DNA of 64,000 nucleotides. Source: a phage. Position 1 is the first letter of the stretch, and every line of letters begins with the position of its first letter. Positions 1-64,000 of the stretch are shown piece after piece. The notes beneath the pieces are model-generated. The model searched no databases. It was not told where the DNA came from and was given only the letters and a program-made list of their open reading frames with translations. The stretch lies in sequence record PZ445498.1; one strand, given 5' to 3'. The position numbers and the translations under genes were made by a program.

Positions 1-1512
1 TAGCTGTTGCAGGTTCAGCTTACCAGAAGAACTCAGACGACCAGAAGTAGTCATATGTTCATGGAAACCAGTACGAATGCAACCATCTGCATCAATGCTC
101 AGAAGAATCTTCTCAACATAAGTAGAGATCAGCTTAGTCAGCTTACGAATCTCTAGCAGAGTCTTAGCAATTGGATGCTGAGTAGCCAGTTCGTTCAGAG
201 CTTCTGCGTTTGTAGAATCTGCACCTGTATCCGTCAGTTTACCAGTTGGAGTCAAACCAACATAATCAAACAGAAGAACACGGAGTTGCTTAACAGAGTT
301 AGGGTTAAATGCTTCGTTCTGGTCTTTTTCTAGCTGAACGACTTCTGGATAAGTATACAGTTTCTCACGAGCCTTGTTCAGATTGTGAGTTAGCTGATAC
401 TGAGCTTCTTTCAAGCGATCAACAGAAATCGGTACACCACGATCTTCCACACGTTGCAAGAATACACAACCAGGCATCAGAACGTCATAGTATAGACTGC
501 AAAGCTTTTCATTCTTCTCAATTTTCGGTAAGAAGAAGTTATGCAGACGCAGAGTAGCATCGGTATCTTTTGCAGCATAAGGCCACATAATATCAAATGG
601 AATCAGATCATAGCTGAAATCCTCTTTTTTGATCTTATGTGCCTTGCAATAATCATCCTTGAACTTATCCAGTTCAAAGTCATAATCGCCCATGTCAGTA
701 TACTTCATAGCCAGAGATTTCAAGCCGTGAGTACCACGACGTTCATCAAGAACATAGTGTTGCAACATGGTATCATGAAGTCTACGCTCTTTATGTGCTT
801 TCTCGAAGGAAAGTCCTAGATGATAGGAGTAAAAGTGCATATCGAACTTCAAGTTATGAAAAACGATCTGATGATTCTTGCTATCCAGAATTTTCTGGAG
901 ATAATGTACAGCTACTTCGGTGATGCTATCAGAGTCAATATAAACACCCTGATACTCTTGGTGAGACATAGAAACACCAAGAAGATAACCATCACGAGCA
1001 TACAGAGCTGAGGTTTCGGAGTCGAATGCGATAGGTCCGATAACCATATTATACACCATCTTGATGTATTCTTCAGCTTCATCTGGATCAGTAATAGGGC
1101 GATAATCACCAGCTTTTGCAATCTTCTCACGACCATTAATAATGTCATGAATACTTTCTACAGTTGCATCGAAAACTGGTTTCATTTCAGGTTTAAAGTG
1201 TAACTGAGCTGGACTAATACTTGCAATCCAATTGGCATAGCCACCATGCTCTACACGTTTACCAGTATAATCACCGATACCTTTCTTACCTGCGAAATAC
1301 AGGAAAGGTTCAGCACCGACTAGCACAACAAAATCGTAATCATTCGGATCAAACGGGTTATCTGGAGTTCCGATTGTAATATGCTTTTTCAGCAAACGAC
1401 CAGATAACTTCTCGTTACACATATGGAATACATCAACTTCCTCCCCATAAAGCTGGAAGTGTTTATCATAACGAGTGTTATTTAGAGCTTTATCAACTAC
1501 TGCAATTTTCAA
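1..1512 (-). CDS. DNA polymerase, family A (T5-type), 5' part of gene; C-terminus lies beyond window start
   Basis: Minus-strand frame from TTG ~1510-1512 with AGGAG RBS reads MKIAVVDKALNN...; 3'-5' exonuclease motifs FDSETSALY and HNLKFDMHF, pol motif LLEIRKLTKL. Confidence 0.85.
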   Translation of the reverse strand, partial: MKIAVVDKALNNTRYDKHFQLYGEEVDVFHMCNEKLSGRLLKKHITIGTPDNPFDPNDYDFVVLVGAEPFLYFAGKKGIGDYTGKRVEHGGYANWIASISPAQLHFKPEMKPVFDATVESIHDIINGREKIAKAGDYRPITDPDEAEEYIKMVYNMVIGPIAFDSETSALYARDGYLLGVSMSHQEYQGVYIDSDSITEVAVHYLQKILDSKNHQIVFHNLKFDMHFYSYHLGLSFEKAHKERRLHDTMLQHYVLDERRGTHGLKSLAMKYTDMGDYDFELDKFKDDYCKAHKIKKEDFSYDLIPFDIMWPYAAKDTDATLRLHNFFLPKIEKNEKLCSLYYDVLMPGCVFLQRVEDRGVPISVDRLKEAQYQLTHNLNKAREKLYTYPEVVQLEKDQNEAFNPNSVKQLRVLLFDYVGLTPTGKLTDTGADSTNAEALNELATQHPIAKTLLEIRKLTKLISTYVEKILLSIDADGCIRTGFHEHMTTSGRLSSSGKLNLQQL

Positions 1513-1574
1513 ATTTAGTCTCCTTTTGGTAAGTAAGTATAACTTCAGTGTTTCTTCTCTAACTTACCAATATA

Positions 1575-2465
1575 TTATACCAAATCTTTGAGCGATTCGG
1601 CAACTAAAATTTCAATACGTTGAGCCAACATATCGATCTCTTCTTTATTTAAGTCACCTGGGTCTTTGCCTTCTGGAAGAAGGAAGTTACCAACTACAGG
1701 TGTTAAACGCGTTTTTGTACGAATTAGCTTCGCTAGTGCTTGTGCGGCTTTATTACCAGAGGCATCATTATCTAATAGGATAACTACTACTCTTACTCCA
1801 GCAATAATGTAAGGACTGAACTTATCGGCAATGTTATCAGATGTAAACTGATGTGTACCAAAGCAGCAAGAAGCATAATCCACACCGTTATCTTCTAGAT
1901 TTAACATATCAAAGATACCTTCAACTAGAACAAGAACTGGTGTATTATATCGTACAGGAAAAATCGGTGGTGAAACTTGTTTTGGTTTTACTAAGTATTT
2001 AGGAGGGGCAGAACTGTTTATAGAACGTCCCAGGAATAGGATATTGCGTCCAACAGCATCTGTTATTGGGAATACAATTCTGCCTTCCCAGTCTGCTTGA
2101 TGTTGGAAAGCAAAATATTTCTTCAAGGTCTTAGAACTGATACCTCGGAAATCACCTTCGAAAAGGTAAGCAGATTCAGGAATTGCAAGATTCGTAGATC
2201 CATTCCTAATCTCTGAAATCTTTTTACGTACTTGTGACAATCTTGGGGACTGTCTGTACTGAGTCTCATTAAAATAATGGTAAATGCTCGGTATTCCTCT
2301 ACCGAAGCCACAGCTCAAGCAATGCATAATACCTGATTCAGGATCAATACGCAAGCTTGGGTGTTTATCATCATGATCTGGATTGAGACAACAGATGAGG
2401 ATGTCCCCACCTGTGTCTTTGTATTCAATGCCTTTCAGATCAAGTAGTTCTGTTATTCTACTCAT
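1575..2465 (-). CDS. DNA primase (DnaG-like: zinc-binding plus TOPRIM)
   Basis: 296 aa ORF; Cys/His cluster CCLNPDH...CLSCGFG and acidic TOPRIM-like VLVEG / LLDNDASG motifs. Confidence 0.7.
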   Translation of the reverse strand: MSRITELLDLKGIEYKDTGGDILICCLNPDHDDKHPSLRIDPESGIMHCLSCGFGRGIPSIYHYFNETQYRQSPRLSQVRKKISEIRNGSTNLAIPESAYLFEGDFRGISSKTLKKYFAFQHQADWEGRIVFPITDAVGRNILFLGRSINSSAPPKYLVKPKQVSPPIFPVRYNTPVLVLVEGIFDMLNLEDNGVDYASCCFGTHQFTSDNIADKFSPYIIAGVRVVVILLDNDASGNKAAQALAKLIRTKTRLTPVVGNFLLPEGKDPGDLNKEEIDMLAQRIEILVAESLKDLV

Positions 2466-3934
2466 ATATCGCTGGCCTGTTCACCTGTTGAATTTTCAGC
2501 TTTGTCTTTCTTAGCACGTTTAGGTTGAGCTGGTTTATCCTTTTCAATAGGAATAACGAACTCAGCTTCCATTTGCGCAATATCTTCCATTGCTAGGTTG
2601 GTAGTGTTATCCATTCGCAGAGTTTCCCAGTTCATCTTAGGCATAAACTTCACACTATCAGAGGAACGAGTCTTAACGAAGTCAAACATAATAGCACCTT
2701 GACCATTATCAGCTTTTGCAGCATTAAGATTAGCAGCCATATCTGCGGAATCAAGAATCCCTTTAGACATACGCGTTCTACCATCTTGGTCAATCTGATA
2801 AGGAGCAACACCAGCCACGTTATGTTTCTGGCAGATAGATTTGAAAGACGAACTAACAACCATCTGTTCTTTCCAGTCATACATGTCAATGGTCTTTGAA
2901 TCTGGAAGTCTTGTTTGGTTAATATAGTCTAGAAGAGCTACAGTAACCTTATCACCATACTTAGCAACTAGTTTATTTAATTCTACGTCAACCGTCGTAA
3001 TAGACAGTTCAGGATCGTAAACGATGATCATAGGAGTGTGAAGCTCATAGCCTTCAAGGAGTTTACTTTCCATATCATAGAAGTCACTCATTTTAGCCAT
3101 AGTGTATTGCTTAACGAAGTTATCGAAAAGCTCTTCACCACCATTAAACATCCTAGCCCTAGTTCTGGCTAATCTCAACAGAGCAGCACCTTCAAGAGTG
3201 TTGTTACGCATTGCTAATGCAGATACTCCAGCTAACATAGCCAGATTACGTCTAAACACTTCGTGCTCTTTCATCTCAATTGAGAAATATGGAGCAATGT
3301 CTCCATTCAAATATTGCTGAACCTGTATGTTTGAGCAGATAATGGATTTACCAGTACCACGCCAACCACCAAGCAGTAACGTTTCTGTGCGAGCTAAACC
3401 AATTTGAGCGTCGAACTCATTACAAATACCAAGAGCGATCAAGTTCAGTTTGGTATCTTCTTCTCTCTGGAAAATACGCATTGTGTCTGCGTTGAATACC
3501 TTTCCAGTATTCGTTACTTTCTCTTCTAATTTTAAGTGAAGGGAGGCAACTCGGTTGAGAATTTCTCCCTGATCCAGCATTGTTAAATCTTGAAGCACGT
3601 CTGTTTCTAGAAGTTTCAGGAATAGATCCTGTGTATATTCGGCTTCTAGGACTTCAAGCGCCTGTTCCATGCTCACTTCTGGAATTTGAGTGTTAGCTAA
3701 GACGACAAGAGCTTGAGAAAGGCGGGCGTTCCTATTGGCCTCAAGCATCAGTGCGTCAATGGACGGCATTGCGTTATATTTCTTATAATAATTCTGGACG
3801 GCTTGGTAAATTGAGGAGAAAGCGTCATTAAAATGATCTTTATGCAGTTTTGAGAATGTTTCCAATGCTATTTGCTTCTGTTCAGAAGCGAGAAGCATCT
3901 TCAACACTACAGCTTGCACGTTAAACAAGGTCAT
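2462..3934 (-). CDS. replicative DNA helicase (DnaB-like)
   Basis: Walker A GGWRGTGKS; start placed at ATG 3934 with AAGGAGA RBS; track start 3985 would run through a terminator hairpin. Confidence 0.75.
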   Translation of the reverse strand: MTLFNVQAVVLKMLLASEQKQIALETFSKLHKDHFNDAFSSIYQAVQNYYKKYNAMPSIDALMLEANRNARLSQALVVLANTQIPEVSMEQALEVLEAEYTQDLFLKLLETDVLQDLTMLDQGEILNRVASLHLKLEEKVTNTGKVFNADTMRIFQREEDTKLNLIALGICNEFDAQIGLARTETLLLGGWRGTGKSIICSNIQVQQYLNGDIAPYFSIEMKEHEVFRRNLAMLAGVSALAMRNNTLEGAALLRLARTRARMFNGGEELFDNFVKQYTMAKMSDFYDMESKLLEGYELHTPMIIVYDPELSITTVDVELNKLVAKYGDKVTVALLDYINQTRLPDSKTIDMYDWKEQMVVSSSFKSICQKHNVAGVAPYQIDQDGRTRMSKGILDSADMAANLNAAKADNGQGAIMFDFVKTRSSDSVKFMPKMNWETLRMDNTTNLAMEDIAQMEAEFVIPIEKDKPAQPKRAKKDKAENSTGEQASDI

Positions 3935-3965
3935 TCTCCTTTGCACGCTTTCGTGCCTTCTAAAT

Positions 3966-4005
3966 GCAAAAAGGGGAAGGAGCATAGCCCCCTCCCCTTA
4001 GGTTT
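3966..4005 (-). terminator. rho-independent terminator (minus)
   Basis: G/C-rich hairpin GGGGAAGGAG...CCCCTCCCC with T-run on minus strand downstream of gene 4017-4784. Confidence 0.55.
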
Positions 4006-4016
4006 AATTTACCAGA

Positions 4017-4784
4017 TTATTCAGCAGCCGCAGCTTTTGCATCCAGTTTAGCACGCTTAGCGGCACCATCATAGTCCTTAGCAACCAGACCACGACGAGA
4101 CAGCATAGATTTAACACCGCGCTCAGACTTACCAGTTTTCTCAGCGATCTCAGCAACAGTCATGTTAGCCAGATCCAGACCTTCTAACAGATCTTCACGA
4201 GTTTTAGCACTTGAAGTTTCCTGTACCGGCATAGCAGCGATACGACCTTCACGAAGCAGGCTCAGAGCTTTACCACGGATCTGCTTAATATTGCGACCGA
4301 AGTGAGCAGCGATAGCTTCAATAGTAGCACCAGCAACAACCTGATTAACGAAATCAGTTTCTTCGTCAGGAGTGAAGGAACGAACAGCAGCAGCTTTTTC
4401 AGTTGGCTTAACAGAAGCGGTCATTTCCAGACTCAGGATCTTACCCTGTACCTGCTTAGCACCGAACTGACCACCAGCTACAGCAGCAGCGATTTCAGCG
4501 TAAGTATACTGACCAGCATGAGCGTTCAGGAAATCAACCAGTTCAGCTTCTTGTTCAGGAGTCCACGGGGATTTCTGTACTTCGTTAGCTTTCTGTACTT
4601 CGAAACCTTCTTTACGCAGCTTAGAGCCAACAGAGCGAGCGGTAACGTCTTTACCAGTCTCGGTAGCCAGTTCAGCAGCGATAGCAGCTACTTGTTCTTG
4701 AGAGATTACAGCAACACCCAGAGCAGTGGCTTTTGCTTTCAGAGACTCGGTTACACCTTCTACGTTCCAGTTCAGTTTAGACAT
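4017..4784 (-). CDS. Ala/Lys-rich putative DNA-binding protein (possibly T5 D5-like)
   Basis: 255 aa ORF with highly expressed-type codon usage and GGAG RBS; product assignment is a guess. Confidence 0.45.
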   Translation of the reverse strand: MSKLNWNVEGVTESLKAKATALGVAVISQEQVAAIAAELATETGKDVTARSVGSKLRKEGFEVQKANEVQKSPWTPEQEAELVDFLNAHAGQYTYAEIAAAVAGGQFGAKQVQGKILSLEMTASVKPTEKAAAVRSFTPDEETDFVNQVVAGATIEAIAAHFGRNIKQIRGKALSLLREGRIAAMPVQETSSAKTREDLLEGLDLANMTVAEIAEKTGKSERGVKSMLSRRGLVAKDYDGAAKRAKLDAKAAAAE

Positions 4785-5559
4785 TATTATTTTTCTCCAA
4801 TAGTTCTTTAATCGACAGGATTTCTATCCCATTCGTTTCGGCTTTCTTATAAGATGAGGAAGAACGTTTTGATTCATCCTCACAGATTAGGTATTTGACG
4901 TCTTTGGTAACGGACTTCTTAACCGTATATCCTAGACTTTCTAAATAGTTTGTTGCATCCGTTCGATTTGCAAAATCTTGCAAAGATCCGGTAATACAGA
5001 CCGTGATTCCATTTGGCTGGGCAACTAAATCATCAGTAATGATGATATCAGCTTTAGCACCTCGAATACCAGTTGAGAATTTCCACGGTAATTCAATAAC
5101 ATCCTTGCCTTGTGGGGAATTTAGCCAGGTTTTGTAATTTTCTCCAGCCTTGCCGTCAGCCTTCACATCGTGGAAGCTAGTGCAATTTTGGGACAGTTTC
5201 TTTGCTGCAACCTCTCCAATAAGAGGAATTCCTAAAGAACCGAGAACTGAACCAAAGTCAATGTCTCCGCGAACCTTAGTATTTAACTCGCTAATCAACT
5301 TAGTGGCAACCTTGCTACCCACAGCTCCGACCAAATCTTCTTCGGTCAGGTAAAACAGTTCTGAGATCTTAGTCAGTTCCAGCTTCTCAATAGTTTTTGG
5401 GCCAAAGCCCTTTAACTTCATTTTTGTGCAGAAGTTCTCGATTAACTTACTTGATTGCGCTGGACAGTTGGACTTATTCCTACAGAATAATTGCCCGTTG
5501 ACAAGATCTAGCTTAGAACCACAAGAGGGACATTGTGTTGGAATTTCGATTTTCATCAA
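4777..5559 (-). CDS. NAD-dependent DNA ligase, C-terminal fragment (Zn-finger, HhH, BRCT-like)
   Basis: CPSCGSKL...C..C zinc ribbon, helix-hairpin-helix and BRCT-like tail; own promoter and RBS upstream. Confidence 0.75.
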   Translation of the reverse strand: MMKIEIPTQCPSCGSKLDLVNGQLFCRNKSNCPAQSSKLIENFCTKMKLKGFGPKTIEKLELTKISELFYLTEEDLVGAVGSKVATKLISELNTKVRGDIDFGSVLGSLGIPLIGEVAAKKLSQNCTSFHDVKADGKAGENYKTWLNSPQGKDVIELPWKFSTGIRGAKADIIITDDLVAQPNGITVCITGSLQDFANRTDATNYLESLGYTVKKSVTKDVKYLICEDESKRSSSSYKKAETNGIEILSIKELLEKNNNV

Positions 5560-5586
5560 ATTTCTTCCTTATCAATTTATATAAAT

Positions 5587-5615
5587 ATTATAGCAAGTAT
5601 TTAAGCATTTAGCAA
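5587..5615 (-). promoter_or_regulatory. early promoter (minus) for ligase C-terminal fragment
   Basis: Reverse complement reads TTGCTA-17-TATAAT followed by ATTTATATAAATTGATAAGGAAG leader and ATG 5559. Confidence 0.7.
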
Positions 5616-5758
5616 CTACAATTTTAACTAACTTTGCTTACCCTCGCCATAACTTTCTATCCCTCAACTGAATGATAATAGTATATACCTAAGCGGCGAA
5701 AATGTCAATAACCACTTTATAATTCCGACATGGTAAACGGGTAGCAAAGGGTTACGAA

Positions 5759-6733
5759 TTAGTCGTATACTCGCTCTACTATACAAGGGATTACACCACC
5801 AGCACGAATCACTCGAATCTGGCAACCGATCTCTAAATCGAGAGCGTTAATATAATCAACGTTATTAAGAGTTGCTTTAACGATTGTGGCATCATCAATA
5901 ATCACCGGCTCGAAATAACCAACTGGAGTTACTTTACCAGAAGCCCCTACTTGCCATTCAACTTTAACAAGTGTGGTAATTTCGCCTTCTTCATCCTCTT
6001 TAATAGCAAATGCACCACGAGGAAATTTATTAGTCCAACCTTCACGGAAGAATTTATTGTTGTCGTTAATACGAACAACTTTACCGTCCGTCGGAATCCA
6101 TTTAAAAAAGGAACGAACATTAACAACTGTCAAGAAGTTCTCATTCTCTAGCCAAAGCATATCTTTTAAATAGGCTTCTGTAATACCGACTGTTTCCGCT
6201 GAACACTGTATACCATATGCAACGAAGATTAAACCACCTTCACCAATACGTTGCATGAAATCATCGCTGTCTTTCAGGTTAATAGCACCCGAAGCGTAGT
6301 TACGTTTGTTCTCTACTTCTTTAGTAATGAGAACTTCACCAGTGATTTGAGTTGGTACTTTTTGGGAAATAGTTTTGGGGATGTTCAGCATTTTAACATT
6401 ATGCGTTACATCATTCCCTAGAATACCGTTACCACGAGTTAACGCTTGAACAAACTCACCATTAATATATAATAGAGAAATCGCACAACCATCTAACTTA
6501 TCAGTTTCAACCTGACCAAGTGGGTTGAATGGAGCTTTATCACCACGATCGTAATAGACTTTCTGCAAAGAATACATACGATACAAATGAGGGATATCAC
6601 CTTTCGGTCCGATTTCTTCCTCTAGTGGGAATCTTTTAATCAGACGATCATATTCTTCATCGGAAATAAGACTCATTCCCTGGTAGTACGCTTCTTGACA
6701 ACGTTTAATAAAGTCTTTTACATTATTCATCAT
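5759..6733 (-). CDS. NAD-dependent DNA ligase, N-terminal adenylation-domain fragment
   Basis: KLDG adenylation lysine motif and OB-fold region; ends ~200 bp upstream of the C-terminal fragment ORF. Confidence 0.75.
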   Translation of the reverse strand: MMNNVKDFIKRCQEAYYQGMSLISDEEYDRLIKRFPLEEEIGPKGDIPHLYRMYSLQKVYYDRGDKAPFNPLGQVETDKLDGCAISLLYINGEFVQALTRGNGILGNDVTHNVKMLNIPKTISQKVPTQITGEVLITKEVENKRNYASGAINLKDSDDFMQRIGEGGLIFVAYGIQCSAETVGITEAYLKDMLWLENENFLTVVNVRSFFKWIPTDGKVVRINDNNKFFREGWTNKFPRGAFAIKEDEEGEITTLVKVEWQVGASGKVTPVGYFEPVIIDDATIVKATLNNVDYINALDLEIGCQIRVIRAGGVIPCIVERVYD

Positions 6734-6923
6734 CTGCGATTTCCATTTTGAGTTCTTTACTATACTGCGCAGCCATACCAGCTAAATCAGCAGCTTCTTT
6801 CAACCACGCATCTTTGTACGCTTTCTGGTTTGGAGTGCCGATACTATCCTGGTAATTGATTCTTGCTATGGAGAGCAAATTAAGTTTTGCTTGAATCTTT
6901 GGAAGTGTTATTATCATTGCCAT
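6723..6923 (-). CDS. hypothetical small protein
   Basis: ORF after minus-strand early promoter; start moved to ATG 6923 because track start lies in the conserved promoter leader box. Confidence 0.45.
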   Translation of the reverse strand: MAMIITLPKIQAKLNLLSIARINYQDSIGTPNQKAYKDAWLKEAADLAGMAAQYSKELKMEIADDE

Positions 6924-6952
6924 AATTGATCCTCTCATCAATTTATATAAAT

Positions 6953-6981
6953 ATTATATATGAAAACTGAGTCGAAAGCAA
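6953..6981 (-). promoter_or_regulatory. early promoter (minus)
   Basis: Reverse complement TTGCTT-17-TATAAT plus conserved ATAAATTGATGAGAGGA leader. Confidence 0.7.
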
Positions 6982-7008
6982 GTACATTTATAAAGAAAAA
7001 GCCAAGAA

Positions 7009-7317
7009 CTAGGCATTCTTGGCTTTGAGTTCTTCAGCTCGTTTCTGTACTTCATGCAAGACCTCTGATTCACTGAGGATTTGCGTAAAAGCGTAGAATA
7101 GCTGTGATGTAGTTTCTAGGGTATAAGGAAAAGAGAAGCCGGATTTCGTTGGAAACCACTCTCCAGTAATATCTTGGAGCCAGTAACGAATTCCCATGTA
7201 TAGATTCCCACGAAATTCAGATACGGTTAGTCTTACTTGTTCCCCCTCCTTCTCCCAAAGCATGATGGACTGGTCGTCAACGTGTCCTTCATAGTTTTGA
7301 TTTACTTGATCGCTCAT
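7009..7317 (-). CDS. hypothetical protein
   Basis: 102 aa ORF; terminator hairpin of upstream gene just 5' of it. Confidence 0.5.
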   Translation of the reverse strand: MSDQVNQNYEGHVDDQSIMLWEKEGEQVRLTVSEFRGNLYMGIRYWLQDITGEWFPTKSGFSFPYTLETTSQLFYAFTQILSESEVLHEVQKRAEELKAKNA

Positions 7318-7337
7318 TTACATATCCCAAATACACA

Positions 7338-7366
7338 AAAAGCCCCATATAGGGGCTAATTGGTTT
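7338..7366 (-). terminator. rho-independent terminator (minus)
   Basis: Hairpin AGCCCCTATATGGGGCT followed by T-run on minus strand. Confidence 0.65.
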
Positions 7367-7367
7367 C

Positions 7368-7664
7368 TTATCGGCCTACTGGAGAAGCACGATCTAACTC
7401 TGACTGGAGGCTCGTCACACGGCGAACTTTCGCAACAGGAATGAAACGGAAGCTATCATTAGTACGAGAGAAAACGAGGATTTCATCCTCTTTCGGCTTA
7501 CGGATGCGCTCACGTTTAATACGCTCAGCCAGGTATTTATCCTGAGCTGGATCAAATTCCATCGTACCCTGAAGGTACGTGGTTCCTTTCTGACGAAGTT
7601 TTTCGTAATGAAGATAAAACTCACCAAATTTTTCGCATTGAGCAATAATTTCAGCTTTATTCAT
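7368..7664 (-). CDS. hypothetical protein
   Basis: 98 aa ORF in operon context. Confidence 0.5.
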   Translation of the reverse strand: MNKAEIIAQCEKFGEFYLHYEKLRQKGTTYLQGTMEFDPAQDKYLAERIKRERIRKPKEDEILVFSRTNDSFRFIPVAKVRRVTSLQSELDRASPVGR

Positions 7665-7700
7665 AACTGTATTCCTTGTGTTGGTGGATTTATCTAAGAA

Positions 7701-8111
7701 TTACTTAGTAATAGCTCTGATAGCTTCTGCCAGATGAGCAGCTGCTTTACCGGTCAGCTTGTCGACGATCGTGTCGTCCAGGAAGTCCGGTGCTAAGCCA
7801 GCATCAGAGAATGCAGAGCGAAGATCGGAGTGAGCCTGAGCTTTGGAAGTACGAGAACCACCAGAAGCTTTTTCTCCAGTAGATGCGCTTGATTTAGAAG
7901 TAGAGCCAGCAGCTTTCTTGATATACAGACCTGCTTTGGTCAGCTTCATACGAAAACCGTTCGGAGTTACACCATTTTCCTGAGCAATTTCGCTAACAAT
8001 TTCCATGCTAACGCCCGGACGCTCATCTTCTGGGAATTGCTCCATACGAGCAACGTAGTCGGAAGACATTTTTTCGAACAGTTCATCAGTCCACTGAGTT
8101 GGAGTAGTCAT
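7701..8111 (-). CDS. hypothetical protein
   Basis: 136 aa ORF with AAGGAAA RBS and minus promoter at 8170-8198. Confidence 0.55.
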   Translation of the reverse strand: MTTPTQWTDELFEKMSSDYVARMEQFPEDERPGVSMEIVSEIAQENGVTPNGFRMKLTKAGLYIKKAAGSTSKSSASTGEKASGGSRTSKAQAHSDLRSAFSDAGLAPDFLDDTIVDKLTGKAAAHLAEAIRAITK

Positions 8112-8169
8112 ATTTTTCGATTTCCTTAATTAAGAATTAAACAGAATAGTTCTTTCAAACTATGAGAAT

Positions 8170-8198
8170 ATTATATCAAGAATTACAGGATTAAGCAA
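8170..8198 (-). promoter_or_regulatory. early promoter (minus) for gene 7701-8111
   Basis: Reverse complement TTGCTT-17-TATAAT. Confidence 0.65.
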
Positions 8199-8215
8199 CT
8201 GAAATTTTTCAGTAG

Positions 8216-8491
8216 TTACTCCACCAGGCCAACAGCAAGCATATCATCAATGCTGGCAATCTCCCAATCGTCGGCAATAGCTTCGCACACTGTTAACGTA
8301 ACAACCTCACTATAGGGATAATTACCAGCTACCCAGATATGTTGGGTAACTACATCTGAGTCAGCGTCTAAAGTTATTAACACTAAGCCATTATTGTCAT
8401 TATCCCAGCTTCTACGATATAGAGTTTTTACTTCCCCATCTTTAAGCAAATCTGTTAATTTACTCACTGCGTCTTCCTTTTTCTTTATCAA
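8216..8491 (-). CDS. hypothetical protein
   Basis: 91 aa ORF overlapping upstream gene end. Confidence 0.45.
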   Translation of the reverse strand: MIKKKEDAVSKLTDLLKDGEVKTLYRRSWDNDNNGLVLITLDADSDVVTQHIWVAGNYPYSEVVTLTVCEAIADDWEIASIDDMLAVGLVE

Positions 8492-9164
8492 GTTTCAGGG
8501 CAGCTTTAACAGCTTCATTGACTAATGTGATTACTTCTTCACGGCTATACTTGAATCCTAAAGCCTTAACATCGACTCCCAGCTCTTGAAGGTGTTTTAC
8601 AGAAGCTAACTCGTAATTCATATAGTGAACGTTCTGTTGTTTACCTTCTGATAACAACCAAACACGGTAGCAGCCAACTGGGTTAGTCATTGCTTTCTTG
8701 ATTTCACCAATACACTGATAGCCAGGAACCCAAACAAGTTCACCAACTTCAAATTCTTCCGCCATTGCATCATCTGGAATCAACGGAGGATTCAATGGAT
8801 CAACGATATCGTTAATTCGAAGCAGGGCACCATAACGTTCAAGAACAGATTTAACCATAGCTACGGAACGATAGTTACGATCGGCAATTTCTTCAAAAGA
8901 ATCGCCAGATAAATACTGTTCAATTACGTTTGCAAGCTCAACACCTTCAATCAGTGTTCCGCGCTTCTTCTTTTTCATTTCCGCAACCTGAACCTGACGA
9001 TCTCTCCATTCTTCGATCATTCGTTCCATAGTTGGGTTAGAAGAAACACCGAGCATTTCACATGCTGCTTTCTTAGTACCACCATTCTCCAGATGTTCAA
9101 TGACCTTTTTAAAGGTTTCATCAGGGATTTCATGGATAAGTTTCTTTCTACGAGAACCAGCCAT
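8460..9164 (-). CDS. HTH-domain protein, putative transcriptional regulator
   Basis: 234 aa; helix-turn-helix-like segment KKAACEMLGVSSNPTMERMIEEW; preceded by minus early promoter. Confidence 0.5.
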   Translation of the reverse strand: MAGSRRKKLIHEIPDETFKKVIEHLENGGTKKAACEMLGVSSNPTMERMIEEWRDRQVQVAEMKKKKRGTLIEGVELANVIEQYLSGDSFEEIADRNYRSVAMVKSVLERYGALLRINDIVDPLNPPLIPDDAMAEEFEVGELVWVPGYQCIGEIKKAMTNPVGCYRVWLLSEGKQQNVHYMNYELASVKHLQELGVDVKALGFKYSREEVITLVNEAVKAALKLDKEKGRRSE

Positions 9165-9196
9165 ATTTAAAACTCCTCTCTCAAATTTATGAATCT

Positions 9197-9225
9197 ATTA
9201 TACAGAAAATTTTTGCAAGATGCAA
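9197..9225 (-). promoter_or_regulatory. early promoter (minus) for HTH gene
   Basis: Reverse complement TTGCAT-17-TATAAT then ATTCATAAATTTGAGAGAGGAG leader, near-identical to the classic T5 early promoter leader. Confidence 0.75.
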
Positions 9226-9233
9226 GTAAATTT

Positions 9234-9467
9234 TTAGGATTCTTTGAGCAAAGAAGCAAGCTCAGCATAGACTTTATCTAACTCAAAGCCAATGCGAAGA
9301 GACACACGAGTCTTCCGTTGTTTAAGTAACCATATGGAGACGTTAGGGATGCCAGCGAGACGAGGTGGTACAACCCTACATAGTTTCTCCGCGGTATCGT
9401 AAACAGAAGTTTTACGTTCTTTTACTGGAAACTTCCTTGTTTCCCACTTTTTATTCTTCACTGTCAT
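9234..9467 (-). CDS. hypothetical small basic protein
   Basis: Start placed at ATG 9467 (GGAG RBS) just after the helicase stop. Confidence 0.4.
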   Translation of the reverse strand: MTVKNKKWETRKFPVKERKTSVYDTAEKLCRVVPPRLAGIPNVSIWLLKQRKTRVSLRIGFELDKVYAELASLLKES

Positions 9468-12240
9468 TTCTAGCTCCCAATTCAGCAAGAGCTTCCTCAT
9501 GCATCTGACGTTCTTCATCTGTCATAAACTTAACTGGAATCGGCATACATTCGATCTTACAGTAAGTTCTGTACCAGTCCACAATCTTTTCCGTATCCAG
9601 ATCTTTACCGATACCCATCATGCCAAGATACATACGGGCATATTTTGGGTTAGCGCTCTGACCTGTCTTAAGGAAGAAATCCTTCTTCTTATTCTTAAGA
9701 GCTTCGATAAACGGTTTGATTGTTACATTTGAACACTTCTTGATATCTTCCCAAAACATGTCGTGCATCTTATGGAAGAATGCAGCTCTATCGTTTGGTT
9801 TATCCTTGATATACTGTTCAACGTGTTCCACTGTTACATCTTTAATAGAATCCAGATGATAATAGCGAACCAGAAGTAACTTGGCTTCATAGGCATCTGC
9901 ATGACGTGGTGCGCAATATTCAGGAGTTGAGTACAAAATAGCTTTGATTCGCTCTTCTGTATACTCTTTGCCTGCACCTTCGATAGTTCCCCAGCTTTCA
10001 CTGAAAATATCAATAGTTGCACCCTGATCAAGTAGATAATAACGCAAAGTACTAGTATAGTTTCTAGATTCCAGCTCACGACGACGTGCGTACAGTTGTT
10101 GGGCTAACTCAATCCAACCTTCGTCAATATTATACTGCTCGGAACCGGCAGAAAATCCACTCGTAGATTTATCAATAAAATAATAAATGTTCTGAGCACC
10201 ACGGTCGCGCCTGATTGCTTGAAAACGCATGTTTGGCGCTTGGTTTGAGGTTCTAGTGATTACGAATACGTTATCAAAATAGTTAAAGTCAACACCACTC
10301 GTTACAGATGGACTACATAATAAACAATCAATCTGTTGATCAATTAGCTCATTAGTTGTATAATCCAGAATACGTCGGATATCTACATCAGACGTAGAGT
10401 TTGAGTGAATTTCTTTAACTAACGCACCAGTATTACGACGTAATGCCATTCCCTTCTCATTCAGTTCATCCGGGCCACAGTCAGATACTAGGATTGATTT
10501 CTCCCCCATCTCTAAAGATGTTTGAAGTGCAACCCAAATACTGGATTCATCAGGGAATTCATAAGCATGAGCTTTCGCCAGCATTTTACGGTGGTGATTA
10601 TAAAATGCGACTGGTTTATCAAAATCAATCAAAGAACCATAGGCTTCAATCGTTTCTGCACTGATATCACCATCGGATAAGATAACAGTTTTAGCAGTAA
10701 TAAGGATATCACGAAGAACCTGAATACATTCACGACGGTTTTTAACAACCGGAGCGAATAACAGATCATTCATTACTGCGTCACATTCATCAATAAAGAT
10801 CGTATCAATCTGACCCACAAAGCTCTTGAACTTATGGATAGAGTGAATAGTTGAAGACATACGATCAATGGCACCACGTTTGAAGTTCAGCATATCAACT
10901 GACTTATCATACTGACCAGCACCGAATTTCTTCGCGTTAGAAGATACAAGTGCCCTAGTATTTGTGATTGCAATAAAGTTTCCTGGAAGAACACCTGCAT
11001 CTAGCCACTTAGTTACTGCGGTAGTTTTACCCGTACCAAGACTTGCCTTAACAAATGTTAAATGTCCTTTTGGTGGTACAATGTTAATTTTCAGGTATGG
11101 AACTTCTGGTGGAGAATCTGTGTCTAGACGTTTTAATGGTACACCTTTTAAGTTTGGTGGAATCTCACGTTTGGAGTTATTTACAAAGGCTTTGAGAGCC
11201 TGCTTACGACCGTTATTAAAGTAATCTTGAATATTACGACTATTATCTTTAGTCGTAATATACTCAGATAAAGCTGGTTTAATCTCACGTTCTAACCACG
11301 TAAAGTCAACACCATCTTCTAACGCTCTGTGATAAAGTTTTGGGATAATACGCAGGTACACTCCATCCTCAGCTTCTTCTAGTTCGCTGATGGTTTCTTC
11401 CACTTTATCAGATGCAGCCTTCTTGCCTTTAATTTGATCAAGTAAGGAGTAGAACTCTTCTTTAAACTCACCTCTAGTTGTCTCAAAGTCAACTAGGTTA
11501 TTAGGTAGATTCACCTTCGAACCCTTAACATACACAAGGCGTGGTTTATTCTCCGCTTTAAACGGATCGACTATACCATCATCAAATAAGGGATCTGCGA
11601 AATAGTGAAGCTGAACAGAAGAATAATAAGCTAAGTCAGCAATATCAAAGCCATACTTTTGCTTACTACTGTCATTGATAGATGTAAATAAGAACTTTAA
11701 CTGTCCCTGCGTTACCTTGACATTAGATTCTAGCATTAAGTGCATTCGGATACCTGGTTTTAATCCAGCCGAAGACGATGCATGGGCAATAAACCCTGCA
11801 TCAAGAGGAAACATATCCTCACTAATACTATTCAACATCTTAATAATATGACGTGCCATGCCAACAAGATTAAACTTGTCATAGCCACCAGTATCTACAA
11901 TACCATCCACGTCCATAGCAATAATATGACTAGGATTGGATACGTTAAAGTTTCCCCTGGTACGACGCACATTATCTTTTGGAGCTAAACATTTACCACG
12001 AATAGCTACAATATGCGGGTCTTTGGTAAGACGACGCATGATAGGTAACATTTCAGCAAGGTTTTGCGGGTCAAGTTCTTCAAGTACATCAAATTTGAAG
12101 GGCATGGAAGCTGGTTTACCTTCTGGATGCTCTTTAGAGAATCGCTTTGCAAAGGTGTAATCTTCCACTTTGATCTCTTTCCAGATGCCAGTGGCTTTAT
12201 CTCTGGAAAATCCTGCGTGACCTTGTAGGATTGAGAACAC
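9451..12240 (-). CDS. SF2 helicase-like protein, putative replication origin-binding helicase
   Basis: Walker A LGTGKTT and Walker B FIDECD; start placed at GTG 12240 with AGGAGT RBS; track N-terminal extension looks non-coding. Confidence 0.7.
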   Translation of the reverse strand: MFSILQGHAGFSRDKATGIWKEIKVEDYTFAKRFSKEHPEGKPASMPFKFDVLEELDPQNLAEMLPIMRRLTKDPHIVAIRGKCLAPKDNVRRTRGNFNVSNPSHIIAMDVDGIVDTGGYDKFNLVGMARHIIKMLNSISEDMFPLDAGFIAHASSSAGLKPGIRMHLMLESNVKVTQGQLKFLFTSINDSSKQKYGFDIADLAYYSSVQLHYFADPLFDDGIVDPFKAENKPRLVYVKGSKVNLPNNLVDFETTRGEFKEEFYSLLDQIKGKKAASDKVEETISELEEAEDGVYLRIIPKLYHRALEDGVDFTWLEREIKPALSEYITTKDNSRNIQDYFNNGRKQALKAFVNNSKREIPPNLKGVPLKRLDTDSPPEVPYLKINIVPPKGHLTFVKASLGTGKTTAVTKWLDAGVLPGNFIAITNTRALVSSNAKKFGAGQYDKSVDMLNFKRGAIDRMSSTIHSIHKFKSFVGQIDTIFIDECDAVMNDLLFAPVVKNRRECIQVLRDILITAKTVILSDGDISAETIEAYGSLIDFDKPVAFYNHHRKMLAKAHAYEFPDESSIWVALQTSLEMGEKSILVSDCGPDELNEKGMALRRNTGALVKEIHSNSTSDVDIRRILDYTTNELIDQQIDCLLCSPSVTSGVDFNYFDNVFVITRTSNQAPNMRFQAIRRDRGAQNIYYFIDKSTSGFSAGSEQYNIDEGWIELAQQLYARRRELESRNYTSTLRYYLLDQGATIDIFSESWGTIEGAGKEYTEERIKAILYSTPEYCAPRHADAYEAKLLLVRYYHLDSIKDVTVEHVEQYIKDKPNDRAAFFHKMHDMFWEDIKKCSNVTIKPFIEALKNKKKDFFLKTGQSANPKYARMYLGMMGIGKDLDTEKIVDWYRTYCKIECMPIPVKFMTDEERQMHEEALAELGARNDSEE

Positions 12241-12736
12241 AACAATACTCCTATGTTGGTTATTCGGATATCTTTCTTTAGGACTATTCAAAAGAATAGA
12301 ACAACTATTACTACCATTTACACAAACATTAATCATCATCAAGCAGTATGAATAAGTTATCATACCTCAGTGCTGCGCTCTCTTAACTCTTATCCAGATC
12401 AGAACCTAGGTCATTGGCCGCTAAGCCGATTCTGATTGCCCTCACTATCCTATTGGTAGGTGGCTACTGGACGTGTCACCATTCGCTGCTCTTTTCGTTC
12501 GCACCCCCATATAAAGCTCTGCCTATATAACGAGCTAAATATGCACGGTTTGGATTTACCTTTCCGAATTCAGGGTACGCAGATCACTTAATTGATAATT
12601 AACTAATGCAGTATAAACACTAGTAATAGTTAAAACAACCCTTAATGGGGCAGCCTAACTGTTCCGTATTGCGGATTGTAAACAAGAAAAATTAGCAAAA
12701 TCAATTTTTACTAATGTCTCTCAATTCAATATAAAT

Positions 12737-12765
12737 ATTATATCAAGATTTTGAGCATCCTGCAA
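12737..12765 (-). promoter_or_regulatory. early promoter (minus) with ~490 nt leader before SF2 helicase gene
   Basis: Reverse complement TTGCAG-17-TATAAT plus ATTTATATTGAATTGAGAGA leader. Confidence 0.65.
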
Positions 12766-12856
12766 GTAAAATTTTTCCGAAGGTGCTATCAGTGTCTTTG
12801 AGCACAGAGAAAACCGAGCCAAAATGACTCGGTAATCAGGATTGGGCTAACGAAAA

Positions 12857-13252
12857 TCAATCATCATTTAGACCTGGGACATAGATCCCAATGCGATTTA
12901 ATTGACCTTTAGCTTCTTCGAGAATATCTTCGGTGTACTCCCAAATATCATCTTCTACTTGCAAAAGATAAGGGGATTCACCAGTTTCGGGGTCACGTGT
13001 AATGGCTAAGCCACGTGAATGGAATATAGAGAAGTTGAGGGCAACAATCAAGCCCATGCTGGACAATTCATTCCAGTCAGCTTCCCAACCATCATCTTCA
13101 TCTTCGTCCACAAATACACCTACACTAGGGTCTGTTACAGAAGTAAACGGAAATGTTACACTAACCTTGTCAACCCCCAACCAACGTGCAAGGAGCCCCT
13201 CAGCACGCTCTACCAAACTAGGATCTATCTGACGCCAAAATACTTGTTCCAT
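12857..13252 (-). CDS. hypothetical acidic protein (paralog 1 of tandem pair)
   Basis: 131 aa; shares C-terminal ...GxY(V/M)IPGL motif with the next ORF. Confidence 0.5.
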   Translation of the reverse strand: MEQVFWRQIDPSLVERAEGLLARWLGVDKVSVTFPFTSVTDPSVGVFVDEDEDDGWEADWNELSSMGLIVALNFSIFHSRGLAITRDPETGESPYLLQVEDDIWEYTEDILEEAKGQLNRIGIYVPGLNDD

Positions 13253-13261
13253 TCTGCCTCC

Positions 13262-13690
13262 TTAAGCAGTTAAACCTGGGATCATATACCCGAAACGACG
13301 AAGTTTCTGAATCCCCTCATTTACTTCCTCGGGCGAATATGACCAGCCATCACGTTCATTTACCTGGAAAGCAGGAGCTTCACCAGTGCGATAATTTACA
13401 ATAAGACGGTGATTTGCAGGCATAAACAGCTTATGATTCAAGGCAAAAACCAGACCCATTTCATCGAGTTCTTTCCAGTCTACAATCTCTTCTACTCCCT
13501 CCCCTAAATCCACGCTAACTCCAATACACGGAGCTTCCTCTAGCGGGCCTTTAAAGGATAAGAAGATATCGTTATTCTCACACCAAATCTTGAGCAGATT
13601 GATGGTTTCATTATACATACCATTAGGGAGAGAGCGCCAGAAGTTGAGAAGCATAGGATTTACCTCTTTCATGAAAATATTATTGAACAT
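13262..13690 (-). CDS. hypothetical acidic protein (paralog 2 of tandem pair)
   Basis: 142 aa; similar to 12857-13252 over the C-terminal half. Confidence 0.5.
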   Translation of the reverse strand: MFNNIFMKEVNPMLLNFWRSLPNGMYNETINLLKIWCENNDIFLSFKGPLEEAPCIGVSVDLGEGVEEIVDWKELDEMGLVFALNHKLFMPANHRLIVNYRTGEAPAFQVNERDGWSYSPEEVNEGIQKLRRFGYMIPGLTA

Positions 13691-13692
13691 GC

Positions 13693-14232
13693 TTATACCT
13701 TAAGTTTCTGAAGAGCCTTACACATTTCAAGATTTGGACTAAACTCCAGCATATAGCTGATAGCGTTTAAATCTTGAAGGTTTATTCCAGTCCTGCCGTT
13801 TACAATAACAGAAGGAAATTGATACATCATAGCACCAGCATCATCTAGGACACACCAATGCTTGAGCTTATATTTTTCTACAAAACGTAAAACAGAATTA
13901 CCCCGAGATAAACCACCTCCAGTAAAGTCTGTTGTACCAAGAAAACGATCGATCAAACCGAGTCCGGTCATAATCTGAACGTTCTCCATTTCATTTCGTA
14001 CAGAAAACCATGAAGATACCCCAACAATCATTATTGGGGGTGGCTTAAGAAAGTTCTGAAAAGCCTGGAGTAATGGCTTGTAAACCCAATCACCACCAAA
14101 GAATAGCTTCTCACTATCTGGAGCATGATGGTGAGAGATGCTCGAATTGAGCACCCCATCAATATCCAGGAAAATCACAGGAGTATTACTTATTTCCACC
14201 AGTAGCATCCCACGTCCAGACTTTAACTTCAT
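13693..14232 (-). CDS. HAD-superfamily phosphatase-like protein
   Basis: HAD motif I FLDIDGVL near the N-terminus. Confidence 0.55.
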   Translation of the reverse strand: MKLKSGRGMLLVEISNTPVIFLDIDGVLNSSISHHHAPDSEKLFFGGDWVYKPLLQAFQNFLKPPPIMIVGVSSWFSVRNEMENVQIMTGLGLIDRFLGTTDFTGGGLSRGNSVLRFVEKYKLKHWCVLDDAGAMMYQFPSVIVNGRTGINLQDLNAISYMLEFSPNLEMCKALQKLKV

Positions 14233-14371
14233 CAGTAAAAGGAACTGGAACCTTCAATTCACCTTTACCCCACATAACAGATAGGAACAGAGAATAAATG
14301 GTAATCATACCGATTAGGTTGACAAACCATACTAGACCTTTCCAGATACCCTTAAAAATCTTCTTCACCAT
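14186..14371 (-). CDS. hypothetical small membrane protein
   Basis: Start at ATG 14371 with AGGAGGG RBS; hydrophobic segment LVWFVNLIGMITIYSLFL. Confidence 0.4.
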   Translation of the reverse strand: MVKKIFKGIWKGLVWFVNLIGMITIYSLFLSVMWGKGELKVPVPFTDEVKVWTWDATGGNK

Positions 14372-14534
14372 ATTCTCCCTCCTTAATAAGGAACTCTTTC
14401 CATTCTGCTGTATCCTCATAGATAACGCAGAAATCATCACTCTTCCATGAGAAGTCATCAGTAGCAAATTCGAAACGGTAGCACCAACTACCATCTGGCC
14501 ATATTAAAAGATCACACATGCTTTTCTGGGACAT
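14352..14534 (-). CDS. hypothetical small protein
   Basis: Start at ATG 14534 with GGAGGG RBS; overlaps Sir2-like gene 3' end. Confidence 0.4.
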   Translation of the reverse strand: MSQKSMCDLLIWPDGSWCYRFEFATDDFSWKSDDFCVIYEDTAEWKEFLIKEGEYGEEDF

Positions 14535-15363
14535 AAATATTTCCCTCCATAAAAGCTTCAACTTGATCAATAAAGTGTTTATTACCAAAAACTTCGGCAG
14601 CTCCAGCACGCCATACAGTAACACCACGTTTCTCATACTCAAGCTGTTCGTCATAACGAACTTGTGGGTTAACAACCATCATCTTAGTTCCACGACATAC
14701 AGCAGGAAATAATTCCCAGTTGAAGTTGATAACTTGGTTACTACAACCCACCACAATAACCATGTCATTGCTAGTAAGAGTATCAAACAGGTTGATTTGA
14801 CCCATGTACCACGGAGCTGTCTCACCAAAGAACACCACGTTTGGTTTTACCCATTCGTAATCTTCAGGGGCAATCGCAGTATACCCAACATCTTCGATGA
14901 TTTGATTGCGACCCTGACGATAGATCACCTCTTTCAAGTACCCGTGAGCGTGAATTATTTCATCACGAGGGATACCAGCACGTTCCAGAAGGTCATCAAC
15001 GTTAGTAGTGAAGTTCTTCACGCTATCCGCACCATAACGCTGGAACCATTCTGCAATTCGCAGATGGGCAATGTTAGGCTCAACAGTCTGTAGTTCCTGA
15101 CGACGCATGTTGTAGAACTCATGAGTCTTGAGATACAGATCGTTACCATCTTCATCAATGCCAGGGAAACGAGCACTGAAGTAGTTAGGATCATCTTCAC
15201 CACAGAAGCGACGGAAGCCAGCTTCAAAGTTAGGCAAGCTACATACTTCCTCTAGATCGTACTCATCCCACAAGGATTTCCCACTAGCAGTATCAGTACG
15301 GAAAGCACGAACACCACTATCTACACTCAAACCTGCACCACTAACAACGATTAGTCTACGCAT
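14512..15363 (-). CDS. Sir2-family (sirtuin-like) NAD-dependent protein
   Basis: Sirtuin motifs GAGLSVDSGVRAFR, FTTNVDDL and HG. Confidence 0.65.
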   Translation of the reverse strand: MRRLIVVSGAGLSVDSGVRAFRTDTASGKSLWDEYDLEEVCSLPNFEAGFRRFCGEDDPNYFSARFPGIDEDGNDLYLKTHEFYNMRRQELQTVEPNIAHLRIAEWFQRYGADSVKNFTTNVDDLLERAGIPRDEIIHAHGYLKEVIYRQGRNQIIEDVGYTAIAPEDYEWVKPNVVFFGETAPWYMGQINLFDTLTSNDMVIVVGCSNQVINFNWELFPAVCRGTKMMVVNPQVRYDEQLEYEKRGVTVWRAGAAEVFGNKHFIDQVEAFMEGNIYVPEKHV

Positions 15364-15557
15364 TATACGATTCCTTGCTTGAATCCTTCGATGATATTTT
15401 GGAGCAGAATTGCTTCTTCTGGGCGAACCTTCTCTTGCTTAATAAGCATATCCAAACCAGCAATACAGGTAGCTACTCCAGCATTATACCCAGCATTCCA
15501 CTGCTCCATAAGCATATTTTCTAAATTACTTTTTAGATTCTGATTCAAGAAGTCCAT
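15363..15557 (-). CDS. hypothetical small protein
   Basis: Start placed at ATG 15557 with GGAGG RBS. Confidence 0.4.
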   Translation of the reverse strand: MDFLNQNLKSNLENMLMEQWNAGYNAGVATCIAGLDMLIKQEKVRPEEAILLQNIIEGFKQGIV

Positions 15558-15729
15558 AAAGTTTTTCCTCCAATTCCATAATACGATTTTCGTAAGAAGC
15601 ACGCAGCTTCTCGATGGACAAAGCACGAACTGTAACTTCATCTGAATTGATCGCTAGCTGAGCTAGATCTTCTGTTTCCATACGTCCGTTGTAAATTAAG
15701 CGATATTTAAGATGTTTTACGTTTTTCAT
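15526..15729 (-). CDS. hypothetical small protein
   Basis: 67 aa ORF in operon context. Confidence 0.4.
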   Translation of the reverse strand: MKNVKHLKYRLIYNGRMETEDLAQLAINSDEVTVRALSIEKLRASYENRIMELEEKLYGLLESESKK

Positions 15730-15738
15730 TCTTGTTCC

Positions 15739-16020
15739 TTAGTTCTGTACTGTAAATTCATTCTTATCACAGTGAGCATAATAATACCCATACATACGAT
15801 AAATTTTCACAGCCTTAGTAGACCCCTTCGATTCTTCATAATCAATCCAGAGCCACTTGTCTTTACCTACATAATGTACCCGAAACTTCTTAACTTTCTT
15901 ATCATTCCATGTTGCAACAACACGACGATAATCAAATCCGCCCAACCAATCTAGAGCCTTACGTTCTTCACTAGGCTCTCCAAGATAGGAAACATCTACT
16001 TTCGGAAGCAATTCGCTCAT
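15739..16020 (-). CDS. hypothetical protein
   Basis: 93 aa ORF directly downstream of minus early promoter at 16049-16077. Confidence 0.5.
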   Translation of the reverse strand: MSELLPKVDVSYLGEPSEERKALDWLGGFDYRRVVATWNDKKVKKFRVHYVGKDKWLWIDYEESKGSTKAVKIYRMYGYYYAHCDKNEFTVQN

Positions 16021-16048
16021 AGCTTTCTCCTCTCAAATTTATAAATCA

Positions 16049-16077
16049 ATTATACATAAGTTTTAGCTCGAAAGCAA
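16049..16077 (-). promoter_or_regulatory. early promoter (minus) for gene 15739-16020
   Basis: Reverse complement TTGCTT-17-TATAAT plus CATAAATTTGAGAGGAG leader. Confidence 0.7.
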
Positions 16078-16083
16078 ATAAAA

Positions 16084-16114
16084 TAAAAGCCAGATCGACT
16101 AGCGACCTGGCTGA
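16084..16114 (-). terminator. rho-independent terminator (minus) after nrdD
   Basis: Hairpin AGCCAGGTCGCTAGTCGATCTGGCT plus T-run on minus strand. Confidence 0.65.
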
Positions 16115-16118
16115 TTCA

Positions 16119-17993
16119 TTATTTAGCTCTTACATCTGCATGCTTGATTCGTCCCATAACCTCATGCTGTTTACCTGGGTTAAATGGGCGTGCACCTGGA
16201 TTACCAAGGTACCCACAAACACGACGTGTTACCTCAAGAGTCTCAGGATCATGGTTGCCACAAATTGGGCATTTAAATCCATCTTCAGAAGCAATTGTTT
16301 CGCCTAAGAATCCACACTCACCACAAGAATCAACTGGAGTATTAATACCAAAGTAGTGAACTTTACTTGCAGCATAGTTAATTACCCATTCTAGGGCATC
16401 TGGGAATTTCTTCATGTCAGGTAATTCCACGTAGGAAATGCACCCACCAGAAGCAATAGGAGTAAAGTTAGACTCATAATCAAATTTCACATTTGGAGCA
16501 ACCTTACGTTCTACATCAAGGTGATGGGAGTTAGTGTAATATCCTTTAGCCAGAATATCCTCATGCTCTGGGAAGTACTCACGGTCTAGACGACAGAAGC
16601 GATCACACAGAGATTCAGATGGTGTAGCATACAGACTATAACCTAACTGAGTCTCTTCCTTCTTCTGATCAGCACGATCACGCATATATTGTAGCACACG
16701 TTGAACGAACTTGATACAAGACTCAGACATTGTATCTACATCTTTACCAAACATGAGCTGCAACATTTCGTGGCAACCAATATATCCTAGAGATACGGAA
16801 GCACGCTTGTAGAAATGATCAAATACATATTCATCTGGCCCCAGACGTAATCCAAAGGCTCCTGACATATAGAGGATGGGCGCAGCTTTAGCTTGAATGT
16901 ATTTTAAGCGATCAACCCTCCACTCCAATGCTTTTAACGCGGTATCCACACGCAGCTCAAGCAGATCGAAGAATAGATCAATATTTCCTTCCGCTTCGAT
17001 AGCGATTCGAGGAAGGTTTACGGAAACAACGCCTAAGTTGTTACGACCAGAAGTTTCACCATCTTCCGCAGCAGCCAGGAATGAACGACAGCCCATAGAG
17101 ACTTTGTAGTCTCCCGTAACTTCTACAACCTTATCATAACTGATGTAGTCAGGATACATACGTTCAGCAGTACATTTCATAGCTAACTTCTTGATATCAT
17201 AGTTAACATCACCAGGTTTCATGTTTACGCCATCACGCAAAACAAATACCAGTTTAGGGAAGATAGCTGTACGTTTATTGATACCCAAACCATCCATACG
17301 CACTTCTAGGATTGCTTTCTGTACAAGACGTGCTTCCCAAGAAGTTCCTAGACCAAACCCAAAGGTAATAAACGGACTTTGACCATTAGAGTTGAACATC
17401 GTATTGATTTCATACTCCAGGCCCTGACAGGCATCGTAAACTTCTTTCTCAGTCATTTCCGTAGCCATTACAGATGCTTTGGCTTCATCCTTAGTCCAAC
17501 GTTTTGCAAACGCATGATTCTTATCATAAGACTTACGAACATAAGGAGCCAGTACTTCATCTAATCGGTCTACAGAAGTACCACCATATTGATGGGAGCT
17601 AACCTGAGTAATAATCTGAGCTGTAATAGCAGCCGCAGTAGTAATGGAGTTTGGCGTACTGATTTCAGCATTACCAACCTTCATACCGTTTTTCAACATA
17701 TCTTCCAAAGCAACCAGGCAACAGTTAGTCATACCTAATGCAGCGTAATCAGCATCATGGAAGTGAATATCACCAATCATGTGAGCATTTCGAATCTGGA
17801 TTGGCATTTCTTCCAGAATCAGATATTTACTCAATTCCCCTGCAAGCATATCCCTTTGTGTAGGGAAACGTTCTGAGGGCTTATTGGCATTATTAAACAG
17901 CAGCTCTTCATCTGCTGAACCTTCGATAATTTCTTTGCAGTTTCGAATTAAGGACTGCATTCCTTTATATTTTAGTTCTTCATTGCGATTCAT
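16119..17993 (-). CDS. nrdD: anaerobic ribonucleoside-triphosphate reductase
   Basis: 624 aa; C-terminal glycine-radical motif RVCGYLG and Cys cluster CGECGF...CPICG. Confidence 0.85.
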   Translation of the reverse strand: MNRNEELKYKGMQSLIRNCKEIIEGSADEELLFNNANKPSERFPTQRDMLAGELSKYLILEEMPIQIRNAHMIGDIHFHDADYAALGMTNCCLVALEDMLKNGMKVGNAEISTPNSITTAAAITAQIITQVSSHQYGGTSVDRLDEVLAPYVRKSYDKNHAFAKRWTKDEAKASVMATEMTEKEVYDACQGLEYEINTMFNSNGQSPFITFGFGLGTSWEARLVQKAILEVRMDGLGINKRTAIFPKLVFVLRDGVNMKPGDVNYDIKKLAMKCTAERMYPDYISYDKVVEVTGDYKVSMGCRSFLAAAEDGETSGRNNLGVVSVNLPRIAIEAEGNIDLFFDLLELRVDTALKALEWRVDRLKYIQAKAAPILYMSGAFGLRLGPDEYVFDHFYKRASVSLGYIGCHEMLQLMFGKDVDTMSESCIKFVQRVLQYMRDRADQKKEETQLGYSLYATPSESLCDRFCRLDREYFPEHEDILAKGYYTNSHHLDVERKVAPNVKFDYESNFTPIASGGCISYVELPDMKKFPDALEWVINYAASKVHYFGINTPVDSCGECGFLGETIASEDGFKCPICGNHDPETLEVTRRVCGYLGNPGARPFNPGKQHEVMGRIKHADVRAK

Positions 17994-18024
17994 TATACCC
18001 TCCTTCTCTAACTAAGACTACTAT

Positions 18025-18053
18025 TATAACTCATTAGAAGGCGGATGTCAACA
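18025..18053 (-). promoter_or_regulatory. sigma70 consensus promoter (minus) for nrdD
   Basis: Reverse complement TTGACA-17-TATAAT, then GGAGG RBS and ATG 17993. Confidence 0.7.
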
Positions 18054-18102
18054 ATATTTTACTATAAAGTTCTGTAACATGATCTGAGTCAAAAAATTTT
18101 AT

Positions 18103-18131
18103 TTGCCAACCTCTATTAAAAATAGTATAAT
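18103..18131 (+). promoter_or_regulatory. promoter (plus), distal of two upstream of phoH
   Basis: TTGCCA-17-TATAAT with AT-rich upstream tract. Confidence 0.6.
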
Positions 18132-18243
18132 CACGCGCCCGTGTACGCGATATAAAATGATTATCTAGTACCATACATCTCCCAATAAAAGCAAGCAAAT
18201 TTTTTATTTAAATGCAATATCATAGGCTTATTTAAAATTGTAG

Positions 18244-18272
18244 TTGCTTTCTCCCGTATATATTGGTATAAT
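18244..18272 (+). promoter_or_regulatory. promoter (plus), proximal to phoH
   Basis: TTGCTT-17-TATAAT. Confidence 0.65.
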
Positions 18273-18345
18273 ATATTTGTAAGTTGATAAACAAGATCTT
18301 TTTGTTGATCCTCTGTTAGCGAAGTACACTATAGGAGTGTTATTT

Positions 18346-19098
18346 ATGGGAAAAGCACGTCAAAAAAGAGAGAACCGCAATGGTTCAAGAAAGCGTGGCA
18401 ACAAGTATGAGAGTAACGTAATTCAAGCAGATTTCTCTGGTGATTACGCCAATCCAGTTGCTAAATCCCTAGTTGGTAAAAACCGTGAGCAAAAATCATA
18501 TATCAATATGATCAAGAACAACACAGTGACTGTGGGTATTGGTGAACCAGGTACTGGTAAAACCTTTATTCCGTCCGTTCTTGCAGCTCAGGAACTCGTA
18601 GACATTCACTCAGATATTGAGCAAGTGATCCTCGTGCGTCCGAACGAACCTCTAGGTAAATCTCTTGGTATGCTCCCAGGTGATCTGGCAGAAAAGCTAG
18701 AGCCTTGGTTGGAACCAATAGCCGATGGCATGAAATGGTCAATCGGTGATCACGCCTACAAAGGATATGTCGAACGTCAGAAAATTAAATTCCTGGCTAT
18801 CGAACATGCCCGTGGCCGAACTTTCAACAACTCCTATGTAATTGTCGATGAAGCTCAGAATATCTCCGTTGAAGCAATGATCTGTCTCTTGACTCGTGTA
18901 GGACAAGATTGTCGTTTAATTATCTGTGGGGATATAGCTCAGAAAGACATCAAGGGTGATTCAGGTCTAGCACTTCTTATGGAAGTCTATGAGAAGTACG
19001 AAAACTCTCCTTTCTCTATGATCGAACTGATCGACAACGTTCGCTCACCAGAGTCTAAAGCATTCTACGATATCTTTAAGGATATGGGGAAGGTGTAA
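18346..19098 (+). CDS. phoH: PhoH-like ATPase
   Basis: Walker A GEPGTGKT and Walker B VIVDEAQN; ATG 18346 with AGGAG RBS. Confidence 0.85.
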   Translation: MGKARQKRENRNGSRKRGNKYESNVIQADFSGDYANPVAKSLVGKNREQKSYINMIKNNTVTVGIGEPGTGKTFIPSVLAAQELVDIHSDIEQVILVRPNEPLGKSLGMLPGDLAEKLEPWLEPIADGMKWSIGDHAYKGYVERQKIKFLAIEHARGRTFNNSYVIVDEAQNISVEAMICLLTRVGQDCRLIICGDIAQKDIKGDSGLALLMEVYEKYENSPFSMIELIDNVRSPESKAFYDIFKDMGKV

Positions 19099-19099
19099 T

Positions 19100-19342
19100 A
19101 TGGGAAACGTCGTACATCTGCACCGCAAAACTAAGATCCACCGTACTTCATTGAGTGCTGCTAATATGATTACACGTAAGGAAGGGGAAGAAAGTCCTAA
19201 GACTACCCTAGCGTGGAAAATTGTAGCCTCTAATCCAAATCGGCCTTTCAACTATAATGAACTGAGTACTTCTATAGACATTCTTATGGCTAAGGAAATA
19301 CGACAGAAACTAACTGATATGACCGATAAACTTAAATGGTAA
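19100..19342 (+). CDS. hypothetical protein
   Basis: 80 aa ORF followed by terminator hairpin. Confidence 0.5.
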   Translation: MGNVVHLHRKTKIHRTSLSAANMITRKEGEESPKTTLAWKIVASNPNRPFNYNELSTSIDILMAKEIRQKLTDMTDKLKW

Positions 19343-19349
19343 GACAGAC

Positions 19350-19385
19350 GAGCCTGGGTATGAAAATATCCGGGCTCTTTTTATC
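19350..19385 (+). terminator. rho-independent terminator
   Basis: Hairpin GAGCCTGGG...CCGGGCTC followed by TTTTT. Confidence 0.6.
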
Positions 19386-19398
19386 TGTAAAATTGTAC

Positions 19399-19427
19399 TT
19401 GCAAAATGACTCAAAACAAAGTAGAAT
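19399..19427 (+). promoter_or_regulatory. promoter for nrdA
   Basis: TTGCAA-17-TAGAAT directly after terminator hairpin. Confidence 0.6.
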
Positions 19428-19465
19428 ATCTCCTAAATCCTGATAACTACAAAAAGGAAAGCCAA

Positions 19466-21799
19466 ATGAGCCATCGTATAGAAAAAGTAATTAAACGTGA
19501 CGGTACTGTTCAGGACTTTGCTCCTGAAAAACTCAATGATTGGGCTGCATGGGCATGTAAAGATACTGACGTAAGTTGGTCTGCCGTAGTTATGGCTGCC
19601 CTGAAAAATCTACCCAAAGGTGTTGTAGACTCCGATACACTCCAAGATGTGTTAATTAAAGCCGCTGAAGGTCTTATAAAAGACAATCCAGCATATGATA
19701 CTGTAGCAAAGGAATTACGTCTTGCGCAGATGCGTAAACGCCTATATGATTCCTTCGAACCACCTTCTCTGCGTTTCTTCCACGATCATATGGTTCGTGT
19801 TGGCGCTTGGGAAGACATGAGTGCATGGATTAGCGATGATCAGTTTGATGCTCTGAATCAAGTTATTGATCATGATCGCGATCGTTTATTCACTAGTGGT
19901 GGACTGAAACAGTTCTTCGACAAGTATTCCCGTCGTAATATTGCAACTGGTGAAATTTATGAAACTCCGCAGTTTGCCTACATGGGTATGGCAATGGCGA
20001 TGTTATCTCAACCTAACTGGACAATTCTAGATGCAATCGACCTCTACAATGCAATGTCGCTCCACAAAATCAACGTTCCTACGCCGCCACTGGTTGGTCT
20101 GCGCTCTAGTGACCGTGGATTTGCTAGTTGCTGCCTCGTGGATTCCACTGACACGCTGGATTCAATCGACACAGCCGAGCACATCGTCTTCAAAATGGTC
20201 GCAGCCAGAGCGGGAATCGGGTATCATCTTGAAAGCCGATCAATTGCTGATCCGGTGCGAAATGGGGCATTCCCGCATTCCGGAAAACTGCCATATTATC
20301 GACACATTGACCGATCAGTAAAAGCTAACACTCAGCAAACCCGTGGCGGTTCTGCTACTGTGTCTTATCCATACTTCGATCCTGAAATCATTCAGTTGAT
20401 GCAGGTTAAGCAGCAACGTGCTACAGACGAGAATAAAATCGATAAGATGGATTACTCTCTGAGCTTTAACAACCTTCTATTAAAACGTTACCTGAAAAAC
20501 GAAGATATTACGCTAATGTCCTACTTCTACGCACCAGAAGTTCATGAAGCGTTTTATGGCGAAGATGAGGCTAAGTTTGAAGAAATCTACGTGGCAGCGG
20601 AGAAACGTGTGGCTTCTCTTACAAAGATCGACCACGAAGGAAAAACAATTCCAGCAGCTCCTAGAATCTCTGCAAAAGAAATCCTAGATACTTGGTTACG
20701 TATCCGTATGGAAACAGGGCGTATGTATGCTCATCACATTGGTGAATCTAACCGTCATGGTAACTTCCTTGACCCGATTCGTATGACCAACCTATGTGTT
20801 GAAATTACTCAGCCAACCAGGCCATTCCATCACATTACGGAGCTGTATAAGACCCAAGATCAGTTAGATGATATGCGTCCAGAAGATATTGGCGAAGTAT
20901 CTCTGTGTAACTTAGGTGGAGTTGTACTAGGACGCATGGAATCTCTGGCTGAATGGGAAAAAACTTGCTACATTCTTCTGAAATTCGTTGATACCATCAT
21001 TGAAATTCAGGACTATCCGTTCCCTACTATGGAATACACGGCTAAGAAGCGTCGTAACGTAGGTATTGGTCTGATGAACGCAGCAGGTGCAATGGCAGCA
21101 GAAGGTCTGGCTTACGAAGGTGAAGAAGCCCGTAACTGGATTCACCGTGAAGCTGAGAAACTTTCTTACTTCCTGCATAAAGCCTCTGTACGTCTGGCTA
21201 AAGAACAAGGTGCATGTGACTGGTTTAATCGTACTAAACCATCCAAGGGGACTCTGGTAATCGACACGTATAAGAAAACTGTTGATGAACTGGTAACTGT
21301 AGATCTAGAAATGGATTGGGAATCTCTGCGTGCAGATATTCTGAAATATGGTATGCGTAACTCTGTTCTGACTGCTCAGATGCCCGGTGAAAGTTCCTCT
21401 GTACTGCTAGGTGTTACTAACTCTATCGAACCGCCTCGTAAGATTGTATCTATCAAGGGTAGTGCAGTGAATAAAGTAATTGCAATTGCTCCAGGTGCAA
21501 CTGATTGGGATACATTAATGAGTTATAAACTGGCTTATGATGTAGATCGTATCGAGTGGGTCAAATGGGTAGCAACCATGCAGAAATTCTTCAGTCAGTC
21601 TATAAGTACGAATATGTACTATGACTACACCAAGTTTGAGAATGAAATTATTCCTGGCCCAGTAGTAGTTCGTGATTTCATGACTGCTGTTAAGTACGGT
21701 TGGAAAACTTTCTACTATGCAAACTTTAACACCGAGAATGGTGGTGGTGCAGGGGAAGAAACTGCTGCTGGATGCGCATCTGGTGGTTGTCAATTATAA
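19466..21799 (+). CDS. nrdA: ribonucleoside-diphosphate reductase large subunit
   Basis: ATP-cone start MSHRIEKVIKRDG; start ATG 19466 after promoter 19399-19427 (track ATG 19406 lies inside the promoter spacer). Confidence 0.85.
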   Translation: MSHRIEKVIKRDGTVQDFAPEKLNDWAAWACKDTDVSWSAVVMAALKNLPKGVVDSDTLQDVLIKAAEGLIKDNPAYDTVAKELRLAQMRKRLYDSFEPPSLRFFHDHMVRVGAWEDMSAWISDDQFDALNQVIDHDRDRLFTSGGLKQFFDKYSRRNIATGEIYETPQFAYMGMAMAMLSQPNWTILDAIDLYNAMSLHKINVPTPPLVGLRSSDRGFASCCLVDSTDTLDSIDTAEHIVFKMVAARAGIGYHLESRSIADPVRNGAFPHSGKLPYYRHIDRSVKANTQQTRGGSATVSYPYFDPEIIQLMQVKQQRATDENKIDKMDYSLSFNNLLLKRYLKNEDITLMSYFYAPEVHEAFYGEDEAKFEEIYVAAEKRVASLTKIDHEGKTIPAAPRISAKEILDTWLRIRMETGRMYAHHIGESNRHGNFLDPIRMTNLCVEITQPTRPFHHITELYKTQDQLDDMRPEDIGEVSLCNLGGVVLGRMESLAEWEKTCYILLKFVDTIIEIQDYPFPTMEYTAKKRRNVGIGLMNAAGAMAAEGLAYEGEEARNWIHREAEKLSYFLHKASVRLAKEQGACDWFNRTKPSKGTLVIDTYKKTVDELVTVDLEMDWESLRADILKYGMRNSVLTAQMPGESSSVLLGVTNSIEPPRKIVSIKGSAVNKVIAIAPGATDWDTLMSYKLAYDVDRIEWVKWVATMQKFFSQSISTNMYYDYTKFENEIIPGPVVVRDFMTAVKYGWKTFYYANFNTENGGGAGEETAAGCASGGCQL

Positions 21800-21807
21800 T
21801 AAAAACA

Positions 21808-21838
21808 AGGAGATCTTCGGGTCTCCTTTTTCTTTGAA
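21808..21838 (+). terminator. rho-independent terminator after nrdA
   Basis: Hairpin AGGAGATC-TTCG-GGTCTCCT followed by TTTTTCTTT. Confidence 0.7.
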
Positions 21839-21845
21839 ATTTTAC

Positions 21846-21874
21846 TTGCTAATCGCTACCAGATTTGCTATAAT
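21846..21874 (+). promoter_or_regulatory. early promoter for HNH/nrdB unit
   Basis: TTGCTA-17-TATAAT; AAGGAGA RBS and GTG 21899 follow. Confidence 0.7.
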
Positions 21875-21898
21875 ATCTCTATATTAAGGAGATATACT

Positions 21899-22417
21899 GT
21901 GAAACCTCAACTAACAAAAGAATTTCTAGAGAAATATCTAGAACTCAGAGAAGATACTCTCTATTGGAAGCCAAGAGAGACTAATAAAGGTGGATTTAAT
22001 ACTAGATTTGCTGGAAAACCTGTAGGAGCCGTCAATGGAAATGGCTACCTATGCTTCCGACTTAACGTGGAAGGTTATAGATGGGAATTAAGAAATCATG
22101 TAGTAATCTTCTGTCTCTATTATGGATATTACCCAACTAAGACAGTAGACCATAAAGATACAAATAAACTTAATAACCATCCTTTAAATCTACGAGAATC
22201 AACCGATGCTGGTAATGCCCAAAATAGGGGAGCCGGTAAAAACAATACCCATGGACATAAAAACCTAGAGCCTCTTAGTTCAGGAAACTGGAGGGTTAGG
22301 ATAACACACAACGGTACTGTTTACAGATCTTCCGCAATGCCTCTAGAAAAAGCTCTAGAACATAGAGATATTAAACTTAAAGAATTTCATGGCGAATACG
22401 CTAATAATGGAGAATAA
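21899..22417 (+). CDS. HNH homing endonuclease with AP2-like DNA-binding domain
   Basis: GTG start after AAGGAGA RBS; HNH-like VDHKDTNKLNNH; wedged between nrdA and nrdB; paralogs at 36897 and 55342. Confidence 0.7.
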   Translation: MKPQLTKEFLEKYLELREDTLYWKPRETNKGGFNTRFAGKPVGAVNGNGYLCFRLNVEGYRWELRNHVVIFCLYYGYYPTKTVDHKDTNKLNNHPLNLRESTDAGNAQNRGAGKNNTHGHKNLEPLSSGNWRVRITHNGTVYRSSAMPLEKALEHRDIKLKEFHGEYANNGE

Positions 22418-22420
22418 TTA

Positions 22421-23566
22421 ATGACAACCTTACTAAATCTGAACTGGAATCCTGATTCTGAAGAGCTATTTCTCGGAGATGCCCTGGGAGTAGCAGACTA
22501 TGTTCGTGTTGCTCATCCAGAGCTAGAACGACTCGCACTATTACAGAGGAGCCAGTTTTGGACTGAAACTGAAATCAGTCTAGAAAGTGACAAAAAGCAA
22601 TGGCCTAATCTTCCAAGAGAAATACAAGAAATCACTCTGCTGAACTTAGCTTGGCAGGTTCAAACAGATTCTTTCATTAGTCGTGCTCCTGAGGCAGCTA
22701 TTATGCCACTTGTAAGCCGTCCTGAATTGGAAGGTATGCTCAAGCAGTGGAGCTACTTCGAAGATCTGCATAGCCGTGCATATAGTAACATTATTCGTAA
22801 CGTTCTGACTGATCCAGCAGAATTTATTGATTCTGTAACTAAAAACCAAGAAGCATTTGCACGTATCGCAGATTCTGTTGAACTGTTTGATGAATTGTAT
22901 CTGTTAGGCCAGTATTTCCTTGCAGTACGTGATCATCGTGGTGATAATACTTATCCAGAAACTGAGTTCCCTGAAGTTAAACGTGAAACTCAGGCTAAAC
23001 TGTTAGACGCTTACTTTGCAATCTACGGTCTGGAAGCAATGCAGTTCTACGCATCCTTTGCATGTACCTTTGCTCTAGCAGAGAACGATATTCTGCAAGG
23101 TATTGCTAAGAACCTGCAATTAATCGCTAAAGATGAAGCTCTACATACTCAAATGTCTAAAGCTATCATCCAGATTATGTTCCAGCAGTTTGATAAAGAT
23201 CTGGTAGATGAAGCATTAGCTAAAGCACCAACACAACTCCTAAAAACTCTGAAAACTGAGATTGAATGGGGTCACTTTATCTTTAAAGGCCGTAGTCTGA
23301 TTGGTTTGAACGCAGAACTGCTTGAAGAATACCTTTACTTTGTAGGACGTAACGCATTTATGCACATTGGTGTAGAATGGCCAAGCCACTTACCTGTAAT
23401 TACTAAGAACCCTATTCCGTGGATTATGAACTGGCTGGATACTACTTCCTTACAGCCTGCCCCACAAGAAATCCAGATTGGTGCAGCATATCGTGTGGGT
23501 CAGGTAACTGAAACTTCTGCTGATACCCTGAAAGATCTGGGTAACGAATTTGAGGGCATGTTCTAA
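22421..23566 (+). CDS. nrdB: ribonucleoside-diphosphate reductase small subunit
   Basis: 381 aa, R2 family iron-ligand and tyrosyl radical region; immediately after the HNH gene. Confidence 0.85.
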   Translation: MTTLLNLNWNPDSEELFLGDALGVADYVRVAHPELERLALLQRSQFWTETEISLESDKKQWPNLPREIQEITLLNLAWQVQTDSFISRAPEAAIMPLVSRPELEGMLKQWSYFEDLHSRAYSNIIRNVLTDPAEFIDSVTKNQEAFARIADSVELFDELYLLGQYFLAVRDHRGDNTYPETEFPEVKRETQAKLLDAYFAIYGLEAMQFYASFACTFALAENDILQGIAKNLQLIAKDEALHTQMSKAIIQIMFQQFDKDLVDEALAKAPTQLLKTLKTEIEWGHFIFKGRSLIGLNAELLEEYLYFVGRNAFMHIGVEWPSHLPVITKNPIPWIMNWLDTTSLQPAPQEIQIGAAYRVGQVTETSADTLKDLGNEFEGMF

Positions 23567-24096
23567 TGATAGCAGCAATCTATGCAACTGGGCCGAATGG
23601 GGAGTTCGGCCTCAATGGTAAACTCCCTTGGGGTTCTTTCAAAGAAGAACTAAATACTTTCTATGCTACTTTGGATTCTCTAGCACCTGATAATATTATT
23701 GTAGGAGCAGGAACTTGGTTAGCCTTCCCTGAGACTCTGCAAAAAAGAATACTAGGAGATTCTGACCTATTTATTTATGCAAATAGACCACTACCTAACT
23801 CTGTAGGATCAGCTACACGCATAAGCAACATTGGATACCGTCTGCCTGATTTTCTCAAGGAAGAGGTAACTGTAGTATTAGGGGGAGCAACTCTGCTTCT
23901 TGAAATGTATGTCAAAAATCATCTAGATATGGCGTATATCTCTACTATTACTTCAGCCACACCATTATCTGCTGATGTACATCTGCATCATCATATTACT
24001 TTAACTAATTCAATGGCAACTAGAATGGACTATGTGGCAGGACAGAATGCAGATAAAACGCTTTCATTCTTACAAGAATTGGTGATATTTAAATGA
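23566..24096 (+). CDS. frd: dihydrofolate reductase
   Basis: N-terminal [25 protein letters not shown] signature. Confidence 0.8.
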
Positions 24097-24947
24097 AGCA
24101 ATATATTGAAACTGGAAAACGTATTCTTGAAGAGGGTGTATGGGTAACGAATCCTAGAACAGGGGTTCGTTGCCTAACCATTATTGATGCAGACTTTACC
24201 TTTAACGTAGGAGCAGGAGAACTGCCGCTAGTAACTACTCGTAAAGCATTTGCTAAACAAGCAATAATGGAAATGATCGGATATCTCCGTGGGTACGACT
24301 CAGCAGCACAATTCCGCGCTATTGGTGTTAATACATGGAATGCTAATGCAAATGAAAATATTGCCTGGCTAGGTAATCCATTCCGTAAAGGCGAGGATGA
24401 TATGGGACGAGTTTATGGTGTTCAAGGACGTCATTGGACTAATTCTGATGGTATGGTATTTGATCAGTTAGCCAAAGTCTATCATAATTTGAAAAGAGGG
24501 ATTGACGATCGTGGAGAAATTTTAACTTTTTGGAACCCTGGGGAATTTCGTAAAGGATGCCTACGTCCATGTATGCATACCCATCAATTCTCTATTTTAG
24601 GTGATACACTATACCTAAACTCTTTCCAGAGGTCTAATGATTTCTTGCTGGGCCAAGTATTTAATATGGTGCAATGCTATGCACTTCTAGCTATTATGGC
24701 ACAGATTACAGGTCTTAAGCCAGGTATTGCTCGTCAAAAGATTATTAATCTTCATATCTATGAAGATCAGTATAATGTTCTGATGGAGCACAAGCAATTC
24801 GATCGTGAACCTTTTGCACCTCCTACTTTAGAAATCAATCCAAATATTAGAACTTTGGATGATGTATTAACGTGGGTAAGTAAGGATGATTTTACTGTTC
24901 GTGGCTATGAACACCATCCTGCTATTGCATATCCATTTACGGTGTAA
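24093..24947 (+). CDS. thyA: thymidylate synthase
   Basis: 284 aa; ThyA-like catalytic Cys region [10 protein letters not shown] and conserved flanks. Confidence 0.85.
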
Positions 24948-24950
24948 CAT

Positions 24951-25304
24951 ATGTTAATTATACTATTATTTGTCATATTCTTTCTAAAACATTTTATGGC
25001 CGATTATCCACTCCAAACACCATATATGCTAAGAAAGACGCATAAAATAGGGTGGAAACTTCCATTATTAACCCATTCGCTAGTACATGCTGGATTAACA
25101 TTTGCAATTCTAATCCTATTCACATCACCAGGAATGTCTATAGCTTTAGCTATTATGGAATTAATTCTACACTTTATTATAGATTATTGGAAAGCACAAC
25201 GCTGTAAATACGCTATAAGCGATGCTAAGTTTTGGATAGCTTTAGGATTTGATCAGTTACTACATTATCTGACATACGCCCTAATAATCTTGATTATAAT
25301 CTAA
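24951..25304 (+). CDS. hypothetical membrane protein
   Basis: 117 aa with three hydrophobic segments; terminator follows. Confidence 0.5.
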   Translation: MLIILLFVIFFLKHFMADYPLQTPYMLRKTHKIGWKLPLLTHSLVHAGLTFAILILFTSPGMSIALAIMELILHFIIDYWKAQRCKYAISDAKFWIALGFDQLLHYLTYALIILIII

Positions 25305-25332
25305 TTCAAATAGCCCTTCGGGGCTATTATAT
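25305..25332 (+). terminator. rho-independent terminator
   Basis: Hairpin TAGCCC-TTCG-GGGCTA followed by T-rich tract. Confidence 0.65.
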
Positions 25333-25343
25333 TTAAATTTCAT

Positions 25344-25372
25344 TTGCTTACTGAGTGAAATTCAAATATAAT
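25344..25372 (+). promoter_or_regulatory. early promoter
   Basis: TTGCTT-17-TATAAT after terminator. Confidence 0.7.
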
Positions 25373-25402
25373 ATACTTCTAATTTGACAGAAGGATTTAA
25401 TA

Positions 25403-25981
25403 ATGACAGCCATAGTAGCATTTAAATATAAAGATAAAGTATACTTAGCTGGTGATCGTATGGGTTCTAATGGCTATACGAAACTGCTGGTTAAAAATCC
25501 GAAAGTATTCAAAATCTCTGATGATTTGTACTTCGGATACACTAGTTCCTTCTACATGGGACAATTACTAGAGCATAGCTTTACTGTACCACCACGTTTA
25601 GCAGATATTTCTGATGATAAATATTTATACACGGAAATAGTACCTAAATTACGTGATATGTTTAACCAGAAAGATTTTGGCGAAAAGAAAAATGAAAAAT
25701 ATGCTGAACCTAATCTGGGACAATTTATTATGCTCTACAAAGGAAGAATCTTTATTTTCCAATCTAATGCTTCTATTCTAGAAGTTGAATATGCCGGTGT
25801 AGGCTGTGGAGGAGAAGATGTACTTTCCAGTATTCGTACAGGTTTAGCTATTGCGGATTGTCGAGCCACAGATTTAGATGTAGATGATATATTTGAAATC
25901 ATTGATCTGGCTTTTACGCATTGTGCAGATTATATGTGTGGTGTATCTTCTCAACATGATGTTTTAGTAATTGGAGAATAA
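25403..25981 (+). CDS. hypothetical protein, possibly Ntn-hydrolase (HslV/proteasome-like)
   Basis: N-terminus MTAIVAF... resembles Thr-1 nucleophile start of HslV-type peptidases; weak. Confidence 0.4.
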   Translation: MTAIVAFKYKDKVYLAGDRMGSNGYTKLLVKNPKVFKISDDLYFGYTSSFYMGQLLEHSFTVPPRLADISDDKYLYTEIVPKLRDMFNQKDFGEKKNEKYAEPNLGQFIMLYKGRIFIFQSNASILEVEYAGVGCGGEDVLSSIRTGLAIADCRATDLDVDDIFEIIDLAFTHCADYMCGVSSQHDVLVIGE

Positions 25982-25983
25982 AT

Positions 25984-26253
25984 ATGTCTATTCTTTTATC
26001 TGCTCTAGAAGCAAAACAAAATACTATTGCTAGCATTAAAAAGGAAGTAATTGACCTAGAATCACTTATTGCCGTAGAGATTGACAAAGCTATTAAAGAT
26101 AAAGAATTTAATTGTCACATCCAGGGATTAACTGAATACTCAGAAAACGCTAGAAATAGCGTCATGCAAAAACTTAGCAAACTAGGTTATGTTGTGGAAG
26201 CTAAGTATGAGCAACGTGAAGGTTTTTGGCTTGAAATTGATTGGAGCAAATAA
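25984..26253 (+). CDS. hypothetical protein
   Basis: 89 aa ORF. Confidence 0.5.
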   Translation: MSILLSALEAKQNTIASIKKEVIDLESLIAVEIDKAIKDKEFNCHIQGLTEYSENARNSVMQKLSKLGYVVEAKYEQREGFWLEIDWSK

Positions 26254-26729
26254 TGTCGGTTTTCCACATATATACAGATGGTGCATGTAAAGGCAATCCT
26301 GGTTTAGGTGCGTGGGGATTCGTTGTCTATAATGATAATGATGATCGTATTGGCTCTAAATCTGGCTTCAGCCCTAAAACTACTAATAACGAAATGGAAC
26401 TTACTGCAATTGTAGAAGTTCTTCGTTGGTCTACTAAGAAAGATAATCGTCCAGTAATTATCTACACTGATTCTGCTTACTGCAAAAATGGTATGGAAAG
26501 CTGGATGTGGTCTTGGCAGAAGAAAGGCTGGAAGAAGGGAGATGGTGAAACTCCTCTTAATCTAGAACTCTGGCAAGAAGCATTTAAACTAACTCAACAG
26601 TATATTAACTTCCATGATACCAATCCAACCTTTGTTAAGGTTAAAGGTCACTCAGGTATTCGTGGTAATGAAGAAGTTGATGCTCTATGCAATACTGTAA
26701 TTACTGAGCAAGAACTTGCTGAGATGTAA
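26253..26729 (+). CDS. rnhA: ribonuclease H
   Basis: RNase H motifs YTDGACKGNPG, TDSAY, GHSGIRGNEEVD; ATG 26253 with GGAG RBS. Confidence 0.8.
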   Translation: MSVFHIYTDGACKGNPGLGAWGFVVYNDNDDRIGSKSGFSPKTTNNEMELTAIVEVLRWSTKKDNRPVIIYTDSAYCKNGMESWMWSWQKKGWKKGDGETPLNLELWQEAFKLTQQYINFHDTNPTFVKVKGHSGIRGNEEVDALCNTVITEQELAEM

Positions 26730-26749
26730 TAAATAATTTAAAAATTCAC

Positions 26750-26778
26750 TTGCTTAAAGCCCTCGAATTTAGTATAAT
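26750..26778 (+). promoter_or_regulatory. early promoter
   Basis: AAAAATTCAC-TTGCTT-17-TATAAT. Confidence 0.7.
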
Positions 26779-26805
26779 ATTCGTATTGAAAGTGAGGAGG
26801 GCTTT

Positions 26806-27084
26806 ATGCGAATTTACAACTCAAATTCATTAGGATTTAAACCTTTGAGAAAACGCGCACAATCTCCGCGTCAGATCAGAAAGGCAAATATTGGTGAGCC
26901 AGAAACTAGGCTTCCACCACCTCCGGAGCAGCGTCTAGTTTATCTAGATGAAGAATTAGCCGAAAGGGAACGCAAAGCTCAAGAAGAAATTGAGCGCAAG
27001 AAACTGTGTACTGCTCCTGCATATAACAAGGGTGGTTATCAGTACGTTTCCAGTGAGGAACAAGCTAAGATGATCGGCAGATAA
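26806..27084 (+). CDS. hypothetical protein
   Basis: 92 aa ORF after early promoter. Confidence 0.5.
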   Translation: MRIYNSNSLGFKPLRKRAQSPRQIRKANIGEPETRLPPPPEQRLVYLDEELAERERKAQEEIERKKLCTAPAYNKGGYQYVSSEEQAKMIGR

Positions 27085-27100
27085 TTTTTAAAAAATTCAT

Positions 27101-27129
27101 TTGCTAAACGCTTCAAAATTTCGTATAAT
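27101..27129 (+). promoter_or_regulatory. early promoter
   Basis: TTGCTA-17-TATAAT plus CTCATAAATTGATCAAC leader. Confidence 0.75.
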
Positions 27130-27167
27130 ATATCTCATAAATTGATCAACAAAAAGGAAAACAAATA

Positions 27168-27683
27168 ATGGCTAAGCAGAAAAACGCAAAAACTCAGGCA
27201 GCTCCGGCAGTTAAAACTTTCGCTCAGACCGAAGCCAATCGTAAGGCTCGTCTGGAACGTCATCTGCGTAAGCATCCTACTGATGCTCAGGCTCAGACTG
27301 CCCTGAAGTCTGCGGCTCCGGTTCGCCAGAAGCCGAAGGCCAAGAACTCTACTCGCGCAACTGCTAAGCAGGTTGTGTTCATCAAGGGTGAAGGTCATAA
27401 GTCTGTACCTGTAACTCTGAGCTTTAACGGCGGTGCTGAGATGTTCGCCCGCAACGGTATGGCTCTGAAAGACTACGAAAAAGCAGTCAATCAGAAGCGT
27501 AAGCCAATGGCTGACGTAATGCGTGAATCCCGTGGACAGTTTGGCTCCGTTAAACCGAATATTTTCGGTGTAGAGTATAGCCGTGACAACGTTCGCGCTC
27601 TGTGCTACGGTATCGGTATTAAGTTTACTGGTGCTTCTGATCGTAAATCCGCTAAACCTACTCGTAAGCGTAAAGCGAAGTAA
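27168..27683 (+). CDS. hypothetical basic (Lys/Arg-rich) protein
   Basis: 171 aa; promoter and RBS on plus strand; the overlapping 190 aa minus-strand ORF is taken as shadow. Confidence 0.55.
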   Translation: MAKQKNAKTQAAPAVKTFAQTEANRKARLERHLRKHPTDAQAQTALKSAAPVRQKPKAKNSTRATAKQVVFIKGEGHKSVPVTLSFNGGAEMFARNGMALKDYEKAVNQKRKPMADVMRESRGQFGSVKPNIFGVEYSRDNVRALCYGIGIKFTGASDRKSAKPTRKRKAK

Positions 27684-27690
27684 TGATTGA

Positions 27691-27705
27691 GGGGGCGAAA
27701 GCCCC
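27691..27705 (+). terminator. GNRA-loop hairpin, possible terminator/attenuator (copy 1)
   Basis: GGGGGCGAAAGCCCC; identical copy at 27970-27984; weak T-run. Confidence 0.4.
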
Positions 27706-27744
27706 ATATACTAACTCTTTCTCTGACTAATCAAGGATATTTTT

Positions 27745-27960
27745 ATGTTCTCTAAGAAACCACGTTCCGTTACTGAAATCGTTGCTTCCTTTACCACTAT
27801 TACTGATGAACTTCAAGCTCGTATTGAAGCTGACCAGAAAACTGCTGCTGATATTCAGAAACAGCAGGAAGAACTCGCTCTGAAACTGGCTGAAACCAAT
27901 AAGAGTGAAAAATCTGCTCAAACTATTAAGGAAAATATCCTTAAACTGCTGGGCAAGTAA
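27745..27960 (+). CDS. hypothetical small coiled-coil protein
   Basis: 71 aa ORF flanked by two identical GGGGGCGAAAGCCCC hairpins. Confidence 0.5.
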   Translation: MFSKKPRSVTEIVASFTTITDELQARIEADQKTAADIQKQQEELALKLAETNKSEKSAQTIKENILKLLGK

Positions 27961-27969
27961 TTTAAATCA

Positions 27970-27984
27970 GGGGGCGAAAGCCCC
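27970..27984 (+). terminator. GNRA-loop hairpin, possible terminator/attenuator (copy 2)
   Basis: GGGGGCGAAAGCCCC followed by TCTTATTT. Confidence 0.45.
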
Positions 27985-28001
27985 TCTTATTTGGAGAAAC
28001 T

Positions 28002-28214
28002 ATGCGTAACTTCGTTGCAAAGAATGATTTTAACCGTGCTAGCACTCACAAGTCTGCTAGAGACTACACTCGTCTTTCTAAACATGAGCTTCTAGAAGAG
28101 ATCATGGAAGAAAACTGGGATGTTAACGAAAATGGAACAGACCTGTTTGAAGAAGAGGAACTTCCTCTGAAAGACCCCAAACAGTGGGAGTCTATTAAAG
28201 AGACAGCTCTTTAA
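28002..28214 (+). CDS. hypothetical small acidic protein
   Basis: 70 aa ORF. Confidence 0.45.
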   Translation: MRNFVAKNDFNRASTHKSARDYTRLSKHELLEEIMEENWDVNENGTDLFEEEELPLKDPKQWESIKETAL

Positions 28215-28244
28215 TAGTTTTCTACAACAATAAAGGACATAATT

Positions 28245-28946
28245 ATGAAATTCAAGCCCTTTGGTATGCTGGACATTGAATCTCTAGGTACTCCAGGAAA
28301 TTGCGGTACTACTCATATTGCAATGCCTTCTTTCGCTTTTGTAGCTATGCACGGAATTGATAAAGATCCTGATCTGGTATTCGTTACTCTAGACGTTCAA
28401 GATCAGCTTAATGCGGGTGCTAAGGTAACTGCCTCTACTATTGCATTCTGGATGGATCAAGCTAAAAACAGTCCATCTGCGCTCCATATTATGGAGGCTC
28501 TGAACGGTCGCAATCCAAAACTGATTGCCTTCCGTGATGGTAAGCATCACTGCACTAATGATGTAGGCTCCAATTACGCTGCCTTCTCTATGGCTCAGAA
28601 CATTATGGAATTGTCTCTAGGAGATAATGCTCTGTATTACGGCAATGGCCCAGAGTTTGATATGACTATCTACTCTGCAAATACGTTCCATGCCGGAACC
28701 CATGAAGAAATAGTTCCGTGGAAATTCTGGAACTTAGGTAACGTTCGATCTTTCCGTAATCAGTGGATGCAAGCTGGTTATACTTATAAAGATCTAGAAG
28801 CCGAAGGTGCTAGCTGGGCAAAAGCTAAAATGGAAAAGATGGACACCATTCGTTATGGAATCTATCCTGTGAAGCATGATCCAGCATTTGATGCTTTAGT
28901 TGAAAGTTATTGTGTAGCCGTCATGATCGAAAAAATCAAAATTTGA
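28245..28946 (+). CDS. hypothetical protein, possible DEDD-type 3'-5' exonuclease
   Basis: N-terminal LDIESLG and C-terminal H..D pattern; weak. Confidence 0.45.
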   Translation: MKFKPFGMLDIESLGTPGNCGTTHIAMPSFAFVAMHGIDKDPDLVFVTLDVQDQLNAGAKVTASTIAFWMDQAKNSPSALHIMEALNGRNPKLIAFRDGKHHCTNDVGSNYAAFSMAQNIMELSLGDNALYYGNGPEFDMTIYSANTFHAGTHEEIVPWKFWNLGNVRSFRNQWMQAGYTYKDLEAEGASWAKAKMEKMDTIRYGIYPVKHDPAFDALVESYCVAVMIEKIKI

Positions 28947-28947
28947 T

Positions 28948-28976
28948 TTGCTTTCAGCTCCAAAATTCTGTATAAT
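28948..28976 (+). promoter_or_regulatory. early promoter
   Basis: TTGCTT-17-TATAAT plus TCATAAATTTGAGAGAAC leader. Confidence 0.75.
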
Positions 28977-29016
28977 ATATTCATAAATTTGAGAGAACAA
29001 CAAAAGGAAAATAATT

Positions 29017-29199
29017 ATGCCAGTATCTAAAAACGTCCGTAAAAATGGTAAAGTAGCAAAACGTAACCTGGGTCTGCGTCGTATGGCTGAGCGTCAGTCC
29101 GGCATCCAGAAAATCTTTAATGTGCTGAATCGCGCCAACCCGAATATTGATAACAGTTCTGATACTGTTCTGCGCACTCTGCTGGCAATCGGTCTGTAA
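29017..29199 (+). CDS. hypothetical small basic protein
   Basis: 60 aa ORF after promoter 28948-28976. Confidence 0.45.
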   Translation: MPVSKNVRKNGKVAKRNLGLRRMAERQSGIQKIFNVLNRANPNIDNSSDTVLRTLLAIGL

Positions 29200-29251
29200 T
29201 AGACTGTTTTTTAAAACAAATTCAAATCTCAAACTTCATATAAGGAAGCAA

Positions 29252-29893
29252 ATGATGACTACTCGTATCTCTAAAACTCGTGCTCTGGCAACTATCAAGT
29301 CTCTGGAATCTAAAATCCGTAAAGCTACTGAACAACAGCTTTTGATTGCTGTTGGTGAAGGTAAAGACAAGAATCAAGTTGTCGTTGGTGCTGCAATCGA
29401 AGTAGATGCTCTGTCTACTCGTATTAAAACTGATTTCCAGTCTCTGCTGGATATGATGACCCAGCGTGATCAGCTGAAAGCAGCGCTGATCAAGAGCAAT
29501 GCTGAAACTGTTGTAGAGATCGGTTCCCGCTCTATGACTGTTGCGGAAGCAATCGAAGCTAAGCGTTCTATGGAACTCAAAGCTCAGTTGCTGGCTAACA
29601 TGCGTAAGCAGTTCCATGCTGCTACTGTTAAGTTTAACACTCAGAAGGCTCAGTTTGATGCCAAGTATGAGCGTTTGCAGGATACCATGGCTACCCGCGA
29701 CAAGAAGACTTCCGAGGATGAAGTTAAGATGCAGCTTAACCTGCTGGAACTCAAGAACACTCCATTCCTGATCGATCCGCTGGAGCTGGAAAAGCTGATC
29801 AAGCAACACGACGAAGAATACCAGGACTTTGCAACCAACGTTGACTTTGTTCTGTCTGAGTCCAACGCCTCTACTTTTATCGAAGTAGAGTAA
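29252..29893 (+). CDS. hypothetical coiled-coil protein
   Basis: Start ATG 29252 after TAAGGAAG RBS; highly expressed-type codon usage. Confidence 0.55.
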   Translation: MMTTRISKTRALATIKSLESKIRKATEQQLLIAVGEGKDKNQVVVGAAIEVDALSTRIKTDFQSLLDMMTQRDQLKAALIKSNAETVVEIGSRSMTVAEAIEAKRSMELKAQLLANMRKQFHAATVKFNTQKAQFDAKYERLQDTMATRDKKTSEDEVKMQLNLLELKNTPFLIDPLELEKLIKQHDEEYQDFATNVDFVLSESNASTFIEVE

Positions 29894-30273
29894 TAATTTA
29901 AAAGACTAGTAAATCGGTAGACGAAAGCCCAAGCATCTTACCTCGCAGCAGCGGTTGAAATACGAGGTTAAATAAGACCGCTGACCATACTATAAAGTAT
30001 AATCTATTGGAGATTATGTTTATTACACCAGCCTCTTAAGCTGAACTGTAAAAACGGTCGTTGGTAGTACCAACACAACTTCAAAGATCAACGCTCAAGT
30101 ATGAAAGCTGAAAAGTTAAAAGCACTCAAACTTCTAACCTTCTAAAGCTAAAAGATGCAAAGTATTCGTTGATGATTCAAACCCTAGATCAAAGGTACAT
30201 GGCTCATAAGATATGGCCTGTGGCGCCTCTAGGCTGTTTATCGGTTTACTAGTCTCTCAATTTAAAAATGTAT

Positions 30274-30302
30274 TTGCTAATTAGTTTAGTTTTCTATATA
30301 AT
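30274..30302 (+). promoter_or_regulatory. early promoter
   Basis: TTGCTA-17-TATAAT plus TAAATTGATGAGACGAGG leader. Confidence 0.7.
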
Positions 30303-30332
30303 ATATTTTTAAATTGATGAGACGAGGCTATT

Positions 30333-30650
30333 ATGATTTTTCATATTCTAATTGATGATGTTCGTGACCTACATGGGATGGATATTATCATTCGAACCCC
30401 CGAAGCCGCTATTGAGTTTCTGAATACAACCGATACCACCGGACATTTCGTTTATATGGATAACGATCTGGCTGTAGATGGTATGGAAGGTTATCAAATT
30501 CTTCGTTTACTCCTAAAATTTGGTCAGAGACCCAAGAAAGTGGTACTAGTAACCTCGAACCCAGTAGCTAAAGAGACCATGCGTAATGATCTCTTAGACG
30601 AAGGGTATCAAGAAAGCCCTAATCGTATTGAGTACGATTGGCCGGAGTAA
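30333..30650 (+). CDS. hypothetical protein
   Basis: 105 aa ORF after promoter 30274-30302. Confidence 0.5.
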   Translation: MIFHILIDDVRDLHGMDIIIRTPEAAIEFLNTTDTTGHFVYMDNDLAVDGMEGYQILRLLLKFGQRPKKVVLVTSNPVAKETMRNDLLDEGYQESPNRIEYDWPE

Positions 30651-30655
30651 ATAAA

Positions 30656-31105
30656 ATGAAGGCAGCTTTGCTTTTAATAGCTGCCCTAACCTATAGCTTC
30701 AATAGTCATGCGACCTACGACTCAAAGCAGATTGATTGCATTGCAAAAAATATCTACTTCGAAGCACGAGGTGAGGGCACTAAAGGAATGATCGCAGTTG
30801 CACAGGTTACTAAAAACCGTGTTAACTCTGGTACTTTTCCTGATTCTTACTGTAAAGTAGTATATCAGTCTAACCAGTTCTCTTGGGTGGCCAAGAGACC
30901 AAAAGTTGATAAAACCGATGAGGCTTGGCAAGTTGCTAAGAATTTAGCTAGAGTGATATACTACGTTGATTTACCACAAGATCCAACACATGGAGCGTTA
31001 TACTTCCATAGTGGTAAAGATAAACCGTACTGGACAAAGAAGTTTAAGAAAACAACGAAGATTCAAGGCCATACGTTTTACAAGCCTGTGGTTAAGAAAA
31101 CTTAA
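30656..31105 (+). CDS. secreted cell-wall hydrolase-like protein (SleB/Hydrolase_2-like)
   Basis: Signal peptide MKAALLLIAALTYSFNSHA; motif FEARGE...GMIAVAQVTKNR...QFSW typical of SleB-type hydrolases. Confidence 0.6.
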   Translation: MKAALLLIAALTYSFNSHATYDSKQIDCIAKNIYFEARGEGTKGMIAVAQVTKNRVNSGTFPDSYCKVVYQSNQFSWVAKRPKVDKTDEAWQVAKNLARVIYYVDLPQDPTHGALYFHSGKDKPYWTKKFKKTTKIQGHTFYKPVVKKT

Positions 31106-31114
31106 AAAATTCGA

Positions 31115-31143
31115 TTGCTTAAAGCCTTAAATTTCTGTATAAT
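31115..31143 (+). promoter_or_regulatory. early promoter
   Basis: TTGCTT-17-TATAAT plus TATAAATTGATGAGAGGAAAG leader. Confidence 0.75.
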
Positions 31144-31175
31144 AACTGTATAAATTGATGAGAGGAAAGCGAACA

Positions 31176-31346
31176 ATGAAAACCTTAGTAATTATTGGTG
31201 TTAACACTCACGGTATTCGTACTACGAAAACAGTTAAAACTACTAACGTTGCTGAAATTACTACAAATCCTAAGAAGTTTGATTTCGCCAAAGTCTCAGC
31301 AGTTATGACAGAACAATCTTTTAACCAAGCACTGGGAATTAAATAA
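31176..31346 (+). CDS. hypothetical small protein
   Basis: 56 aa from ATG 31176 after GAGAGGA RBS. Confidence 0.4.
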   Translation: MKTLVIIGVNTHGIRTTKTVKTTNVAEITTNPKKFDFAKVSAVMTEQSFNQALGIK

Positions 31347-31789
31347 TGGAAGAGAATATTCTAGATGTTTTGCGTAGGGCTTTGCAGGAATCCAAGTTTA
31401 ATGGTTCTGATAAAGAAGTAGCTAAAAGCTACCAGACCATAATCGGAGATCTTCAGCGTGTTGATAAAGACTTCATTACTTCTGAACAGTTTGTATCTTA
31501 TCTAAAAGCTCAACTGAAAAGCATTAATCAGACGAAAGCTAAACTTCACGGTCAAGACCTTGATAATTATAGCTTGCAGTCTGCTCAGTATGAATATATA
31601 CTGAACAAATGGTTACAGCAGTATCTGCCGCCTCAGTTATCTGATTCTGAGATTCGCAAATACTTTGCAGAATTAGTTAAGTTGAATCCTGGGATTACAA
31701 AAGGTATGCTGATGAAAGCGATTAAGGAAGAGTTTCCTGGTCGTTACGACGGTGGCATTGCTGCTCAGGTTGCTGGCGAATTTAATTAA
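31346..31789 (+). CDS. hypothetical protein
   Basis: 147 aa ORF. Confidence 0.5.
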   Translation: MEENILDVLRRALQESKFNGSDKEVAKSYQTIIGDLQRVDKDFITSEQFVSYLKAQLKSINQTKAKLHGQDLDNYSLQSAQYEYILNKWLQQYLPPQLSDSEIRKYFAELVKLNPGITKGMLMKAIKEEFPGRYDGGIAAQVAGEFN

Positions 31790-31797
31790 AAATTGAT

Positions 31798-31826
31798 TTG
31801 CTAAACGCCTCAAAATTCTGTATAAT
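31798..31826 (+). promoter_or_regulatory. early promoter with no ORF downstream
   Basis: TTGCTA-17-TATAAT plus TCATAAATTAGAGAACAG leader, but no RBS/ATG; drives the ORF-free 1 kb segment. Confidence 0.7.
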
Positions 31827-31832
31827 AGATTC

Positions 31833-32854
31833 ATAAATTAGAGAACAGCGAGCCGATTACGCTGAGTGAGTTTAGTGATTCCTACTAGGATAGCTATTCC
31901 ACTGAATAGAGTCGGTGAGTTTAGAATGATCACCTGTTAGAGTTCCGAGTCCAGTCCGGTATATCCGGCCAAGTGACTAGAGTAACGAATATAGGTTCGA
32001 GACTTCTTGTAAAACTCGGGAGCTGTCCCGAAACCTCGTAAACTCTTCTCTAATTTATACAAAACGATGGTTCTCAACATGAGCTAGGCACAGTGTGAAA
32101 TACGGTGCGTGTCCCAGAGGTAGAAGACTGAAGGTTGGGCTTGAGAAAACCATGTAACTTTCAACGCTGACCCGTCTAGGATGCAAGTCAAGACGTATGT
32201 ATACCACAATGCGGCGATTGTCCATCGAATAGTGGGGTGTCGAACCGACTTATGTGATAACACTGCCAGATGCTCACAGGCTGACATTGAGCTTCGCTGC
32301 TCCTTCTGGAAAGAATCGGATAACTCGGGCTTATACCGGATAAGCATTCGCTGCTGGAGTACATACTATGACGGTTCAGGAGGTACGCCGCCTGATCAGT
32401 ATTAGGTTAGAATCGAAACAGCTAAACCACGAAAGGACTGGGATGCTTGCTGAGCTACCCCTACCTGATACATGCCTCAGCTAACTTCGCATCGAAAATC
32501 GGAGGTGCGATTTAACCAGACCGCGTAACTATGAGAGTGGGAAATGGTAAACTGTATAGCTTGACTCTAACTTAGTTAGGTGGCTACAGAGCCTTAATGG
32601 GACAGTCTAGATACTTAGTGAACCGCGGATAACGCTAAGAATACTGTGAAAATACTATGGGAGTCATGACCCGGATGTTGCCCGATCGCTATAGTGGCGA
32701 ATAACCACGAAGTCACCTTGACTTAAACTGGAAGATATTGTTCGACGGAAGGGCTGAAGAGCTTAATCTGAGGGGGCTGACCCTACCTACCGCCGGGTAT
32801 CTTTAAGAGTTCTTACGAGAGTTCTTAAACATACCTAAACATTAAGGAATACTA
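31833..32854 (+). ncRNA. candidate large non-coding RNA (promoter-driven ORF-free segment)
   Basis: Consensus early promoter at 31798-31826 with no RBS or ORF for ~1 kb; stops in all frames; G+C higher than flanks. Confidence 0.3.
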
Positions 32855-33364
32855 ATGAATCTAGGAACTACTTGTATATTTGATCACAGAGAAATGTGTT
32901 GCCCACATATCCTCTACGTAGTTCACTTTGCAGAGCGTCTTACGCTGGATGAAGCTCGTGAGAAAATGAGTGGAATTACTGGATATGACTTCCGTGAAGG
33001 TGAATACTTTAGCGTTGCTCTTGATTACATTGACAATACCCGTCTTTATCATCTAGTGCAGCTAGGGGAAGAAACTGATGAAGTGAAAATGGCGAAAGAT
33101 ACTTTACGTCGTTATCGTCCTCAGATTCTAGAACGTACACTTCGTGGTGAGTTCAGTGACCCATTCTTTTTGAAGTGTTATGATGCAGACGCTAATGAGT
33201 ACTTGGGGCGACAAAGGTTTTACAAAGAAATCAAAGAGTTTGTGGGTGAAAAATACGAAGCACTACTCGTTGATTCTAGAGCACGACGTGCAGCTAAAAA
33301 TGCTGAGAAATCAGCTAAAGCAGCACTAGAAAGTCAAACCAAACTGAACGAAATCGTTAAGTGA
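32855..33364 (+). CDS. hypothetical protein
   Basis: 169 aa ORF with AAGGAAT RBS. Confidence 0.5.
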   Translation: MNLGTTCIFDHREMCCPHILYVVHFAERLTLDEAREKMSGITGYDFREGEYFSVALDYIDNTRLYHLVQLGEETDEVKMAKDTLRRYRPQILERTLRGEFSDPFFLKCYDADANEYLGRQRFYKEIKEFVGEKYEALLVDSRARRAAKNAEKSAKAALESQTKLNEIVK

Positions 33365-33372
33365 TCTAATTT

Positions 33373-33447
33373 CGGGGTGTAGTCTAAGGGATAGGCAGGA
33401 GTCTTCTAAATTCCTTTATGCAGGTTCGAATCCTGTCACCTCGGCCA
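33373..33447 (+). tRNA. tRNA-Arg (anticodon TCT)
   Basis: Acceptor CGGGGTG/CACCTCG, D stem GTCT/AGGC, anticodon arm GGAGT-CTTCTAA-ATTCC, T arm GCAGG-TTCGAAT-CCTGT, GCCA 3' end. Confidence 0.8.
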
Positions 33448-33480
33448 ACTTTAATAACTGTAACTAAACAAAGGAAATAT

Positions 33481-34425
33481 ATGTTTACTAAAAACACTAA
33501 AGAACTAACTTCTGAGCAAAAAGTAATTCGTACTATTAAACGTTGGGGTGTTGGTGCTGCTGTTGGTCTTGGTGCTCTTATTCTGGCTCTCAATTCCTAT
33601 ACAGTTGTTCAGGATGGTACTGTTAAGACCCAAACCTTCCTGGGTAAAGTTAGCCCTAATCCTGTATTGCCAGGCTTCCATATTGTTAACCCATTTGCTT
33701 CTTTTGATACTTTTAGTACGAAAGATATTTCCATGAAACTGGATAAACTTCAGGTGCCTAGCCAGGATAAGTTTAAGTCTACTGTTGACATTACCGTTAT
33801 GTTGCAGTTTGATGGTGCTAAAGCTCCTATGAACCGTGTTAACGCAGGTACTCAGGATCAAGCTCTGAACAAGTACGTTGAAGAGAAGATGCTGTCTACG
33901 ATTCGTGAGTTTGGTAAGTCTGTACCAAAAGCACAAGATCTGTTCGACGCTAAGATTCAGGCTCAACTGCAAACCGCTATTCAGCAAGAAGTAGAAGAGT
34001 ACGCGCGTCCTTATGGCTACACCGTTAAGCAAGTATTCCTTCAGGATATTACTCTGCCACCGGTAATCATGGAACAGGTACAGAACACTAAAGTTCGTGA
34101 AGAACAAGTTAACGCTGCAAAAGCTGAACTAGCTCGTGTTGAACAAGAAGCACAGCAGAAAGTTAAGCAAGCTGAAGCTGATCGTTCTGCTCGTGAAAAT
34201 ATGGCAGTAGCTAACGAACGTGACGCAGATGCTAAACTGTACGCAGCTAAGAAAGAAGCTGAAGCTAACGCCGCTCTGCAACGTACCATTACTCCTGAAA
34301 TGATTCGTTGGAAGCAGCTGGAAGTTGAAATGCTTCGTGCTGAAAAATACCAAGGTGGTGTACCGCAGACTGTTGTTGGTACTGGCTACGATGGTCAAAT
34401 GATCATGGATATGCGTAACAAGTAA
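33481..34425 (+). CDS. SPFH/band-7 (prohibitin/HflK-like) membrane protein
   Basis: N-terminal TM anchor then PHB-like domain and long coiled-coil; start ATG 33481 (track ATG 33418 lies inside the tRNA). Confidence 0.7.
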   Translation: MFTKNTKELTSEQKVIRTIKRWGVGAAVGLGALILALNSYTVVQDGTVKTQTFLGKVSPNPVLPGFHIVNPFASFDTFSTKDISMKLDKLQVPSQDKFKSTVDITVMLQFDGAKAPMNRVNAGTQDQALNKYVEEKMLSTIREFGKSVPKAQDLFDAKIQAQLQTAIQQEVEEYARPYGYTVKQVFLQDITLPPVIMEQVQNTKVREEQVNAAKAELARVEQEAQQKVKQAEADRSARENMAVANERDADAKLYAAKKEAEANAALQRTITPEMIRWKQLEVEMLRAEKYQGGVPQTVVGTGYDGQMIMDMRNK

Positions 34426-34448
34426 TAGTTACACGTAATCTTCGAACC

Positions 34449-34485
34449 AAGCCCGCGTTCCCTCCGAGAGCGCGGGCTTTTCTGT
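34449..34485 (+). terminator. rho-independent terminator after SPFH gene
   Basis: Hairpin AAGCCCGCG...CGCGGGCTT followed by TTTCTG. Confidence 0.65.
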
Positions 34486-34629
34486 ATTTAAGGCAAAAGA
34501 AAAGCCCATAAGTTATTCAACTAAGGTCTTTAGTATTTAATTCTTTAGAATCGCATACTATTGTTGCTGCAACAACGTGCTACCATTAAATGCCCTGAGA
34601 TTTTTCCACTAAAAAGTTTAAAAATTCGT

Positions 34630-34658
34630 TTGCTTGAATGCTAAATTCTCTGTATAAT
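34630..34658 (+). promoter_or_regulatory. early promoter for nadR-pnuC
   Basis: TTGCTT-17-TATAAT plus TTATAAATTTGAGAGAGGAATC leader. Confidence 0.75.
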
Positions 34659-34688
34659 ATATTTATAAATTTGAGAGAGGAATCAAAC

Positions 34689-35744
34689 ATGATTAAGACT
34701 GGTCTAGTAATTGGTAAGTTCGCACCCTTAACGCGTGGCCATATTAACCTAATAAATACAGCAGCAACTATGTGTGAACGAGTTATTATTGTAGTTAGTC
34801 ATGATAATCGTTGGCTGGATAAGCAGAACACACGTGATCAGGAAGTATTACAGTTAAAGAATCGTCTTCGTTGGTTAGAACAAACTTACGCGGATATTGA
34901 GCACGTTTCGGTAGAGTATATTATTGAAGATGATATTCCTGAATATCCGAATGGTTGGCCGGAATATGCTAGAATCCTTAATGAAAATTACGGACATTTA
35001 CCTGAGATCACCATTTTCTCTAGCGAACTAGACTATGATGCAGAATATAAGAAATATCTGCCGAAGTTTGGTCATTATATTGTAGATTCTGATCGGACTC
35101 GTGTTCCAATCTCAGCTACAATGATTCGTAATGATCTTATGAAGTATTGGGAGTTTCTTCCTAGCGTAGTTCGTAAAGATTACGTGCGTAGGGTTGTAAT
35201 CATTGGGACTGAAAGCTCAGGAAAGACTACTTTAACAAAATACCTTGCGAAGCTATACAACACTTCGTGGGTAGAAGAATATGGTCGAACGTATTGTGAA
35301 GTTGATCTAGTTGGTAACGAAAATCTGCTTACCAGCGAAGATTATAGTAAAATTGCGTTCAGACACAAAGAGCTAGAGTTTGAGGCAGAACGTACTGCAA
35401 ATAAGATCATGTTTGTGGATACAAATGCTTTTATTACTGAGTTCTACCACAGACTTTATGAACATCGTAAGAACCCTGTGGTTACAGCAATTGCAAAAGA
35501 AGAACATTACGATTTAGTAATTGTTCTAGCGCCCACTGTCAAGTGGGTAGATGATGGTTTACGTATTAACTCCGATCGTTCAATTACTTCTGAACTGTTC
35601 GAGCAGATGAAGAAAGAATTTCCAAATCAGTTCCCTGAAGGGCGTACTGTGTACATCGACTCCCCGGACTACAAAGTTCGTATGGACGAAGCAGTAAACG
35701 CAGTAGACTGGCTGATTCATCACTTTAACGTTGGAGAGTTTTAA
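34689..35744 (+). CDS. nadR: NadR-like bifunctional NMN adenylyltransferase / ribosylnicotinamide kinase
   Basis: Nucleotidyltransferase motif GKFAPLTRGH, ISATMIR motif, C-terminal P-loop GTESSGKTT. Confidence 0.8.
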   Translation: MIKTGLVIGKFAPLTRGHINLINTAATMCERVIIVVSHDNRWLDKQNTRDQEVLQLKNRLRWLEQTYADIEHVSVEYIIEDDIPEYPNGWPEYARILNENYGHLPEITIFSSELDYDAEYKKYLPKFGHYIVDSDRTRVPISATMIRNDLMKYWEFLPSVVRKDYVRRVVIIGTESSGKTTLTKYLAKLYNTSWVEEYGRTYCEVDLVGNENLLTSEDYSKIAFRHKELEFEAERTANKIMFVDTNAFITEFYHRLYEHRKNPVVTAIAKEEHYDLVIVLAPTVKWVDDGLRINSDRSITSELFEQMKKEFPNQFPEGRTVYIDSPDYKVRMDEAVNAVDWLIHHFNVGEF

Positions 35745-35745
35745 T

Positions 35746-36423
35746 ATGACTAACTATCTCGTAAATGACTTTAAAAACTGGAAACCTCTGGAATATCTGT
35801 GGCTGTTCATAGCGGTTGCCTTCATTAGTTTAGCTAACTATAATGGTACACCTCTAGATTGGGCTACTGCGATAACCAACGTAGTTTGTGTTATTTTGGT
35901 TGCTAAAGGACGTGTTTCTAACTATATTTGGGGCTTAGTTGGTGTTCTTACCTATGGTATTACAGCTTTAAACGCAGATCTTTATGGTAACGCTGCACTA
36001 AACCTGCTATACTACGTTCCTATGCAGTTTTATGGAATGTACTTATGGCATAAAAATAAGCCAAGTAATCTGCCAGATGTTCCAACTAAGATTCTGACTA
36101 AAGTCCAAGCTCTGCTGACTCTAGGGATTCTAGCAGTAGCCACGTTAGGGTATGGTAGTTTCTTAGCTACTACGGCTGATCCATTCCCAATGTTGGATGC
36201 ATTTACTGCGGTAGGTAGTGTGATCGCTATGTGGCTTATGGTTAAGCAGTATGCCGAGCAGTGGCTGATCTGGATTGCTATTAACATTGGTACTGTGTAC
36301 ATTTGGCTTGTAACTACTCAATCTACAGGTGCATCTTATGCAATCCTAGCAATGTGGCTAGTATTCTTAGGTAACTCTATTATGGGAGCCTATAAAGGAT
36401 ACTTTGTACGCGTTAACAAATAA
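35746..36423 (+). CDS. pnuC: PnuC-like nicotinamide riboside transporter
   Basis: Multi-pass membrane protein with PnuC-like ...LYYVPMQFYGMYLW... region; translationally coupled to nadR. Confidence 0.75.
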   Translation: MTNYLVNDFKNWKPLEYLWLFIAVAFISLANYNGTPLDWATAITNVVCVILVAKGRVSNYIWGLVGVLTYGITALNADLYGNAALNLLYYVPMQFYGMYLWHKNKPSNLPDVPTKILTKVQALLTLGILAVATLGYGSFLATTADPFPMLDAFTAVGSVIAMWLMVKQYAEQWLIWIAINIGTVYIWLVTTQSTGASYAILAMWLVFLGNSIMGAYKGYFVRVNK

Positions 36424-36431
36424 AGTAGTTA

Positions 36432-36458
36432 TAGCCCTCTAAGCGAGGGCTATTATAC
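36432..36458 (+). terminator. rho-independent terminator after pnuC
   Basis: Hairpin AGCCCTC-TAAGC-GAGGGCT followed by ATTATA; T-run weak. Confidence 0.55.
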
Positions 36459-36470
36459 AGAAATTTTCAC

Positions 36471-36499
36471 TTGCTTAATATAGAAAATTTCTATATAAT
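36471..36499 (+). promoter_or_regulatory. early promoter
   Basis: TTGCTT-17-TATAAT plus TTATAAATTCGAGAGAGGAATC leader. Confidence 0.75.
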
Positions 36500-36529
36500 A
36501 TATTTATAAATTCGAGAGAGGAATCAAAC

Positions 36530-36826
36530 ATGAAACGCATTGTACTTGCACTGACTCTAGTATCTACTTCTGTATTTGCTGCTCCGCAACAGGAACTTTG
36601 TCAAGTTCAGGTTTGTAATAAGTTAGAACGATTTACTTTGGATATTTGGTCACACATTAAAGATAATATGGGTGAACAGTGTTTTGATATTGTTCTGCCA
36701 AAAGAGCAGGCTGTTCCTGGTGCTATTCTTAGCTCAGAGTCACGTTGGTGGCAGGGTTCTTCTATCAATCCAACTAAGAAGTCAGTGACACGTATCAAAC
36801 AAGTATATCAGTGCAAGGTTCAGTAA
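36530..36826 (+). CDS. hypothetical secreted protein
   Basis: Signal peptide MKRIVLALTLVSTSVFA; 98 aa. Confidence 0.5.
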   Translation: MKRIVLALTLVSTSVFAAPQQELCQVQVCNKLERFTLDIWSHIKDNMGEQCFDIVLPKEQAVPGAILSSESRWWQGSSINPTKKSVTRIKQVYQCKVQ

Positions 36827-36834
36827 AATTTCAC

Positions 36835-36863
36835 TTGCTTAATGTCGAAATTTTCTGTATAAT
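36835..36863 (+). promoter_or_regulatory. early promoter for HNH gene and first tRNAs
   Basis: TTGCTT-17-TATAAT plus TCATAAATTCGGAAGATTAGG leader. Confidence 0.7.
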
Positions 36864-36896
36864 ATATTCATAAATTCGGAAGATTAGGAACTATTT

Positions 36897-37406
36897 ATGC
36901 TAGACTATGAGTCTATACTTTATAGATTCCGTTTAGAAGATGGTGTGCTGGTGTGGAATCCGCTCTCCGGAAACTCCAGAGAGGAGAAGATATTTAATAC
37001 TAAGTTTGCCAATAAACCTGCGGGATCTTTGCACAAAAGCTCTGGGTATATCAGAGTTAACGTTGATCACCAAGATTACTTAGCTCATATCATAGTATTT
37101 ATACTATATTATGGGTATAGGCCGGAAATGATTGATCATAAAGACTGCAATAAGTTAAACATACATCCTTTAAATTTAAGAGCAGCGGATAGTACCACTA
37201 ATACTCATAATGCTAGTAAATCTTCTAGGAATACTAGCGGATTTAAGGGAGTATCCTACCACAAAGCATCTGGTCAGTGGCAGGGTAGAATAATGTTTAA
37301 AGGTAAGTCATACTCCGCAGGGCTGCACAGTACTCCTGAAGCAGCAAATGAAGCTCTAATTCAACTGAGAGAGAAACTTCATGGGGAATACGCCCGAAAT
37401 AATTAA
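36897..37406 (+). CDS. HNH homing endonuclease with AP2-like domain
   Basis: Paralog of 21899-22417 (IDHKDCNKLN, GEYARNN tail); directly upstream of the tRNA cluster. Confidence 0.7.
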   Translation: MLDYESILYRFRLEDGVLVWNPLSGNSREEKIFNTKFANKPAGSLHKSSGYIRVNVDHQDYLAHIIVFILYYGYRPEMIDHKDCNKLNIHPLNLRAADSTTNTHNASKSSRNTSGFKGVSYHKASGQWQGRIMFKGKSYSAGLHSTPEAANEALIQLREKLHGEYARNN

Positions 37407-37495
37407 GGAAGAATAGCATAACGGTATTGCAGCAGATTGCTAATCTGTCGGTTTGAAACATAGCCTTGTGGGTTCGAATCCCACTTCTTCCTCCA
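37407..37495 (+). tRNA. tRNA-Ser (anticodon GCT)
   Basis: Acceptor GGAAGAA/TTCTTCC, anticodon arm GCAGA-TTGCTAA-TCTGT, long variable arm, T arm GGGTTCGAATCCC, CCA. Confidence 0.8.
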
Positions 37496-37500
37496 AATTT

Positions 37501-37578
37501 GGTTCTCAAGCTCATTTGGTATGAGCCGTCGCCTCATAAGCGAAAGGTAGGTAGGTTCGAATCCTCCGGGAGCCACCA
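37501..37578 (+). tRNA. tRNA with CAT anticodon (Met or Ile-lysidine type)
   Basis: Acceptor GGTTCTC/GGGAGCC, D stem GCTC/GAGC, anticodon loop CTCATAA, T loop TTCGAAT, CCA; one T-stem mismatch. Confidence 0.6.
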
Positions 37579-37595
37579 ATTAACTAGGAGACTAT

Positions 37596-37781
37596 ATGTC
37601 TAAGTTTCAAGAGCTTAAACAAGAACTAGAAGAGTGCATGTGTACTCACTGCCAAGGAACAGGTACTATTAATGATGCTGAACCTGGCGATATGCGTTTT
37701 GAAGAGTGGGAATGCGCAGCATGTAATGGTTCTGGTATTAATCCAGAATTTGGAATTTCTCTAGATATTGATCGAGGTTAA
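37596..37781 (+). CDS. hypothetical small Zn-ribbon protein
   Basis: 61 aa with CTHCQGTG and CAACNGSG Cys pairs. Confidence 0.5.
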   Translation: MSKFQELKQELEECMCTHCQGTGTINDAEPGDMRFEEWECAACNGSGINPEFGISLDIDRG

Positions 37782-37782
37782 C

Positions 37783-38115
37783 ATGGATATTTACACTACT
37801 CCAGCAGTAAATCTGATTGGCTCTTGCCTTGTGCATTTCCGCTTCTTCCAAACGGATGATAGCAAAGAGGAATATACTTATCCTCTGATGGATTTTCAGA
37901 TTGAGGATTTCTTTCGTGAAGTTCGTAATATTTCTGGAAACTTCTTCTATGGTATGGATAAGGAAGATTTTGACATTGAGTTCCCTATAATCTCTCGTTA
38001 TTTCCTAGAACAGTCTGACGCTCATTTTAGTAAGATTGAGCATATGGAAGTAGCATGGGCAATTCAGTTCGAGATTACTGGTTTTGCTCGATATATTCAG
38101 GGTTACGAACTCTAA
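37783..38115 (+). CDS. hypothetical protein
   Basis: Start ATG 37783 overlapping upstream stop. Confidence 0.45.
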   Translation: MDIYTTPAVNLIGSCLVHFRFFQTDDSKEEYTYPLMDFQIEDFFREVRNISGNFFYGMDKEDFDIEFPIISRYFLEQSDAHFSKIEHMEVAWAIQFEITGFARYIQGYEL

Positions 38116-38124
38116 AGATTACAT

Positions 38125-38201
38125 GGGGGTGTAATCGAATTGGCATAGGTACTGGACTTAAAATTCAGGTTTTGTGGGTTCGAATCCCACCACCCCTACC
38201 A
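38125..38201 (+). tRNA. tRNA, class-I length, anticodon TAA (Leu-type anticodon)
   Basis: Acceptor GGGGGTG/CACCCCT, anticodon arm CTGGA-CTTAAAA-TTCAG, T arm GTGGG-TTCGAAT-CCCAC, A73, CCA; imperfect D stem. Confidence 0.5.
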
Positions 38202-38216
38202 AATTAAGGAAATAAA

Positions 38217-38339
38217 ATGAAAGCTATTAAGAAAGCACTACGTAAATTTATGTACTGTCGTTTTCATAGCATCAAGACTTCAACTAATGGTACGACTTAT
38301 GATCGCTATGATCCTAAGTTTGGCTTACATTCTAAATAA
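38217..38339 (+). CDS. hypothetical small basic peptide
   Basis: 40 aa ORF with AAGGAAATAAA RBS right after the tRNA; speculative. Confidence 0.3.
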   Translation: MKAIKKALRKFMYCRFHSIKTSTNGTTYDRYDPKFGLHSK

Positions 38340-38352
38340 CTGGAGAAAACAA

Positions 38353-38559
38353 ATGGCTAATCCTGAAATTACGGCACAACGCTTTATGCTGAAAGGAATT
38401 ATTGCTGAAGCAGGCATGACAGAAGAAGTTACAGATTTTCAAAAGCAATTCCTCAATATTCTCACTCAAGCTAAAGAGCTAGGAGAGAAGGAACATGGCG
38501 CGGCTATTATGGCAATCACGTTGGTTGGGCTTGATCTGGCTGAAGAATCAGGAGTTTAA
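38353..38559 (+). CDS. hypothetical small protein
   Basis: ATG 38353 after GGAG RBS; track ORF 38287 is an in-frame upstream extension. Confidence 0.45.
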   Translation: MANPEITAQRFMLKGIIAEAGMTEEVTDFQKQFLNILTQAKELGEKEHGAAIMAITLVGLDLAEESGV

Positions 38560-38589
38560 CTCCTCCAAGCAGAAATTTTAAAAATGTAC

Positions 38590-38619
38590 TTGCTTTTTAC
38601 TTAAGATTTCTGTTATAAT
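38590..38619 (+). promoter_or_regulatory. early promoter
   Basis: TTGCTT-18-TATAAT plus TATAAATTGATGAAGGAG leader. Confidence 0.65.
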
Positions 38620-38649
38620 AGTTATATAAATTGATGAAGGAGTTAACGA

Positions 38650-38925
38650 ATGCAAAATCGTGTTATAACAACTGGTATTGAAAGTGCAATCTGTAAATCC
38701 TGGGAAGGCTGGGAAGGTGAGATTGAATGGCTTTATTTCTATGATGTAGAACTTCTGCCGGAAATTAAAGCTAAATGTGTTGAAGCTGGCATGGCTCCAG
38801 ATGCTACGGCTGATGTTGAGATTAGCATGAATAAGTTAGAGGGTCGGGTAATCACTGTTAGTGATGAGGGTGAAGAAGTTTTTGAACTTCCGTTCTCCTT
38901 AACTGTCACTCCTAAGTTCGACTAA
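38650..38925 (+). CDS. hypothetical protein
   Basis: 91 aa ORF after promoter 38590-38619. Confidence 0.5.
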   Translation: MQNRVITTGIESAICKSWEGWEGEIEWLYFYDVELLPEIKAKCVEAGMAPDATADVEISMNKLEGRVITVSDEGEEVFELPFSLTVTPKFD

Positions 38926-38961
38926 CTGATACAGCACTGAGCAAGTTCTTTAAAGTTTGAC

Positions 38962-38991
38962 TTGCTCAAGTGCCTTAAAACTTGATATAAT
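38962..38991 (+). promoter_or_regulatory. promoter for tRNA operon (Tyr-Glu-Trp-Phe)
   Basis: TTGCTC-18-TATAAT; ~120 nt leader then tRNA-Tyr. Confidence 0.6.
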
Positions 38992-39115
38992 ATTTATCTA
39001 ATTTGGAAACATATCTGAATGAGAAGTAATTAAGCGAGTTGCTTTTAGGGGTAAAGTCAGGAAATCCTGAAATATTCCACCTTGAGTTTAACCGACTTAC
39101 TTTTCATTCAAATAT

Positions 39116-39196
39116 GGGGGATTGGCTCAGTGGCGACGGCGCCTGGCTGTAGACCGGGTATATCACGCGGAGGTTCGAGTCCTCCATCCCCCACCA
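39116..39196 (+). tRNA. tRNA-Tyr (anticodon GTA)
   Basis: Acceptor GGGGGAT/ATCCCCC, anticodon arm CCTGG-CTGTAGA-CCGGG, 10 nt variable region, T arm GGAGG-TTCGAGT-CCTCC, CCA. Confidence 0.65.
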
Positions 39197-39204
39197 AATT
39201 TAAT

Positions 39205-39279
39205 GCACCTATCGTCTAATGGTTAGGACATCAGGATTTCAATCTGAGAATCGGAGTTCAATTCTCCGTGGGTGTGCCA
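39205..39279 (+). tRNA. tRNA-Glu (anticodon TTC)
   Basis: Acceptor GCACCTA/TGGGTGT, D stem GTCT/GGAC, anticodon arm TCAGG-ATTTCAA-TCTGA, T arm CGGAG-TTCAATT-CTCCG, CCA. Confidence 0.8.
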
Positions 39280-39288
39280 ATTAATAAT

Positions 39289-39359
39289 TGGGGTACGCAT
39301 AGGTTGCTAGTGGGCCTCCAAAACCCATGAAAAGGTTTCGAATACCTTTACCCCTGCCA
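39289..39359 (+). tRNA. tRNA-Trp (anticodon CCA), short form
   Basis: Anticodon loop CTCCAAA, T arm AAGGT-TTCGAAT-ACCTT, 3' end TACCCCT-G-CCA; 1-72 is U-U and D arm short. Confidence 0.55.
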
Positions 39360-39365
39360 ATATTT

Positions 39366-39440
39366 GCACCTTTAGCTGAGATGGATTAGCGCTTGCCTGA
39401 AGAGCTTGAGAGGTTCGTTCAATTCGAACAGGGTGCACCA
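39366..39440 (+). tRNA. tRNA-Phe (anticodon GAA)
   Basis: Acceptor GCACCTT/AGGGTGC, D stem GCTG/TAGC, anticodon loop CTGAAGA, T arm GTTCG-TTCAATT-CGAAC, CCA. Confidence 0.75.
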
Positions 39441-39457
39441 ATTTGAAGGAGATGCTG

Positions 39458-39730
39458 ATGCATCCTGAAAACTTCTTTATATACTGTACTAGTCTTTTGC
39501 TTAAACGCCGGATTAATAAAGTATATCACTACAGAGCTAGTCAACAGCCTTATGTTTATGATTCTAGTGGAGATCATATTCCACTTGAGCAACTAGGGAC
39601 TGATTATATGGTTTTGAAGCACTTTAATGAGGCGAATATCTCTAGCGTTCATAACCGACAAAACTCTAAAACGTGGTGGCATAAGAAGCGTAAGAAAGGC
39701 ATCAAATTTCTTAAAAATGTAGTTGCTTAA
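39458..39730 (+). CDS. hypothetical protein
   Basis: ATG 39458 after AAGGAG RBS. Confidence 0.45.
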   Translation: MHPENFFIYCTSLLLKRRINKVYHYRASQQPYVYDSSGDHIPLEQLGTDYMVLKHFNEANISSVHNRQNSKTWWHKKRKKGIKFLKNVVA

Positions 39731-39751
39731 ATCCTTAAAGTTCTGTATAAT
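39724..39751 (+). promoter_or_regulatory. early promoter
   Basis: TTGCTT-16-TATAAT plus CATAAATTGAACTGGAG leader; -35 overlaps upstream ORF end. Confidence 0.6.
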
Positions 39752-39779
39752 TATTACATAAATTGAACTGGAGAACTAG

Positions 39780-39968
39780 ATGAAAGCACCTAAACCGAAA
39801 TTAGTTAAGTTCGACTGCTGTGATACTGAAATCTTATTTACTAAGTTTGGTGAATTTAAGATGTGTGAATGTGGAACATGTGGTTACGATCATGGTGATG
39901 GATATTATTGCAGAACCCTAGGGCCTTCTGAACTAATCCACTTCTCATGGCCGGAAAGTAAAGAATAA
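39780..39968 (+). CDS. hypothetical small Zn-ribbon protein
   Basis: 62 aa with CC...CEC..C Cys cluster. Confidence 0.5.
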   Translation: MKAPKPKLVKFDCCDTEILFTKFGEFKMCECGTCGYDHGDGYYCRTLGPSELIHFSWPESKE

Positions 39969-39970
39969 TA

Positions 39971-40046
39971 CGACCGTTGGCTGAATGGCTTAGGCGGAGG
40001 CCTGCAAAACCTCCTTATGTGAGTTCGAATCTCATGCGGTCGTCCA
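39971..40046 (+). tRNA. tRNA-Cys (anticodon GCA)
   Basis: Acceptor CGACCGT/GCGGTCG, anticodon loop CTGCAAA, T arm GTGAG-TTCGAAT-CTCAT, U73 discriminator, CCA. Confidence 0.75.
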
Positions 40047-40053
40047 AATTTTA

Positions 40054-40136
40054 GGGTCGTTAGCCAAGCGGTTTGGCGGGGGACTGTTAATCCATGTCGA
40101 AAGACAACGTAGGTTCGAATCCTACACGGCCCGCCA
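40054..40136 (+). tRNA. tRNA with Asn-type anticodon arm (GTT) but 13 nt variable arm
   Basis: Acceptor GGGTCGT/ACGGCCC, D stem GCCA/TGGC, anticodon arm GGGGA-CTGTTAA-TCCAT, variable hairpin GTCGAAAGAC, T arm GTAGG-TTCGAAT-CCTAC, CCA. Confidence 0.6.
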
Positions 40137-40163
40137 ATTTCATTAACAACTGAGGAAATAGAT

Positions 40164-40349
40164 ATGACAACTCGTGCAATTGCTCGACTAGAAGCTGATC
40201 GTGATAATCTGATTAATAATATTAAGGTTCGTGATAATATTATTAAGGCTCTGAAAGCTGAACTTCTTGAAGAACTTCAAGGTCAAGTAGAGCGTCGTGA
40301 AGCTCTAAAAGAGGTTGAGGAAGCTATCGAAAAACTCAAGGCTGAATAA
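40164..40349 (+). CDS. hypothetical small coiled-coil protein
   Basis: 61 aa ORF. Confidence 0.45.
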   Translation: MTTRAIARLEADRDNLINNIKVRDNIIKALKAELLEELQGQVERREALKEVEEAIEKLKAE

Positions 40350-40352
40350 ATT

Positions 40353-40934
40353 ATGCACGGAATATCCTTACCCATTCCAGGGTTTGAGGAGTACTTAGTA
40401 AGTTTGGATGGGTTAGTATTTAGTATCAAATCAAACAAAATACTAACCCCAATAACCAGTAATTACGGATACTTATCTATACGTCTCCATAAAAATGGTC
40501 AACAGAGAAATACCGGTGTACATAGGATTTTAGCATGTGCATTTAAGAAATTACCAAGTCTAGACTCTGAACTAGAAGTTGACCATATTAACACAGACAT
40601 TACTTATTGGGGTCTTAATAACTTACAAGTGCTCACAAAAGAGCAGCATCTAGAAAAGACTTTAAAAGACAAAGGATTTAGTAAACTAAACCATGATAAT
40701 TGTTGTAAGGATTGTGGTAAAGCTATTTCTTTAAAAGCTGAAAAATGTCAGGAGTGCTCTTCATATAAACCAAAAGATATCTCTATAACTAAAGAAATAA
40801 TCGAGGTTACAGTAAGAGAGCTAGGCTGGTCAGGTGCAGGGAGAAAGTTAAGTTATTCAGATAATGGGTTGCGTAAAAGATACACTTCTTTAGGAGGCAA
40901 TCCTAAAGAACTTAAAAAGTTAAAGGTACTATAG
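40353..40934 (+). CDS. HNH homing endonuclease
   Basis: HNH core ELEVDHINTD and C-terminal Cys4 CCKDCGK...CQEC; stop codon lies in first bases of tRNA-Asp. Confidence 0.7.
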   Translation: MHGISLPIPGFEEYLVSLDGLVFSIKSNKILTPITSNYGYLSIRLHKNGQQRNTGVHRILACAFKKLPSLDSELEVDHINTDITYWGLNNLQVLTKEQHLEKTLKDKGFSKLNHDNCCKDCGKAISLKAEKCQECSSYKPKDISITKEIIEVTVRELGWSGAGRKLSYSDNGLRKRYTSLGGNPKELKKLKVL

Positions 40935-40999
40935 TCTAACGGTTAGGATACTCCCCTGTCACGGGAGAGGTAGGGTTTCGATTACCCTTAGTACCGCCA
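40925..40999 (+). tRNA. tRNA-Asp (anticodon GTC)
   Basis: Acceptor GGTACTA/TAGTACC, anticodon arm CTCCC-CTGTCAC-GGGAG, T arm AGGGT-TTCGATT-ACCCT, G73, CCA. Confidence 0.85.
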
Positions 41000-41005
41000 A
41001 ATTAT

Positions 41006-41081
41006 ACATCCATAGCTCAATTGGTTAGAGCTACCGCCTCTTAAGCGGTAGGTTCTAGGTTCAAGTCCTAGTGGGTGTACC
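41006..41081 (+). tRNA. tRNA-Lys (anticodon CTT)
   Basis: Acceptor ACATCCA/TGGGTGT, D stem GCTC/GAGC, anticodon arm ACCGC-CTCTTAA-GCGGT, T arm CTAGG-TTCAAGT-CCTAG, CCA. Confidence 0.8.
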
Positions 41082-41295
41082 AAACATCAGAGCAGCGTGA
41101 TGTACTGCAAAGACCCAAAGTCCGGGGTGGACTTCTTGATTCAAAGGAGCAGGCATTAATTATCATTCTAGCGTGGTGGAGAGGGGACACCAGCTTGCCG
41201 AGGGTAGAAGCTCGTTCGATTCGAGTGAAAGAATGGTTCTCGTAAATCCGCACAAGTGATAGTAGGTTCAAGTCCTACCTAGATTGACTCATTAT

Positions 41296-41369
41296 GCGTT
41301 CGTAGTTAAAAGGTATAATTTTTGGTTGCCAACCAGAAGTTGAGGGTTCGATTCCCTCCGACCGCACCA
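41296..41369 (+). tRNA. tRNA-Gly (anticodon GCC)
   Basis: Acceptor GCGTTCG/CGACCGC (one mismatch), D stem GTTA/TAAT, anticodon arm TTTGG-TTGCCAA-CCAGA, T arm GAGGG-TTCGATT-CCCTC, CCA. Confidence 0.7.
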
Positions 41370-41624
41370 AATCTTTGTAGGTCGCGTCACTTATAATGGG
41401 ACTACAGGGTAAACAAGGCGATGAGTTTCCGGCCGGTTCTAGTCGCTGAAAATCCTCCCGACCAGGTAGGTGTAGGTAAACGAAAGTTTACTTATTGAGT
41501 AGGTTCCGATAGATCGGCGAGTCTATTCTGGCATTTAAGAGAAGTCTCGCAAACTTCTTTGTCAGCCGTGGGGCTTGAACCCTCCAGGTGGCCTACGCAA
41601 TAAGTAAATTTATTAAAAATTCAT

Positions 41625-41653
41625 TTGCTATTTTGCTTAATTCTCTGTATAAT
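41625..41653 (+). promoter_or_regulatory. early promoter
   Basis: TTGCTA-17-TATAAT plus TTATAAAGTGTTGAGAAGGAAAG leader. Confidence 0.7.
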
Positions 41654-41685
41654 ATATCTTATAAAGTGTTGAGAAGGAAAGCAAA

Positions 41686-41883
41686 ATGAAAAAAGTTATG
41701 TTACTATCTGTATTCTTACTCACTGGTTGCTTTAAATTTGATTCAACCATTAACAAGGAGTATGAATTTGCAAAAAATTTCTGTGGTGGAGAGAGTAAAA
41801 TACAAAACTTCAGTATACACTCTACAATTCCTAGTACCATTTACTGCGTAGATGGACGGAATATTAATATTCCACCACAATAA
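41686..41883 (+). CDS. hypothetical lipoprotein
   Basis: Signal peptide with lipobox LLTGC. Confidence 0.5.
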   Translation: MKKVMLLSVFLLTGCFKFDSTINKEYEFAKNFCGGESKIQNFSIHSTIPSTIYCVDGRNINIPPQ

Positions 41884-41892
41884 AAGAATATT

Positions 41893-41969
41893 CTCCGATT
41901 AGCTCAATTGGCTAGAGTACACCGTTTGGGGCGGTGGGGTTGAAGGTTCGAGTCCTTCATTGGAGACCA
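41893..41969 (+). tRNA. tRNA-Pro (anticodon TGG)
   Basis: Acceptor CTCCGAT/ATTGGAG, anticodon arm CACCG-TTTGGGG-CGGTG, T arm GAAGG-TTCGAGT-CCTTC, CCA. Confidence 0.85.
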
Positions 41970-41975
41970 AACAAT

Positions 41976-42053
41976 TGCGGGTTAGATCTTTGGTAGAGAT
42001 CGCTAGTCTCATAAGCTAGAAAGAGGTAGGTTCGATTCCTACACCCGCTTCCA
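41976..42053 (+). tRNA. tRNA with CAT anticodon (Met or Ile-lysidine type)
   Basis: D stem GATC/GATC, anticodon arm CTAGT-CTCATAA-GCTAG, T arm GTAGG-TTCGATT-CCTAC, CCA; 1-72 is U-U. Confidence 0.7.
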
Positions 42054-42074
42054 ATTTAATAGAAGGATTTCGAA

Positions 42075-42239
42075 ATGAAATTATTTCGTTTAAAGGTAAG
42101 TGATCTACGATCTAGCAAAGATCGTAAGAAGTATCCACTAGCCCATTACGGTAAAGATAAAAACGAAGTGATGGCGGAATTAGGAATCAATCATCCTTAC
42201 TTGAAAGTCTACTCTATTAAGGAAGTCTATGCTAATTAA
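42075..42239 (+). CDS. hypothetical small basic protein
   Basis: 54 aa ORF with AAGGA RBS between tRNA and endonuclease gene; below track size cutoff. Confidence 0.4.
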   Translation: MKLFRLKVSDLRSSKDRKKYPLAHYGKDKNEVMAELGINHPYLKVYSIKEVYAN

Positions 42240-42702
42240 TAAAGTTTTAGCTGCCTTAAACCTTCCTGATAACTTCATTATAGATGATAAGCTCATAAGA
42301 GCTTATATGAGCAAATATAACGAAATTTCGGGTAAAGAAGGTAAGTTAAAAACTTCAGAGTTTAGATTCTGTTATCGAATGGCAGCCTTAAATCTCTTAA
42401 AGTATAAAAGGGAGCATAAAATACCTATAACGGAAGGTTTTGTATATGTAATTGGTAATCCAGCATGGCCAGGCATGTATAAAATAGGTATGACTATAGA
42501 TGTGAATGAGAGGTTAGCAAGTTATCAAACTTATTCACCTAATAGAGACTACAAGCTATACCATTTCAGATTTTCGTCGGATAAAAGACGTACAGAGAAA
42601 GAATTACATAATCTTCTTAAAGATTATAGAGTATCTGGAGAGTGGTTTGAAGTACCTGTACTAGATGCTTTTAAATTATTAGTAGAAAAATTGGATTGCT
42701 AG
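42229..42702 (+). CDS. T5orf172 / GIY-YIG-like domain protein, putative homing endonuclease
   Basis: Motif GFVYVIGN...YKIGMT...ERLASY characteristic of the T5orf172 family; stop codon lies in tRNA-Lys 5' end. Confidence 0.65.
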   Translation: MLINKVLAALNLPDNFIIDDKLIRAYMSKYNEISGKEGKLKTSEFRFCYRMAALNLLKYKREHKIPITEGFVYVIGNPAWPGMYKIGMTIDVNERLASYQTYSPNRDYKLYHFRFSSDKRRTEKELHNLLKDYRVSGEWFEVPVLDAFKLLVEKLDC

Positions 42703-42770
42703 CTCAACTGGATAAGAGTAGCGGACCTTTAATCCGTCAGTTCTGGGTTCGAATCCCAGGCAATCCACCA
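42693..42770 (+). tRNA. tRNA-Lys (anticodon TTT)
   Basis: Acceptor GGATTGC/GCAATCC, anticodon arm GCGGA-CCTTTAA-TCCGT, T arm CTGGG-TTCGAAT-CCCAG, CCA. Confidence 0.85.
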
Positions 42771-42774
42771 AATT

Positions 42775-42848
42775 GCTCGGTTAGTTTAATGGTAGAACCC
42801 CGTCTTTACACGGCGGTTGCGATAGTTCGATTCTATCACCGAGTACCA
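42775..42848 (+). tRNA. tRNA-Val (anticodon TAC)
   Basis: Acceptor GCTCGGT/ACCGAGT, anticodon arm CCGTC-TTTACAC-GGCGG, T arm GATAG-TTCGATT-CTATC, CCA. Confidence 0.8.
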
Positions 42849-42874
42849 ATTAACTCAAAATAAGGAATTGCAAA

Positions 42875-43228
42875 TGCAATTATCAAGCAAGGTTCAAGGC
42901 TATTTCGGTCATGTAACAATGGAGTTCGCTATCTCTTAAAGGTTGGGACTTCGAACAAGATCTAGCTGAATTCTACAAAGATATTGATCTGAACGTACCA
43001 TACATAGGACTCTCCACTGGTCAAGAGATTACAGAAGCCGATGTATTCAAGGCAAGTCAAGGTGAGGTAACACCTAGTTTTGCCGAGTTCTGGTTAGGTA
43101 TCACACTGAAAGAAGATGCACCGGATGGTGGTGTGGTTATGCAGAGTATGCACTCTGGAAGCTCTGATTACCTTTTCGTTAGCGACGTTAAGGAACTACA
43201 AGAAATCGCTAAAAATGTACTTGCTTGA
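42875..43228 (+). pseudogene. ORF interrupted by in-frame TAA (21 codons, stop at 42938-42940, then ~95 more codons)
   Basis: ATG 42875 with AAGGA RBS; in-frame TAA; downstream frame stays open to TGA 43226-43228 with no ATG near its start. Confidence 0.35.
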
Positions 43229-43239
43229 TGCTTAATTTC
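43211..43239 (+). promoter_or_regulatory. early promoter ahead of ORF-free leader and tRNA-Ala/Leu
   Basis: TTGCTT-17-TATAAT plus TATAAATTGATGTGAAAATAG leader. Confidence 0.7.
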
Positions 43240-43604
43240 TTGTTATAATATTTATATAAATTGATGTGAAAATAGCTGCCTAGATATCAGGTGTATGACG
43301 TCTACACTAGCAGAGCTACCGAAAAAGAGATCCTCAGGATAAACGCCGTAGCAAAATTAGTCTGATATCCATCAATTTAGTTCACTAAGGTATTAGCTCG
43401 ACCTAGGACTGGCTGCCAAAAAGCACAGTTGCAATTAGACCCCCTAATGGCGGGGGATGCTTTGCAATAAGTTCTAGATTAGTCCACTAGATTCAGCGGC
43501 TACTGAATAGTGTATTGGGTTTGCGAGATGACGCGGTTCCTTCCGCTCGAAGCGAAGGTGCTGTAGTTACGCCGAGCTAATAGCCTTAGTAAACTAAAGA
43601 ATTT

Positions 43605-43679
43605 GGGCGGTTAGTTTATCTGGGAAAATACCTGACTTGCACTCAGGAGTGAGGAGTTCGACTCTCCTACTGTCCACCA
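43605..43679 (+). tRNA. tRNA-Ala (anticodon TGC)
   Basis: Acceptor GGGCGGT/ACTGTCC with G3-U70 wobble, anticodon arm CCTGA-CTTGCAC-TCAGG, T arm AGGAG-TTCGACT-CTCCT, CCA. Confidence 0.85.
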
Positions 43680-43684
43680 AATTC

Positions 43685-43769
43685 GGGGCTATGCTGGAAC
43701 TGGTAGACAATACGGCCTTAGATTCCGTAGCTTAAATGCGTGGGAGTTCGAGTCTCCCTAGCCCCACCA
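43685..43769 (+). tRNA. tRNA-Leu (anticodon TAG)
   Basis: Acceptor GGGGCTA/TAGCCCC, anticodon loop CTTAGAT, long variable arm, T arm GGGAG-TTCGAGT-CTCCC, A73, CCA. Confidence 0.7.
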
Positions 43770-43785
43770 ACTTATAGGATAATGT

Positions 43786-44370
43786 ATGCAGTTTGTACCA
43801 ATAAAAGATGCACCAGGGTATTTAGTAAATGAAACAGGGGATGTGTTATCTACATTTACTAATAAAATTTTATCAAGATATATAGTTGATGGATACCCTG
43901 CTGTAAAATTACAGATAAATGGTAAGCAAACTTCGGTACTTATACACCGAATTATTTCCCATGTATTTGGGGACTTATATAATCTATTTGATCCTGAATT
44001 AGAAGTAGATCACAAGGATAGAGATAGGCTGAATCTATCTAAAGATAATCTTCAAGTTTTATCAAAAATAGAACATCAGAAGAAAACTAATAAAGATAAT
44101 GGATGGTCTGATAGTAGAGTACCTTGCCCCTTATGTGGAAATCTAATGCTTCAGAGATCAGTAACATGTACAAATTGTAAGCCAAAACCTACAGGAAAGT
44201 TAATAAAACCAGAATTGTCCTTAGAAGACATAACTGAAAAGGTTTTATTAATGGGGTGGGTTAAGGCAGCTAAAGATCTAGAAGTATCAGAGTCCACTTT
44301 ACGTAGACGATATACTAAACTAACCGGATTAAGCCCAAAAGTATTAACAGAACAACGGAAAAGCAAATAG
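43786..44370 (+). CDS. HNH homing endonuclease
   Basis: Paralog of 40353-40934 (ELEVDHKDRDRLN, Cys4 cluster); 3' end overlaps tRNA-Ser. Confidence 0.7.
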   Translation: MQFVPIKDAPGYLVNETGDVLSTFTNKILSRYIVDGYPAVKLQINGKQTSVLIHRIISHVFGDLYNLFDPELEVDHKDRDRLNLSKDNLQVLSKIEHQKKTNKDNGWSDSRVPCPLCGNLMLQRSVTCTNCKPKPTGKLIKPELSLEDITEKVLLMGWVKAAKDLEVSESTLRRRYTKLTGLSPKVLTEQRKSK

Positions 44371-44450
44371 ACTGGTGACTAAACCCGATTGGAAATCGGT
44401 TGAGGGGTAGCAATACCGCCTTATGGGTTCAACTCCCATCTTTTCCGCCA
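44357..44450 (+). tRNA. tRNA-Ser (anticodon GGA)
   Basis: Acceptor GGAAAAG/CTTTTCC, anticodon arm CCGA-TTGGAAA-TCGG, long variable arm, T arm ATGGG-TTCAACT-CCCAT, G73, CCA; overlaps HNH stop. Confidence 0.7.
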
Positions 44451-44462
44451 AACAATTTATAT

Positions 44463-44557
44463 GGTAGGTCAATCCAATGGCTGGCGCTGGACTCCGACTT
44501 GAAATCGGTTGATCGTAGTGATACGGTGTAAGGGTTCGATCCCCTTACCTACCTCCA
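44463..44557 (+). tRNA. tRNA-Ser (anticodon TGA)
   Basis: Acceptor GGTAGGT/ACCTACC, anticodon arm CCGA-CTTGAAA-TCGG, long variable arm, T arm AAGGG-TTCGATC-CCCTT, CCA. Confidence 0.7.
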
Positions 44558-44938
44558 AATCTTGAAGTATGCCGGAATCGGTAGACGGGGCTTCCTAAAG
44601 GGCGTAAGGGGAACATCCACTCCTCATAAGATACCCGAAAATGAGGCTGAGATAAATGGTCTATCTCATGAAGGTTCAAGTCCTTCTGCTTCTTGATACA
44701 TTAATGGCTCAAAGTGTAACGGTGCTATTTGATGTTCTTAGTAAGACTTTCCCGACATGCGTTCGGGAGTAAGCTGCTAAGGCTAGAGTAGAAGAGTTTC
44801 GGAGAGCCGCCACAATTGAGTATTATTAGAGAGCATTCGCAAGAAAGAATCAGGAGAAAAACCTGTGCGCAGAATGACTAACTTTGGTACCTTAGACGGC
44901 CAAATGGAGGACTGATCATCCCCTAATAGTATTCAATT

Positions 44939-45015
44939 GTGGCTATATCATAATTGGTTAATGATCCTGATTGTGAATCAGGCCTATGTGGATTCGAATT
45001 CTACTAGCCACCCCC
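44939..45015 (+). tRNA. tRNA-His (anticodon GTG)
   Basis: Acceptor GTGGCTA/TAGCCAC, D stem TCAT/ATGA, anticodon arm CCTGA-TTGTGAA-TCAGG, T arm GTGGA-TTCGAAT-TCTAC, C73; 3' tail reads CCCA. Confidence 0.8.
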
Positions 45016-45022
45016 AAATATA

Positions 45023-45097
45023 GCGTCCTTATTTCAACGGAAAGAATGTAAAGCTACGAACTTTACGATCGGGGTTCGATTCCCTGAGGATGCACCA
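45023..45097 (+). tRNA. tRNA-Arg (anticodon ACG)
   Basis: Acceptor GCGTCCT/AGGATGC, anticodon arm TAAAG-CTACGAA-CTTTA, T arm CGGGG-TTCGATT-CCCTG, A73, CCA. Confidence 0.8.
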
Positions 45098-45121
45098 ATT
45101 AACTTAAACAGGAAATAAAAT

Positions 45122-45322
45122 ATGGCTGATTTCTGCAAAGAATGCTCTATTGATATGTGGGGAAGAGATACTGGTGATCTTTCTGGTCTGATTACAGAAG
45201 CCGAAGTTAAAGAAGGCTATGGTGCTGTTGTAATCTGTGAAGGTTGTGGCATTATCCGTGTTGATCATAATGGTAAACGTCTAGAAGAACCTGATCCAAT
45301 CGCCACGGTTCCTGTAGAATAA
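45122..45322 (+). CDS. hypothetical small Zn-binding protein
   Basis: 66 aa with CKEC and CEGC Cys pairs. Confidence 0.5.
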   Translation: MADFCKECSIDMWGRDTGDLSGLITEAEVKEGYGAVVICEGCGIIRVDHNGKRLEEPDPIATVPVE

Positions 45323-45330
45323 AAAATTAT

Positions 45331-45406
45331 TGGAGTGTAGCTCAACTGGCAGAGCGACGGTTTCTGACACCGTAGGTTTCTAGTTCGATCCTAGACATTC
45401 CAGCCA
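45331..45406 (+). tRNA. tRNA-Gln (anticodon CTG)
   Basis: Acceptor TGGAGTG/CATTCCA (U1-A72), D stem GCTC/GAGC, anticodon arm ACGGT-TTCTGAC-ACCGT, T arm TCTAG-TTCGATC-CTAGA, G73, CCA. Confidence 0.85.
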
Positions 45407-45412
45407 AACAAT

Positions 45413-45490
45413 TGGGGATTAGCTTAGCTTGGCCTAAAGCTTCGGCCTTTGAAGTCGAGATCATTGGTTCAAATCCAATATCCCCTGCCA
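45413..45490 (+). tRNA. tRNA-Gln (anticodon TTG)
   Basis: Anticodon arm TCGGC-CTTTGAA-GTCGA, T arm ATTGG-TTCAAAT-CCAAT, CCA; 1-72 is U-U and D loop is long. Confidence 0.7.
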
Positions 45491-45498
45491 AACAATAA

Positions 45499-45574
45499 GC
45501 GGTTAAGCACACGGGTTGTGCCGCAGGCCTTCCAAGCCCCGCTGAGTAGGGTTCGATTCCCTCTAGCCGCTCCA
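45499..45574 (+). tRNA. tRNA-Gly (anticodon TCC)
   Basis: Acceptor GCGGTTA/TAGCCGC, anticodon loop CTTCCAA on a weak stem, T loop TTCGATT, U73, CCA. Confidence 0.6.
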
Positions 45575-45591
45575 ACTTTAAGGAAACATTT

Positions 45592-45813
45592 ATGCACGTT
45601 TTTGAGTTTCGTGATAAAAGTAACAATAAACGAGTTATTGTTATTGGAGAAACATACCTAGCATACGAACAAACTGACGGCTCTGTTATCTTGAATGATG
45701 AGAAAGCAAATTTTAGCTTTTATCCAGAAGAACCTTATGAAGAGTTTCGTACTAAGTTTCTTTTACCAGACTGGCTAGCAGTAGCCGAGCAACTAGAATC
45801 CGAAGATGGCTGA
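45592..45813 (+). CDS. hypothetical protein
   Basis: 73 aa ORF right after tRNA-Gly. Confidence 0.5.
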   Translation: MHVFEFRDKSNNKRVIVIGETYLAYEQTDGSVILNDEKANFSFYPEEPYEEFRTKFLLPDWLAVAEQLESEDG

Positions 45814-45970
45814 TAACCTGAGACTAAAGGTTGACAAACAAAAGAAACGTGTAGAGATTGAGCTTGGTGACGAACGCCTAGCACTATCCTTCGAGTTTCT
45901 TCAGCAGTTGGCGATGACAGTAATGTCTGATAAGTCTCCTGTATTTGAAAAAGAAATCCCGTTGAAATGA
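45806..45970 (+). CDS. hypothetical small protein
   Basis: 54 aa ORF with ATGGCTGA start-stop overlap; below track cutoff. Confidence 0.35.
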   Translation: MADNLRLKVDKQKKRVEIELGDERLALSFEFLQQLAMTVMSDKSPVFEKEIPLK

Positions 45971-45980
45971 CGGGTTTATT

Positions 45981-46055
45981 GCTCCTAAAGCATTGCTGGC
46001 GATGCAGTTGCCTTGTAAGCATCTGAACTGGGTTCGACTCCTGGTGGGAGCACCA
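45981..46055 (+). tRNA. tRNA-Thr (anticodon TGT)
   Basis: Acceptor GCTCCTA/TGGGAGC, D stem GCAT/ATGC, anticodon loop CTTGTAA, T arm CTGGG-TTCGACT-CCTGG, CCA. Confidence 0.8.
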
Positions 46056-46070
46056 AATTTAAAAATTCAT

Positions 46071-46099
46071 TTGCCTTCTCTCTTATTTCTTGTTATAAT
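46071..46099 (+). promoter_or_regulatory. early promoter
   Basis: TTGCCT-17-TATAAT plus TATAAATTAATGAGAGGGAAACC leader. Confidence 0.7.
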
Positions 46100-46129
46100 A
46101 TTTATATAAATTAATGAGAGGGAAACCAA

Positions 46130-46423
46130 ATGAAACGTTATCTTTCTGTCGTGTTCCAAACTGGTGGTCAACGCTACACTTATGAATTTCCTGAGTCCTG
46201 GAAAATTAAAGAAGGTGATCAAGTTGTTGTATTAACACCTCGTGAAGGCTTCAAAGTAGTAACGGTTAAACAAGTCTTTCCAAAAGATCACGAACCATCT
46301 AAGTCTATTCAGTACAAGATGATTCACGGTCTGGTACGAAAAGTACCTAGAACAGAAGTCGAAGTAGATAAAACTGGGGAAGCTAAATACCAGTATACTT
46401 CTTACTTGGATGAAATGATGTAA
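46130..46423 (+). CDS. hypothetical protein
   Basis: 97 aa ORF after promoter 46071-46099; stop abuts tRNA-Ile. Confidence 0.55.
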   Translation: MKRYLSVVFQTGGQRYTYEFPESWKIKEGDQVVVLTPREGFKVVTVKQVFPKDHEPSKSIQYKMIHGLVRKVPRTEVEVDKTGEAKYQYTSYLDEMM

Positions 46424-46424
46424 T

Positions 46425-46500
46425 GCTCTGATAGTTCAACAGGTTAGAACAGGCGACCGATAATCGTCAAATCTTGGTTCGATCCCAAGTCGGAGTACCA
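46425..46500 (+). tRNA. tRNA-Ile (anticodon GAT)
   Basis: Acceptor GCTCTGA/TCGGAGT, D stem GTTC/GAAC, anticodon arm GGCGA-CCGATAA-TCGTC, T arm CTTGG-TTCGATC-CCAAG, CCA. Confidence 0.75.
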
Positions 46501-46506
46501 AATTAT

Positions 46507-46582
46507 AGTTAGTTGGCAGAGTGGTTATGCACCTCCTTCATACGGAGCGACTACAGTGGTTCAACTCCACTACTAACTACCA
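46507..46582 (+). tRNA. tRNA with CAT anticodon (Met or Ile-lysidine type)
   Basis: Acceptor AGTTAGT/ACTAACT, anticodon arm CTCC-TTCATAC-GGAG, T arm AGTGG-TTCAACT-CCACT, CCA. Confidence 0.7.
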
Positions 46583-46765
46583 AAGATAAGATCAGGCCTT
46601 TGTGCCAGATCTCTGTGTTTATTAAACTGAATGGGACTATCAATCCACAAGCCGGACTACGAGCGATTATCGGGTATTCACTTAATAAACAGCCTGCCTC
46701 CCAGTTTTTATCTTGCTTCTGGGTTAACAAAAAGCTGAGCCAAATTCTAACATCAGGGAGATCTA

Positions 46766-47134
46766 ATGAAAGCATATCAAAGTCTTAAGTCTGGCGTAAT
46801 TAACCTTGTTCATGATAACCAGATCATTCAGCTATATTCTAAAGATGGTGAACTTAAACAAAAGGTTCTAGTTGAAGATCTAGAGGGTATCACACCTCAT
46901 TTTGACCCTGAGGCCTTCCGCATTGTAGATGTAGAAGTGGTTCCTCAAGTCGAGGGTGGTCAGCACCTAAATGTCAATGTGTTAAGCCGTGATCAGCTTT
47001 TGGATGCACAGAAACATCTTGAAAAATATCCTCAGTTGACCATCCGTGTCTCTGGCTATGCTGTTCGATTTAACGCATTGACGCGTGAACAACAGAACGA
47101 CGTTATTAGTCGTACATTTACTCAGGCGATATAA
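46766..47134 (+). CDS. hypothetical protein
   Basis: 122 aa ORF with GGGAG RBS. Confidence 0.5.
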
Positions 47135-47215
47135 TGGGGTTTGGATACGATTTCTCCCAACTACGCAAGGTAGTCGAGCAAACTCCATTTATCTCCCAAG
47201 TTTTAGGAGAAATGT

Positions 47216-47515
47216 GTGGATCGAGCAGTAAGACGCCATCACCGGCAACGTGTGAAAAACAATCGCAAGAAGTATTGGACAGTCTTCCCACATGAAGAAA
47301 GCCCTAAGAGGTTAGGCATTATCACTACCACTCCTTGCATCTGTTCTTGTTGGATGTGTGGGAATCCTCGCAAATACTATAAGAATAGTAAAGCAGGCAT
47401 GAAAATTTCGGAGATTAAAAAGATGGATGCAATGATTATGGGCATCACCTTTACAGGTGGTATCTCTGATGAATTCGACGGTTTTGTAACTCAGGATATT
47501 GTCGAAATTATCTAA
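47216..47515 (+). CDS. hypothetical protein
   Basis: 99 aa ORF; terminator hairpin follows. Confidence 0.5.
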   Translation: MDRAVRRHHRQRVKNNRKKYWTVFPHEESPKRLGIITTTPCICSCWMCGNPRKYYKNSKAGMKISEIKKMDAMIMGITFTGGISDEFDGFVTQDIVEII

Positions 47516-47525
47516 TTAATAATAA

Positions 47526-47560
47526 ACCCCAGCTATTGAATACGTAGTCTGGGGTTTTCT
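47526..47560 (+). terminator. rho-independent terminator
   Basis: Hairpin CCCCAG...CTGGGG followed by TTTTCTT. Confidence 0.65.
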
Positions 47561-47579
47561 TGTATATAGGATTTTCGAA

Positions 47580-47765
47580 ATGAAAATTTTTAAAGTGAAC
47601 TATAGCGGCCTGTGGTTAGGTGGTACAGCTATTGTTGTTGCGGAAACTGCGGAAGAAGCAATCGAACTGGCTAGAAATCATAGAAGTTCTATAGAATTCG
47701 AGAATGTGACAGCAGAAGAACTCCCTAGCAGTGGGGTAGTATACAACGATAACGGAGACTACTAA
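47580..47765 (+). CDS. hypothetical small protein
   Basis: 61 aa ORF. Confidence 0.45.
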   Translation: MKIFKVNYSGLWLGGTAIVVAETAEEAIELARNHRSSIEFENVTAEELPSSGVVYNDNGDY

Positions 47766-47824
47766 ATGTTATATTTTGAAGTTAGACCACATTAAGTTAC
47801 TTTAACAGACTTAATGGAGGTATT

Positions 47825-48178
47825 ATGAGCCGTACATATCGTAAACAATCGGGAAATCGTCACTGGCGTGATGCACATCGTTCTAAATTCAACTTTACTC
47901 TTGGGTACAATCGTCGTTTCTTTGCTTTGAAGGAGCCAGCAGTCCCGTATACTAGAGAAGAAGTTGAAAAGGAATTACAAGACCATATCATTAAATATGA
48001 GAAGAAGGATGGTTACAACTGGGATTCTATCAGCCAAGCCGTCAAGTGGCACTCTAACAAAATGGTTCGTCAAGGAAACCGTATGGAACTGCATCGTGTT
48101 ATGCAAGATCCGGAAAATTACGACTACAACTGCGATCATGACCTACGTAAGCGTGGGTTATGGTGGTGCTACGACTAA
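47825..48178 (+). CDS. hypothetical protein
   Basis: 117 aa ORF with GGAGG RBS. Confidence 0.5.
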   Translation: MSRTYRKQSGNRHWRDAHRSKFNFTLGYNRRFFALKEPAVPYTREEVEKELQDHIIKYEKKDGYNWDSISQAVKWHSNKMVRQGNRMELHRVMQDPENYDYNCDHDLRKRGLWWCYD

Positions 48179-48195
48179 TTTCGTAAATAATTCAT

Positions 48196-48224
48196 TTGCT
48201 AAAACCCTCTCCTTTTGATATAAT
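48196..48224 (+). promoter_or_regulatory. early promoter
   Basis: TTGCTA-17-TATAAT plus TATAAATTGATGAGAGGGC leader. Confidence 0.75.
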
Positions 48225-48254
48225 ATTTATATAAATTGATGAGAGGGCTTTGAA

Positions 48255-48536
48255 ATGAAAACTCGCCTAGACTGTGCTGTTCACGTACTTGAGCATGATG
48301 TTGTTGGGACTTGTATGTCTTATCATGAAGCAGGTAAAATGATTGTTAAACGTGTTGCTGATGTTTGTAGTTTGAAAATCACCGAAGATGAAGCAGACGA
48401 ACTGCTTGGACAGGCAATAGAGAAAACAGAAATTTTCTTGTGCGATTCTTGTTCTTGGTGGTGTGAAGCTCACGAACATTCTTTCAATGATTATGATGTA
48501 TGCCGTGACTGTAAAGAGGACGATGAAGATGAATAA
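48255..48536 (+). CDS. hypothetical Cys-rich protein
   Basis: 93 aa after promoter 48196-48224; CDSCSWWC and CRDC motifs. Confidence 0.5.
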   Translation: MKTRLDCAVHVLEHDVVGTCMSYHEAGKMIVKRVADVCSLKITEDEADELLGQAIEKTEIFLCDSCSWWCEAHEHSFNDYDVCRDCKEDDEDE

Positions 48537-48828
48537 GTTTATTATTGCTCTGGTAATTTCAGCAGTCAGTTTCGGTTCTCTGGCATCTACCAAAGTTTCT
48601 ATGAAGAATGGTAATGTTAAAGTTCAGCAGAATGGCATTACCACCGAATATGGTAAAGTACGTGGTGTAAAAGAACGTAATGGCAAAGTAGAAATATATA
48701 CTAATAAAAACTTCTCTACTCCGGCTGTTACTGTTAGTAAACGTGGTGAAATCACTACTCAACGTACTAATAGTTCTGATTCTTTTACTTGCCGTTATGA
48801 CTGCGGCTTTGAAGGTGAAGATGAGTAA
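48523..48828 (+). CDS. hypothetical secreted protein
   Basis: Signal peptide MKMNKFIIALVISAVSFGSLAS; start placed at ATG 48523. Confidence 0.5.
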   Translation: MKMNKFIIALVISAVSFGSLASTKVSMKNGNVKVQQNGITTEYGKVRGVKERNGKVEIYTNKNFSTPAVTVSKRGEITTQRTNSSDSFTCRYDCGFEGEDE

Positions 48829-49240
48829 TTTAGACCCTAGAATTAAACATGCAGTTGAAGAAATCCAAGATCAAATCGATGAGGATTTCACTGTTTGGTC
48901 AAGATTTGGTAATGGTGAAGGTTGTCAGCTTTATAGCATGAAAATGGGTATCTCGATTGAACTTAGTATCAATCCCGAGGGTAACGTAGAAGCCCAACCC
49001 CTGTTCAGTGTTCCAGGCTTCTCTGGATTTGTTATGGGCATGAAACTATGTCTACCAAATAAACATCTTTACCGTGTTATCTGTCAGCTAGAAACAATTA
49101 AACATTTCTTGCCAGAAGATAACATTAATGACTACTATCATGAAGTTGTAGCAGCTTACATGATGAAAGAACGCAAACGTCGGAGAGCAGAACGTGAAAG
49201 AGCTAAATCTCAACAGTCTAGTACAGATTCCAGCAACTGA
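48821..49240 (+). CDS. hypothetical protein
   Basis: Start ATG 48821 overlapping upstream stop. Confidence 0.5.
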   Translation: MSNLDPRIKHAVEEIQDQIDEDFTVWSRFGNGEGCQLYSMKMGISIELSINPEGNVEAQPLFSVPGFSGFVMGMKLCLPNKHLYRVICQLETIKHFLPEDNINDYYHEVVAAYMMKERKRRRAERERAKSQQSSTDSSN

Positions 49241-49487
49241 TGCTGTACTAGAATATCTTAGAAAGGATCATGTTAAATTCTGGACTGATTATAGCTACGA
49301 TCATAACTCAGATTTAGCTACTGATTTTGCAAATAAACGAATAGCTGAGTATAAAGATCCTAGAGTTAAAAATGGTATGATTACCTTACCACTTTGGGAT
49401 GTAATGGAAAAGTTTGGTAAAGATTTGTGCCCAGGTTGTATACCATTGTTTGTTACTATTCTAATTGACGAAAAGGATCTTAAATGA
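49194..49487 (+). CDS. hypothetical protein
   Basis: GTG start with GGAGAG RBS; overlaps upstream gene end. Confidence 0.4.
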   Translation: MKELNLNSLVQIPATDAVLEYLRKDHVKFWTDYSYDHNSDLATDFANKRIAEYKDPRVKNGMITLPLWDVMEKFGKDLCPGCIPLFVTILIDEKDLK

Positions 49488-49768
49488 TTATCTCTCCATT
49501 TGCTTTGTGGTTTGTTATTGGTGCAGTTGTCGCGATTTATAGCCTGATTGATGATCTGTATATCTCTAAAAATAAAGATGTTATTCTTTATGTTATAAAC
49601 AAATATCGTACACCAGAATTAGCAGAATTTGACGATGAAAAGATGTTCAAATTCATTATGTCAGGTATGCTTATTATGGACACCTTGTTCGGGCCAGTAG
49701 CTACTTATTTCTTCTTTCGTAAAACTCGTAAGATGAAAAAATTCCGTGCTGAAATGCAGAGCAAGTAA
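49484..49768 (+). CDS. hypothetical membrane protein
   Basis: Two hydrophobic helices. Confidence 0.5.
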   Translation: MIISPFALWFVIGAVVAIYSLIDDLYISKNKDVILYVINKYRTPELAEFDDEKMFKFIMSGMLIMDTLFGPVATYFFFRKTRKMKKFRAEMQSK

Positions 49769-49884
49769 AGAACTCGCGTAGGACCGAGTTGCGTCACCTG
49801 CAACTGTTACGGATAAGGGAGTCGTGCCCCTTAGTGCGGTAAGTGGTGAGTTGGTCGCGGACCTCAACTTTAACTGGAGATATC

Positions 49885-50232
49885 ATGAGCTTTATTTTAT
49901 TCATTGTAGCAGCATGGTTTATTATTGGTTTAGGCTATGCTATTGCAGTTATTCGTCATCTGGATGAATATTCTGCTGAATGGTTTATTAAGTACCTACG
50001 TTTAGACGATCAAGAATATGAGTTCGACAGTGATGAGGAAAGGCAGGCTGTCCAGTCAATGACTCCCAAAGAATGCTTGCTCTACATGCGTGTAATTGGT
50101 TTCTTTGGACTGTTGGTAGCAGGACCGCTAGGTCTTACTATTGCTCCTTACAAAGACGTTATTGACGACATTAAACTATGGAGAACCGCTGGATCGCTAC
50201 GTCGTGCTAGAGAATTAAGTAAACAAGAGTGA
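49885..50232 (+). CDS. hypothetical membrane protein
   Basis: Start ATG 49885 after GGAG RBS; hydrophobic N-terminus. Confidence 0.5.
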   Translation: MSFILFIVAAWFIIGLGYAIAVIRHLDEYSAEWFIKYLRLDDQEYEFDSDEERQAVQSMTPKECLLYMRVIGFFGLLVAGPLGLTIAPYKDVIDDIKLWRTAGSLRRARELSKQE

Positions 50233-50267
50233 TGATAATCACCTCCTAGCAAGAATAATAATGACAA

Positions 50268-50303
50268 AGCCCAGTCGCAAAATTGCAGGCTGGGCTATTT
50301 TTT
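50268..50303 (+). terminator. rho-independent terminator
   Basis: Hairpin AGCCCAG...CTGGGCT followed by ATTTTTTG. Confidence 0.65.
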
Positions 50304-50317
50304 GTAATAAAATTTCA

Positions 50318-50346
50318 GTTGCTCAGATGCCACAAGTATTATATAA
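50318..50346 (+). promoter_or_regulatory. early promoter
   Basis: TTGCTC-17-TATAAT plus TTTATAGATTGAGGCAAGAGG leader. Confidence 0.65.
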
Positions 50347-50378
50347 TATGTTTATAGATTGAGGCAAGAGGATTAAAT

Positions 50379-51059
50379 ATGAGAATTATTAGTAAATGGG
50401 CAGATGTATACGATTTGCAGAACAGCTTGTTTGACCCCGATCGTGCTTGGGAGCGTAAAACTGAAGAGCTAACAATAAAGGCTCCAGATGATGGCAACTA
50501 CATGATTATGCAAGAACGTATGATTGCTCGTGTTGGTGAAAAGAAAGGCTATTTTAAAATTCTACCGTTTTTCCTAGCAGGAGAGATTTATTGGATGTAC
50601 CATATTGATGTATTGGATACTCAAGTAAAAACTTTCAATCTAGACAAAGCATTAGAAGTTTTGAAAGAGAATGGATGGTCAACGGGATTTTCTCTACTAG
50701 ATATAAATAGAGGAAAGCCAAAAGAATCTATTCTATCCTGGCAAGAGGAAGTTACCTCTAAAGCTGAAGAGGCCTTAGCTGAGTTAAGAGTACCTTTAGC
50801 GGTTCTAGACTCAGTAGTTCCAAATGATAAAGATAGTAATAAGTATTTCAAGGTTATAACTAACCCACGCCTACATCTATCAGGTATTCCGTGGCAGGAA
50901 GTTGAAAGCAACTTATACCGATTACACCAGAGAATTGAACAATATATCTGGGGCGTACTTGGAACAGGAGAACCAGATATTATTACCATTTCTGATAAAG
51001 ACCGCCTAGCAGCACATGGATTTGATACGGTTACGTCATTCAGGAATATGAAAAGATGA
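50379..51059 (+). CDS. hypothetical protein
   Basis: 226 aa ORF after promoter 50318-50346. Confidence 0.55.
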   Translation: MRIISKWADVYDLQNSLFDPDRAWERKTEELTIKAPDDGNYMIMQERMIARVGEKKGYFKILPFFLAGEIYWMYHIDVLDTQVKTFNLDKALEVLKENGWSTGFSLLDINRGKPKESILSWQEEVTSKAEEALAELRVPLAVLDSVVPNDKDSNKYFKVITNPRLHLSGIPWQEVESNLYRLHQRIEQYIWGVLGTGEPDIITISDKDRLAAHGFDTVTSFRNMKR

Positions 51060-51499
51060 TAAAAAACTTTATTAGTTCTCTATGGCAAGGTAAGTGGTAT
51101 ATCCTGGGAGCTGGTCTTGCGATAGGTATCGGATTCGGTGCTTATCATTTAGTAAATAAGGTCGAAACTTTAGCGGGAGATCTTGCAGTTGCGACTAAAA
51201 AGATCTCCACTCTAGAGACTTCTCTTAATAAAGTGAAAACTGAGAGTGAACTTCGTGAGACTCGAATGAACCAGTATTTTACAATGAATAATATTTCGCA
51301 AGCAGATCTAGACAAAAAGATTAAGCAGTTAGATAAAGCTCTTAGTCGTCAAGATGTTATTGCTGCAAAGCCTGGATTGGTAACATTAATTGCTAAAAAG
51401 CAGAATAAAGAGTTCGAGGAAAGATTAGCATGTTTAACTGGAAACTTGGAGTACTGCTCGCAGCCGCAATCACAATCACAGGCTGTGCAGAAGAAATAA
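51056..51499 (+). CDS. hypothetical membrane-anchored coiled-coil protein
   Basis: N-terminal TM helix then coiled-coil. Confidence 0.5.
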   Translation: MIKNFISSLWQGKWYILGAGLAIGIGFGAYHLVNKVETLAGDLAVATKKISTLETSLNKVKTESELRETRMNQYFTMNNISQADLDKKIKQLDKALSRQDVIAAKPGLVTLIAKKQNKEFEERLACLTGNLEYCSQPQSQSQAVQKK

Positions 51500-51783
51500 A
51501 ACCGGAGCCATCCCATGAGTTAAAGCAAGCTCATGTAGATTGGCCTAAAGTACTTCAGCCGTGTAGCTTTGATTTCAAATTCGAAAAGAAATTAGCTACA
51601 AATGGTGAAGATGGCGTAGTAGTTGTTGTACCTTACAAAGATTGGAATGCAAAAGCAAAATGCGAGGAAGCAGTTTACTCTTACATTTCACGACTGACCG
51701 GTATGGTTTGCTTCTATCGTCAAGATTTACAAGAAAAACGTTGCTTAGTTTATTATCCACCCATTACAAATAGGAAAGATTAA
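51430..51783 (+). CDS. hypothetical lipoprotein
   Basis: Lipobox ITGC after signal peptide. Confidence 0.5.
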   Translation: MFNWKLGVLLAAAITITGCAEEIKPEPSHELKQAHVDWPKVLQPCSFDFKFEKKLATNGEDGVVVVVPYKDWNAKAKCEEAVYSYISRLTGMVCFYRQDLQEKRCLVYYPPITNRKD

Positions 51784-52535
51784 TGTCAGTATTAGTCGGT
51801 TTACATGGTGAGGCTGGTGCGGGAAAAGATACCGTTGCAGAATTAATGATTGACTGGTGTAATGACACGTTCCCAACGTGTTCATCCCGTCGTTATAGTT
51901 TTGCTAAACCCGTTTACGAACTTGCATCCGTAATCCTTGGGGTAACTCCAGAGTTTCTGGGAGAGCGCAGGGGAAAAGAGATTGACCAATGGTTTACAGT
52001 CACACAATCTCAATTGGAGCGAGCTAGAGACGTATGGTTTAAGTATGGTATCGATAAGTTTGAGGACTTCTCGTACGTTTGGCCGATATTTGAAGGAAAA
52101 TACCTTGATCCTCAGCAGTTAATTGGGCAAGCTGATGATGCGCTGTATAGCGTATTTATCTCCCCAAGAAAAATGCTACAGCTTGTAGGTACTGAGTTAG
52201 GAAGGCAGCTGGTGCATGAACGCATTTGGCTCATAATTCTGGAGCAATCCATCGATAAAGACGACCCAGACGTCGCAATAGTTACCGATGTGCGTTTCCC
52301 CAATGAGGGAGAACTAATCATGGAAACCAATACTCTAGATATGGATTCCATGCTTATTAAGGTTGAATCTGGTATTACTAATAAGTATCGCATCGAGACA
52401 GATCATCCGTCTGAAAGCGGTATTCCTGAAAAATACATTTCTCATAAATTTGAGAATACCTTCAACGGACTTGATGCACTTCGTACCGATGTGTACCACT
52501 TCTGTGACTTAGAGCTAGAACCACTAGTTGGATAA
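51783..52535 (+). CDS. dnk: deoxynucleoside monophosphate kinase
   Basis: P-loop GEAGAGKDT at N-terminus and VTDVRFPNE motif resembling phage dNMP kinases. Confidence 0.65.
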   Translation: MSVLVGLHGEAGAGKDTVAELMIDWCNDTFPTCSSRRYSFAKPVYELASVILGVTPEFLGERRGKEIDQWFTVTQSQLERARDVWFKYGIDKFEDFSYVWPIFEGKYLDPQQLIGQADDALYSVFISPRKMLQLVGTELGRQLVHERIWLIILEQSIDKDDPDVAIVTDVRFPNEGELIMETNTLDMDSMLIKVESGITNKYRIETDHPSESGIPEKYISHKFENTFNGLDALRTDVYHFCDLELEPLVG

Positions 52536-52547
52536 TTAAGGATCACT

Positions 52548-53147
52548 ATGACTAACAAGAAAGAAGAAAAGACTAACCTGTTTCACACTGTTCGCCAATC
52601 TAATGAGTATACCTTTTTCTTTGACGAAGAGTTAGGCTCACCGGATGAGTATCGTGATCTATCAATGATACTTATGCAGGCTGGTGAAGATGATGAAATT
52701 AATCTGATGATTAATGGGCCTGGTGGTTATGTTGATACTGCTGCACAGCTATCTAACCTAATCGCTAACTGTCGTGGAACGGTTATTGGACACCTGCTCG
52801 GTCCTAGTGCTTCTGCTTACTGCACAATCTTCCTATCTTGCCACGGTTGGGTTGTACATCCACATGCTACGCTTATGGGGCATACGTTCTCTGGCGGATT
52901 CTGTGAGAAAGGTCAAGAAATCAAGAAAGCCTATGAATCCTACAACCAGTTTGTAGAAGATATGATGCTAGATATTTACTTTCCGTTCTTCTCTGTAGAC
53001 GAAATCGAGGACATGGTAAAAGAGAATAAGAATATCTATCTCAACAGCAAAGAAATCAATAAGCGTATTGAAATTTTGGCGAATTATCGTAAAGAGCAGT
53101 GTAGTAAAGCTCAAGCCCCGCATCCAGAAGAACATGGAGAAGTGTAA
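52548..53147 (+). CDS. ClpP-like serine protease
   Basis: INGPGGY and GPSASAY(Ser) segments align with ClpP active-site region; His and Asp downstream. Confidence 0.55.
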   Translation: MTNKKEEKTNLFHTVRQSNEYTFFFDEELGSPDEYRDLSMILMQAGEDDEINLMINGPGGYVDTAAQLSNLIANCRGTVIGHLLGPSASAYCTIFLSCHGWVVHPHATLMGHTFSGGFCEKGQEIKKAYESYNQFVEDMMLDIYFPFFSVDEIEDMVKENKNIYLNSKEINKRIEILANYRKEQCSKAQAPHPEEHGEV

Positions 53148-53156
53148 GTAGTTTTA

Positions 53157-53190
53157 AGCCAGAGTTTAACGACTCTGGCTTTTCTTTTGC
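53157..53190 (+). terminator. rho-independent terminator after ClpP-like gene
   Basis: Hairpin AGCCAGAG-TTTAACGA-CTCTGGCT followed by TTTCTTTT. Confidence 0.7.
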
Positions 53191-53250
53191 CTAAAATTCT
53201 TCTTGACAACGACAAAAAATTGTGCTCCAGAAGTGATCTTAAAAAACACA

Positions 53251-53279
53251 TTGTAATTTTACTCTAGAATTAGTATAAT
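53251..53279 (+). promoter_or_regulatory. promoter
   Basis: TTGTAA-17-TATAAT, with an additional TTGACA at 53203-53208; GAGGAGG RBS and GTG 53304 follow. Confidence 0.55.
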
Positions 53280-53303
53280 GGTAGTGGTTAGAGGAGGTTA
53301 CAA

Positions 53304-53960
53304 GTGGAAAAGTTTATACAACTATTAACGATACTGCTACAAGAAGCGAAAGATCCAGCTTCGCTACTAAAACGTCTGCTAACTATCTTAGTTGCTGTCA
53401 TTATTTTCTTGTTTGTAAGTAACACTAGCGAGGTGATGTCATTTTTAAAGACTTTCTCCACGTCTTCGGTTTTACAGGATGTTCAAACCCAAAGGATAGA
53501 TAACTTTCCTAATGTAGCACGAGAAAAGAGTATGATTCTTTTCTCCCAGACTGGTGCGGATGCCGTTTTTGTAGTAAAATATAAACCAGATGCTATAAAT
53601 GATTATTCAAACATTATTGCATGGGAAAGCAATGCGCAATTGGATAGGGCTGACTTGGCCGATAAAGCAGTAAATAAGACGTCTGAACTTTATAGACGTC
53701 ACCTGGAAGGCTTTAACTACGCTGCGGATTTAAGTGTAAAAGTAAATAAATATACTGGGTCAAATATACCAGCATTTAAGAACATTACTTTTAATTACGT
53801 CTACACTTGTCCATATTTCAACCTAAATAATATCTATGCTGGATACATAGGTATTGCATGGAAGGATAAACCCGTAGATACAGCTGATTCGGAACAATTT
53901 AATGAGTACTTAGCAAAGCTCTGTTCCCCACAACGGAGATCATTAGGTAGATCTATATGA
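53304..53960 (+). CDS. hypothetical membrane-anchored protein
   Basis: GTG start after GAGGAGG RBS; N-terminal TM helix. Confidence 0.5.
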   Translation: MEKFIQLLTILLQEAKDPASLLKRLLTILVAVIIFLFVSNTSEVMSFLKTFSTSSVLQDVQTQRIDNFPNVAREKSMILFSQTGADAVFVVKYKPDAINDYSNIIAWESNAQLDRADLADKAVNKTSELYRRHLEGFNYAADLSVKVNKYTGSNIPAFKNITFNYVYTCPYFNLNNIYAGYIGIAWKDKPVDTADSEQFNEYLAKLCSPQRRSLGRSI

Positions 53961-54370
53961 GTTTTAAATTTGGTAAAAATAGCGAAAAACAATTAGCAAC
54001 TGTTAAGCCCGAGCTACAAAAGGTAGCTCGTAGGGCTTTAGAATTATCTCCATATGATTTCACAATCGTACAGGGTATTCGTACAGTAGCACAAAGTGCC
54101 CAAAACATTGCTAATGGTACTTCATTTTTGAAAGACCCTAGCAAGAGTAAGCATGTAACTGGAGACGCTATCGATTTTGCACCATATATTAATGGAAAGA
54201 TTGATTGGAAAGATCTGGAAGCATTTTGGGCTGTTAAGAAGGCTTTTGAACAAGCTGGTAAGGAACTTGGTATCAAACTTCGTTTTGGTGCCGACTGGAA
54301 TAGTTCTGGTGATTATCATGATGAGATCGATCGTGGTACTTACGACGGTGGTCACGTAGAATTAGCCTGA
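53957..54370 (+). CDS. lys: endolysin, L-alanyl-D-glutamate peptidase (peptidase M15 family)
   Basis: 137 aa; zinc-ligand motifs HVTGDAIDF and DGGHVE typical of M15 peptidases. Confidence 0.8.
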   Translation: MSFKFGKNSEKQLATVKPELQKVARRALELSPYDFTIVQGIRTVAQSAQNIANGTSFLKDPSKSKHVTGDAIDFAPYINGKIDWKDLEAFWAVKKAFEQAGKELGIKLRFGADWNSSGDYHDEIDRGTYDGGHVELA

Positions 54371-54376
54371 TAATAA

Positions 54377-54400
54377 ATCAAGGCGGGAGTTACCCCGCCT
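54377..54400 (+). terminator. rho-independent terminator after endolysin
   Basis: Hairpin GGCGGG-AGTTAC-CCCGCC followed by TTTT. Confidence 0.65.
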
Positions 54401-54445
54401 TTTAAAGCAAAGGGGGCTTTAAAAACTTAATGATAGGAGAAAGCC

Positions 54446-54862
54446 ATGTTTGCAGAACTATTCACCATGATGTTACTAGGAATATGGAAGATAAGCCTAG
54501 TAGTTTTCATTTTAATGATAATTCTTACGGTTGTCGCACTAGTTACCCAAAATGACACATTAAAGAAAGTCGTTCATGGGCTAGAGTATATAATTATGGG
54601 CACATTCGGCGTTTGCAAATGCAACTGCCAGAGAAATACGAAATATTGTTGGCTTTGGATGGAGTTAGAGAACTGCATCACAGTAGCCCTGGCTGTCTCA
54701 TTCGGTATGATTCTTATGGCCCTTACTCTAGCATTGATACCACTGATGTTAGCTGGGGGAGTCACGGCTTATTTCACCCTTTTCTCCCCTATACTTATGT
54801 ATTCAATATATCCAATAACAATGTACTTAGTTAGGAAGAGATTCCCACATCAAGCACATTAA
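54446..54862 (+). CDS. hypothetical multi-pass membrane protein, holin candidate
   Basis: Four predicted TM segments, adjacent to endolysin. Confidence 0.45.
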   Translation: MFAELFTMMLLGIWKISLVVFILMIILTVVALVTQNDTLKKVVHGLEYIIMGTFGVCKCNCQRNTKYCWLWMELENCITVALAVSFGMILMALTLALIPLMLAGGVTAYFTLFSPILMYSIYPITMYLVRKRFPHQAH

Positions 54863-54875
54863 TATAAAAAAGTGT

Positions 54876-54904
54876 TTGACTTTCCGCTGAAATTTTTATA
54901 TAAT
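54876..54904 (+). promoter_or_regulatory. early promoter
   Basis: TTGACT-17-TATAAT plus TGTATAAATTGAATCAGAGGAG leader. Confidence 0.7.
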
Positions 54905-54937
54905 ATTTGTATAAATTGAATCAGAGGAGTTTCACAA

Positions 54938-55345
54938 ATGTCAGATCGTTACTATACTCAGATGGCTAACCATTACAATATGGCTCCGTATGAATTGAAC
55001 ATCGCATTACGTGACCTCGATTCACCAGAGCGTGCAAAACTTGATAAAAAGGCGGGAATTCGTATGTCTAGCAAGGGCAAGAAACTTACTCGTATTGACT
55101 TAAATACCATGCTAATGGAAGAGCTTGGCGTGAATATTGAAGGTCAGAAGTTGCCTCTCAATGTTCTTGAAACGATGCTGGATAAAGTCAAAAAGAAAAC
55201 CTATAAGAAAGTACAAGTACCGGAAGGCAGGCTAAAAGCCCCTTATCAGGCTGCTGTATCTGAGTGCTTAGGTGCTACCTTAGATCTTAGCACTGCAACT
55301 GTTAAAGTGATGCGTGCGTTTTTAGAGGCAGTTAATAAATTGTGA
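54938..55345 (+). CDS. hypothetical protein
   Basis: 135 aa after promoter 54876-54904. Confidence 0.5.
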   Translation: MSDRYYTQMANHYNMAPYELNIALRDLDSPERAKLDKKAGIRMSSKGKKLTRIDLNTMLMEELGVNIEGQKLPLNVLETMLDKVKKKTYKKVQVPEGRLKAPYQAAVSECLGATLDLSTATVKVMRAFLEAVNKL

Positions 55346-55869
55346 TTACCCAAGAAAGATTGAAGGAGCTTCTAGAGTACAATCCAGATACAGGGATATT
55401 TATATGGAAGAGCCGAAAGATAGATAGAAGTGGTTTTAACAAGCAATTCGCAGGAAAAGTTGCTGGCAATCCTCAAAATAACGGTTATATCAATATTACT
55501 GTTGATTCCGAAGTTCATGGGGCACATAGATTAGCTTTTCTTTACATGGAAGGCTATATGCCTGCAAGGGTAGACCACGAAAACATGGTTAGGTCTGATA
55601 ACAAATGGCTTAACCTACGAGAAGCTACAGTCTCTCAAAATGGTGCTAATGCGTTAAAGTATTCGAATAATAGTTCTGGATATAAGAACGTATACTGGAC
55701 AAAGAAAACGTGTAAATGGCAAGTACAGGTTATGAAAGATGGTAAATCCTACTCGGGAGGATACTTCACAAACCTCAAAGATGCTGTAGAAACTGCCAAT
55801 GAGTTAAGATTTGAATTATTTGGGGAATTTGCCCTATATGAACCATTTAAAGGAGATAAACATGAGTAA
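55342..55869 (+). CDS. HNH homing endonuclease with AP2-like domain
   Basis: Third paralog of 21899 and 36897 genes (VDHENMVRSDNKWLNLREAT, GEFALYEPF tail). Confidence 0.7.
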   Translation: MITQERLKELLEYNPDTGIFIWKSRKIDRSGFNKQFAGKVAGNPQNNGYINITVDSEVHGAHRLAFLYMEGYMPARVDHENMVRSDNKWLNLREATVSQNGANALKYSNNSSGYKNVYWTKKTCKWQVQVMKDGKSYSGGYFTNLKDAVETANELRFELFGEFALYEPFKGDKHE

Positions 55870-56152
55870 ATTAGTATATCTATTAAAGGGATCTACCTGC
55901 AATCCTTGTAAACTTTTCGAGCCTGTATTCGATAAAGTAGTACAGGACTACAGTCTAGAAGTTCATAAAGAGACTGATAATACAGAACTTATGCAGAAAT
56001 TTGGCGTTCGTCAGGTTCCTGTAGTAGTTTTAGCAGATCGTCTCCCGAATGGTCGTGTGGAAGCCAACCACATTCTGATTGGTCGTCAACTTCGTAAAGA
56101 AACTATGCATGACGCAATCAAAAACTTCCTGGAAGATAATCCAGAAGATTAA
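55862..56152 (+). CDS. thioredoxin/glutaredoxin-like protein
   Basis: Start ATG 55862; N-terminal CNPC redox motif in thioredoxin-fold context. Confidence 0.55.
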   Translation: MSKLVYLLKGSTCNPCKLFEPVFDKVVQDYSLEVHKETDNTELMQKFGVRQVPVVVLADRLPNGRVEANHILIGRQLRKETMHDAIKNFLEDNPED

Positions 56153-56159
56153 TAAATCT

Positions 56160-56193
56160 AACCCAGATCTTAGCTGATCTGGGTTTTTCTTTA
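56160..56193 (+). terminator. rho-independent terminator
   Basis: Hairpin ACCCAGATC-TTAGCT-GATCTGGGT followed by TTTTCTTT. Confidence 0.7.
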
Positions 56194-56194
56194 T

Positions 56195-56223
56195 TTGCCA
56201 AACGCCTAAAATTTTGATATAAT
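56195..56223 (+). promoter_or_regulatory. early promoter
   Basis: TTGCCA-17-TATAAT plus TTATAAATTGATGAGAGGAG leader. Confidence 0.75.
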
Positions 56224-56254
56224 ATATTTATAAATTGATGAGAGGAGTATCACA

Positions 56255-56635
56255 TTGAATTACGCATATCTTATAATACATAATAACGTGGTCTGTGGTA
56301 CTCGTGCTGTAGAAATGGGAATCACAGAAGAAAAATATAAGTCACTGCCTGAAAAGGAGCAAGAATATTATGTTGAGCAAGCTGCTTGGGAATATGCTGA
56401 GGCTTATCCCGAAGAACGTGAAGGCCGTGTTACTATTGTTGTTACTTTGGGGCTGGTGGGCTGTGATACCGAAGTTGATACAGATATAGAAACACTTGAA
56501 GAATGGGAAGAGTTGGATATTGCAGAACAAAATGCTATCATCCATCAATCTTTCTGGGAAGCAGTAGACTGTCACGTTGTCTTTGAGCCAAACGATACAG
56601 AAGCTGAAAAACACACTAATTGGATGACTCGATAA
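56255..56635 (+). CDS. hypothetical acidic protein
   Basis: TTG start 6 nt after GAGAGGAG RBS. Confidence 0.45.
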   Translation: MNYAYLIIHNNVVCGTRAVEMGITEEKYKSLPEKEQEYYVEQAAWEYAEAYPEEREGRVTIVVTLGLVGCDTEVDTDIETLEEWEELDIAEQNAIIHQSFWEAVDCHVVFEPNDTEAEKHTNWMTR

Positions 56636-57498
56636 TGAAAAAAGAATTTAACCTGCACGAAATGTTAGTAGTACCAGACGATGTTAACCTGTTCTTCGTA
56701 GGAGATATTCACGGCTGTAATGATATGCTGGAAGATGCTCTTAAACTAGCAGGATATAAAGAAAAGCGTGACTATGTTGTCTGTGTTGGCGACTTAATTG
56801 ACCGTGGCCCGCAGAACTTACAGGTTCTAGCCAAATTCTTATATAACCCACGCTTCCGTAGCGTTCGTGGCAATCATGATCAGTTTATGATTGCCGGGGA
56901 TTATGCCAACTGGATGTATAATGGTGGAATGTGGGCAATGAATGATCTGGATACCAATACAATTAAAGGTATCGCAGAAGATATGGCAGTTAAAATGCCA
57001 GTATTCATGACTGTACTCCATCGTGGCATGAAATACGGTGTTGTTCATGGTGGAATACCCTTCCAGTATAAAGATGCGGGATTCGATGTACATACACCTA
57101 ATTGGGACGATATTATCGATCATATCGCTGCAAGTGAAAATGATCCTAATGATCATCCTAGTTATTACATTGAGCCATATCTATTGGATCGTGATGTAAT
57201 TCAGGAAATTGGTTTTCATCTGTCTAAGCAAGGTGCAGAGCACCCCTATTTCCAGCGTTATGCAGGATTTAAAGATGAATTGACTGTGGAAGTACCAGAA
57301 GTTGAGAGTGTGGATTTCGTATTCCACGGACACACTGGTGTTCCTTACCCAATTCTGTACAAGAACCGTGTTTATCTCGATACTGGCGGTGTTTTCAACG
57401 GGCAGTTGACGGTTGCGCAAGTTAATGATGAAGCCGGTAAGATCATGACATTTACCACAGATAAAAATGATAGCTGTGGTGTACAGAGGATTCTGTAA
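56635..57498 (+). CDS. serine/threonine protein phosphatase (PPP-family metallophosphoesterase)
   Basis: Motifs GDIHGC, GDLIDRG, RGNHD. Confidence 0.8.
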   Translation: MKKEFNLHEMLVVPDDVNLFFVGDIHGCNDMLEDALKLAGYKEKRDYVVCVGDLIDRGPQNLQVLAKFLYNPRFRSVRGNHDQFMIAGDYANWMYNGGMWAMNDLDTNTIKGIAEDMAVKMPVFMTVLHRGMKYGVVHGGIPFQYKDAGFDVHTPNWDDIIDHIAASENDPNDHPSYYIEPYLLDRDVIQEIGFHLSKQGAEHPYFQRYAGFKDELTVEVPEVESVDFVFHGHTGVPYPILYKNRVYLDTGGVFNGQLTVAQVNDEAGKIMTFTTDKNDSCGVQRIL

Positions 57499-57782
57499 TG
57501 GAAAAACCTATTATACCAACAATTACTAAGTATTGTAACTTTGAGTCTCTAGGCTGGGCTGGCTTTATTGATGTTGAGGGGATACGATCTATATCCCCCG
57601 CATTTGAAGAAGATAATAGGCTCTTTATTATTATCTCGTATGAGAAGGGAGAACCAGTAAAACTTTACGCTAAAACACTAGAGAATGCTAACGATTTAGC
57701 CAAACATATCTTTAATCATATGAATGAATTTAAAGATAAGTGGAATCGCTATCAATATGAGCACCATATGTATTGGTTATAA
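57498..57782 (+). CDS. hypothetical protein
   Basis: 94 aa ORF, start overlaps upstream stop. Confidence 0.5.
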   Translation: MEKPIIPTITKYCNFESLGWAGFIDVEGIRSISPAFEEDNRLFIIISYEKGEPVKLYAKTLENANDLAKHIFNHMNEFKDKWNRYQYEHHMYWL

Positions 57783-57798
57783 CTAAAAAGAGGTATTA

Positions 57799-58005
57799 AT
57801 GAAAAAGCTGGTATTCTTATCTACATTGCTGTTAGCTGGATGTGATTCCTACGACGATAATATGAGATTTACTGCAGAAGATACAAAACACTTATGTGAT
57901 GTAGCTGGAGGTGAGCTAGATTATTCCAGTATTCAAATTGGACTCACAAAAGGTATATTCTACGATAGTTATACTATTACATCCACATGTGTAAGGGATA
58001 AATAA
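57799..58005 (+). CDS. hypothetical lipoprotein
   Basis: Lipobox LLAGC after signal peptide. Confidence 0.5.
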   Translation: MKKLVFLSTLLLAGCDSYDDNMRFTAEDTKHLCDVAGGELDYSSIQIGLTKGIFYDSYTITSTCVRDK

Positions 58006-58595
58006 TGAAAGTTAAATTCTGGTCGGATTTGCACTTAGACCACCCTGGAACTCTTCGCTTCCGTCCGTGGTTTAAGAATATGAAAGAACATGATGAATAT
58101 ATCCTAGATACTTTGTCCAAGCACATTGGCAAGCGTATTAAGCTCGTCTTGCTAGGGGATATTGCCGTGGGGCGTGAAGGGTTGGCTAAATTAAAGTCGG
58201 TTATCCACAATGTGCCTAACCAGTTAATCATGGGCAACCACGATGCTGAACGTCAGGGTCTGCGTATTAAAGATCTTGTAGACGTTTATGATGATATTCA
58301 GGCTCTAGGTAAGCAAACAGGTGGTGGCAAGAAGTTTTGGCTGTCACATTGTCCATTGCACGAAGCAGAACTTCGTGGTAGGCTAAACATTCACGGACAT
58401 GTGCACACTAATTCTGTGCGTGACCCACGTTATATCAACGTCTCTTTTGAGATGAGCAAGACTCCTATTCCTCTAGAGGATATTGTGTCTGGCAAATTCA
58501 CAAGCTATGATAAAGTGGTTAACTGCACTACTGGTGAAGTACTCCAAATCGATGAAGATGTGGCAGCGGTATTGAGTGGAGATATCAATGTTTGA
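58005..58595 (+). CDS. calcineurin-like metallophosphoesterase
   Basis: Motifs LGDIAVG, GNHD, GHVHT. Confidence 0.65.
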   Translation: MKVKFWSDLHLDHPGTLRFRPWFKNMKEHDEYILDTLSKHIGKRIKLVLLGDIAVGREGLAKLKSVIHNVPNQLIMGNHDAERQGLRIKDLVDVYDDIQALGKQTGGGKKFWLSHCPLHEAELRGRLNIHGHVHTNSVRDPRYINVSFEMSKTPIPLEDIVSGKFTSYDKVVNCTTGEVLQIDEDVAAVLSGDINV

Positions 58596-58654
58596 TTTTG
58601 ATGGAATGACTCGTGATATAGTTATAACAGCAGCAATAATTGTTGTTGTTTCTT

Positions 58655-58690
58655 TCTTACTTGGCCTAGGCTTAGGCCTTTTATTTTAAA
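58655..58690 (+). terminator. rho-independent terminator
   Basis: Hairpin GGCCTAGGCTTAGGCC followed by TTTTATTTT. Confidence 0.6.
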
Positions 58691-58697
58691 ACTTCAT

Positions 58698-58726
58698 TTG
58701 CTAAAACTCTTAGTTTTCTGTATAAT
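58698..58726 (+). promoter_or_regulatory. early promoter
   Basis: TTGCTA-17-TATAAT plus TTATAAATTGATGAGAAGGAATC leader. Confidence 0.75.
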
Positions 58727-58756
58727 TACTTTATAAATTGATGAGAAGGAATCAAA

Positions 58757-59188
58757 ATGCAAAAGATTGATAAAGCACTCTTAATCGCAACAGCTGATAA
58801 GTTTGAGCAAGTTAAAGCTACTTTTAAGGCAGTCTTTCAGTCCTATGTTCAAGACAAATCGAACCCTATTTCTGAGCGTTTGATGATGTGGGAATGTTTT
58901 GCTTGCAATGCTCTGCTAATTTCCGATTATAAGGGAGAAGTATCTGAGGAATTGCATGAGATCTTTATTAATGAGGATACTCCACGCTATCAGTTAGTGA
59001 ACTTCCAAGATTTAGCTGAGCAAGTTATTCCTGATGATCTTTGGGACAAGTATTACGGTGATCCTGAAGAAGATGGTATGGAACCTGAGAAGTGCATCGA
59101 ACTGATCTGTAAGGATCATCCTGAAATTGCTGAGAAATTTGAGTTAGTATTTGCTTCTGAGTTCTCAGGTTTCGTTAACGATTGGTAA
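58757..59188 (+). CDS. hypothetical acidic protein
   Basis: 143 aa after promoter 58698-58726. Confidence 0.5.
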   Translation: MQKIDKALLIATADKFEQVKATFKAVFQSYVQDKSNPISERLMMWECFACNALLISDYKGEVSEELHEIFINEDTPRYQLVNFQDLAEQVIPDDLWDKYYGDPEEDGMEPEKCIELICKDHPEIAEKFELVFASEFSGFVNDW

Positions 59189-59205
59189 GTAAATAAAAAA
59201 TTCAG

Positions 59206-59234
59206 TTGCTTTTAGCTTTAAAATTCTGTATAAT
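59206..59234 (+). promoter_or_regulatory. early promoter
   Basis: TTGCTT-17-TATAAT plus TCATAAATTAATGAGAGAGGAAATTC leader. Confidence 0.75.
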
Positions 59235-59266
59235 AAGTTCATAAATTAATGAGAGAGGAAATTCTA

Positions 59267-59518
59267 ATGGAAAACATGACTAAAACTGAAATGGCTAACG
59301 TTCTGGCAATTCTCCTCGATATGCAGGGTTTTGAAGGTCAGCTCATGAAGATGTCTATTCCGGCAATGAAAAAGATGTACGATTCTCTGAATAAGAATGC
59401 TATGGCATTCAACCTCGCAAAACAGGAAGCACGTTTTGCGAAAGAGCATCAAGCAACTGCCGAACGTCGTGCAGCATCTTTTGAGCGTGAAGTTAAGCAA
59501 CTAAAAGGTAAGAAATAA
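59267..59518 (+). CDS. hypothetical protein
   Basis: Start ATG 59267 after GAGAGAGGA RBS; track ATG 59249 is the ATG embedded in the promoter leader box. Confidence 0.5.
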   Translation: MENMTKTEMANVLAILLDMQGFEGQLMKMSIPAMKKMYDSLNKNAMAFNLAKQEARFAKEHQATAERRAASFEREVKQLKGKK

Positions 59519-59937
59519 TGACTAACGGAAAATTCTTACTTGTACTAGGGCTGAATGCCCTAGTTTCCCTGGCTATCACGCTTGGTGTTACCGATTTCAC
59601 GCTCAACCAGCGTGATAAAGTTGACGAAGACGCACCAGTATCAATTTCAGTAACTGAATATATCTATCCAGAAGTTAAAGAAAGGGCAGAACGTAATAAA
59701 GTGCTCGCAGAAGCAGAAGTTATACGCCAACAAGCTAATCTAGACGAAGCTCTTTCAAAATATTCCGGCGTAGAGGTTTTTGATGCGTATAAGCTAAATG
59801 ATATTATTGAAGCAAAACTTCAAATTGAAGAAGGTAAACGCTTTTGTAACGCAAGTGGTGCATCCCTAGTAAAGATTAAATTTTACCAAATGACAAGCCC
59901 CTACATTAAATGTAGTAATGGAGTAATAGATAAATGA
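59518..59937 (+). CDS. hypothetical membrane-anchored protein
   Basis: N-terminal TM helix. Confidence 0.5.
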   Translation: MTNGKFLLVLGLNALVSLAITLGVTDFTLNQRDKVDEDAPVSISVTEYIYPEVKERAERNKVLAEAEVIRQQANLDEALSKYSGVEVFDAYKLNDIIEAKLQIEEGKRFCNASGASLVKIKFYQMTSPYIKCSNGVIDK

Positions 59938-60215
59938 TAACGGAAATTCTAATTGGATTGCTAGTAATTACAACAATAGCAGCAATCGGTGGTATAATTG
60001 GCATCATTAATGCTAGTAAAAATATGGAAGCTATGAAGCTTACCAACGAAGGCTTACACAAACGTCTGGTCGAGCAAGAAGAAGCTATTGAAATGGCTCA
60101 ACGTAGATCAGATATTCTTAAAGATAAACTGACAACTATCGAATCAATAGCAGGGAATACGAAATTGCCTCCTAAAATCCTTCGTTCCCAGATAATTACG
60201 GAGATTAAGAAATGA
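59934..60215 (+). CDS. hypothetical membrane-anchored protein
   Basis: N-terminal TM helix, coiled-coil. Confidence 0.5.
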   Translation: MITEILIGLLVITTIAAIGGIIGIINASKNMEAMKLTNEGLHKRLVEQEEAIEMAQRRSDILKDKLTTIESIAGNTKLPPKILRSQIITEIKK

Positions 60216-60457
60216 TCATGTTTCTCTTAGCGATGTACATTGTAGTTATTGCAGTTTTGGTTCAAAAATATCATACTTGGTCAATTAAGAATGTTGCAAA
60301 AGTAGCACTATTCATTATTCCGGTTCCAGTTCTTATTATTGCTCTAGCCTTGACAATGATCGCAGGCAAGATCACTAAGACCAATGTTAAACGAATTATC
60401 GACGAAATCCAGCAATCTTCTGACCTAATTGAGGATATCCTGAAAGATGAAGCTTAA
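60212..60457 (+). CDS. hypothetical membrane protein
   Basis: Two TM helices. Confidence 0.5.
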   Translation: MIMFLLAMYIVVIAVLVQKYHTWSIKNVAKVALFIIPVPVLIIALALTMIAGKITKTNVKRIIDEIQQSSDLIEDILKDEA

Positions 60458-60776
60458 TCATTTAGAAGCAACTTTACTGCACGAGTTCTTGGGTTTTGTT
60501 ACAGATGGTTTCATTCAAACAGATACTCAAACTACTGAAGTTTTAACTCGGATTCGTGGAAAGCTAGAAGGCACATTGGAAGATTTCTGGAGACCACTGT
60601 CTGAACTGCCTCCACTTCATCTGAAAGTTATTGTTAAAGATATTGAGACTGGCGAAGAACGTGAAATGATCCGCAAAGAATATGCGGATAGTTATTCTCC
60701 AGCTTCTATGGTTATGCATCATGATGATGAAGCAGAAACTCTTTGGACAGCCCATTACAAATGGCGCCTCCCGTGA
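60447..60776 (+). CDS. hypothetical protein
   Basis: 109 aa ORF. Confidence 0.5.
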   Translation: MKLNHLEATLLHEFLGFVTDGFIQTDTQTTEVLTRIRGKLEGTLEDFWRPLSELPPLHLKVIVKDIETGEEREMIRKEYADSYSPASMVMHHDDEAETLWTAHYKWRLP

Positions 60777-60876
60777 TTGAATTATCAACTGTTACGGCAA
60801 TCCTAGTCTTCGGCTTAGTGGTTGCCGTTTTCATCATCGTGGAGCAAGCCAAAGTAATAAGGAGACTTAAAAATAA

Positions 60877-61074
60877 ATGTTAAGGTTATACACTCAGTTT
60901 CCCCAGCTATTGACCGAATACTTTGAGCTACTACCTCAAATTATGTTTTTAGCTAGTTTAGTGAATATCACGTTCAGACAACTAGGATTTGATGTTCCAC
61001 CATTCAATATTACCGAAGTTCTTCCAGTTATGTACGAAGGCATTATAGTAGCGTTTAACGGAGTTCGCAAATGA
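60877..61074 (+). CDS. hypothetical small protein
   Basis: 65 aa ORF. Confidence 0.4.
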   Translation: MLRLYTQFPQLLTEYFELLPQIMFLASLVNITFRQLGFDVPPFNITEVLPVMYEGIIVAFNGVRK

Positions 61075-61538
61075 CAGCACTGCAAAGATTACAGAATTAC
61101 TGGTTTGATGGACAATTTAATGATTTATTCATTCAGTTGTTTGTCGAAACAAATGGACGCTTCAATTATCGCTTCTTCAATACATTCCATGAGTCGAAAT
61201 ACTCCCACACAGAAATTAATGCAGCGATTCAAGACCTCACAGGTTCTAAGGTAATTCCTTATCGTGATGTAGATTTCGCACCTGACTGTTTTGGTTTTGA
61301 ATTGTTTAAGAAGGCATATAAATTCGGTAAGTTCGAAGATGCACGACATTGGGTTCATGACTTCTGGTATAATACTGATATCGTTCCTAGCCGTGTACTG
61401 ATCCTCAACTGGATTGCAAAACAACATCCGCCGAAGGCACAATCGGCATTCCTTCCAACTGATACAGGAAATCTTTACCATGACACAAAAGAAAAATCCA
61501 GTGCTAGAGCAGATGAAGCAGTTGGAGAAGCGGATTGA
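61071..61538 (+). CDS. hypothetical protein
   Basis: 155 aa ORF. Confidence 0.5.
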   Translation: MTALQRLQNYWFDGQFNDLFIQLFVETNGRFNYRFFNTFHESKYSHTEINAAIQDLTGSKVIPYRDVDFAPDCFGFELFKKAYKFGKFEDARHWVHDFWYNTDIVPSRVLILNWIAKQHPPKAQSAFLPTDTGNLYHDTKEKSSARADEAVGEAD

Positions 61539-61863
61539 GGAAGGTACTCTAGAAGGTCGAGATATTGTTAATCATGCCTTCGATCTTACTACAGACCATG
61601 CTGACCCAATCGTTGCAGGTGAAACAGCAGATCTTATTGGTCTCTTAATGGCAGTTGGCCAGTTAATGGACATTACTCAGGAAGAGATTGATAATGGTGA
61701 AGAAGTTACTGTTCAAGATGTTCTTGGTGCTGTAGATCTGGTTGTTAATGCCTATGCTTATAAACGTCGCCATGCAATTAATGAGTATTCAGTATCTCGT
61801 GAGATTACTGAATCTCTTCTAGAAACTGCTGATATGGCCTTAAACGGCAAGAAACTTCACTAA
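61480..61863 (+). CDS. hypothetical acidic protein
   Basis: Start tentatively ATG 61480; overlaps upstream gene end. Confidence 0.4.
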   Translation: MTQKKNPVLEQMKQLEKRIEEGTLEGRDIVNHAFDLTTDHADPIVAGETADLIGLLMAVGQLMDITQEEIDNGEEVTVQDVLGAVDLVVNAYAYKRRHAINEYSVSREITESLLETADMALNGKKLH

Positions 61864-61873
61864 GGAAATAATT

Positions 61874-62296
61874 ATGCAATTTAACGTTATATCTGCTTTT
61901 CCAGGGTGTGGTAAGACTTACTTTACTAAGTGTTTTCCACGTGTACTAGATTCAGATTCTTCTAAGTTCCCGAAGGATAACTTTCCAGCGAACTATATTG
62001 AGCACATTTCACAAGCTATAGAAGAAGGTAAACTGATCTTAGTTTCTAGCCATAAAGAAGTACGGGATGCTCTTCATGCTGCTGGAATAAATTTTATTCT
62101 GCTTTATCCAGAACGAGAGCTAAAAGAAGAATATTTAGCTAGGTATAAAGAAAGAGGAAGTCCTGATAGCTTTATCTCTTTACTTGATAGTAAATGGGAT
62201 GAATGGATAACCTCCTGTGAATGTGACCCTGCGATCTCTATTCCTATGGAATCAGGTGAATTTATAACGGATTTAGTGAGCATTGATGCTACCTAA
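61874..62296 (+). CDS. P-loop NTPase-like protein
   Basis: N-terminal Walker A FPGCGKTY; terminator follows. Confidence 0.5.
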   Translation: MQFNVISAFPGCGKTYFTKCFPRVLDSDSSKFPKDNFPANYIEHISQAIEEGKLILVSSHKEVRDALHAAGINFILLYPERELKEEYLARYKERGSPDSFISLLDSKWDEWITSCECDPAISIPMESGEFITDLVSIDAT

Positions 62297-62299
62297 TTT

Positions 62300-62335
62300 C
62301 TAGAGGCCAGGACTTAATTGTTCTGGCCTTTCGTG
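62300..62335 (+). terminator. rho-independent terminator
   Basis: Hairpin GGCCAGGACTTAATTGTTCTGGCC followed by TTT. Confidence 0.6.
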
Positions 62336-62860
62336 TATATTATGAGAGATAAAATAAACGAATTACTTTATGAGGAAGCACTACAATTCCCCCTAAATAG
62401 GTTCACTAAATCAGATGGATCTATTAATAGAACTAAGCTCAAACAACTTCATCCAGACTTCCAGCAAGATGCACTTAATCTTATCTTTATTAGAAGAGCT
62501 GTTGAAGCACATGGTAAGTTCTTTGGGTATGAAAGAGTTAAATATAGAACGATGCAACAGCAGGTTGAGATATATTGTCCAGATCACGATGGTTACTTCT
62601 TGCAAACTGCACGGTCTCACTTAGAAGGACATGGTTGCCGATTATGTGCTCATAAAGTTGTGACACGCTTAACAGAATATGGAGTGTACACCGTACCAGC
62701 ACCTTTCCACAAATTTGTAGTTGACGGTGAGCACATAATTTGGTATAATAAAGATCAAAAGTTAAAACAGGAGTTAAAGAAAGATGGAGTACGTAGTCTG
62801 GTCAAACCCCTTAGCTCTACTCTCCCACAAACTATTCAAGACGACGTGGGGGAGGCATGA
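62318..62860 (+). CDS. hypothetical protein
   Basis: 180 aa ORF; Cys/His pairs CPDHDG and HGCRLC. Confidence 0.5.
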   Translation: MFWPFVYIMRDKINELLYEEALQFPLNRFTKSDGSINRTKLKQLHPDFQQDALNLIFIRRAVEAHGKFFGYERVKYRTMQQQVEIYCPDHDGYFLQTARSHLEGHGCRLCAHKVVTRLTEYGVYTVPAPFHKFVVDGEHIIWYNKDQKLKQELKKDGVRSLVKPLSSTLPQTIQDDVGEA

Positions 62861-63071
62861 GATAACTGTTAATGAGAATCCACTTAATCATCAACATCCT
62901 TTAGTCCCAACTCTCTATAAGATTATTATAAATGATACAGAATACTTATTAGATGATTTTGGTAAAGAGTTTGTACAAAAAGCCATAGACGACAATAATG
63001 TTTCTATGGGCGAATTAATTAATAGAGCATCTAATTTTGATAAGAGTTGGATGTTAATTTGGAGTAACTAA
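62784..63071 (+). CDS. hypothetical protein
   Basis: 95 aa ORF overlapping upstream gene end. Confidence 0.4.
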   Translation: MEYVVWSNPLALLSHKLFKTTWGRHEITVNENPLNHQHPLVPTLYKIIINDTEYLLDDFGKEFVQKAIDDNNVSMGELINRASNFDKSWMLIWSN

Positions 63072-63304
63072 TGGAAATTGTAGCAAGCGTCTTAGTAGTT
63101 ATGTTATTCATAGTAATACTCGTATCTTTCGTTATTATGCGTAGAGCCAGAGAATTAGCAGAGGATCTAACAAAGTTACGTGGAGAGGTGGCTACTCTTA
63201 AATTACAACGTGAATCTCTCAAGCTATTCGTGGCCCAAGGTAGCCTAGAACATACAGCAGAAGACTTCATAGTATATCTTAAACGTTACATGGGAATCAA
63301 ATAA
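63071..63304 (+). CDS. hypothetical membrane-anchored protein
   Basis: N-terminal TM helix then coiled-coil. Confidence 0.5.
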   Translation: MEIVASVLVVMLFIVILVSFVIMRRARELAEDLTKLRGEVATLKLQRESLKLFVAQGSLEHTAEDFIVYLKRYMGIK

Positions 63305-63489
63305 TGGAAACATTACTTCTTGTACTACTAGGCGGCTCACTCTTAACTATTCTAGGCTTGATAATTGTATGTAGTCGCCTCAATGTTAAGAATCTAGAAT
63401 TAGATAGTGAGAATCAGATTCTTAACCGAGAAATTAAACAACATAATATCGCAGCTCGTAAGCTGTTAGATAAACTGGAGAATAGATAA
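63304..63489 (+). CDS. hypothetical membrane-anchored protein
   Basis: N-terminal TM helix. Confidence 0.5.
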   Translation: METLLLVLLGGSLLTILGLIIVCSRLNVKNLELDSENQILNREIKQHNIAARKLLDKLENR

Positions 63490-64000
63490 TGTTTACACAA
63501 CAAACCATTAAAGTAGTTGCAGATCATGAACTCGACACATGGGATTATAGCTTTAAAGATCTGACTGCTACAGTACAGTTTAAATCTATGCAACTGTCGT
63601 TTTTGCACATTGATCTTCAGGCTTGCAAAGAGTTTCAGGCTAAGCTCATGAATGCTCGTAAGATCTTTGGCACAGCTCGCATCCCGGCTGATAATCTGAT
63701 TAATGCACTAATCGATGCAGGATACAAACTCGTGAAGACTGAGGTGAATCGCCCTAGTACTCCAGTGACTATTCGAGATCCGTGGCAGTCTGGACCAATC
63801 ACGATGTTAAATAATTCTGATAAAAGATTAATGTCGGATATGCACAATGTTCCTTGTGGTGGCGTGGTAAGCAATACGCAATCATATAAGTTTGGGGAGG
63901 ATTGCAGTCCTTCTGTACAATTGAAACATACTCAAGAAGCTCTTGAATCTGATATGCGAAGCGTAGCACCAGCGGATGCTGGAGTTTCTAGGAACTCATA
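63489..64000 (+). CDS. hypothetical protein, 3' end beyond window
   Basis: ATG 63489; frame open to window end. Confidence 0.5.
   Translation, partial: MFTQQTIKVVADHELDTWDYSFKDLTATVQFKSMQLSFLHIDLQACKEFQAKLMNARKIFGTARIPADNLINALIDAGYKLVKTEVNRPSTPVTIRDPWQSGPITMLNNSDKRLMSDMHNVPCGGVVSNTQSYKFGEDCSPSVQLKHTQEALESDMRSVAPADAGVSRNS

What the first reader, a model, noticed from the sequence alone, without database searches (positions are those of the whole stretch)
4777..6733. NAD-dependent DNA ligase split into two separately promoted ORFs
The adenylation domain (5759-6733) and the Zn-finger/HhH/BRCT part (4777-5559) are separate ORFs about 200 bp apart. The gap holds a full early promoter and RBS for the C-terminal fragment (5587-5615) plus a second TTGACA-17-TATACT-like element and a tiny 8-codon ORF. 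The ligase would therefore be made as two polypeptides, or the gap is the footprint of a lost insertion. I recall split ligase subunits being annotated in T5-like phages, but the promoter-bearing spacer is worth a look.
Basis: partly seen in the sequence, partly recalled or inferred. Interest (0 to 1): 0.45.

Follow-up and report, generated by a model that had tools for sequence, protein, structure and literature searches.

The report
Known two-subunit T5-type DNA ligase
This is the two-gene NAD-dependent DNA ligase of T5-like phages, whose halves are separated by a conserved pair of early promoters; it is already annotated in phage T5, and the two-chain enzyme of a related phage has been solved on nicked DNA, so the finding is real but ordinary.

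Summary
The window is a T5-like phage (Epseptimavirus, 99% identical to mar003J3). On the minus strand, ligA (5759-6733) and ligB (4777-5556) are separated by 202 bp. That gap holds two sigma-70 promoters and an 8-codon mini-ORF.

It is already known. The T5 GenBank record annotates ligA, promoter P-K28b, promoter P-K28a and ligB in this order. [quoted passage not shown] PDB 9hu3 and 9i5i (2026) show the heterodimeric ligase of T5-like phage PR1 on nicked DNA; it is 54-57% identical to the window's proteins.

The break lies exactly in the OB/Zn-finger linker. No residues are missing or extra, so there is no intein. Rfam finds no intron. Both halves are under purifying selection (dN/dS 0.05-0.18).

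The gap is a constrained promoter module, not a scar. It is 100% identical to T5 over 172 nt while ligA is 88% identical, and the module is recognisable in all 11 cultured relatives compared.

New here: 78 of 78 uncultured T5-like contigs are split at the same point. Their 51-132-nt gap is essentially one consensus promoter, and in some the ligA stop is the TGA inside the -35 hexamer. Some lineages carry accessory genes (NADAR, DprA-like) just after ligA.

The parts
6998..7026 (-). Intrinsic-terminator-like hairpin closing the upstream transcription unit
   Evidence: 12-pair stem followed by a T run.
6953..6981 (-). Early-promoter cassette (TTGCTT-17-TATAAT) upstream of the small ORF and ligA
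   Evidence: It is one of the aligned cassette copies. T5 annotates a promoter directly upstream of ligA.
6723..6923 (-). Small ORF (66 aa from the ATG at 6923) whose stop overlaps the ligA start
   Evidence: ORF. It is annotated as a 201-nt hypothetical CDS in mar003J3. It is absent from T5 and Tequintavirus, where matches begin at query position 221. It has no NCBIfam hit.
5759..6733 (-). ligA: large ligase subunit, 324 aa (domain Ia + nucleotidyltransferase + OB fold)
   Evidence: Pfam PF01653 and PF03120. TIGR00575 positions 63-378. KLDG at K79-G82 and the Ia residues Y16, Y17 and D25 are invariant in 35 homologs. The AF2 model matches 9hu3_A and 9i5i_A with TM 0.71. dN/dS is 0.045-0.18.
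5557..5758 (-). 202-bp inter-subunit spacer
   Evidence: It is 97.5% identical to T5 overall and 100% identical over the last 172 nt, against 88% for ligA and 94% for ligB. It is at least 95% identical in 435 of 604 phage records.
5680..5708 (-). Distal promoter TTGACA-17-TATACT (equivalent of T5 P-K28b)
   Evidence: It falls inside the region that T5 and S114 annotate as P-K28b. A TATACT/TATAAT element at this position is recognisable in all 11 cultured relatives compared.
5624..5650 (-). 8-codon mini-ORF (MARVSKVS*) in the leader of the distal promoter
   Evidence: It is identical in T5. No ATG-initiated ORF is seen at this position in Sugarland or the Vibrio phages, and PR1 has an unrelated 9-codon ORF. 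It is therefore not conserved as a peptide. It follows the cassette's RBS-like GAGGGA.
5587..5615 (-). Proximal promoter TTGCTA-17-TGcTATAAT (equivalent of T5 P-K28a)
   Evidence: It is annotated as P-K28a in T5 and S114. It is a member of the cassette family that has at least 11 copies in the window. It carries the ATATT motif that PMC7472727 describes for T5 early promoters.
5564..5570 (-). Ribosome-binding site AAGGAAG of ligB
   Evidence: Direct reading of the sequence.
4777..5556 (-). ligB: small ligase subunit, 259 aa (Cys4 Zn finger + HhH + BRCT)
   Evidence: Pfam BRCT, with a weak HhH hit. TIGR00575 positions 388-651. It matches 9hu3 chain B 'DNA ligase subunit B' at E = 7.5e-79. dN/dS is 0.07-0.11.
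4017..4784 (-). D5 DNA-binding protein gene; its ATG overlaps the ligB stop (ATGTCTAA)
   Evidence: The order ligB-D5 is conserved in all relatives examined.
3971..3999 (-). Strong intrinsic terminator after D5, closing the ligB-D5 unit
   Evidence: 13-pair stem with 8 GC pairs, followed by a T run. Terminators are annotated after D5 in KEY, PR1 and Sugarland.

Best explanation
The locus encodes the heterodimeric NAD+-dependent DNA ligase typical of T5-like phages (Demerecviridae).

- LigA (Ia-NTase-OB) carries the NAD+/adenylation chemistry.
- LigB (Zn finger-HhH-BRCT) supplies the DNA-binding half.
- The two are translated separately, each from its own start codon, and assemble non-covalently around a nick to act like single-chain bacterial LigA.

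The 202-bp gap is a functional tandem early-promoter module, equivalent to T5 P-K28b and P-K28a. The inferred transcription layout is: terminator, promoter, small ORF, ligA, no terminator, two more promoters, ligB, translationally coupled D5, terminator. LigB-D5 would therefore be read from three promoters and ligA from one.

Shown here: the ORFs, domain content, break point, purifying selection, conservation of the promoter module and synteny.
Shown elsewhere for a 54-57% identical homolog: the heterodimer on nicked DNA (PDB).
Inferred: promoter activity in this phage, read-through from ligA, and the relative expression of the two halves.
For: - Identity of the phage and existing annotation.
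- Domain content: Pfam and NCBIfam cover LigA profile positions 63-378 (A) and 388-651 (B) with nothing missing.
- Catalytic residues: KLDG and the Ia motif residues are invariant.
- Break point: the A C-terminus and B N-terminus abut in the 16-30-residue OB-Zn linker of fused relatives.
- Solved homolog: PDB 9hu3 and 9i5i, 'PR1 phage heterodimeric DNA ligase in complex with 21-mer nicked DNA', whose large-subunit chain A is 100% identical to Providencia phage PR1 over 330 residues.
- Selection: dN/dS is 0.05-0.18 for both halves.
- Spacer constraint: the spacer is more conserved than the coding flanks.
- Promoters: the tandem module is recognisable in Tequintavirus, Epseptimavirus, Sugarlandvirus, Priunavirus, Novosibvirus, Shenzhenvirus and Ermolyevavirinae. 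The proximal promoter belongs to a cassette with at least 11 copies in the window.
- Unit boundaries: terminators flank the unit and none lies between ligA and ligB.
- Literature: PMC1684257 cites the split T5 ligase.
Against: - No biochemical or transcript data exist for this particular phage.
- The functional isolation of P-K28a and P-K28b is taken from the GenBank feature names and from my memory of the Bujard-lab promoter work of the 1980s. It was not confirmed from a paper held in the library (one search found nothing).
- PR1 annotates a terminator right after ligA, so read-through from ligA may not be general.
- The region-wide promoter scan is not above shuffles by count alone.
Confidence: 0.9

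Rival explanations
1. The gap is the scar of a lost insertion, such as a free-standing homing endonuclease or another mobile gene, that once split an intact ligase gene. On this view the promoters are incidental remnants.
For: - Some relatives carry 1-3 extra ORFs between ligA and ligB.
- T5-like genomes are rich in HNH endonuclease genes.
- The distal promoter cassette is followed by an RBS-like GAGGGA and only a mini-ORF, which could be a remnant of a lost gene.
Against: - The inserted ORFs are NADAR, DprA-like or unknown proteins, not endonucleases.
- They always lie between the ligA stop and the promoter module, which stays directly upstream of ligB.
- The spacer is under stronger constraint than the coding flanks.
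- In 78 of 78 uncultured relatives the gap is only 51-132 nt and consists of one consensus promoter plus an RBS, leaving no room for a scar.
Confidence: 0.07
2. A single polypeptide is restored by an intron, a split intein, translational bypassing or frameshifting.
For: Phage genes are known to be interrupted by group I introns, inteins and the T4 gene 60 bypass (general knowledge). In the window the two ORFs are in different frames.
Against: - No Rfam intron or any other RNA family is found in the gap.
- The gap is filled by promoters.
- The A C-terminus and B N-terminus carry no extra residues relative to fused homologs, so there is no intein.
- LigB has its own RBS and ATG in every lineage.
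- The PR1 enzyme was solved as two chains, with chain B starting at Met1.
Confidence: 0.01
3. One of the two fragments is a decaying pseudogene and only the other fragment, or the host LigA, matters.
For: Each half scores below the full-length NCBIfam cut-off. The host supplies LigA.
Against: - dN/dS is 0.05-0.18 in both halves out to 57% protein identity.
- Catalytic and Zn-binding residues are conserved.
- Both ORFs were intact in all 11 cultured relatives compared, are annotated as two ligase genes in the listed records, and are intact in 78 uncultured relatives.
Confidence: 0.01
4. LigB has a second role independent of LigA, for example acting with D5 on DNA. That role would explain its separate, stronger promoters and its translational coupling to D5.
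For: - LigB sits behind two extra promoters, and its stop overlaps the D5 start.
- The order ligB-D5 is invariant across relatives.
Against: There is no direct evidence. The arrangement is explained equally well by the promoters serving D5. The solved structure shows LigB acting as the ligase's DNA-binding half.
Confidence: 0.1

Closest known systems
Phage T5 ligA (T5.116) / ligB (T5.117) with promoters P-K28b and P-K28a (GenBank AY543070; Wang et al. 2005 Virology 332:45, as cited in PMC1684257)
   Same: The gene order, break point and 202-bp gap are the same. The spacer is 97.5% identical, and 100% identical over its last 172 nt. The proteins are 96% identical.
   Different: The window's phage is an Epseptimavirus and has an extra 66-aa ORF between the promoter and ligA, which T5 lacks.
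PR1 phage heterodimeric DNA ligase, PDB 9hu3 and 9i5i (released January and February 2026)
   Same: It has the same two-chain architecture: a large subunit plus 'DNA ligase subunit B'. The break point is the same. It is 57% (A) and 56% (B) identical to the window's proteins, and the AF2 model of window LigA matches it at TM 0.71.
   Different: It comes from a different genus (Priunavirus). The PR1 record annotates a terminator plus one promoter in its 192-bp gap. No paper describing the structure is held in the searchable library.
Single-chain bacterial LigA (E. coli 2OWO, T. filiformis 1DGS/1V9P)
   Same: It has the same domain set and order, Ia-NTase-OB-Zn-HhH-BRCT, and the same catalytic KxDG motif.
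   Different: It is one polypeptide of about 670 aa. The phage enzyme is compact (324 + 259 aa) and is cut in the OB-Zn linker.
Phage 'genes in pieces', such as T4 topoisomerase gp39/gp60 and the Aeromonas phage Aeh1 NrdA split by the mobE homing endonuclease (from my own memory, not checked here)
   Same: In these too, an essential enzyme is encoded as two adjacent ORFs whose products reassemble.
   Different: Here the interrupting DNA is a promoter module, with optional accessory genes, rather than a homing endonuclease gene.
LigN-deltaC, the truncated H. volcanii NAD+ ligase (PMC1684257)
   Same: An Ia-NTase-OB fragment alone forms the enzyme-adenylate, as would be expected for LigA on its own.
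   Different: It is an engineered truncation, not a natural two-subunit enzyme.

Membership tests
NAD+-dependent DNA ligase (LigA family) | Nucleotidyltransferase domain with the KxDG adenylation motif | tested here: met
   PF01653 hit at E = 1.3e-23. K79-L-D-G82 is invariant in 35 homologs.
NAD+-dependent DNA ligase (LigA family) | N-terminal domain Ia (NMN-binding) motif, YY...SDxEYD | tested here: met
   The sequence reads AYYQGMSLISDEEYDRL. Y16, Y17 and D25 are invariant and D29 nearly invariant. The assignment of these residues to NMN binding rests on my memory of the LigA literature.
NAD+-dependent DNA ligase (LigA family) | OB fold following the NTase domain | tested here: met
   PF03120 hit at E = 9.4e-22 on residues 253-322 of LigA. 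The AF2 model has beta strands at 241-322.
NAD+-dependent DNA ligase (LigA family) | Cys4 zinc finger, HhH domain and BRCT domain | tested here: met
   LigB has C9, C12, C26 and C32. The first two are conserved across cultured relatives and in the fused forms, and the later pair in all but the Aeromonas phage. BRCT hits at E = 1.1e-8; HhH is weak, below the Pfam cut-off. TIGR00575 positions 388-651 are covered.
NAD+-dependent DNA ligase (LigA family) | All domains on one polypeptide | tested here: not met
   There are two ORFs in different frames, 202 bp apart.
T5-type heterodimeric (split) ligase | Break in the OB / Zn-finger linker with no residues lost or gained | tested here: met
   The ends are ...IPCIVERVYD* and MKIEIPTQCPSC. 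All 11 cultured relatives compared and 78 uncultured ones have the same ends, and these align to the 16-30-residue linker of fused forms.
T5-type heterodimeric (split) ligase | Replication-module synteny D3 - PC4-like regulator - ligA - ligB - D5 - D6 helicase | tested here: met
T5-type heterodimeric (split) ligase | Promoter(s) directly upstream of ligB | tested here: met
   The evidence is by sequence only; promoter activity was not tested.
T5-type heterodimeric (split) ligase | The two subunits form a complex that seals nicks | not testable with these tools
   Shown only for the PR1 homolog, from the PDB entry titles.
Intron- or intein-interrupted gene | Self-splicing RNA fold in the gap, or intein residues at the junction | tested here: not met
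   No Rfam match in the gap at E <= 1. There are no extra residues at either junction end.
Gene split by a homing endonuclease | An HNH, GIY-YIG or LAGLIDADG gene, or a remnant of one, between the halves in some lineage | tested here: not met
   The six ORFs scanned, from Stubb, Direpillow8 and Vibrio D119, are NADAR, DprA-like or of unknown function; those of Erwinia KEY and Vibrio PVo5 were not scanned. There are no ORFs in the 78 short gaps.

The most novel reading that the evidence does not exclude
Across the whole T5-like supergroup, cultured Demerecviridae and many uncultured aquatic relatives alike, the fission point of the ligase is always occupied by a strong sigma-70 promoter that feeds ligB-D5. 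In the minimal forms the gap is nothing but that promoter plus an RBS, and the ligA stop codon is the TGA inside the -35 hexamer TTGAC(A/T).

This fits a model in which the birth of a promoter inside the OB-Zn linker caused the gene fission. On this model the position after ligA later became a slot for accessory genes (NADAR, DprA-like), and rare lineages such as P0036 on L092 re-fused the gene.

I found no description of this promoter-fission coupling in the literature available to me.
Probability: 0.4. Interest if true: 0.4.

Novelty: already known. Interest (0 to 1): 0.18.

Why it matters
For the window itself it matters little. The split ligase and its intervening promoters have been annotated in T5 since 2004-2005, and a homologous heterodimer has now been solved on nicked DNA.

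The comparative result adds a tidy example of a gene fission that is tightly and anciently coupled to a promoter. It also offers a natural test case for how far the halves of a clamp-like enzyme can be uncoupled in expression. This could be relevant to how T5-like phages keep site-specific nicks in their packaged DNA while encoding a ligase. The title of PDB 9hu3 shows that others are already studying the phage nick sequence.

Tried and rejected
- An Rfam scan of 4700-6800 at E <= 1 gave only a sub-threshold Ysr251 hit inside ligA and nothing in the gap. Intron rejected.
- Pfam and PHROGs scans of six of the ORFs that relatives carry between ligA and ligB found no endonuclease. The homing-endonuclease scar was rejected.
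- Literature searches for P-K28a/b, 9hu3/9i5i, 'split ligase' and the PR1 ligase found no relevant paper.
- One paper reading and one fold search failed on argument format.
- The search for related loci with the single fused proteins P0036 and P0038 found nothing in viral contigs. P0036 found nothing in metagenome contigs. P0036 was finally located through the search for homologous proteins and the look-up of encoding contigs.
- The NJ tree of 175 sequences has no support values. I use it only as a hint that compact fused forms are mostly basal and that P0036, P0038 and P0073 are nested among split forms.
- The mini-ORF was considered as a leader peptide and rejected as a conserved coding feature: no ATG-initiated ORF is seen at its position in Sugarland or the Vibrio phages, and PR1 has an unrelated peptide there.
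- The count of promoter-like sites in the region is not by itself above chance. The argument for real promoters rests on conservation.
Full report
**What is there.** On the minus strand the window has a 324-aa ORF at 5759-6733 and a 259/260-aa ORF at 4777-5556/5559.
- The first ORF matches the NAD-ligase adenylation domain and the OB fold. The second matches BRCT and, weakly, HhH.
- Against the full-length LigA model TIGR00575, the first ORF covers positions 63-378 and the second covers 388-651. Together they make one complete ligase, cut between the OB fold and the Zn finger.
- The 202-bp gap holds TTGACA-17-TATACT at 5708-5680 and TTGCTA-17-TG-TATAAT at 5615-5587. It also holds an 8-codon ORF at 5650-5624 and an AAGGAAG RBS at 5570-5564.

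**Whose genome this is, and what is already annotated.** The region is 99.2% identical to Escherichia phage vB_Eco_mar003J3 (Epseptimavirus). It matches 455 phage records, many of which label the two ORFs NAD-dependent DNA ligase subunits A and B.
- The T5 record AY543070 annotates, in order, ligA (T5.116), promoter P-K28b, promoter P-K28a, ligB (T5.117) and D5. Salmonella phage S114 copies these promoter labels.
[quoted passage not shown] It shows that an Ia-NTase-OB fragment of another ligase self-adenylates. A 2013 T5 paper lists ligA and ligB as subunits.

**Direct evidence for two polypeptides.** A sequence search of the PDB with the concatenated halves returns entries 9hu3 and 9i5i.
- Each entry holds a 339-aa 'DNA ligase (NAD+)' chain (E = 8e-106) and a 248-aa 'DNA ligase subunit B' chain (E = 7.5e-79). 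Chain B starts at MKIQIP, aligned to the window's MKIEIP.
- The large-subunit chain A is 100% identical to Providencia phage PR1 over 330 residues; PR1 is a T5-like Priunavirus.
- An AlphaFold model of window LigA (pLDDT 85) finds these entries first. Their titles read 'PR1 phage heterodimeric DNA ligase in complex with 21-mer nicked DNA', one of them 'containing phage nick sequence', released January and February 2026.
- The window proteins are 57% (A) and 56% (B) identical to PR1.

- Intein: in fused relatives the OB and Zn modules are joined by 16-30 residues. The window's ...IPCIVERVYD* plus MKIEIPTQCPSC gives 14 residues, so nothing is left over for an intein.
- Intron: Rfam at E <= 1 finds nothing in the gap. 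The gap is not a multiple of three, so the two ORFs are in different frames.
- Pseudogene: dN/dS is 0.045-0.18 for ligA and 0.07-0.11 for ligB, in comparisons out to Providencia phage PR1 for ligA and Erwinia phage KEY for ligB. The KLDG and Ia residues are invariant in 35 homologs.

**The gap is a constrained promoter module.**
- Window against T5: ligA is 88.0% identical at the nucleotide level (dS 0.66) and ligB 94.2% (dS 0.22). The spacer is 97.5% identical, with no change in its last 172 nt.
- Across phage records, the spacer is at least 99% identical in 198 records and 95-99% in 237. The whole region reaches at least 99% in only 21 records.
- The proximal promoter with its transcribed leader is one of at least 11 copies of a cassette spread through the window: -35 TTGCT, TGnTATAAT, then ATTTATATAAATTGAT and an RBS. 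It carries the ATATT motif reported for T5 early promoters.
- The same tandem layout sits directly upstream of ligB in T5, Sugarland, Erwinia KEY, Providencia PR1, Proteus Stubb, Aeromonas AhSzq-1 and three Vibrio phage lineages.
- The mini-ORF is identical in T5, but no ATG-initiated ORF is seen at its position in Sugarland or the Vibrio phages. I read it as leader sequence, not a gene.

**Transcription layout (inferred).**
- A terminator (7026-6998) and a cassette promoter (6981-6953) precede a 66-aa ORF whose stop overlaps the ligA start.
- No terminator lies between ligA and ligB.
- The ligB stop overlaps the D5 start (ATGTCTAA).
- A 13-pair terminator follows D5 at 3999-3971.
- LigB-D5 is thus a bicistron behind two extra promoters.

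**What relatives add.**
- In some lineages, 1-3 ORFs sit between the ligA stop and the promoter module, mostly overlapping or abutting the ligA stop. Proteus phage Stubb has a NADAR-domain protein (E = 1.6e-31). Thalassavirus-type Vibrio phages have a DprA-like protein (phrog_768). The other ORFs have no known function. None of the six scanned is an endonuclease.
- A search of 1.8 billion cluster representatives finds dozens of diverse clusters of about 310-335 aa that are A-only, plus a few compact fused forms of 555-586 aa.
- 78 of the 80 IMG/VR viral-contig loci retrieved span the junction, and all 78 are split at the same junction; the 13 contigs checked for neighbours carry T5-like synteny D3-ligA-ligB-D5-D6, most also with D2 and the regulator. 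Their gap is 51-132 nt (median 69). It scores 12/12 against TTGACA-17-TATAAT in 40 loci, 11/12 in 31 and 10/12 in 7, against a shuffled mean of 8.2.
- In the 51-nt class, the ligA stop is the TGA inside the -35 hexamer.
- One truly fused form, P0036, is a singleton on an 18-kb contig with the same synteny. 119 of its 120 nearest homologs are A-only.
- An unsupported NJ tree places most compact fused forms basal to the split clade.

**Verdict.** The 'lost insertion' reading is not supported. The feature is already known and annotated, and has now been characterised structurally in a homolog. The family-wide coupling of the fission point to a promoter, and the accessory-gene slot after ligA, are modest new comparative points.

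Noticed in passing
window 43186-43296(+), 38557-38667(+), 38928-39038(+), 18209-18319(+), 48161-48271(+), 56160-56270(+), 46036-46146(+), 21811-21921(+), 12689-12799(-), 6906-7016(-), 5540-5650(-): At least 11 copies of a highly conserved early-promoter cassette, made of an A-rich stretch, TTGCT, 17 nt, TGnTATAAT, then ATTTATATAAATTGAT and an RBS. The transcribed leader is as conserved as the hexamers.
   Followed up: partly
L002 (Proteus phage Stubb) 2572-3189: A 205-aa NADAR-domain protein (Pfam E = 1.6e-31) sits between ligA and the ligB promoters, and its start overlaps the ligA stop. It is annotated only as hypothetical.
   Followed up: partly
L003 (Vibrio phage Direpillow8) 2755-3973: Three ORFs are inserted after ligA. 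The last one (186 aa) matches phrog_768, a DprA-like protein. The other two have no known function.
   Followed up: partly
L092 6001-7674 (JGI contig Ga0502775_0003803): A rare fused 557-aa ligase in an otherwise T5-like replication module. Its Zn-finger codons contain TTGACA-17-CATAAT, so a promoter-like site may persist inside the coding sequence.
   Followed up: partly
L092 5314-5455: By eye, an intergenic stretch looks like part of a tRNA (…GGTTGTAGCTCAGCC…GGTTCGATTCTC…). It was not checked with a tRNA finder.
   Followed up: no
window 6723-6923 (-): A 66-aa ORF between the promoter and ligA is present in Epseptimavirus-type genomes but absent from T5 and Tequintavirus, where matches start at query position 221. 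It has no family hit.
   Followed up: partly
window 3971-3999 versus ORF 2462-3985 (-): The longest-ORF start of the D6 helicase (3985) overlaps the D5 terminator hairpin. The real start is probably the internal Met about 17 codons downstream.
   Followed up: no
phage records MG065642.1 and MG065692.1: Records named 'Campylobacter phage A148' and 'C13' are 95-99% identical to this Salmonella/Escherichia T5-like region; 'Listeria' also appears among the organism names. The host labels look doubtful.
   Followed up: no
ON637170.1 Klebsiella phage vB_KpnS_Uniso31 52087-53031: The ligA homolog is annotated as 'putative tail protein', which is a probable misannotation.
   Followed up: no

What the first reader, a model, noticed from the sequence alone, without database searches (positions are those of the whole stretch)
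12241..12856. 600 bp ORF-free region with long leader upstream of the SF2 helicase gene
Between the helicase start (GTG 12240) and the next upstream gene there is no credible ORF. A minus-strand early promoter (12737-12765) would make a ~490 nt 5' leader, far longer than other leaders in the window (20-30 nt). The region is G+C-richer and has several inverted repeats (for example 12405-12470). It could be a regulatory or stable RNA, or a DNA-level site such as a replication origin, sitting next to a putative origin-binding helicase.
Basis: partly seen in the sequence, partly recalled or inferred. Interest (0 to 1): 0.6.

Follow-up and report, generated by a model that had tools for sequence, protein, structure and literature searches.

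The report
Structured leader RNA before T5 helicase
The "empty" 616 bases in front of the T5-type D2 replication helicase gene encode a large, intricately folded RNA that is conserved in shape across T5-like phages and matches no described RNA family. Its function is still unknown.

Summary
Window 12241-12856 has no conserved ORF. It starts with the upstream operon's terminator, followed by an extended -10 early promoter, and ends at the RBS and GTG of the D2 (SF2, UL9-like) helicase.

The gap is a structured RNA on the gene-sense (minus) strand:
- a 5' hairpin;
- a near-invariant 25-nt block;
- a ~40-bp AU-rich helix (P1) closing a 218-nt, 48% GC core of two three-way junctions, with invariant loops (GCUUAGCGGC, GAGAAGUG);
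- a small hairpin, then the RBS.

Evidence for the fold:
- In unambiguous alignments of close relatives, 9 base pairs changed on both sides, against 0-1 when partners are slid.
- A covariance model built only from T5/Epseptimavirus sequences finds full-length cores, at the coordinates I had defined by hand, in four other sequence types. A sequence-only model from the same seed finds only one of them, phiR2-01.
- The sense strand folds 30 kcal/mol better than the antisense strand.

No Rfam family matches. There are no iterons, no antisense promoter and no GC-skew turn here, so a classical origin is not supported.

Function is inferred. Most likely this is an RNase III-processed leader module that binds a protein and controls D2 expression. 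A released trans-acting RNA or a primer/origin RNA remain open.

The parts
12813..12833 (-). Intrinsic terminator of the upstream (DUF7415) operon: ACCGAGTCATTTTGGCTCGGT followed by TTTCTCT.
   Evidence: Terminator scan. Identical in T5, DT57C and phiR2-01. Annotated as a terminator at the homologous site in T5 AY543070.
12737..12765 (-). Early sigma-70 promoter: -35 TTGCAG (12765-12760), 17-nt spacer ending in TG, -10 TATAAT (12742-12737). The inferred start is about 12730.
   Evidence: Sequence. A promoter is annotated at the homologous place in T5. It carries the ATATT discriminator of T5 early promoters (PMC7472727). A promoter is present at this position in all sequence types. In phage bobsandoy it is swapped for another promoter while the RNA is kept. 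The start site is inferred, not mapped.
12675..12730 (-). SL1: 5'-terminal extended hairpin (GAGAGA/UUUCUU plus AUUAGUAAAA/UUUUGCUAAU).
   Evidence: MFE folds of nine sequence types all put a long hairpin of different sequence at the 5' end. Helix 1 is 97% paired, with one double change, in close relatives. The TTGAGAG part may belong to the promoter's transcribed region (own knowledge of T5 promoters).
12645..12669 (-). CS1: near-invariant 25-mer AUACGGAACAGUUAGGCUGCCCCAU. It is followed by a small local hairpin reaching to 12633.
   Evidence: 24 of 25 bases are identical in Pectobacterium phage My1, although the surroundings do not align. It is recognisable in Sugarlandvirus, L039 and L063. 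It is unique in the window. No significant pairing with the RBS region was found.
12592..12632 (-). P1 5' strand: long AU-rich helix that closes the core.
   Evidence: 38 pairs, 95.7% paired, with a C:G to U:A double change in close relatives (helix 4). Flank-to-flank duplexes of 31-48 pairs occur in all 11 sequence types; z is -4.8 to -8.2 in eight of them and -0.2 to -2.3 in Sugarlandvirus, L063 and Providencia.
12370..12587 (-). Core, 218 nt, 48% GC. P2 is GUG-AU-CUGCG / CGCAG-CAC. The 5' domain (12577-12502) is helix P3 closing a three-way junction with hairpins P3a and P3b. The linker carries CS2 (GAAUGGUG here, GAGAAGUG in most types; 12484-12477). The 3' domain (12472-12392) is P5 closing a three-way junction with P6 (12464-12438) and P7 (12436-12398).
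   Evidence: Core length is 212-231 nt in all types. Independent folds of the 5' domain give the same topology in ten types; folds of the 3' domain give P5 enclosing P6 and P7 in most. Covariation. Covariance model R1 finds full-length cores in other types. The sequence-only control R3 finds only phiR2-01.
12416..12427 (-). Invariant P7 loop motif GGCUUAGCGGCC. CUUAGCGG is present in every enterobacterial T5-like type.
   Evidence: An exact 8-mer was found upstream of the helicase gene in all 39 enterobacterial loci examined and in none of the 9 Vibrio or marine loci. It is flanked in each type by complementary strands of different sequence (helix 10).
12345..12366 (-). P9 hairpin between P2 and the P1 3' strand.
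   Evidence: G:C to A:U double change between the window type and the T5 type (helix 15). A hairpin is seen at the same place in the other types by inspection.
12302..12342 (-). P1 3' strand.
12284..12299 (-). Small conserved hairpin CUAUUC-UUUU-GAAUAG just before the RBS region.
   Evidence: The sequence is nearly identical (one loop base differs) in the window, T5, DT57C and phiR2-01 despite divergent flanks. Sugarlandvirus has CUAUC/GAUAG. The pairs are invariant in close relatives, so the helix is untested there (helix 16).
12238..12252 (-). Shine-Dalgarno AGGAG (12252-12248) and GTG start codon (12240-12238) of the D2 helicase gene (9451-12240).
   Evidence: Pfam PF02399 matches residues 391-533, as described for T5 D2 (PMC3632103).

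Best explanation
Shown: the region encodes, on the gene-sense strand, a conserved and highly structured RNA of about 490 nt. It lies between a strong early promoter and the D2 replication-helicase gene, so it forms the 5' leader of the D2 transcript. Its centre is a self-contained module. A ~40-bp AU-rich helix (P1) closes a compact 218-nt GC-rich core of two three-way junctions. The core has a few invariant loop and linker sequences.

Inferred mechanism:
1. P1 is long enough to be cut by host RNase III.
2. Cutting would separate the 5' part (SL1 and CS1), the folded core and the D2 message.
3. That would set the 5' end, and so the stability and translation, of the D2 mRNA.
4. The invariant loops (GCUUAGCGGC, GAGAAGUG, UAG..AGG) and CS1 are most simply read as contact sites for a protein. 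Candidates are D2 itself, another early phage protein or a host factor.
5. The module would thus tie D2 production, or the start of replication, to that factor.

Only the existence, strand, architecture and conservation of the RNA are demonstrated. Processing, the binding partner and the regulatory outcome are inference.
For: Fold, close relatives:
- Unambiguous alignment of 17 close relatives: 97% of cells paired. Nine pairs changed on both sides (in SL1, P1, P2, P5o, P5, P6, two in P7, P9), against 0-1 with slid partners.
- A second, independent set (DT57C type) has double changes in P2 (two pairs), P3 and P6.

Fold, across types:
- Cross-type alignment of 5 types: 90% paired. 45 of 64 pairs have double changes, against 8-15 when slid. 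Covariation score is 0.39 against 0.05-0.10.
- Model R1, seeded only with window/T5-type cores, finds full-length cores at my hand-defined coordinates in phiR2-01, the DT57C types, L039 and Sugarlandvirus (E 1e-28 to 8e-3), and in L063 (E 0.018).
- The sequence-only model from the same seed finds only phiR2-01.

Strand:
- The sense strand folds at -105.6 kcal/mol (z -5.5), the antisense at -75.1 (z -2.8).
- 16% of pairs are G:U.

Linkage to D2:
- The order terminator, promoter, RNA, D2 is seen in every enterobacterial T5-like lineage examined, even where the upstream genes differ.
- No terminator lies between the RNA and D2 in the window, L039 or the Proteus phage, the three loci scanned.
- A homing-endonuclease insertion replaced the promoter but left the RNA joined to D2 under a new promoter.

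P1 length: 38 pairs in the window type and 31-48 pairs in other types. About two helical turns suffice for E. coli RNase III (established knowledge).
Against: - I found no transcript, processing or binding data for this region in the literature held.
- A 218-nt double-junction core is far more elaborate than known RNase III leader sites need to be.
- In Proteus phages a perfect consensus promoter sits between the RNA and D2, and in L039 a 10-of-12 match does. D2 can therefore probably be expressed without the leader there.
- No conserved pairing between the RNA and the RBS was found (z about 0).
- The core behaves as an exchangeable cassette between otherwise near-identical phages. That fits a specificity determinant or a conflict-driven element at least as well as a housekeeping regulator.
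Confidence: 0.42

Rival explanations
1. Trans-acting stable RNA. The P1-closed module is a gene for a non-coding RNA: an RNP component, ribozyme, or decoy/sponge for a host factor or defence system. It is released from the early transcript by cleavage in P1, much as rRNAs are released from their processing stems. Its position before D2 would be synteny, not regulation.
For: - The size, the two-junction architecture, the constant core length (212-231 nt) and the invariant loops resemble autonomous structured RNAs.
- A long processing-type stem encloses exactly the unit that is exchanged between lineages.
- It has a strong early promoter of its own.
- Separate promoters for D2 exist in Proteus phages and L039.
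- Cassette-like replacement of the core suggests diversifying selection, as expected in host-phage or phage-phage conflict.
Against: - No terminator or other defined 3' end was found in the three loci scanned.
- In the one pattern scan of 2.9 million viral contigs that I could filter with the model, it was never found away from a D2 gene. Only T5-like genomes passed.
- No similarity to any Rfam family, and none to E. coli DNA that would suggest mimicry.
Confidence: 0.3
2. Replication-initiation element. Either the transcript acts as a primer or R-loop RNA, like ColE1 RNA II or the T4 oriF/oriG transcripts, or the same strand as single-stranded DNA forms hairpins that load the adjacent D2 helicase. 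On this reading the region would be, or would belong to, an origin.
For: - It lies directly next to the UL9-like helicase proposed as a replication initiator (PMC3632103; Pfam PF02399).
- It has a strong promoter about 490 nt upstream and an AT-rich stretch (33% GC) just downstream of that promoter.
- In T5 the site lies at 59.0-59.5 kb of 121.75 kb, the middle of the genome. Old electron microscopy reported internal origins (cited; their location near the centre is from my memory only).
- RNA II-type primers are also structured. Their loops diversify as specificity determinants, which would fit the cassette behaviour (own knowledge).
Against: - No iterons or other repeated binding sites.
- No antisense promoter inside the leader for an RNA I-like regulator.
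- The cumulative GC-skew minimum is about 6 kb away, at 18-20 kb.
- Recombitron editing of T5 showed a strand bias interpreted as dominant unidirectional replication from one genome end (PMC10055335).
- Two UUCG tetraloops in the Providencia version favour RNA over DNA hairpins (own reading).
Confidence: 0.15
3. The region is protein-coding after all. Either it is an N-terminal extension of the helicase starting at ATG 12363 (as annotated in Salmonella phage Sw2), or it holds small unannotated genes.
For: - In the window the frame stays open 42 codons upstream of the GTG and contains ATGs.
- The Sw2 record annotates the ATG start and a 33-aa ORF.
Against: - In T5 a 1-nt indel breaks the extension.
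- The other eight sequence types have no start codon in it, and the frame is open for only 0-26 codons in T5 and seven of those types.
- The small ORFs overlap the terminator and promoter, or change mostly non-synonymously, and are absent in other types.
- The substitutions come as base-pair compensations, not as codon-position patterns.
Confidence: 0.01
4. Non-functional spacer or decayed mobile DNA. For example, it could be the scar of homing-endonuclease traffic, with hairpins arising by chance.
For: Insertions are tolerated in the region: a 97-nt module in 51 phage records and a homing-endonuclease cassette in some phages.
Against: - Compensatory changes, a conserved topology and conserved core length across genera, and z-scores far beyond shuffles.
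- The insertions sit outside the P1-closed module.
Confidence: 0.02

Closest known systems
RNase III-processed leaders and intergenic stems of phage early transcripts (T7 R0.3-R1.3 sites, lambda N leader) and rRNA processing stems
   Same: A long double-stranded stem in an early phage transcript, placed between the promoter and a gene. In the rRNA case, the stem encloses a folded RNA that is released by cleavage.
   Different: Known phage RNase III sites are single irregular hairpins of about 50-60 nt. Here the stem encloses a conserved 218-nt two-junction core with invariant loops. Cleavage has not been shown.
ColE1 RNA II primer, and the T4 oriF/oriG and T7 phi1.1 origin transcripts
   Same: A promoter several hundred nucleotides upstream, a structured or AT-rich transcribed region, and a location next to replication functions. 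In RNA II, the fold matters and the loops diversify.
   Different: There is no antisense RNA I-type promoter, no identified hybrid-forming or RNase H site, and no independent evidence of initiation here. The GC-rich multi-junction core has no counterpart in those origins.
Large orphan structured RNAs often linked to phages or prophages (GOLLD, ROOL, HEARO/omega RNA, raiA, OLE)
   Same: A large, multi-junction RNA supported by covariation, with unknown biochemical function, encoded by mobile or viral DNA.
   Different: No Rfam model for any of these matches. This RNA is smaller (about 330 nt with P1), is restricted to T5-like phages, and always lies directly upstream of one gene.
Cis-acting processive antitermination RNAs (HK022 put, EAR) and tandem-junction riboswitches (for example glycine)
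   Same: Promoter-proximal structured RNA at the head of a long operon. The architecture is two three-way junctions joined by a short linker.
   Different: No sequence or model match. No terminator or sequestered RBS that an expression platform would act on was found. It is much larger than put.

Membership tests
Any described RNA family (Rfam 15: riboswitches, ribozymes, RNase P, tmRNA, 6S, group I/II introns, GOLLD, ROOL, HEARO, raiA, put and others) | A covariance-model match at or near the family's gathering score. | tested here: not met
   Permissive search (E up to 10) of the region: only two chance-level hits, neither inside the structured RNA (one in the helicase gene, one across the terminator). 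Eight loci of other sequence types: nothing in the leader. Whole window at gathering score: tRNAs only.
RNase III processing stem | About two or more helical turns (20 bp or more) of mostly uninterrupted double-stranded RNA. | tested here: met
   P1 has 38 pairs, 95.7% paired, in close relatives. Duplexes of 31-48 pairs occur in all 11 types, with z as low as -8.
RNase III processing stem | Cleavage by RNase III in vivo or in vitro. | not testable with these tools
   Needs end mapping in wild-type against rnc hosts, or an in vitro cleavage assay.
Iteron-type or initiator-box replication origin | Several repeated binding sites for the initiator. | tested here: not met
   Only four two-copy repeats of 9-20 nt, at 70-100% identity, of the kind expected by chance.
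Iteron-type or initiator-box replication origin | A compositional turn (GC-skew inflection) at the site. | tested here: not met
   Cumulative GC skew falls steadily through 12.2-12.9 kb. Its minimum is at about 18-20 kb. Skew is confounded by transcription direction, so this is weak evidence.
ColE1 RNA II-type primer | A promoter a few hundred nt upstream that gives a structured transcript. | tested here: met
   Promoter at 12765-12737, followed by a leader of about 490 nt with structure supported by covariation.
ColE1 RNA II-type primer | An antisense regulator RNA (RNA I) transcribed from the opposite strand within the 5' part. | tested here: not met
   No plus-strand promoter-like site inside 12241-12856. 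The only one in the scan is at 12902-12930, inside the upstream gene.
ColE1 RNA II-type primer | A persistent RNA:DNA hybrid and RNase H cleavage at the origin. | not testable with these tools
   Needs R-loop mapping or an in vitro replication assay.
Terminator-based riboswitch or attenuator | An intrinsic terminator, or an RBS-sequestering helix, between the aptamer and the gene. | tested here: not met
   No terminator downstream of the promoter in the window, L039 or L041. CS1-to-RBS pairing is no better than shuffles.
Protein-coding gene or N-terminal extension of D2 | An open reading frame and start codon conserved in relatives. | tested here: not met
   The extension is broken by a frameshift in T5 and lacks a start codon in 8 other types. 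The small ORFs are not conserved.
New T5-like 'D2-leader' RNA family (defined here) | P1-closed core with P2, two three-way junctions, a GAGAAGUG linker and a GCUUAGCGGC loop in P7, upstream of a D2 homologue. | tested here: met
   The window is the seed. Full-length model hits in phiR2-01, the DT57C types, L039, Sugarlandvirus and L063. My1 (E 0.48) and Providencia (E 0.32) are only top-of-locus hits at the expected place. Proteus phages are assigned by the motif and hand-identified P2 and P7 helices only.

The most novel reading that the evidence does not exclude
The P1-closed module is a previously unrecognised class of phage RNA. It would be cut out of the early transcript and work with the D2 helicase (or its uncharacterised 390-residue N-terminal domain) at the start of T5 DNA replication, as a primer, loader or specificity RNA, or as a decoy against a host system. 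Its cassette-like replacement between otherwise near-identical phages would then reflect selection for distinct specificities, comparable to incompatibility determinants of RNA-regulated replicons.
Probability: 0.3. Interest if true: 0.85.

Novelty: new variant of a known kind. Interest (0 to 1): 0.66.

Why it matters
T5 is a classic model phage, yet its replication origin(s) and the control of its replication genes are still undefined. This RNA is large and shaped by strong selection. It sits in front of the helicase thought to start T5 replication. It is present in T5-like phages of Escherichia, Salmonella, Klebsiella and Yersinia, and probably in those of Pectobacterium, Providencia and Proteus. 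It is annotated in none of the records examined here.

The finding gives a concrete, mutable target with predicted helices and invariant loops. With it one can ask how D2 expression or replication initiation is controlled, and whether T5 makes a stable non-coding RNA.

It also corrects gene calls in some records (the ATG 12363 start and a 33-aa ORF). If the module turns out to act in trans or in priming, it would be a new functional RNA class.

Tried and rejected
- Rfam at permissive thresholds, on the window and on eight other loci: no family.
- tRNA/tmRNA scan: nothing in the region.
- BLAST of the P1-closed module against 5,426 E. coli genomes for possible mimicry: no match.
- Direct-repeat search for iterons: nothing convincing.
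- CS1 pairing with the RBS region as a translational switch: energies equal to shuffles. Helix 2 (GCAAUAC/GUAUUGU) exists only in Markadamsvirinae.
- A resemblance of CS1 to the RNase P CR-V region, and of the P7/P6 loops to the 23S rRNA GTPase-centre sequences, came from memory. I dropped both: the order of elements differs and no Rfam model matches.
Structure-aware MAFFT modes are not installed.
- A model of the 3' domain alone was too weak to separate true hits from noise.
- A pattern scan of 2.9 million viral contigs for GAGAAGTG-N50-70-GCTTAGCGG gave 38 loci. Only four, all on T5-like genome contigs, passed the model.
- The metagenome scan added only one new sequence type, L063.
- Literature searches found no description of this RNA. 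The library lacks most subscription journals, including the T5 genome paper and Bourguignon 1976.
Full report
**Where we are.** The window is an Epseptimavirus-like relative of phage T5; 901 bases around the finding are 99.9% identical to Salmonella phage UTK0009.

Genes here run on the minus strand. The gene that starts at GTG 12240 (9451-12240, 929 aa) carries Pfam PF02399 (Herpes_ori_bp) at residues 391-533. That is the feature described for the T5 D2 bipolar SF2 helicase (Wong et al., PMC3632103).

The two genes upstream (12857-13252 and 13262-13690) are DUF7415 paralogues.

**Checking the observation.**
- The gap 12241-12856 is 616 bp. It is the largest stretch without any ORF of 45 aa or more on either strand outside the tRNA array.
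- The upstream operon ends in an intrinsic terminator at 12833-12813.
- Next comes TTGCAG-17-TATAAT (12765-12737) with a TG extended -10. The simple scanner missed it because its -35 has only 3 of 6 matches.
- The T5 GenBank record annotates a terminator and a promoter at the homologous positions. The ATATT after the -10 is the mark of T5 early promoters (PMC7472727).
- The leader is therefore about 490 nt long.
- The region as a whole is not GC-rich (37.7% against 39.8% for the window). Its centre, 12370-12587, is (48.2%), and the flanks are 30-33%.
- The inverted repeats noted at 12405-12470 are hairpins P6 and P7 described below.

**Not coding.** The frame stays open upstream to ATG 12363 in the window, and one record (Sw2) uses that start.
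- In T5 a 1-nt indel fills that frame with stops.
- None of the eight other sequence types has a start codon in the extension.
- The GTG/ATG start gives a 2790-nt CDS, as annotated in DT57C, phiR2-01, T5_ev219 and Sugarlandvirus; T5 AY543070 is annotated at 2787 nt.
- The small ORFs in the gap overlap the terminator and promoter, or change mostly non-synonymously, and have no counterpart in other types.

**Conservation.** A gap of 590-716 bp between a terminator-promoter pair and the D2 homologue is present in the following:
- T5, DT57C and phiR2-01;
- Klebsiella Sugarlandvirus;
- Pectobacterium phage My1;
- Providencia and Proteus phages;
- two unnamed lineages (L039, L063).

By BLAST only the ends of the gap and a few short islands are shared. 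The islands are:
- a 25-mer, ATACGGAACAGTTAGGCTGCCCCAT (CS1), identical at 24 of 25 positions in My1;
- GAGAAGTG;
- CTTAGCGG, an exact 8-mer found in all 39 enterobacterial loci and in none of the 9 Vibrio or marine ones.

**The structure.** Reading 5' to 3' on the minus strand:

| Element | Window coordinates | Description |
|---|---|---|
| SL1 | 12730-12675 | extended 5' hairpin |
| CS1 | 12669-12645 | near-invariant 25-mer |
| P1 | 12632-12592 with 12342-12302 | 38-bp helix, about 26% GC |
| P2 | ends of the core | GUG-AU-CUGCG with CGCAG-CAC |
| 5' domain | 12577-12502 | P3 closes a three-way junction with hairpins P3a and P3b |
| P4 | between the 5' domain and the linker | small, weak hairpin |
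| Linker (CS2) | 12484-12477 | GAAUGGUG here, GAGAAGUG in most types |
| 3' domain | 12472-12392 | P5 closes a three-way junction with P6 and P7 |
| P7 loop motif | 12427-12416 | invariant GGCUUAGCGGCC |
| P9 | 12366-12345 | hairpin between P2 and the P1 3' strand |
| Small hairpin | 12299-12284 | conserved CUAUUC/GAAUAG |
| RBS and start | 12252-12238 | AGGAG, then GTG |

The core measures 212-231 nt in every type. Independent minimum-energy folds of the 5' domain in ten types give the same topology from different sequences; folds of the 3' domain give P5 enclosing P6 and P7 in most of them.

**Is the structure real?** Four tests that do not depend on my hand alignment:

1. *Close relatives.* Seventeen window-type and T5-type sequences are 92-100% identical, so their alignment is unambiguous.
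   - 97% of cells are paired.
   - Nine pairs changed on both sides: P1, P2, P5o, P5, P6, two in P7, P9 and SL1.
   - Sliding the 3' partners by 1-3 columns gives 0-1 such pairs.
   - The DT57C-type group adds independent double changes in P2 (two pairs), P3 and P6.
2. *Covariance model.* Model R1 was built only from window-type and T5-type cores.
   - It finds full-length (1-218) matches at the coordinates I had defined by hand.
   - The hits are phiR2-01 (97 bits), the DT57C types (E about 1e-6 to 1e-4), L039 (E 0.006) and Sugarlandvirus (E 0.007).
   - With filters off it finds L063 at E 0.018.
   - Providencia (E 0.32) and My1 (E 0.48) are only the best hits of their loci at the expected place.
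   - Proteus phages are not found.
3. *Sequence-only control.* A model from the same seed without structure, run on the same sequences, finds only the window and phiR2-01, even at E up to 10. The structure term is therefore what retrieves the other types.
4. *Cross-type alignment made by the model.* 90.3% of cells are paired. 45 of 64 pairs show double changes, against 8-15 when slid. The covariation score is 0.39 against 0.05-0.10. This alignment is fitted to the structure, so it leans towards it.

Nine different but always complementary versions of P2 were seen.

**Which strand?** The sense strand of the P1-closed module folds at -105.6 kcal/mol (z -5.5). The antisense strand folds at -75.1 (z -2.8). 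25 of 160 pairs are G:U, which would be A-C mismatches on the other strand. The structure therefore belongs to the transcript, or to the same strand as single-stranded DNA.

**What it is not.**
- No Rfam family matches, even at E up to 10, in nine sequence types.
- There are no iterons.
- There is no antisense promoter inside the leader.
- There is no terminator between the promoter and D2 in the window, L039 or the Proteus phage.
- There is no significant pairing between CS1 and the RBS.
- There is no similarity to E. coli DNA.
- The cumulative GC-skew minimum of the window lies near 18-20 kb.
- A published editing experiment reports a strand bias in T5 consistent with replication mainly from one genome end (PMC10055335).

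These points weigh against a classical origin at this site. They do not exclude a primer or R-loop RNA.

**How it probably works.** The following is shown: a strong early promoter drives a conserved, compactly folded RNA that runs into the D2 gene. Its central module is enclosed by about four turns of AU-rich duplex.

The following is inferred.
- E. coli RNase III cuts duplexes of two turns or more, and AU-rich stems lack the G-C antideterminants (established knowledge). P1 should therefore be cleaved.
- Cleavage would release the core and define the D2 mRNA 5' end.
- The few invariant single-stranded sequences, set on helices that vary freely, look like contacts for a protein.
- I therefore favour a processed, protein-binding leader module that sets D2 expression (confidence about 0.4).

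The main rival is a stable RNA acting in trans (0.3). It is favoured by the complexity of the core, by a separate perfect promoter for D2 in Proteus phages, and by the cassette behaviour. T5-type and DT57C-type phages share about 95% identical flanks and the base of P1, but their cores cannot be aligned.

A primer or origin RNA working with D2 gets 0.15.

**Distribution.** One pattern scan of 2.9 million viral contigs, filtered with the model, recovered only T5-like genomes. The family appears confined to Demerecviridae that infect Enterobacterales.

Vibrio T5-like phages have a comparable promoter-led, ORF-poor stretch of 650-700 nt before their D2 homologue. It too has conserved ends and an unrelated centre, but it gives no model hit.

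**Novelty and verdict.** In the library available to me I found no description of this RNA. None of the phage records I opened annotates an RNA feature here, and two records annotate ORFs over it.

Its kind (a structured, probably processed leader or non-coding RNA) is known. This particular architecture, and its link to the replication helicase, are new. Its function remains to be shown.

Noticed in passing
L003:1655-1751 (phiR2-01); the equivalent insertion point in the window is about 12684 (minus strand): A 97-nt optional module sits between SL1 and CS1 in DT57C, phiR2-01 and others, and duplicates the TTTTTCTT at its insertion point. It occurs once per genome in 51 phage records at 95-100% identity, higher than the identity of its flanks between those lineages. 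It contains an 8-bp hairpin, ATTTACGG/CCGTAAAT. It may be a mobile mini-insert or an extra RNA domain.
   Followed up: partly
L073:445-1090 (Salmonella phage bobsandoy): A homing-endonuclease cassette, with its own terminator and promoter, replaces the terminator and promoter upstream of the RNA. The RNA from SL1 onward is untouched and is driven by a different promoter, the one also seen in L019 and L022.
   Followed up: yes
window 12302-12632 compared with L024 and L004 (DT57C type): The upper part of P1 plus the core behaves as an exchangeable cassette. Phages with about 95% identical SL1, CS1, base of P1 and 3' hairpin carry cores that BLAST cannot align. The DT57C-type core shares motifs with distant lineages (L063, L039, My1).
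   Followed up: partly
L010:1205-1920, L049:1752-2420, L051:1750-2430 (Vibrio T5-like phages): These phages also have a promoter-led stretch of 650-700 nt (41-51% GC) before the D2 homologue. It has few or no sense-strand ORFs, although small ORFs are annotated in Quinn. L049 and L010 share the first 160 nt (95%) and the last 32 nt, but the centres are unrelated. Model R1 gives no hit, so this may be an analogous or very diverged RNA.
   Followed up: partly
L041:1700-2503 (Proteus phage): The leader is 764 nt long and has two perfect 12-of-12 sigma-70 consensus promoters, one before the RNA and one 40 nt before D2. A second GCCTTAGCCG motif lies closer to the gene, so the module may be duplicated in tandem.
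   Followed up: partly
window 12241-12363 and 12721-12822 (minus strand): The GenBank record of Salmonella phage Sw2 starts the helicase at the ATG equivalent to 12363 and annotates a 33-aa ORF across the terminator and promoter. Neither is conserved in relatives, so both are probably misannotations.
   Followed up: yes
window 9451-12240 (minus strand), residues 1-390 of D2: The N-terminal 390 residues have no Pfam match and no convincing PDB sequence match. The invariant residues D110, D112 and H167 in an alignment spanning five genera resemble primase-polymerase motifs. This is untested.
   Followed up: partly
window 29894-30332 and 32406-32854: Two further stretches of about 440 nt are free of any ORF of 45 aa or more on either strand. 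They lie outside the main tRNA array and have no Rfam or tRNA hit.
   Followed up: no
window about 18000-20000: The cumulative GC skew of the window has its minimum here, and a 343-nt gap free of ORFs of 60 aa or more lies at 17994-18336. I presume this is where transcription direction switches.
   Followed up: no
window 33373-46582: There are 26 tRNA genes on the plus strand according to ARAGORN, and Rfam confirms 25 of them. This is the usual T5-type tRNA array.
   Followed up: no
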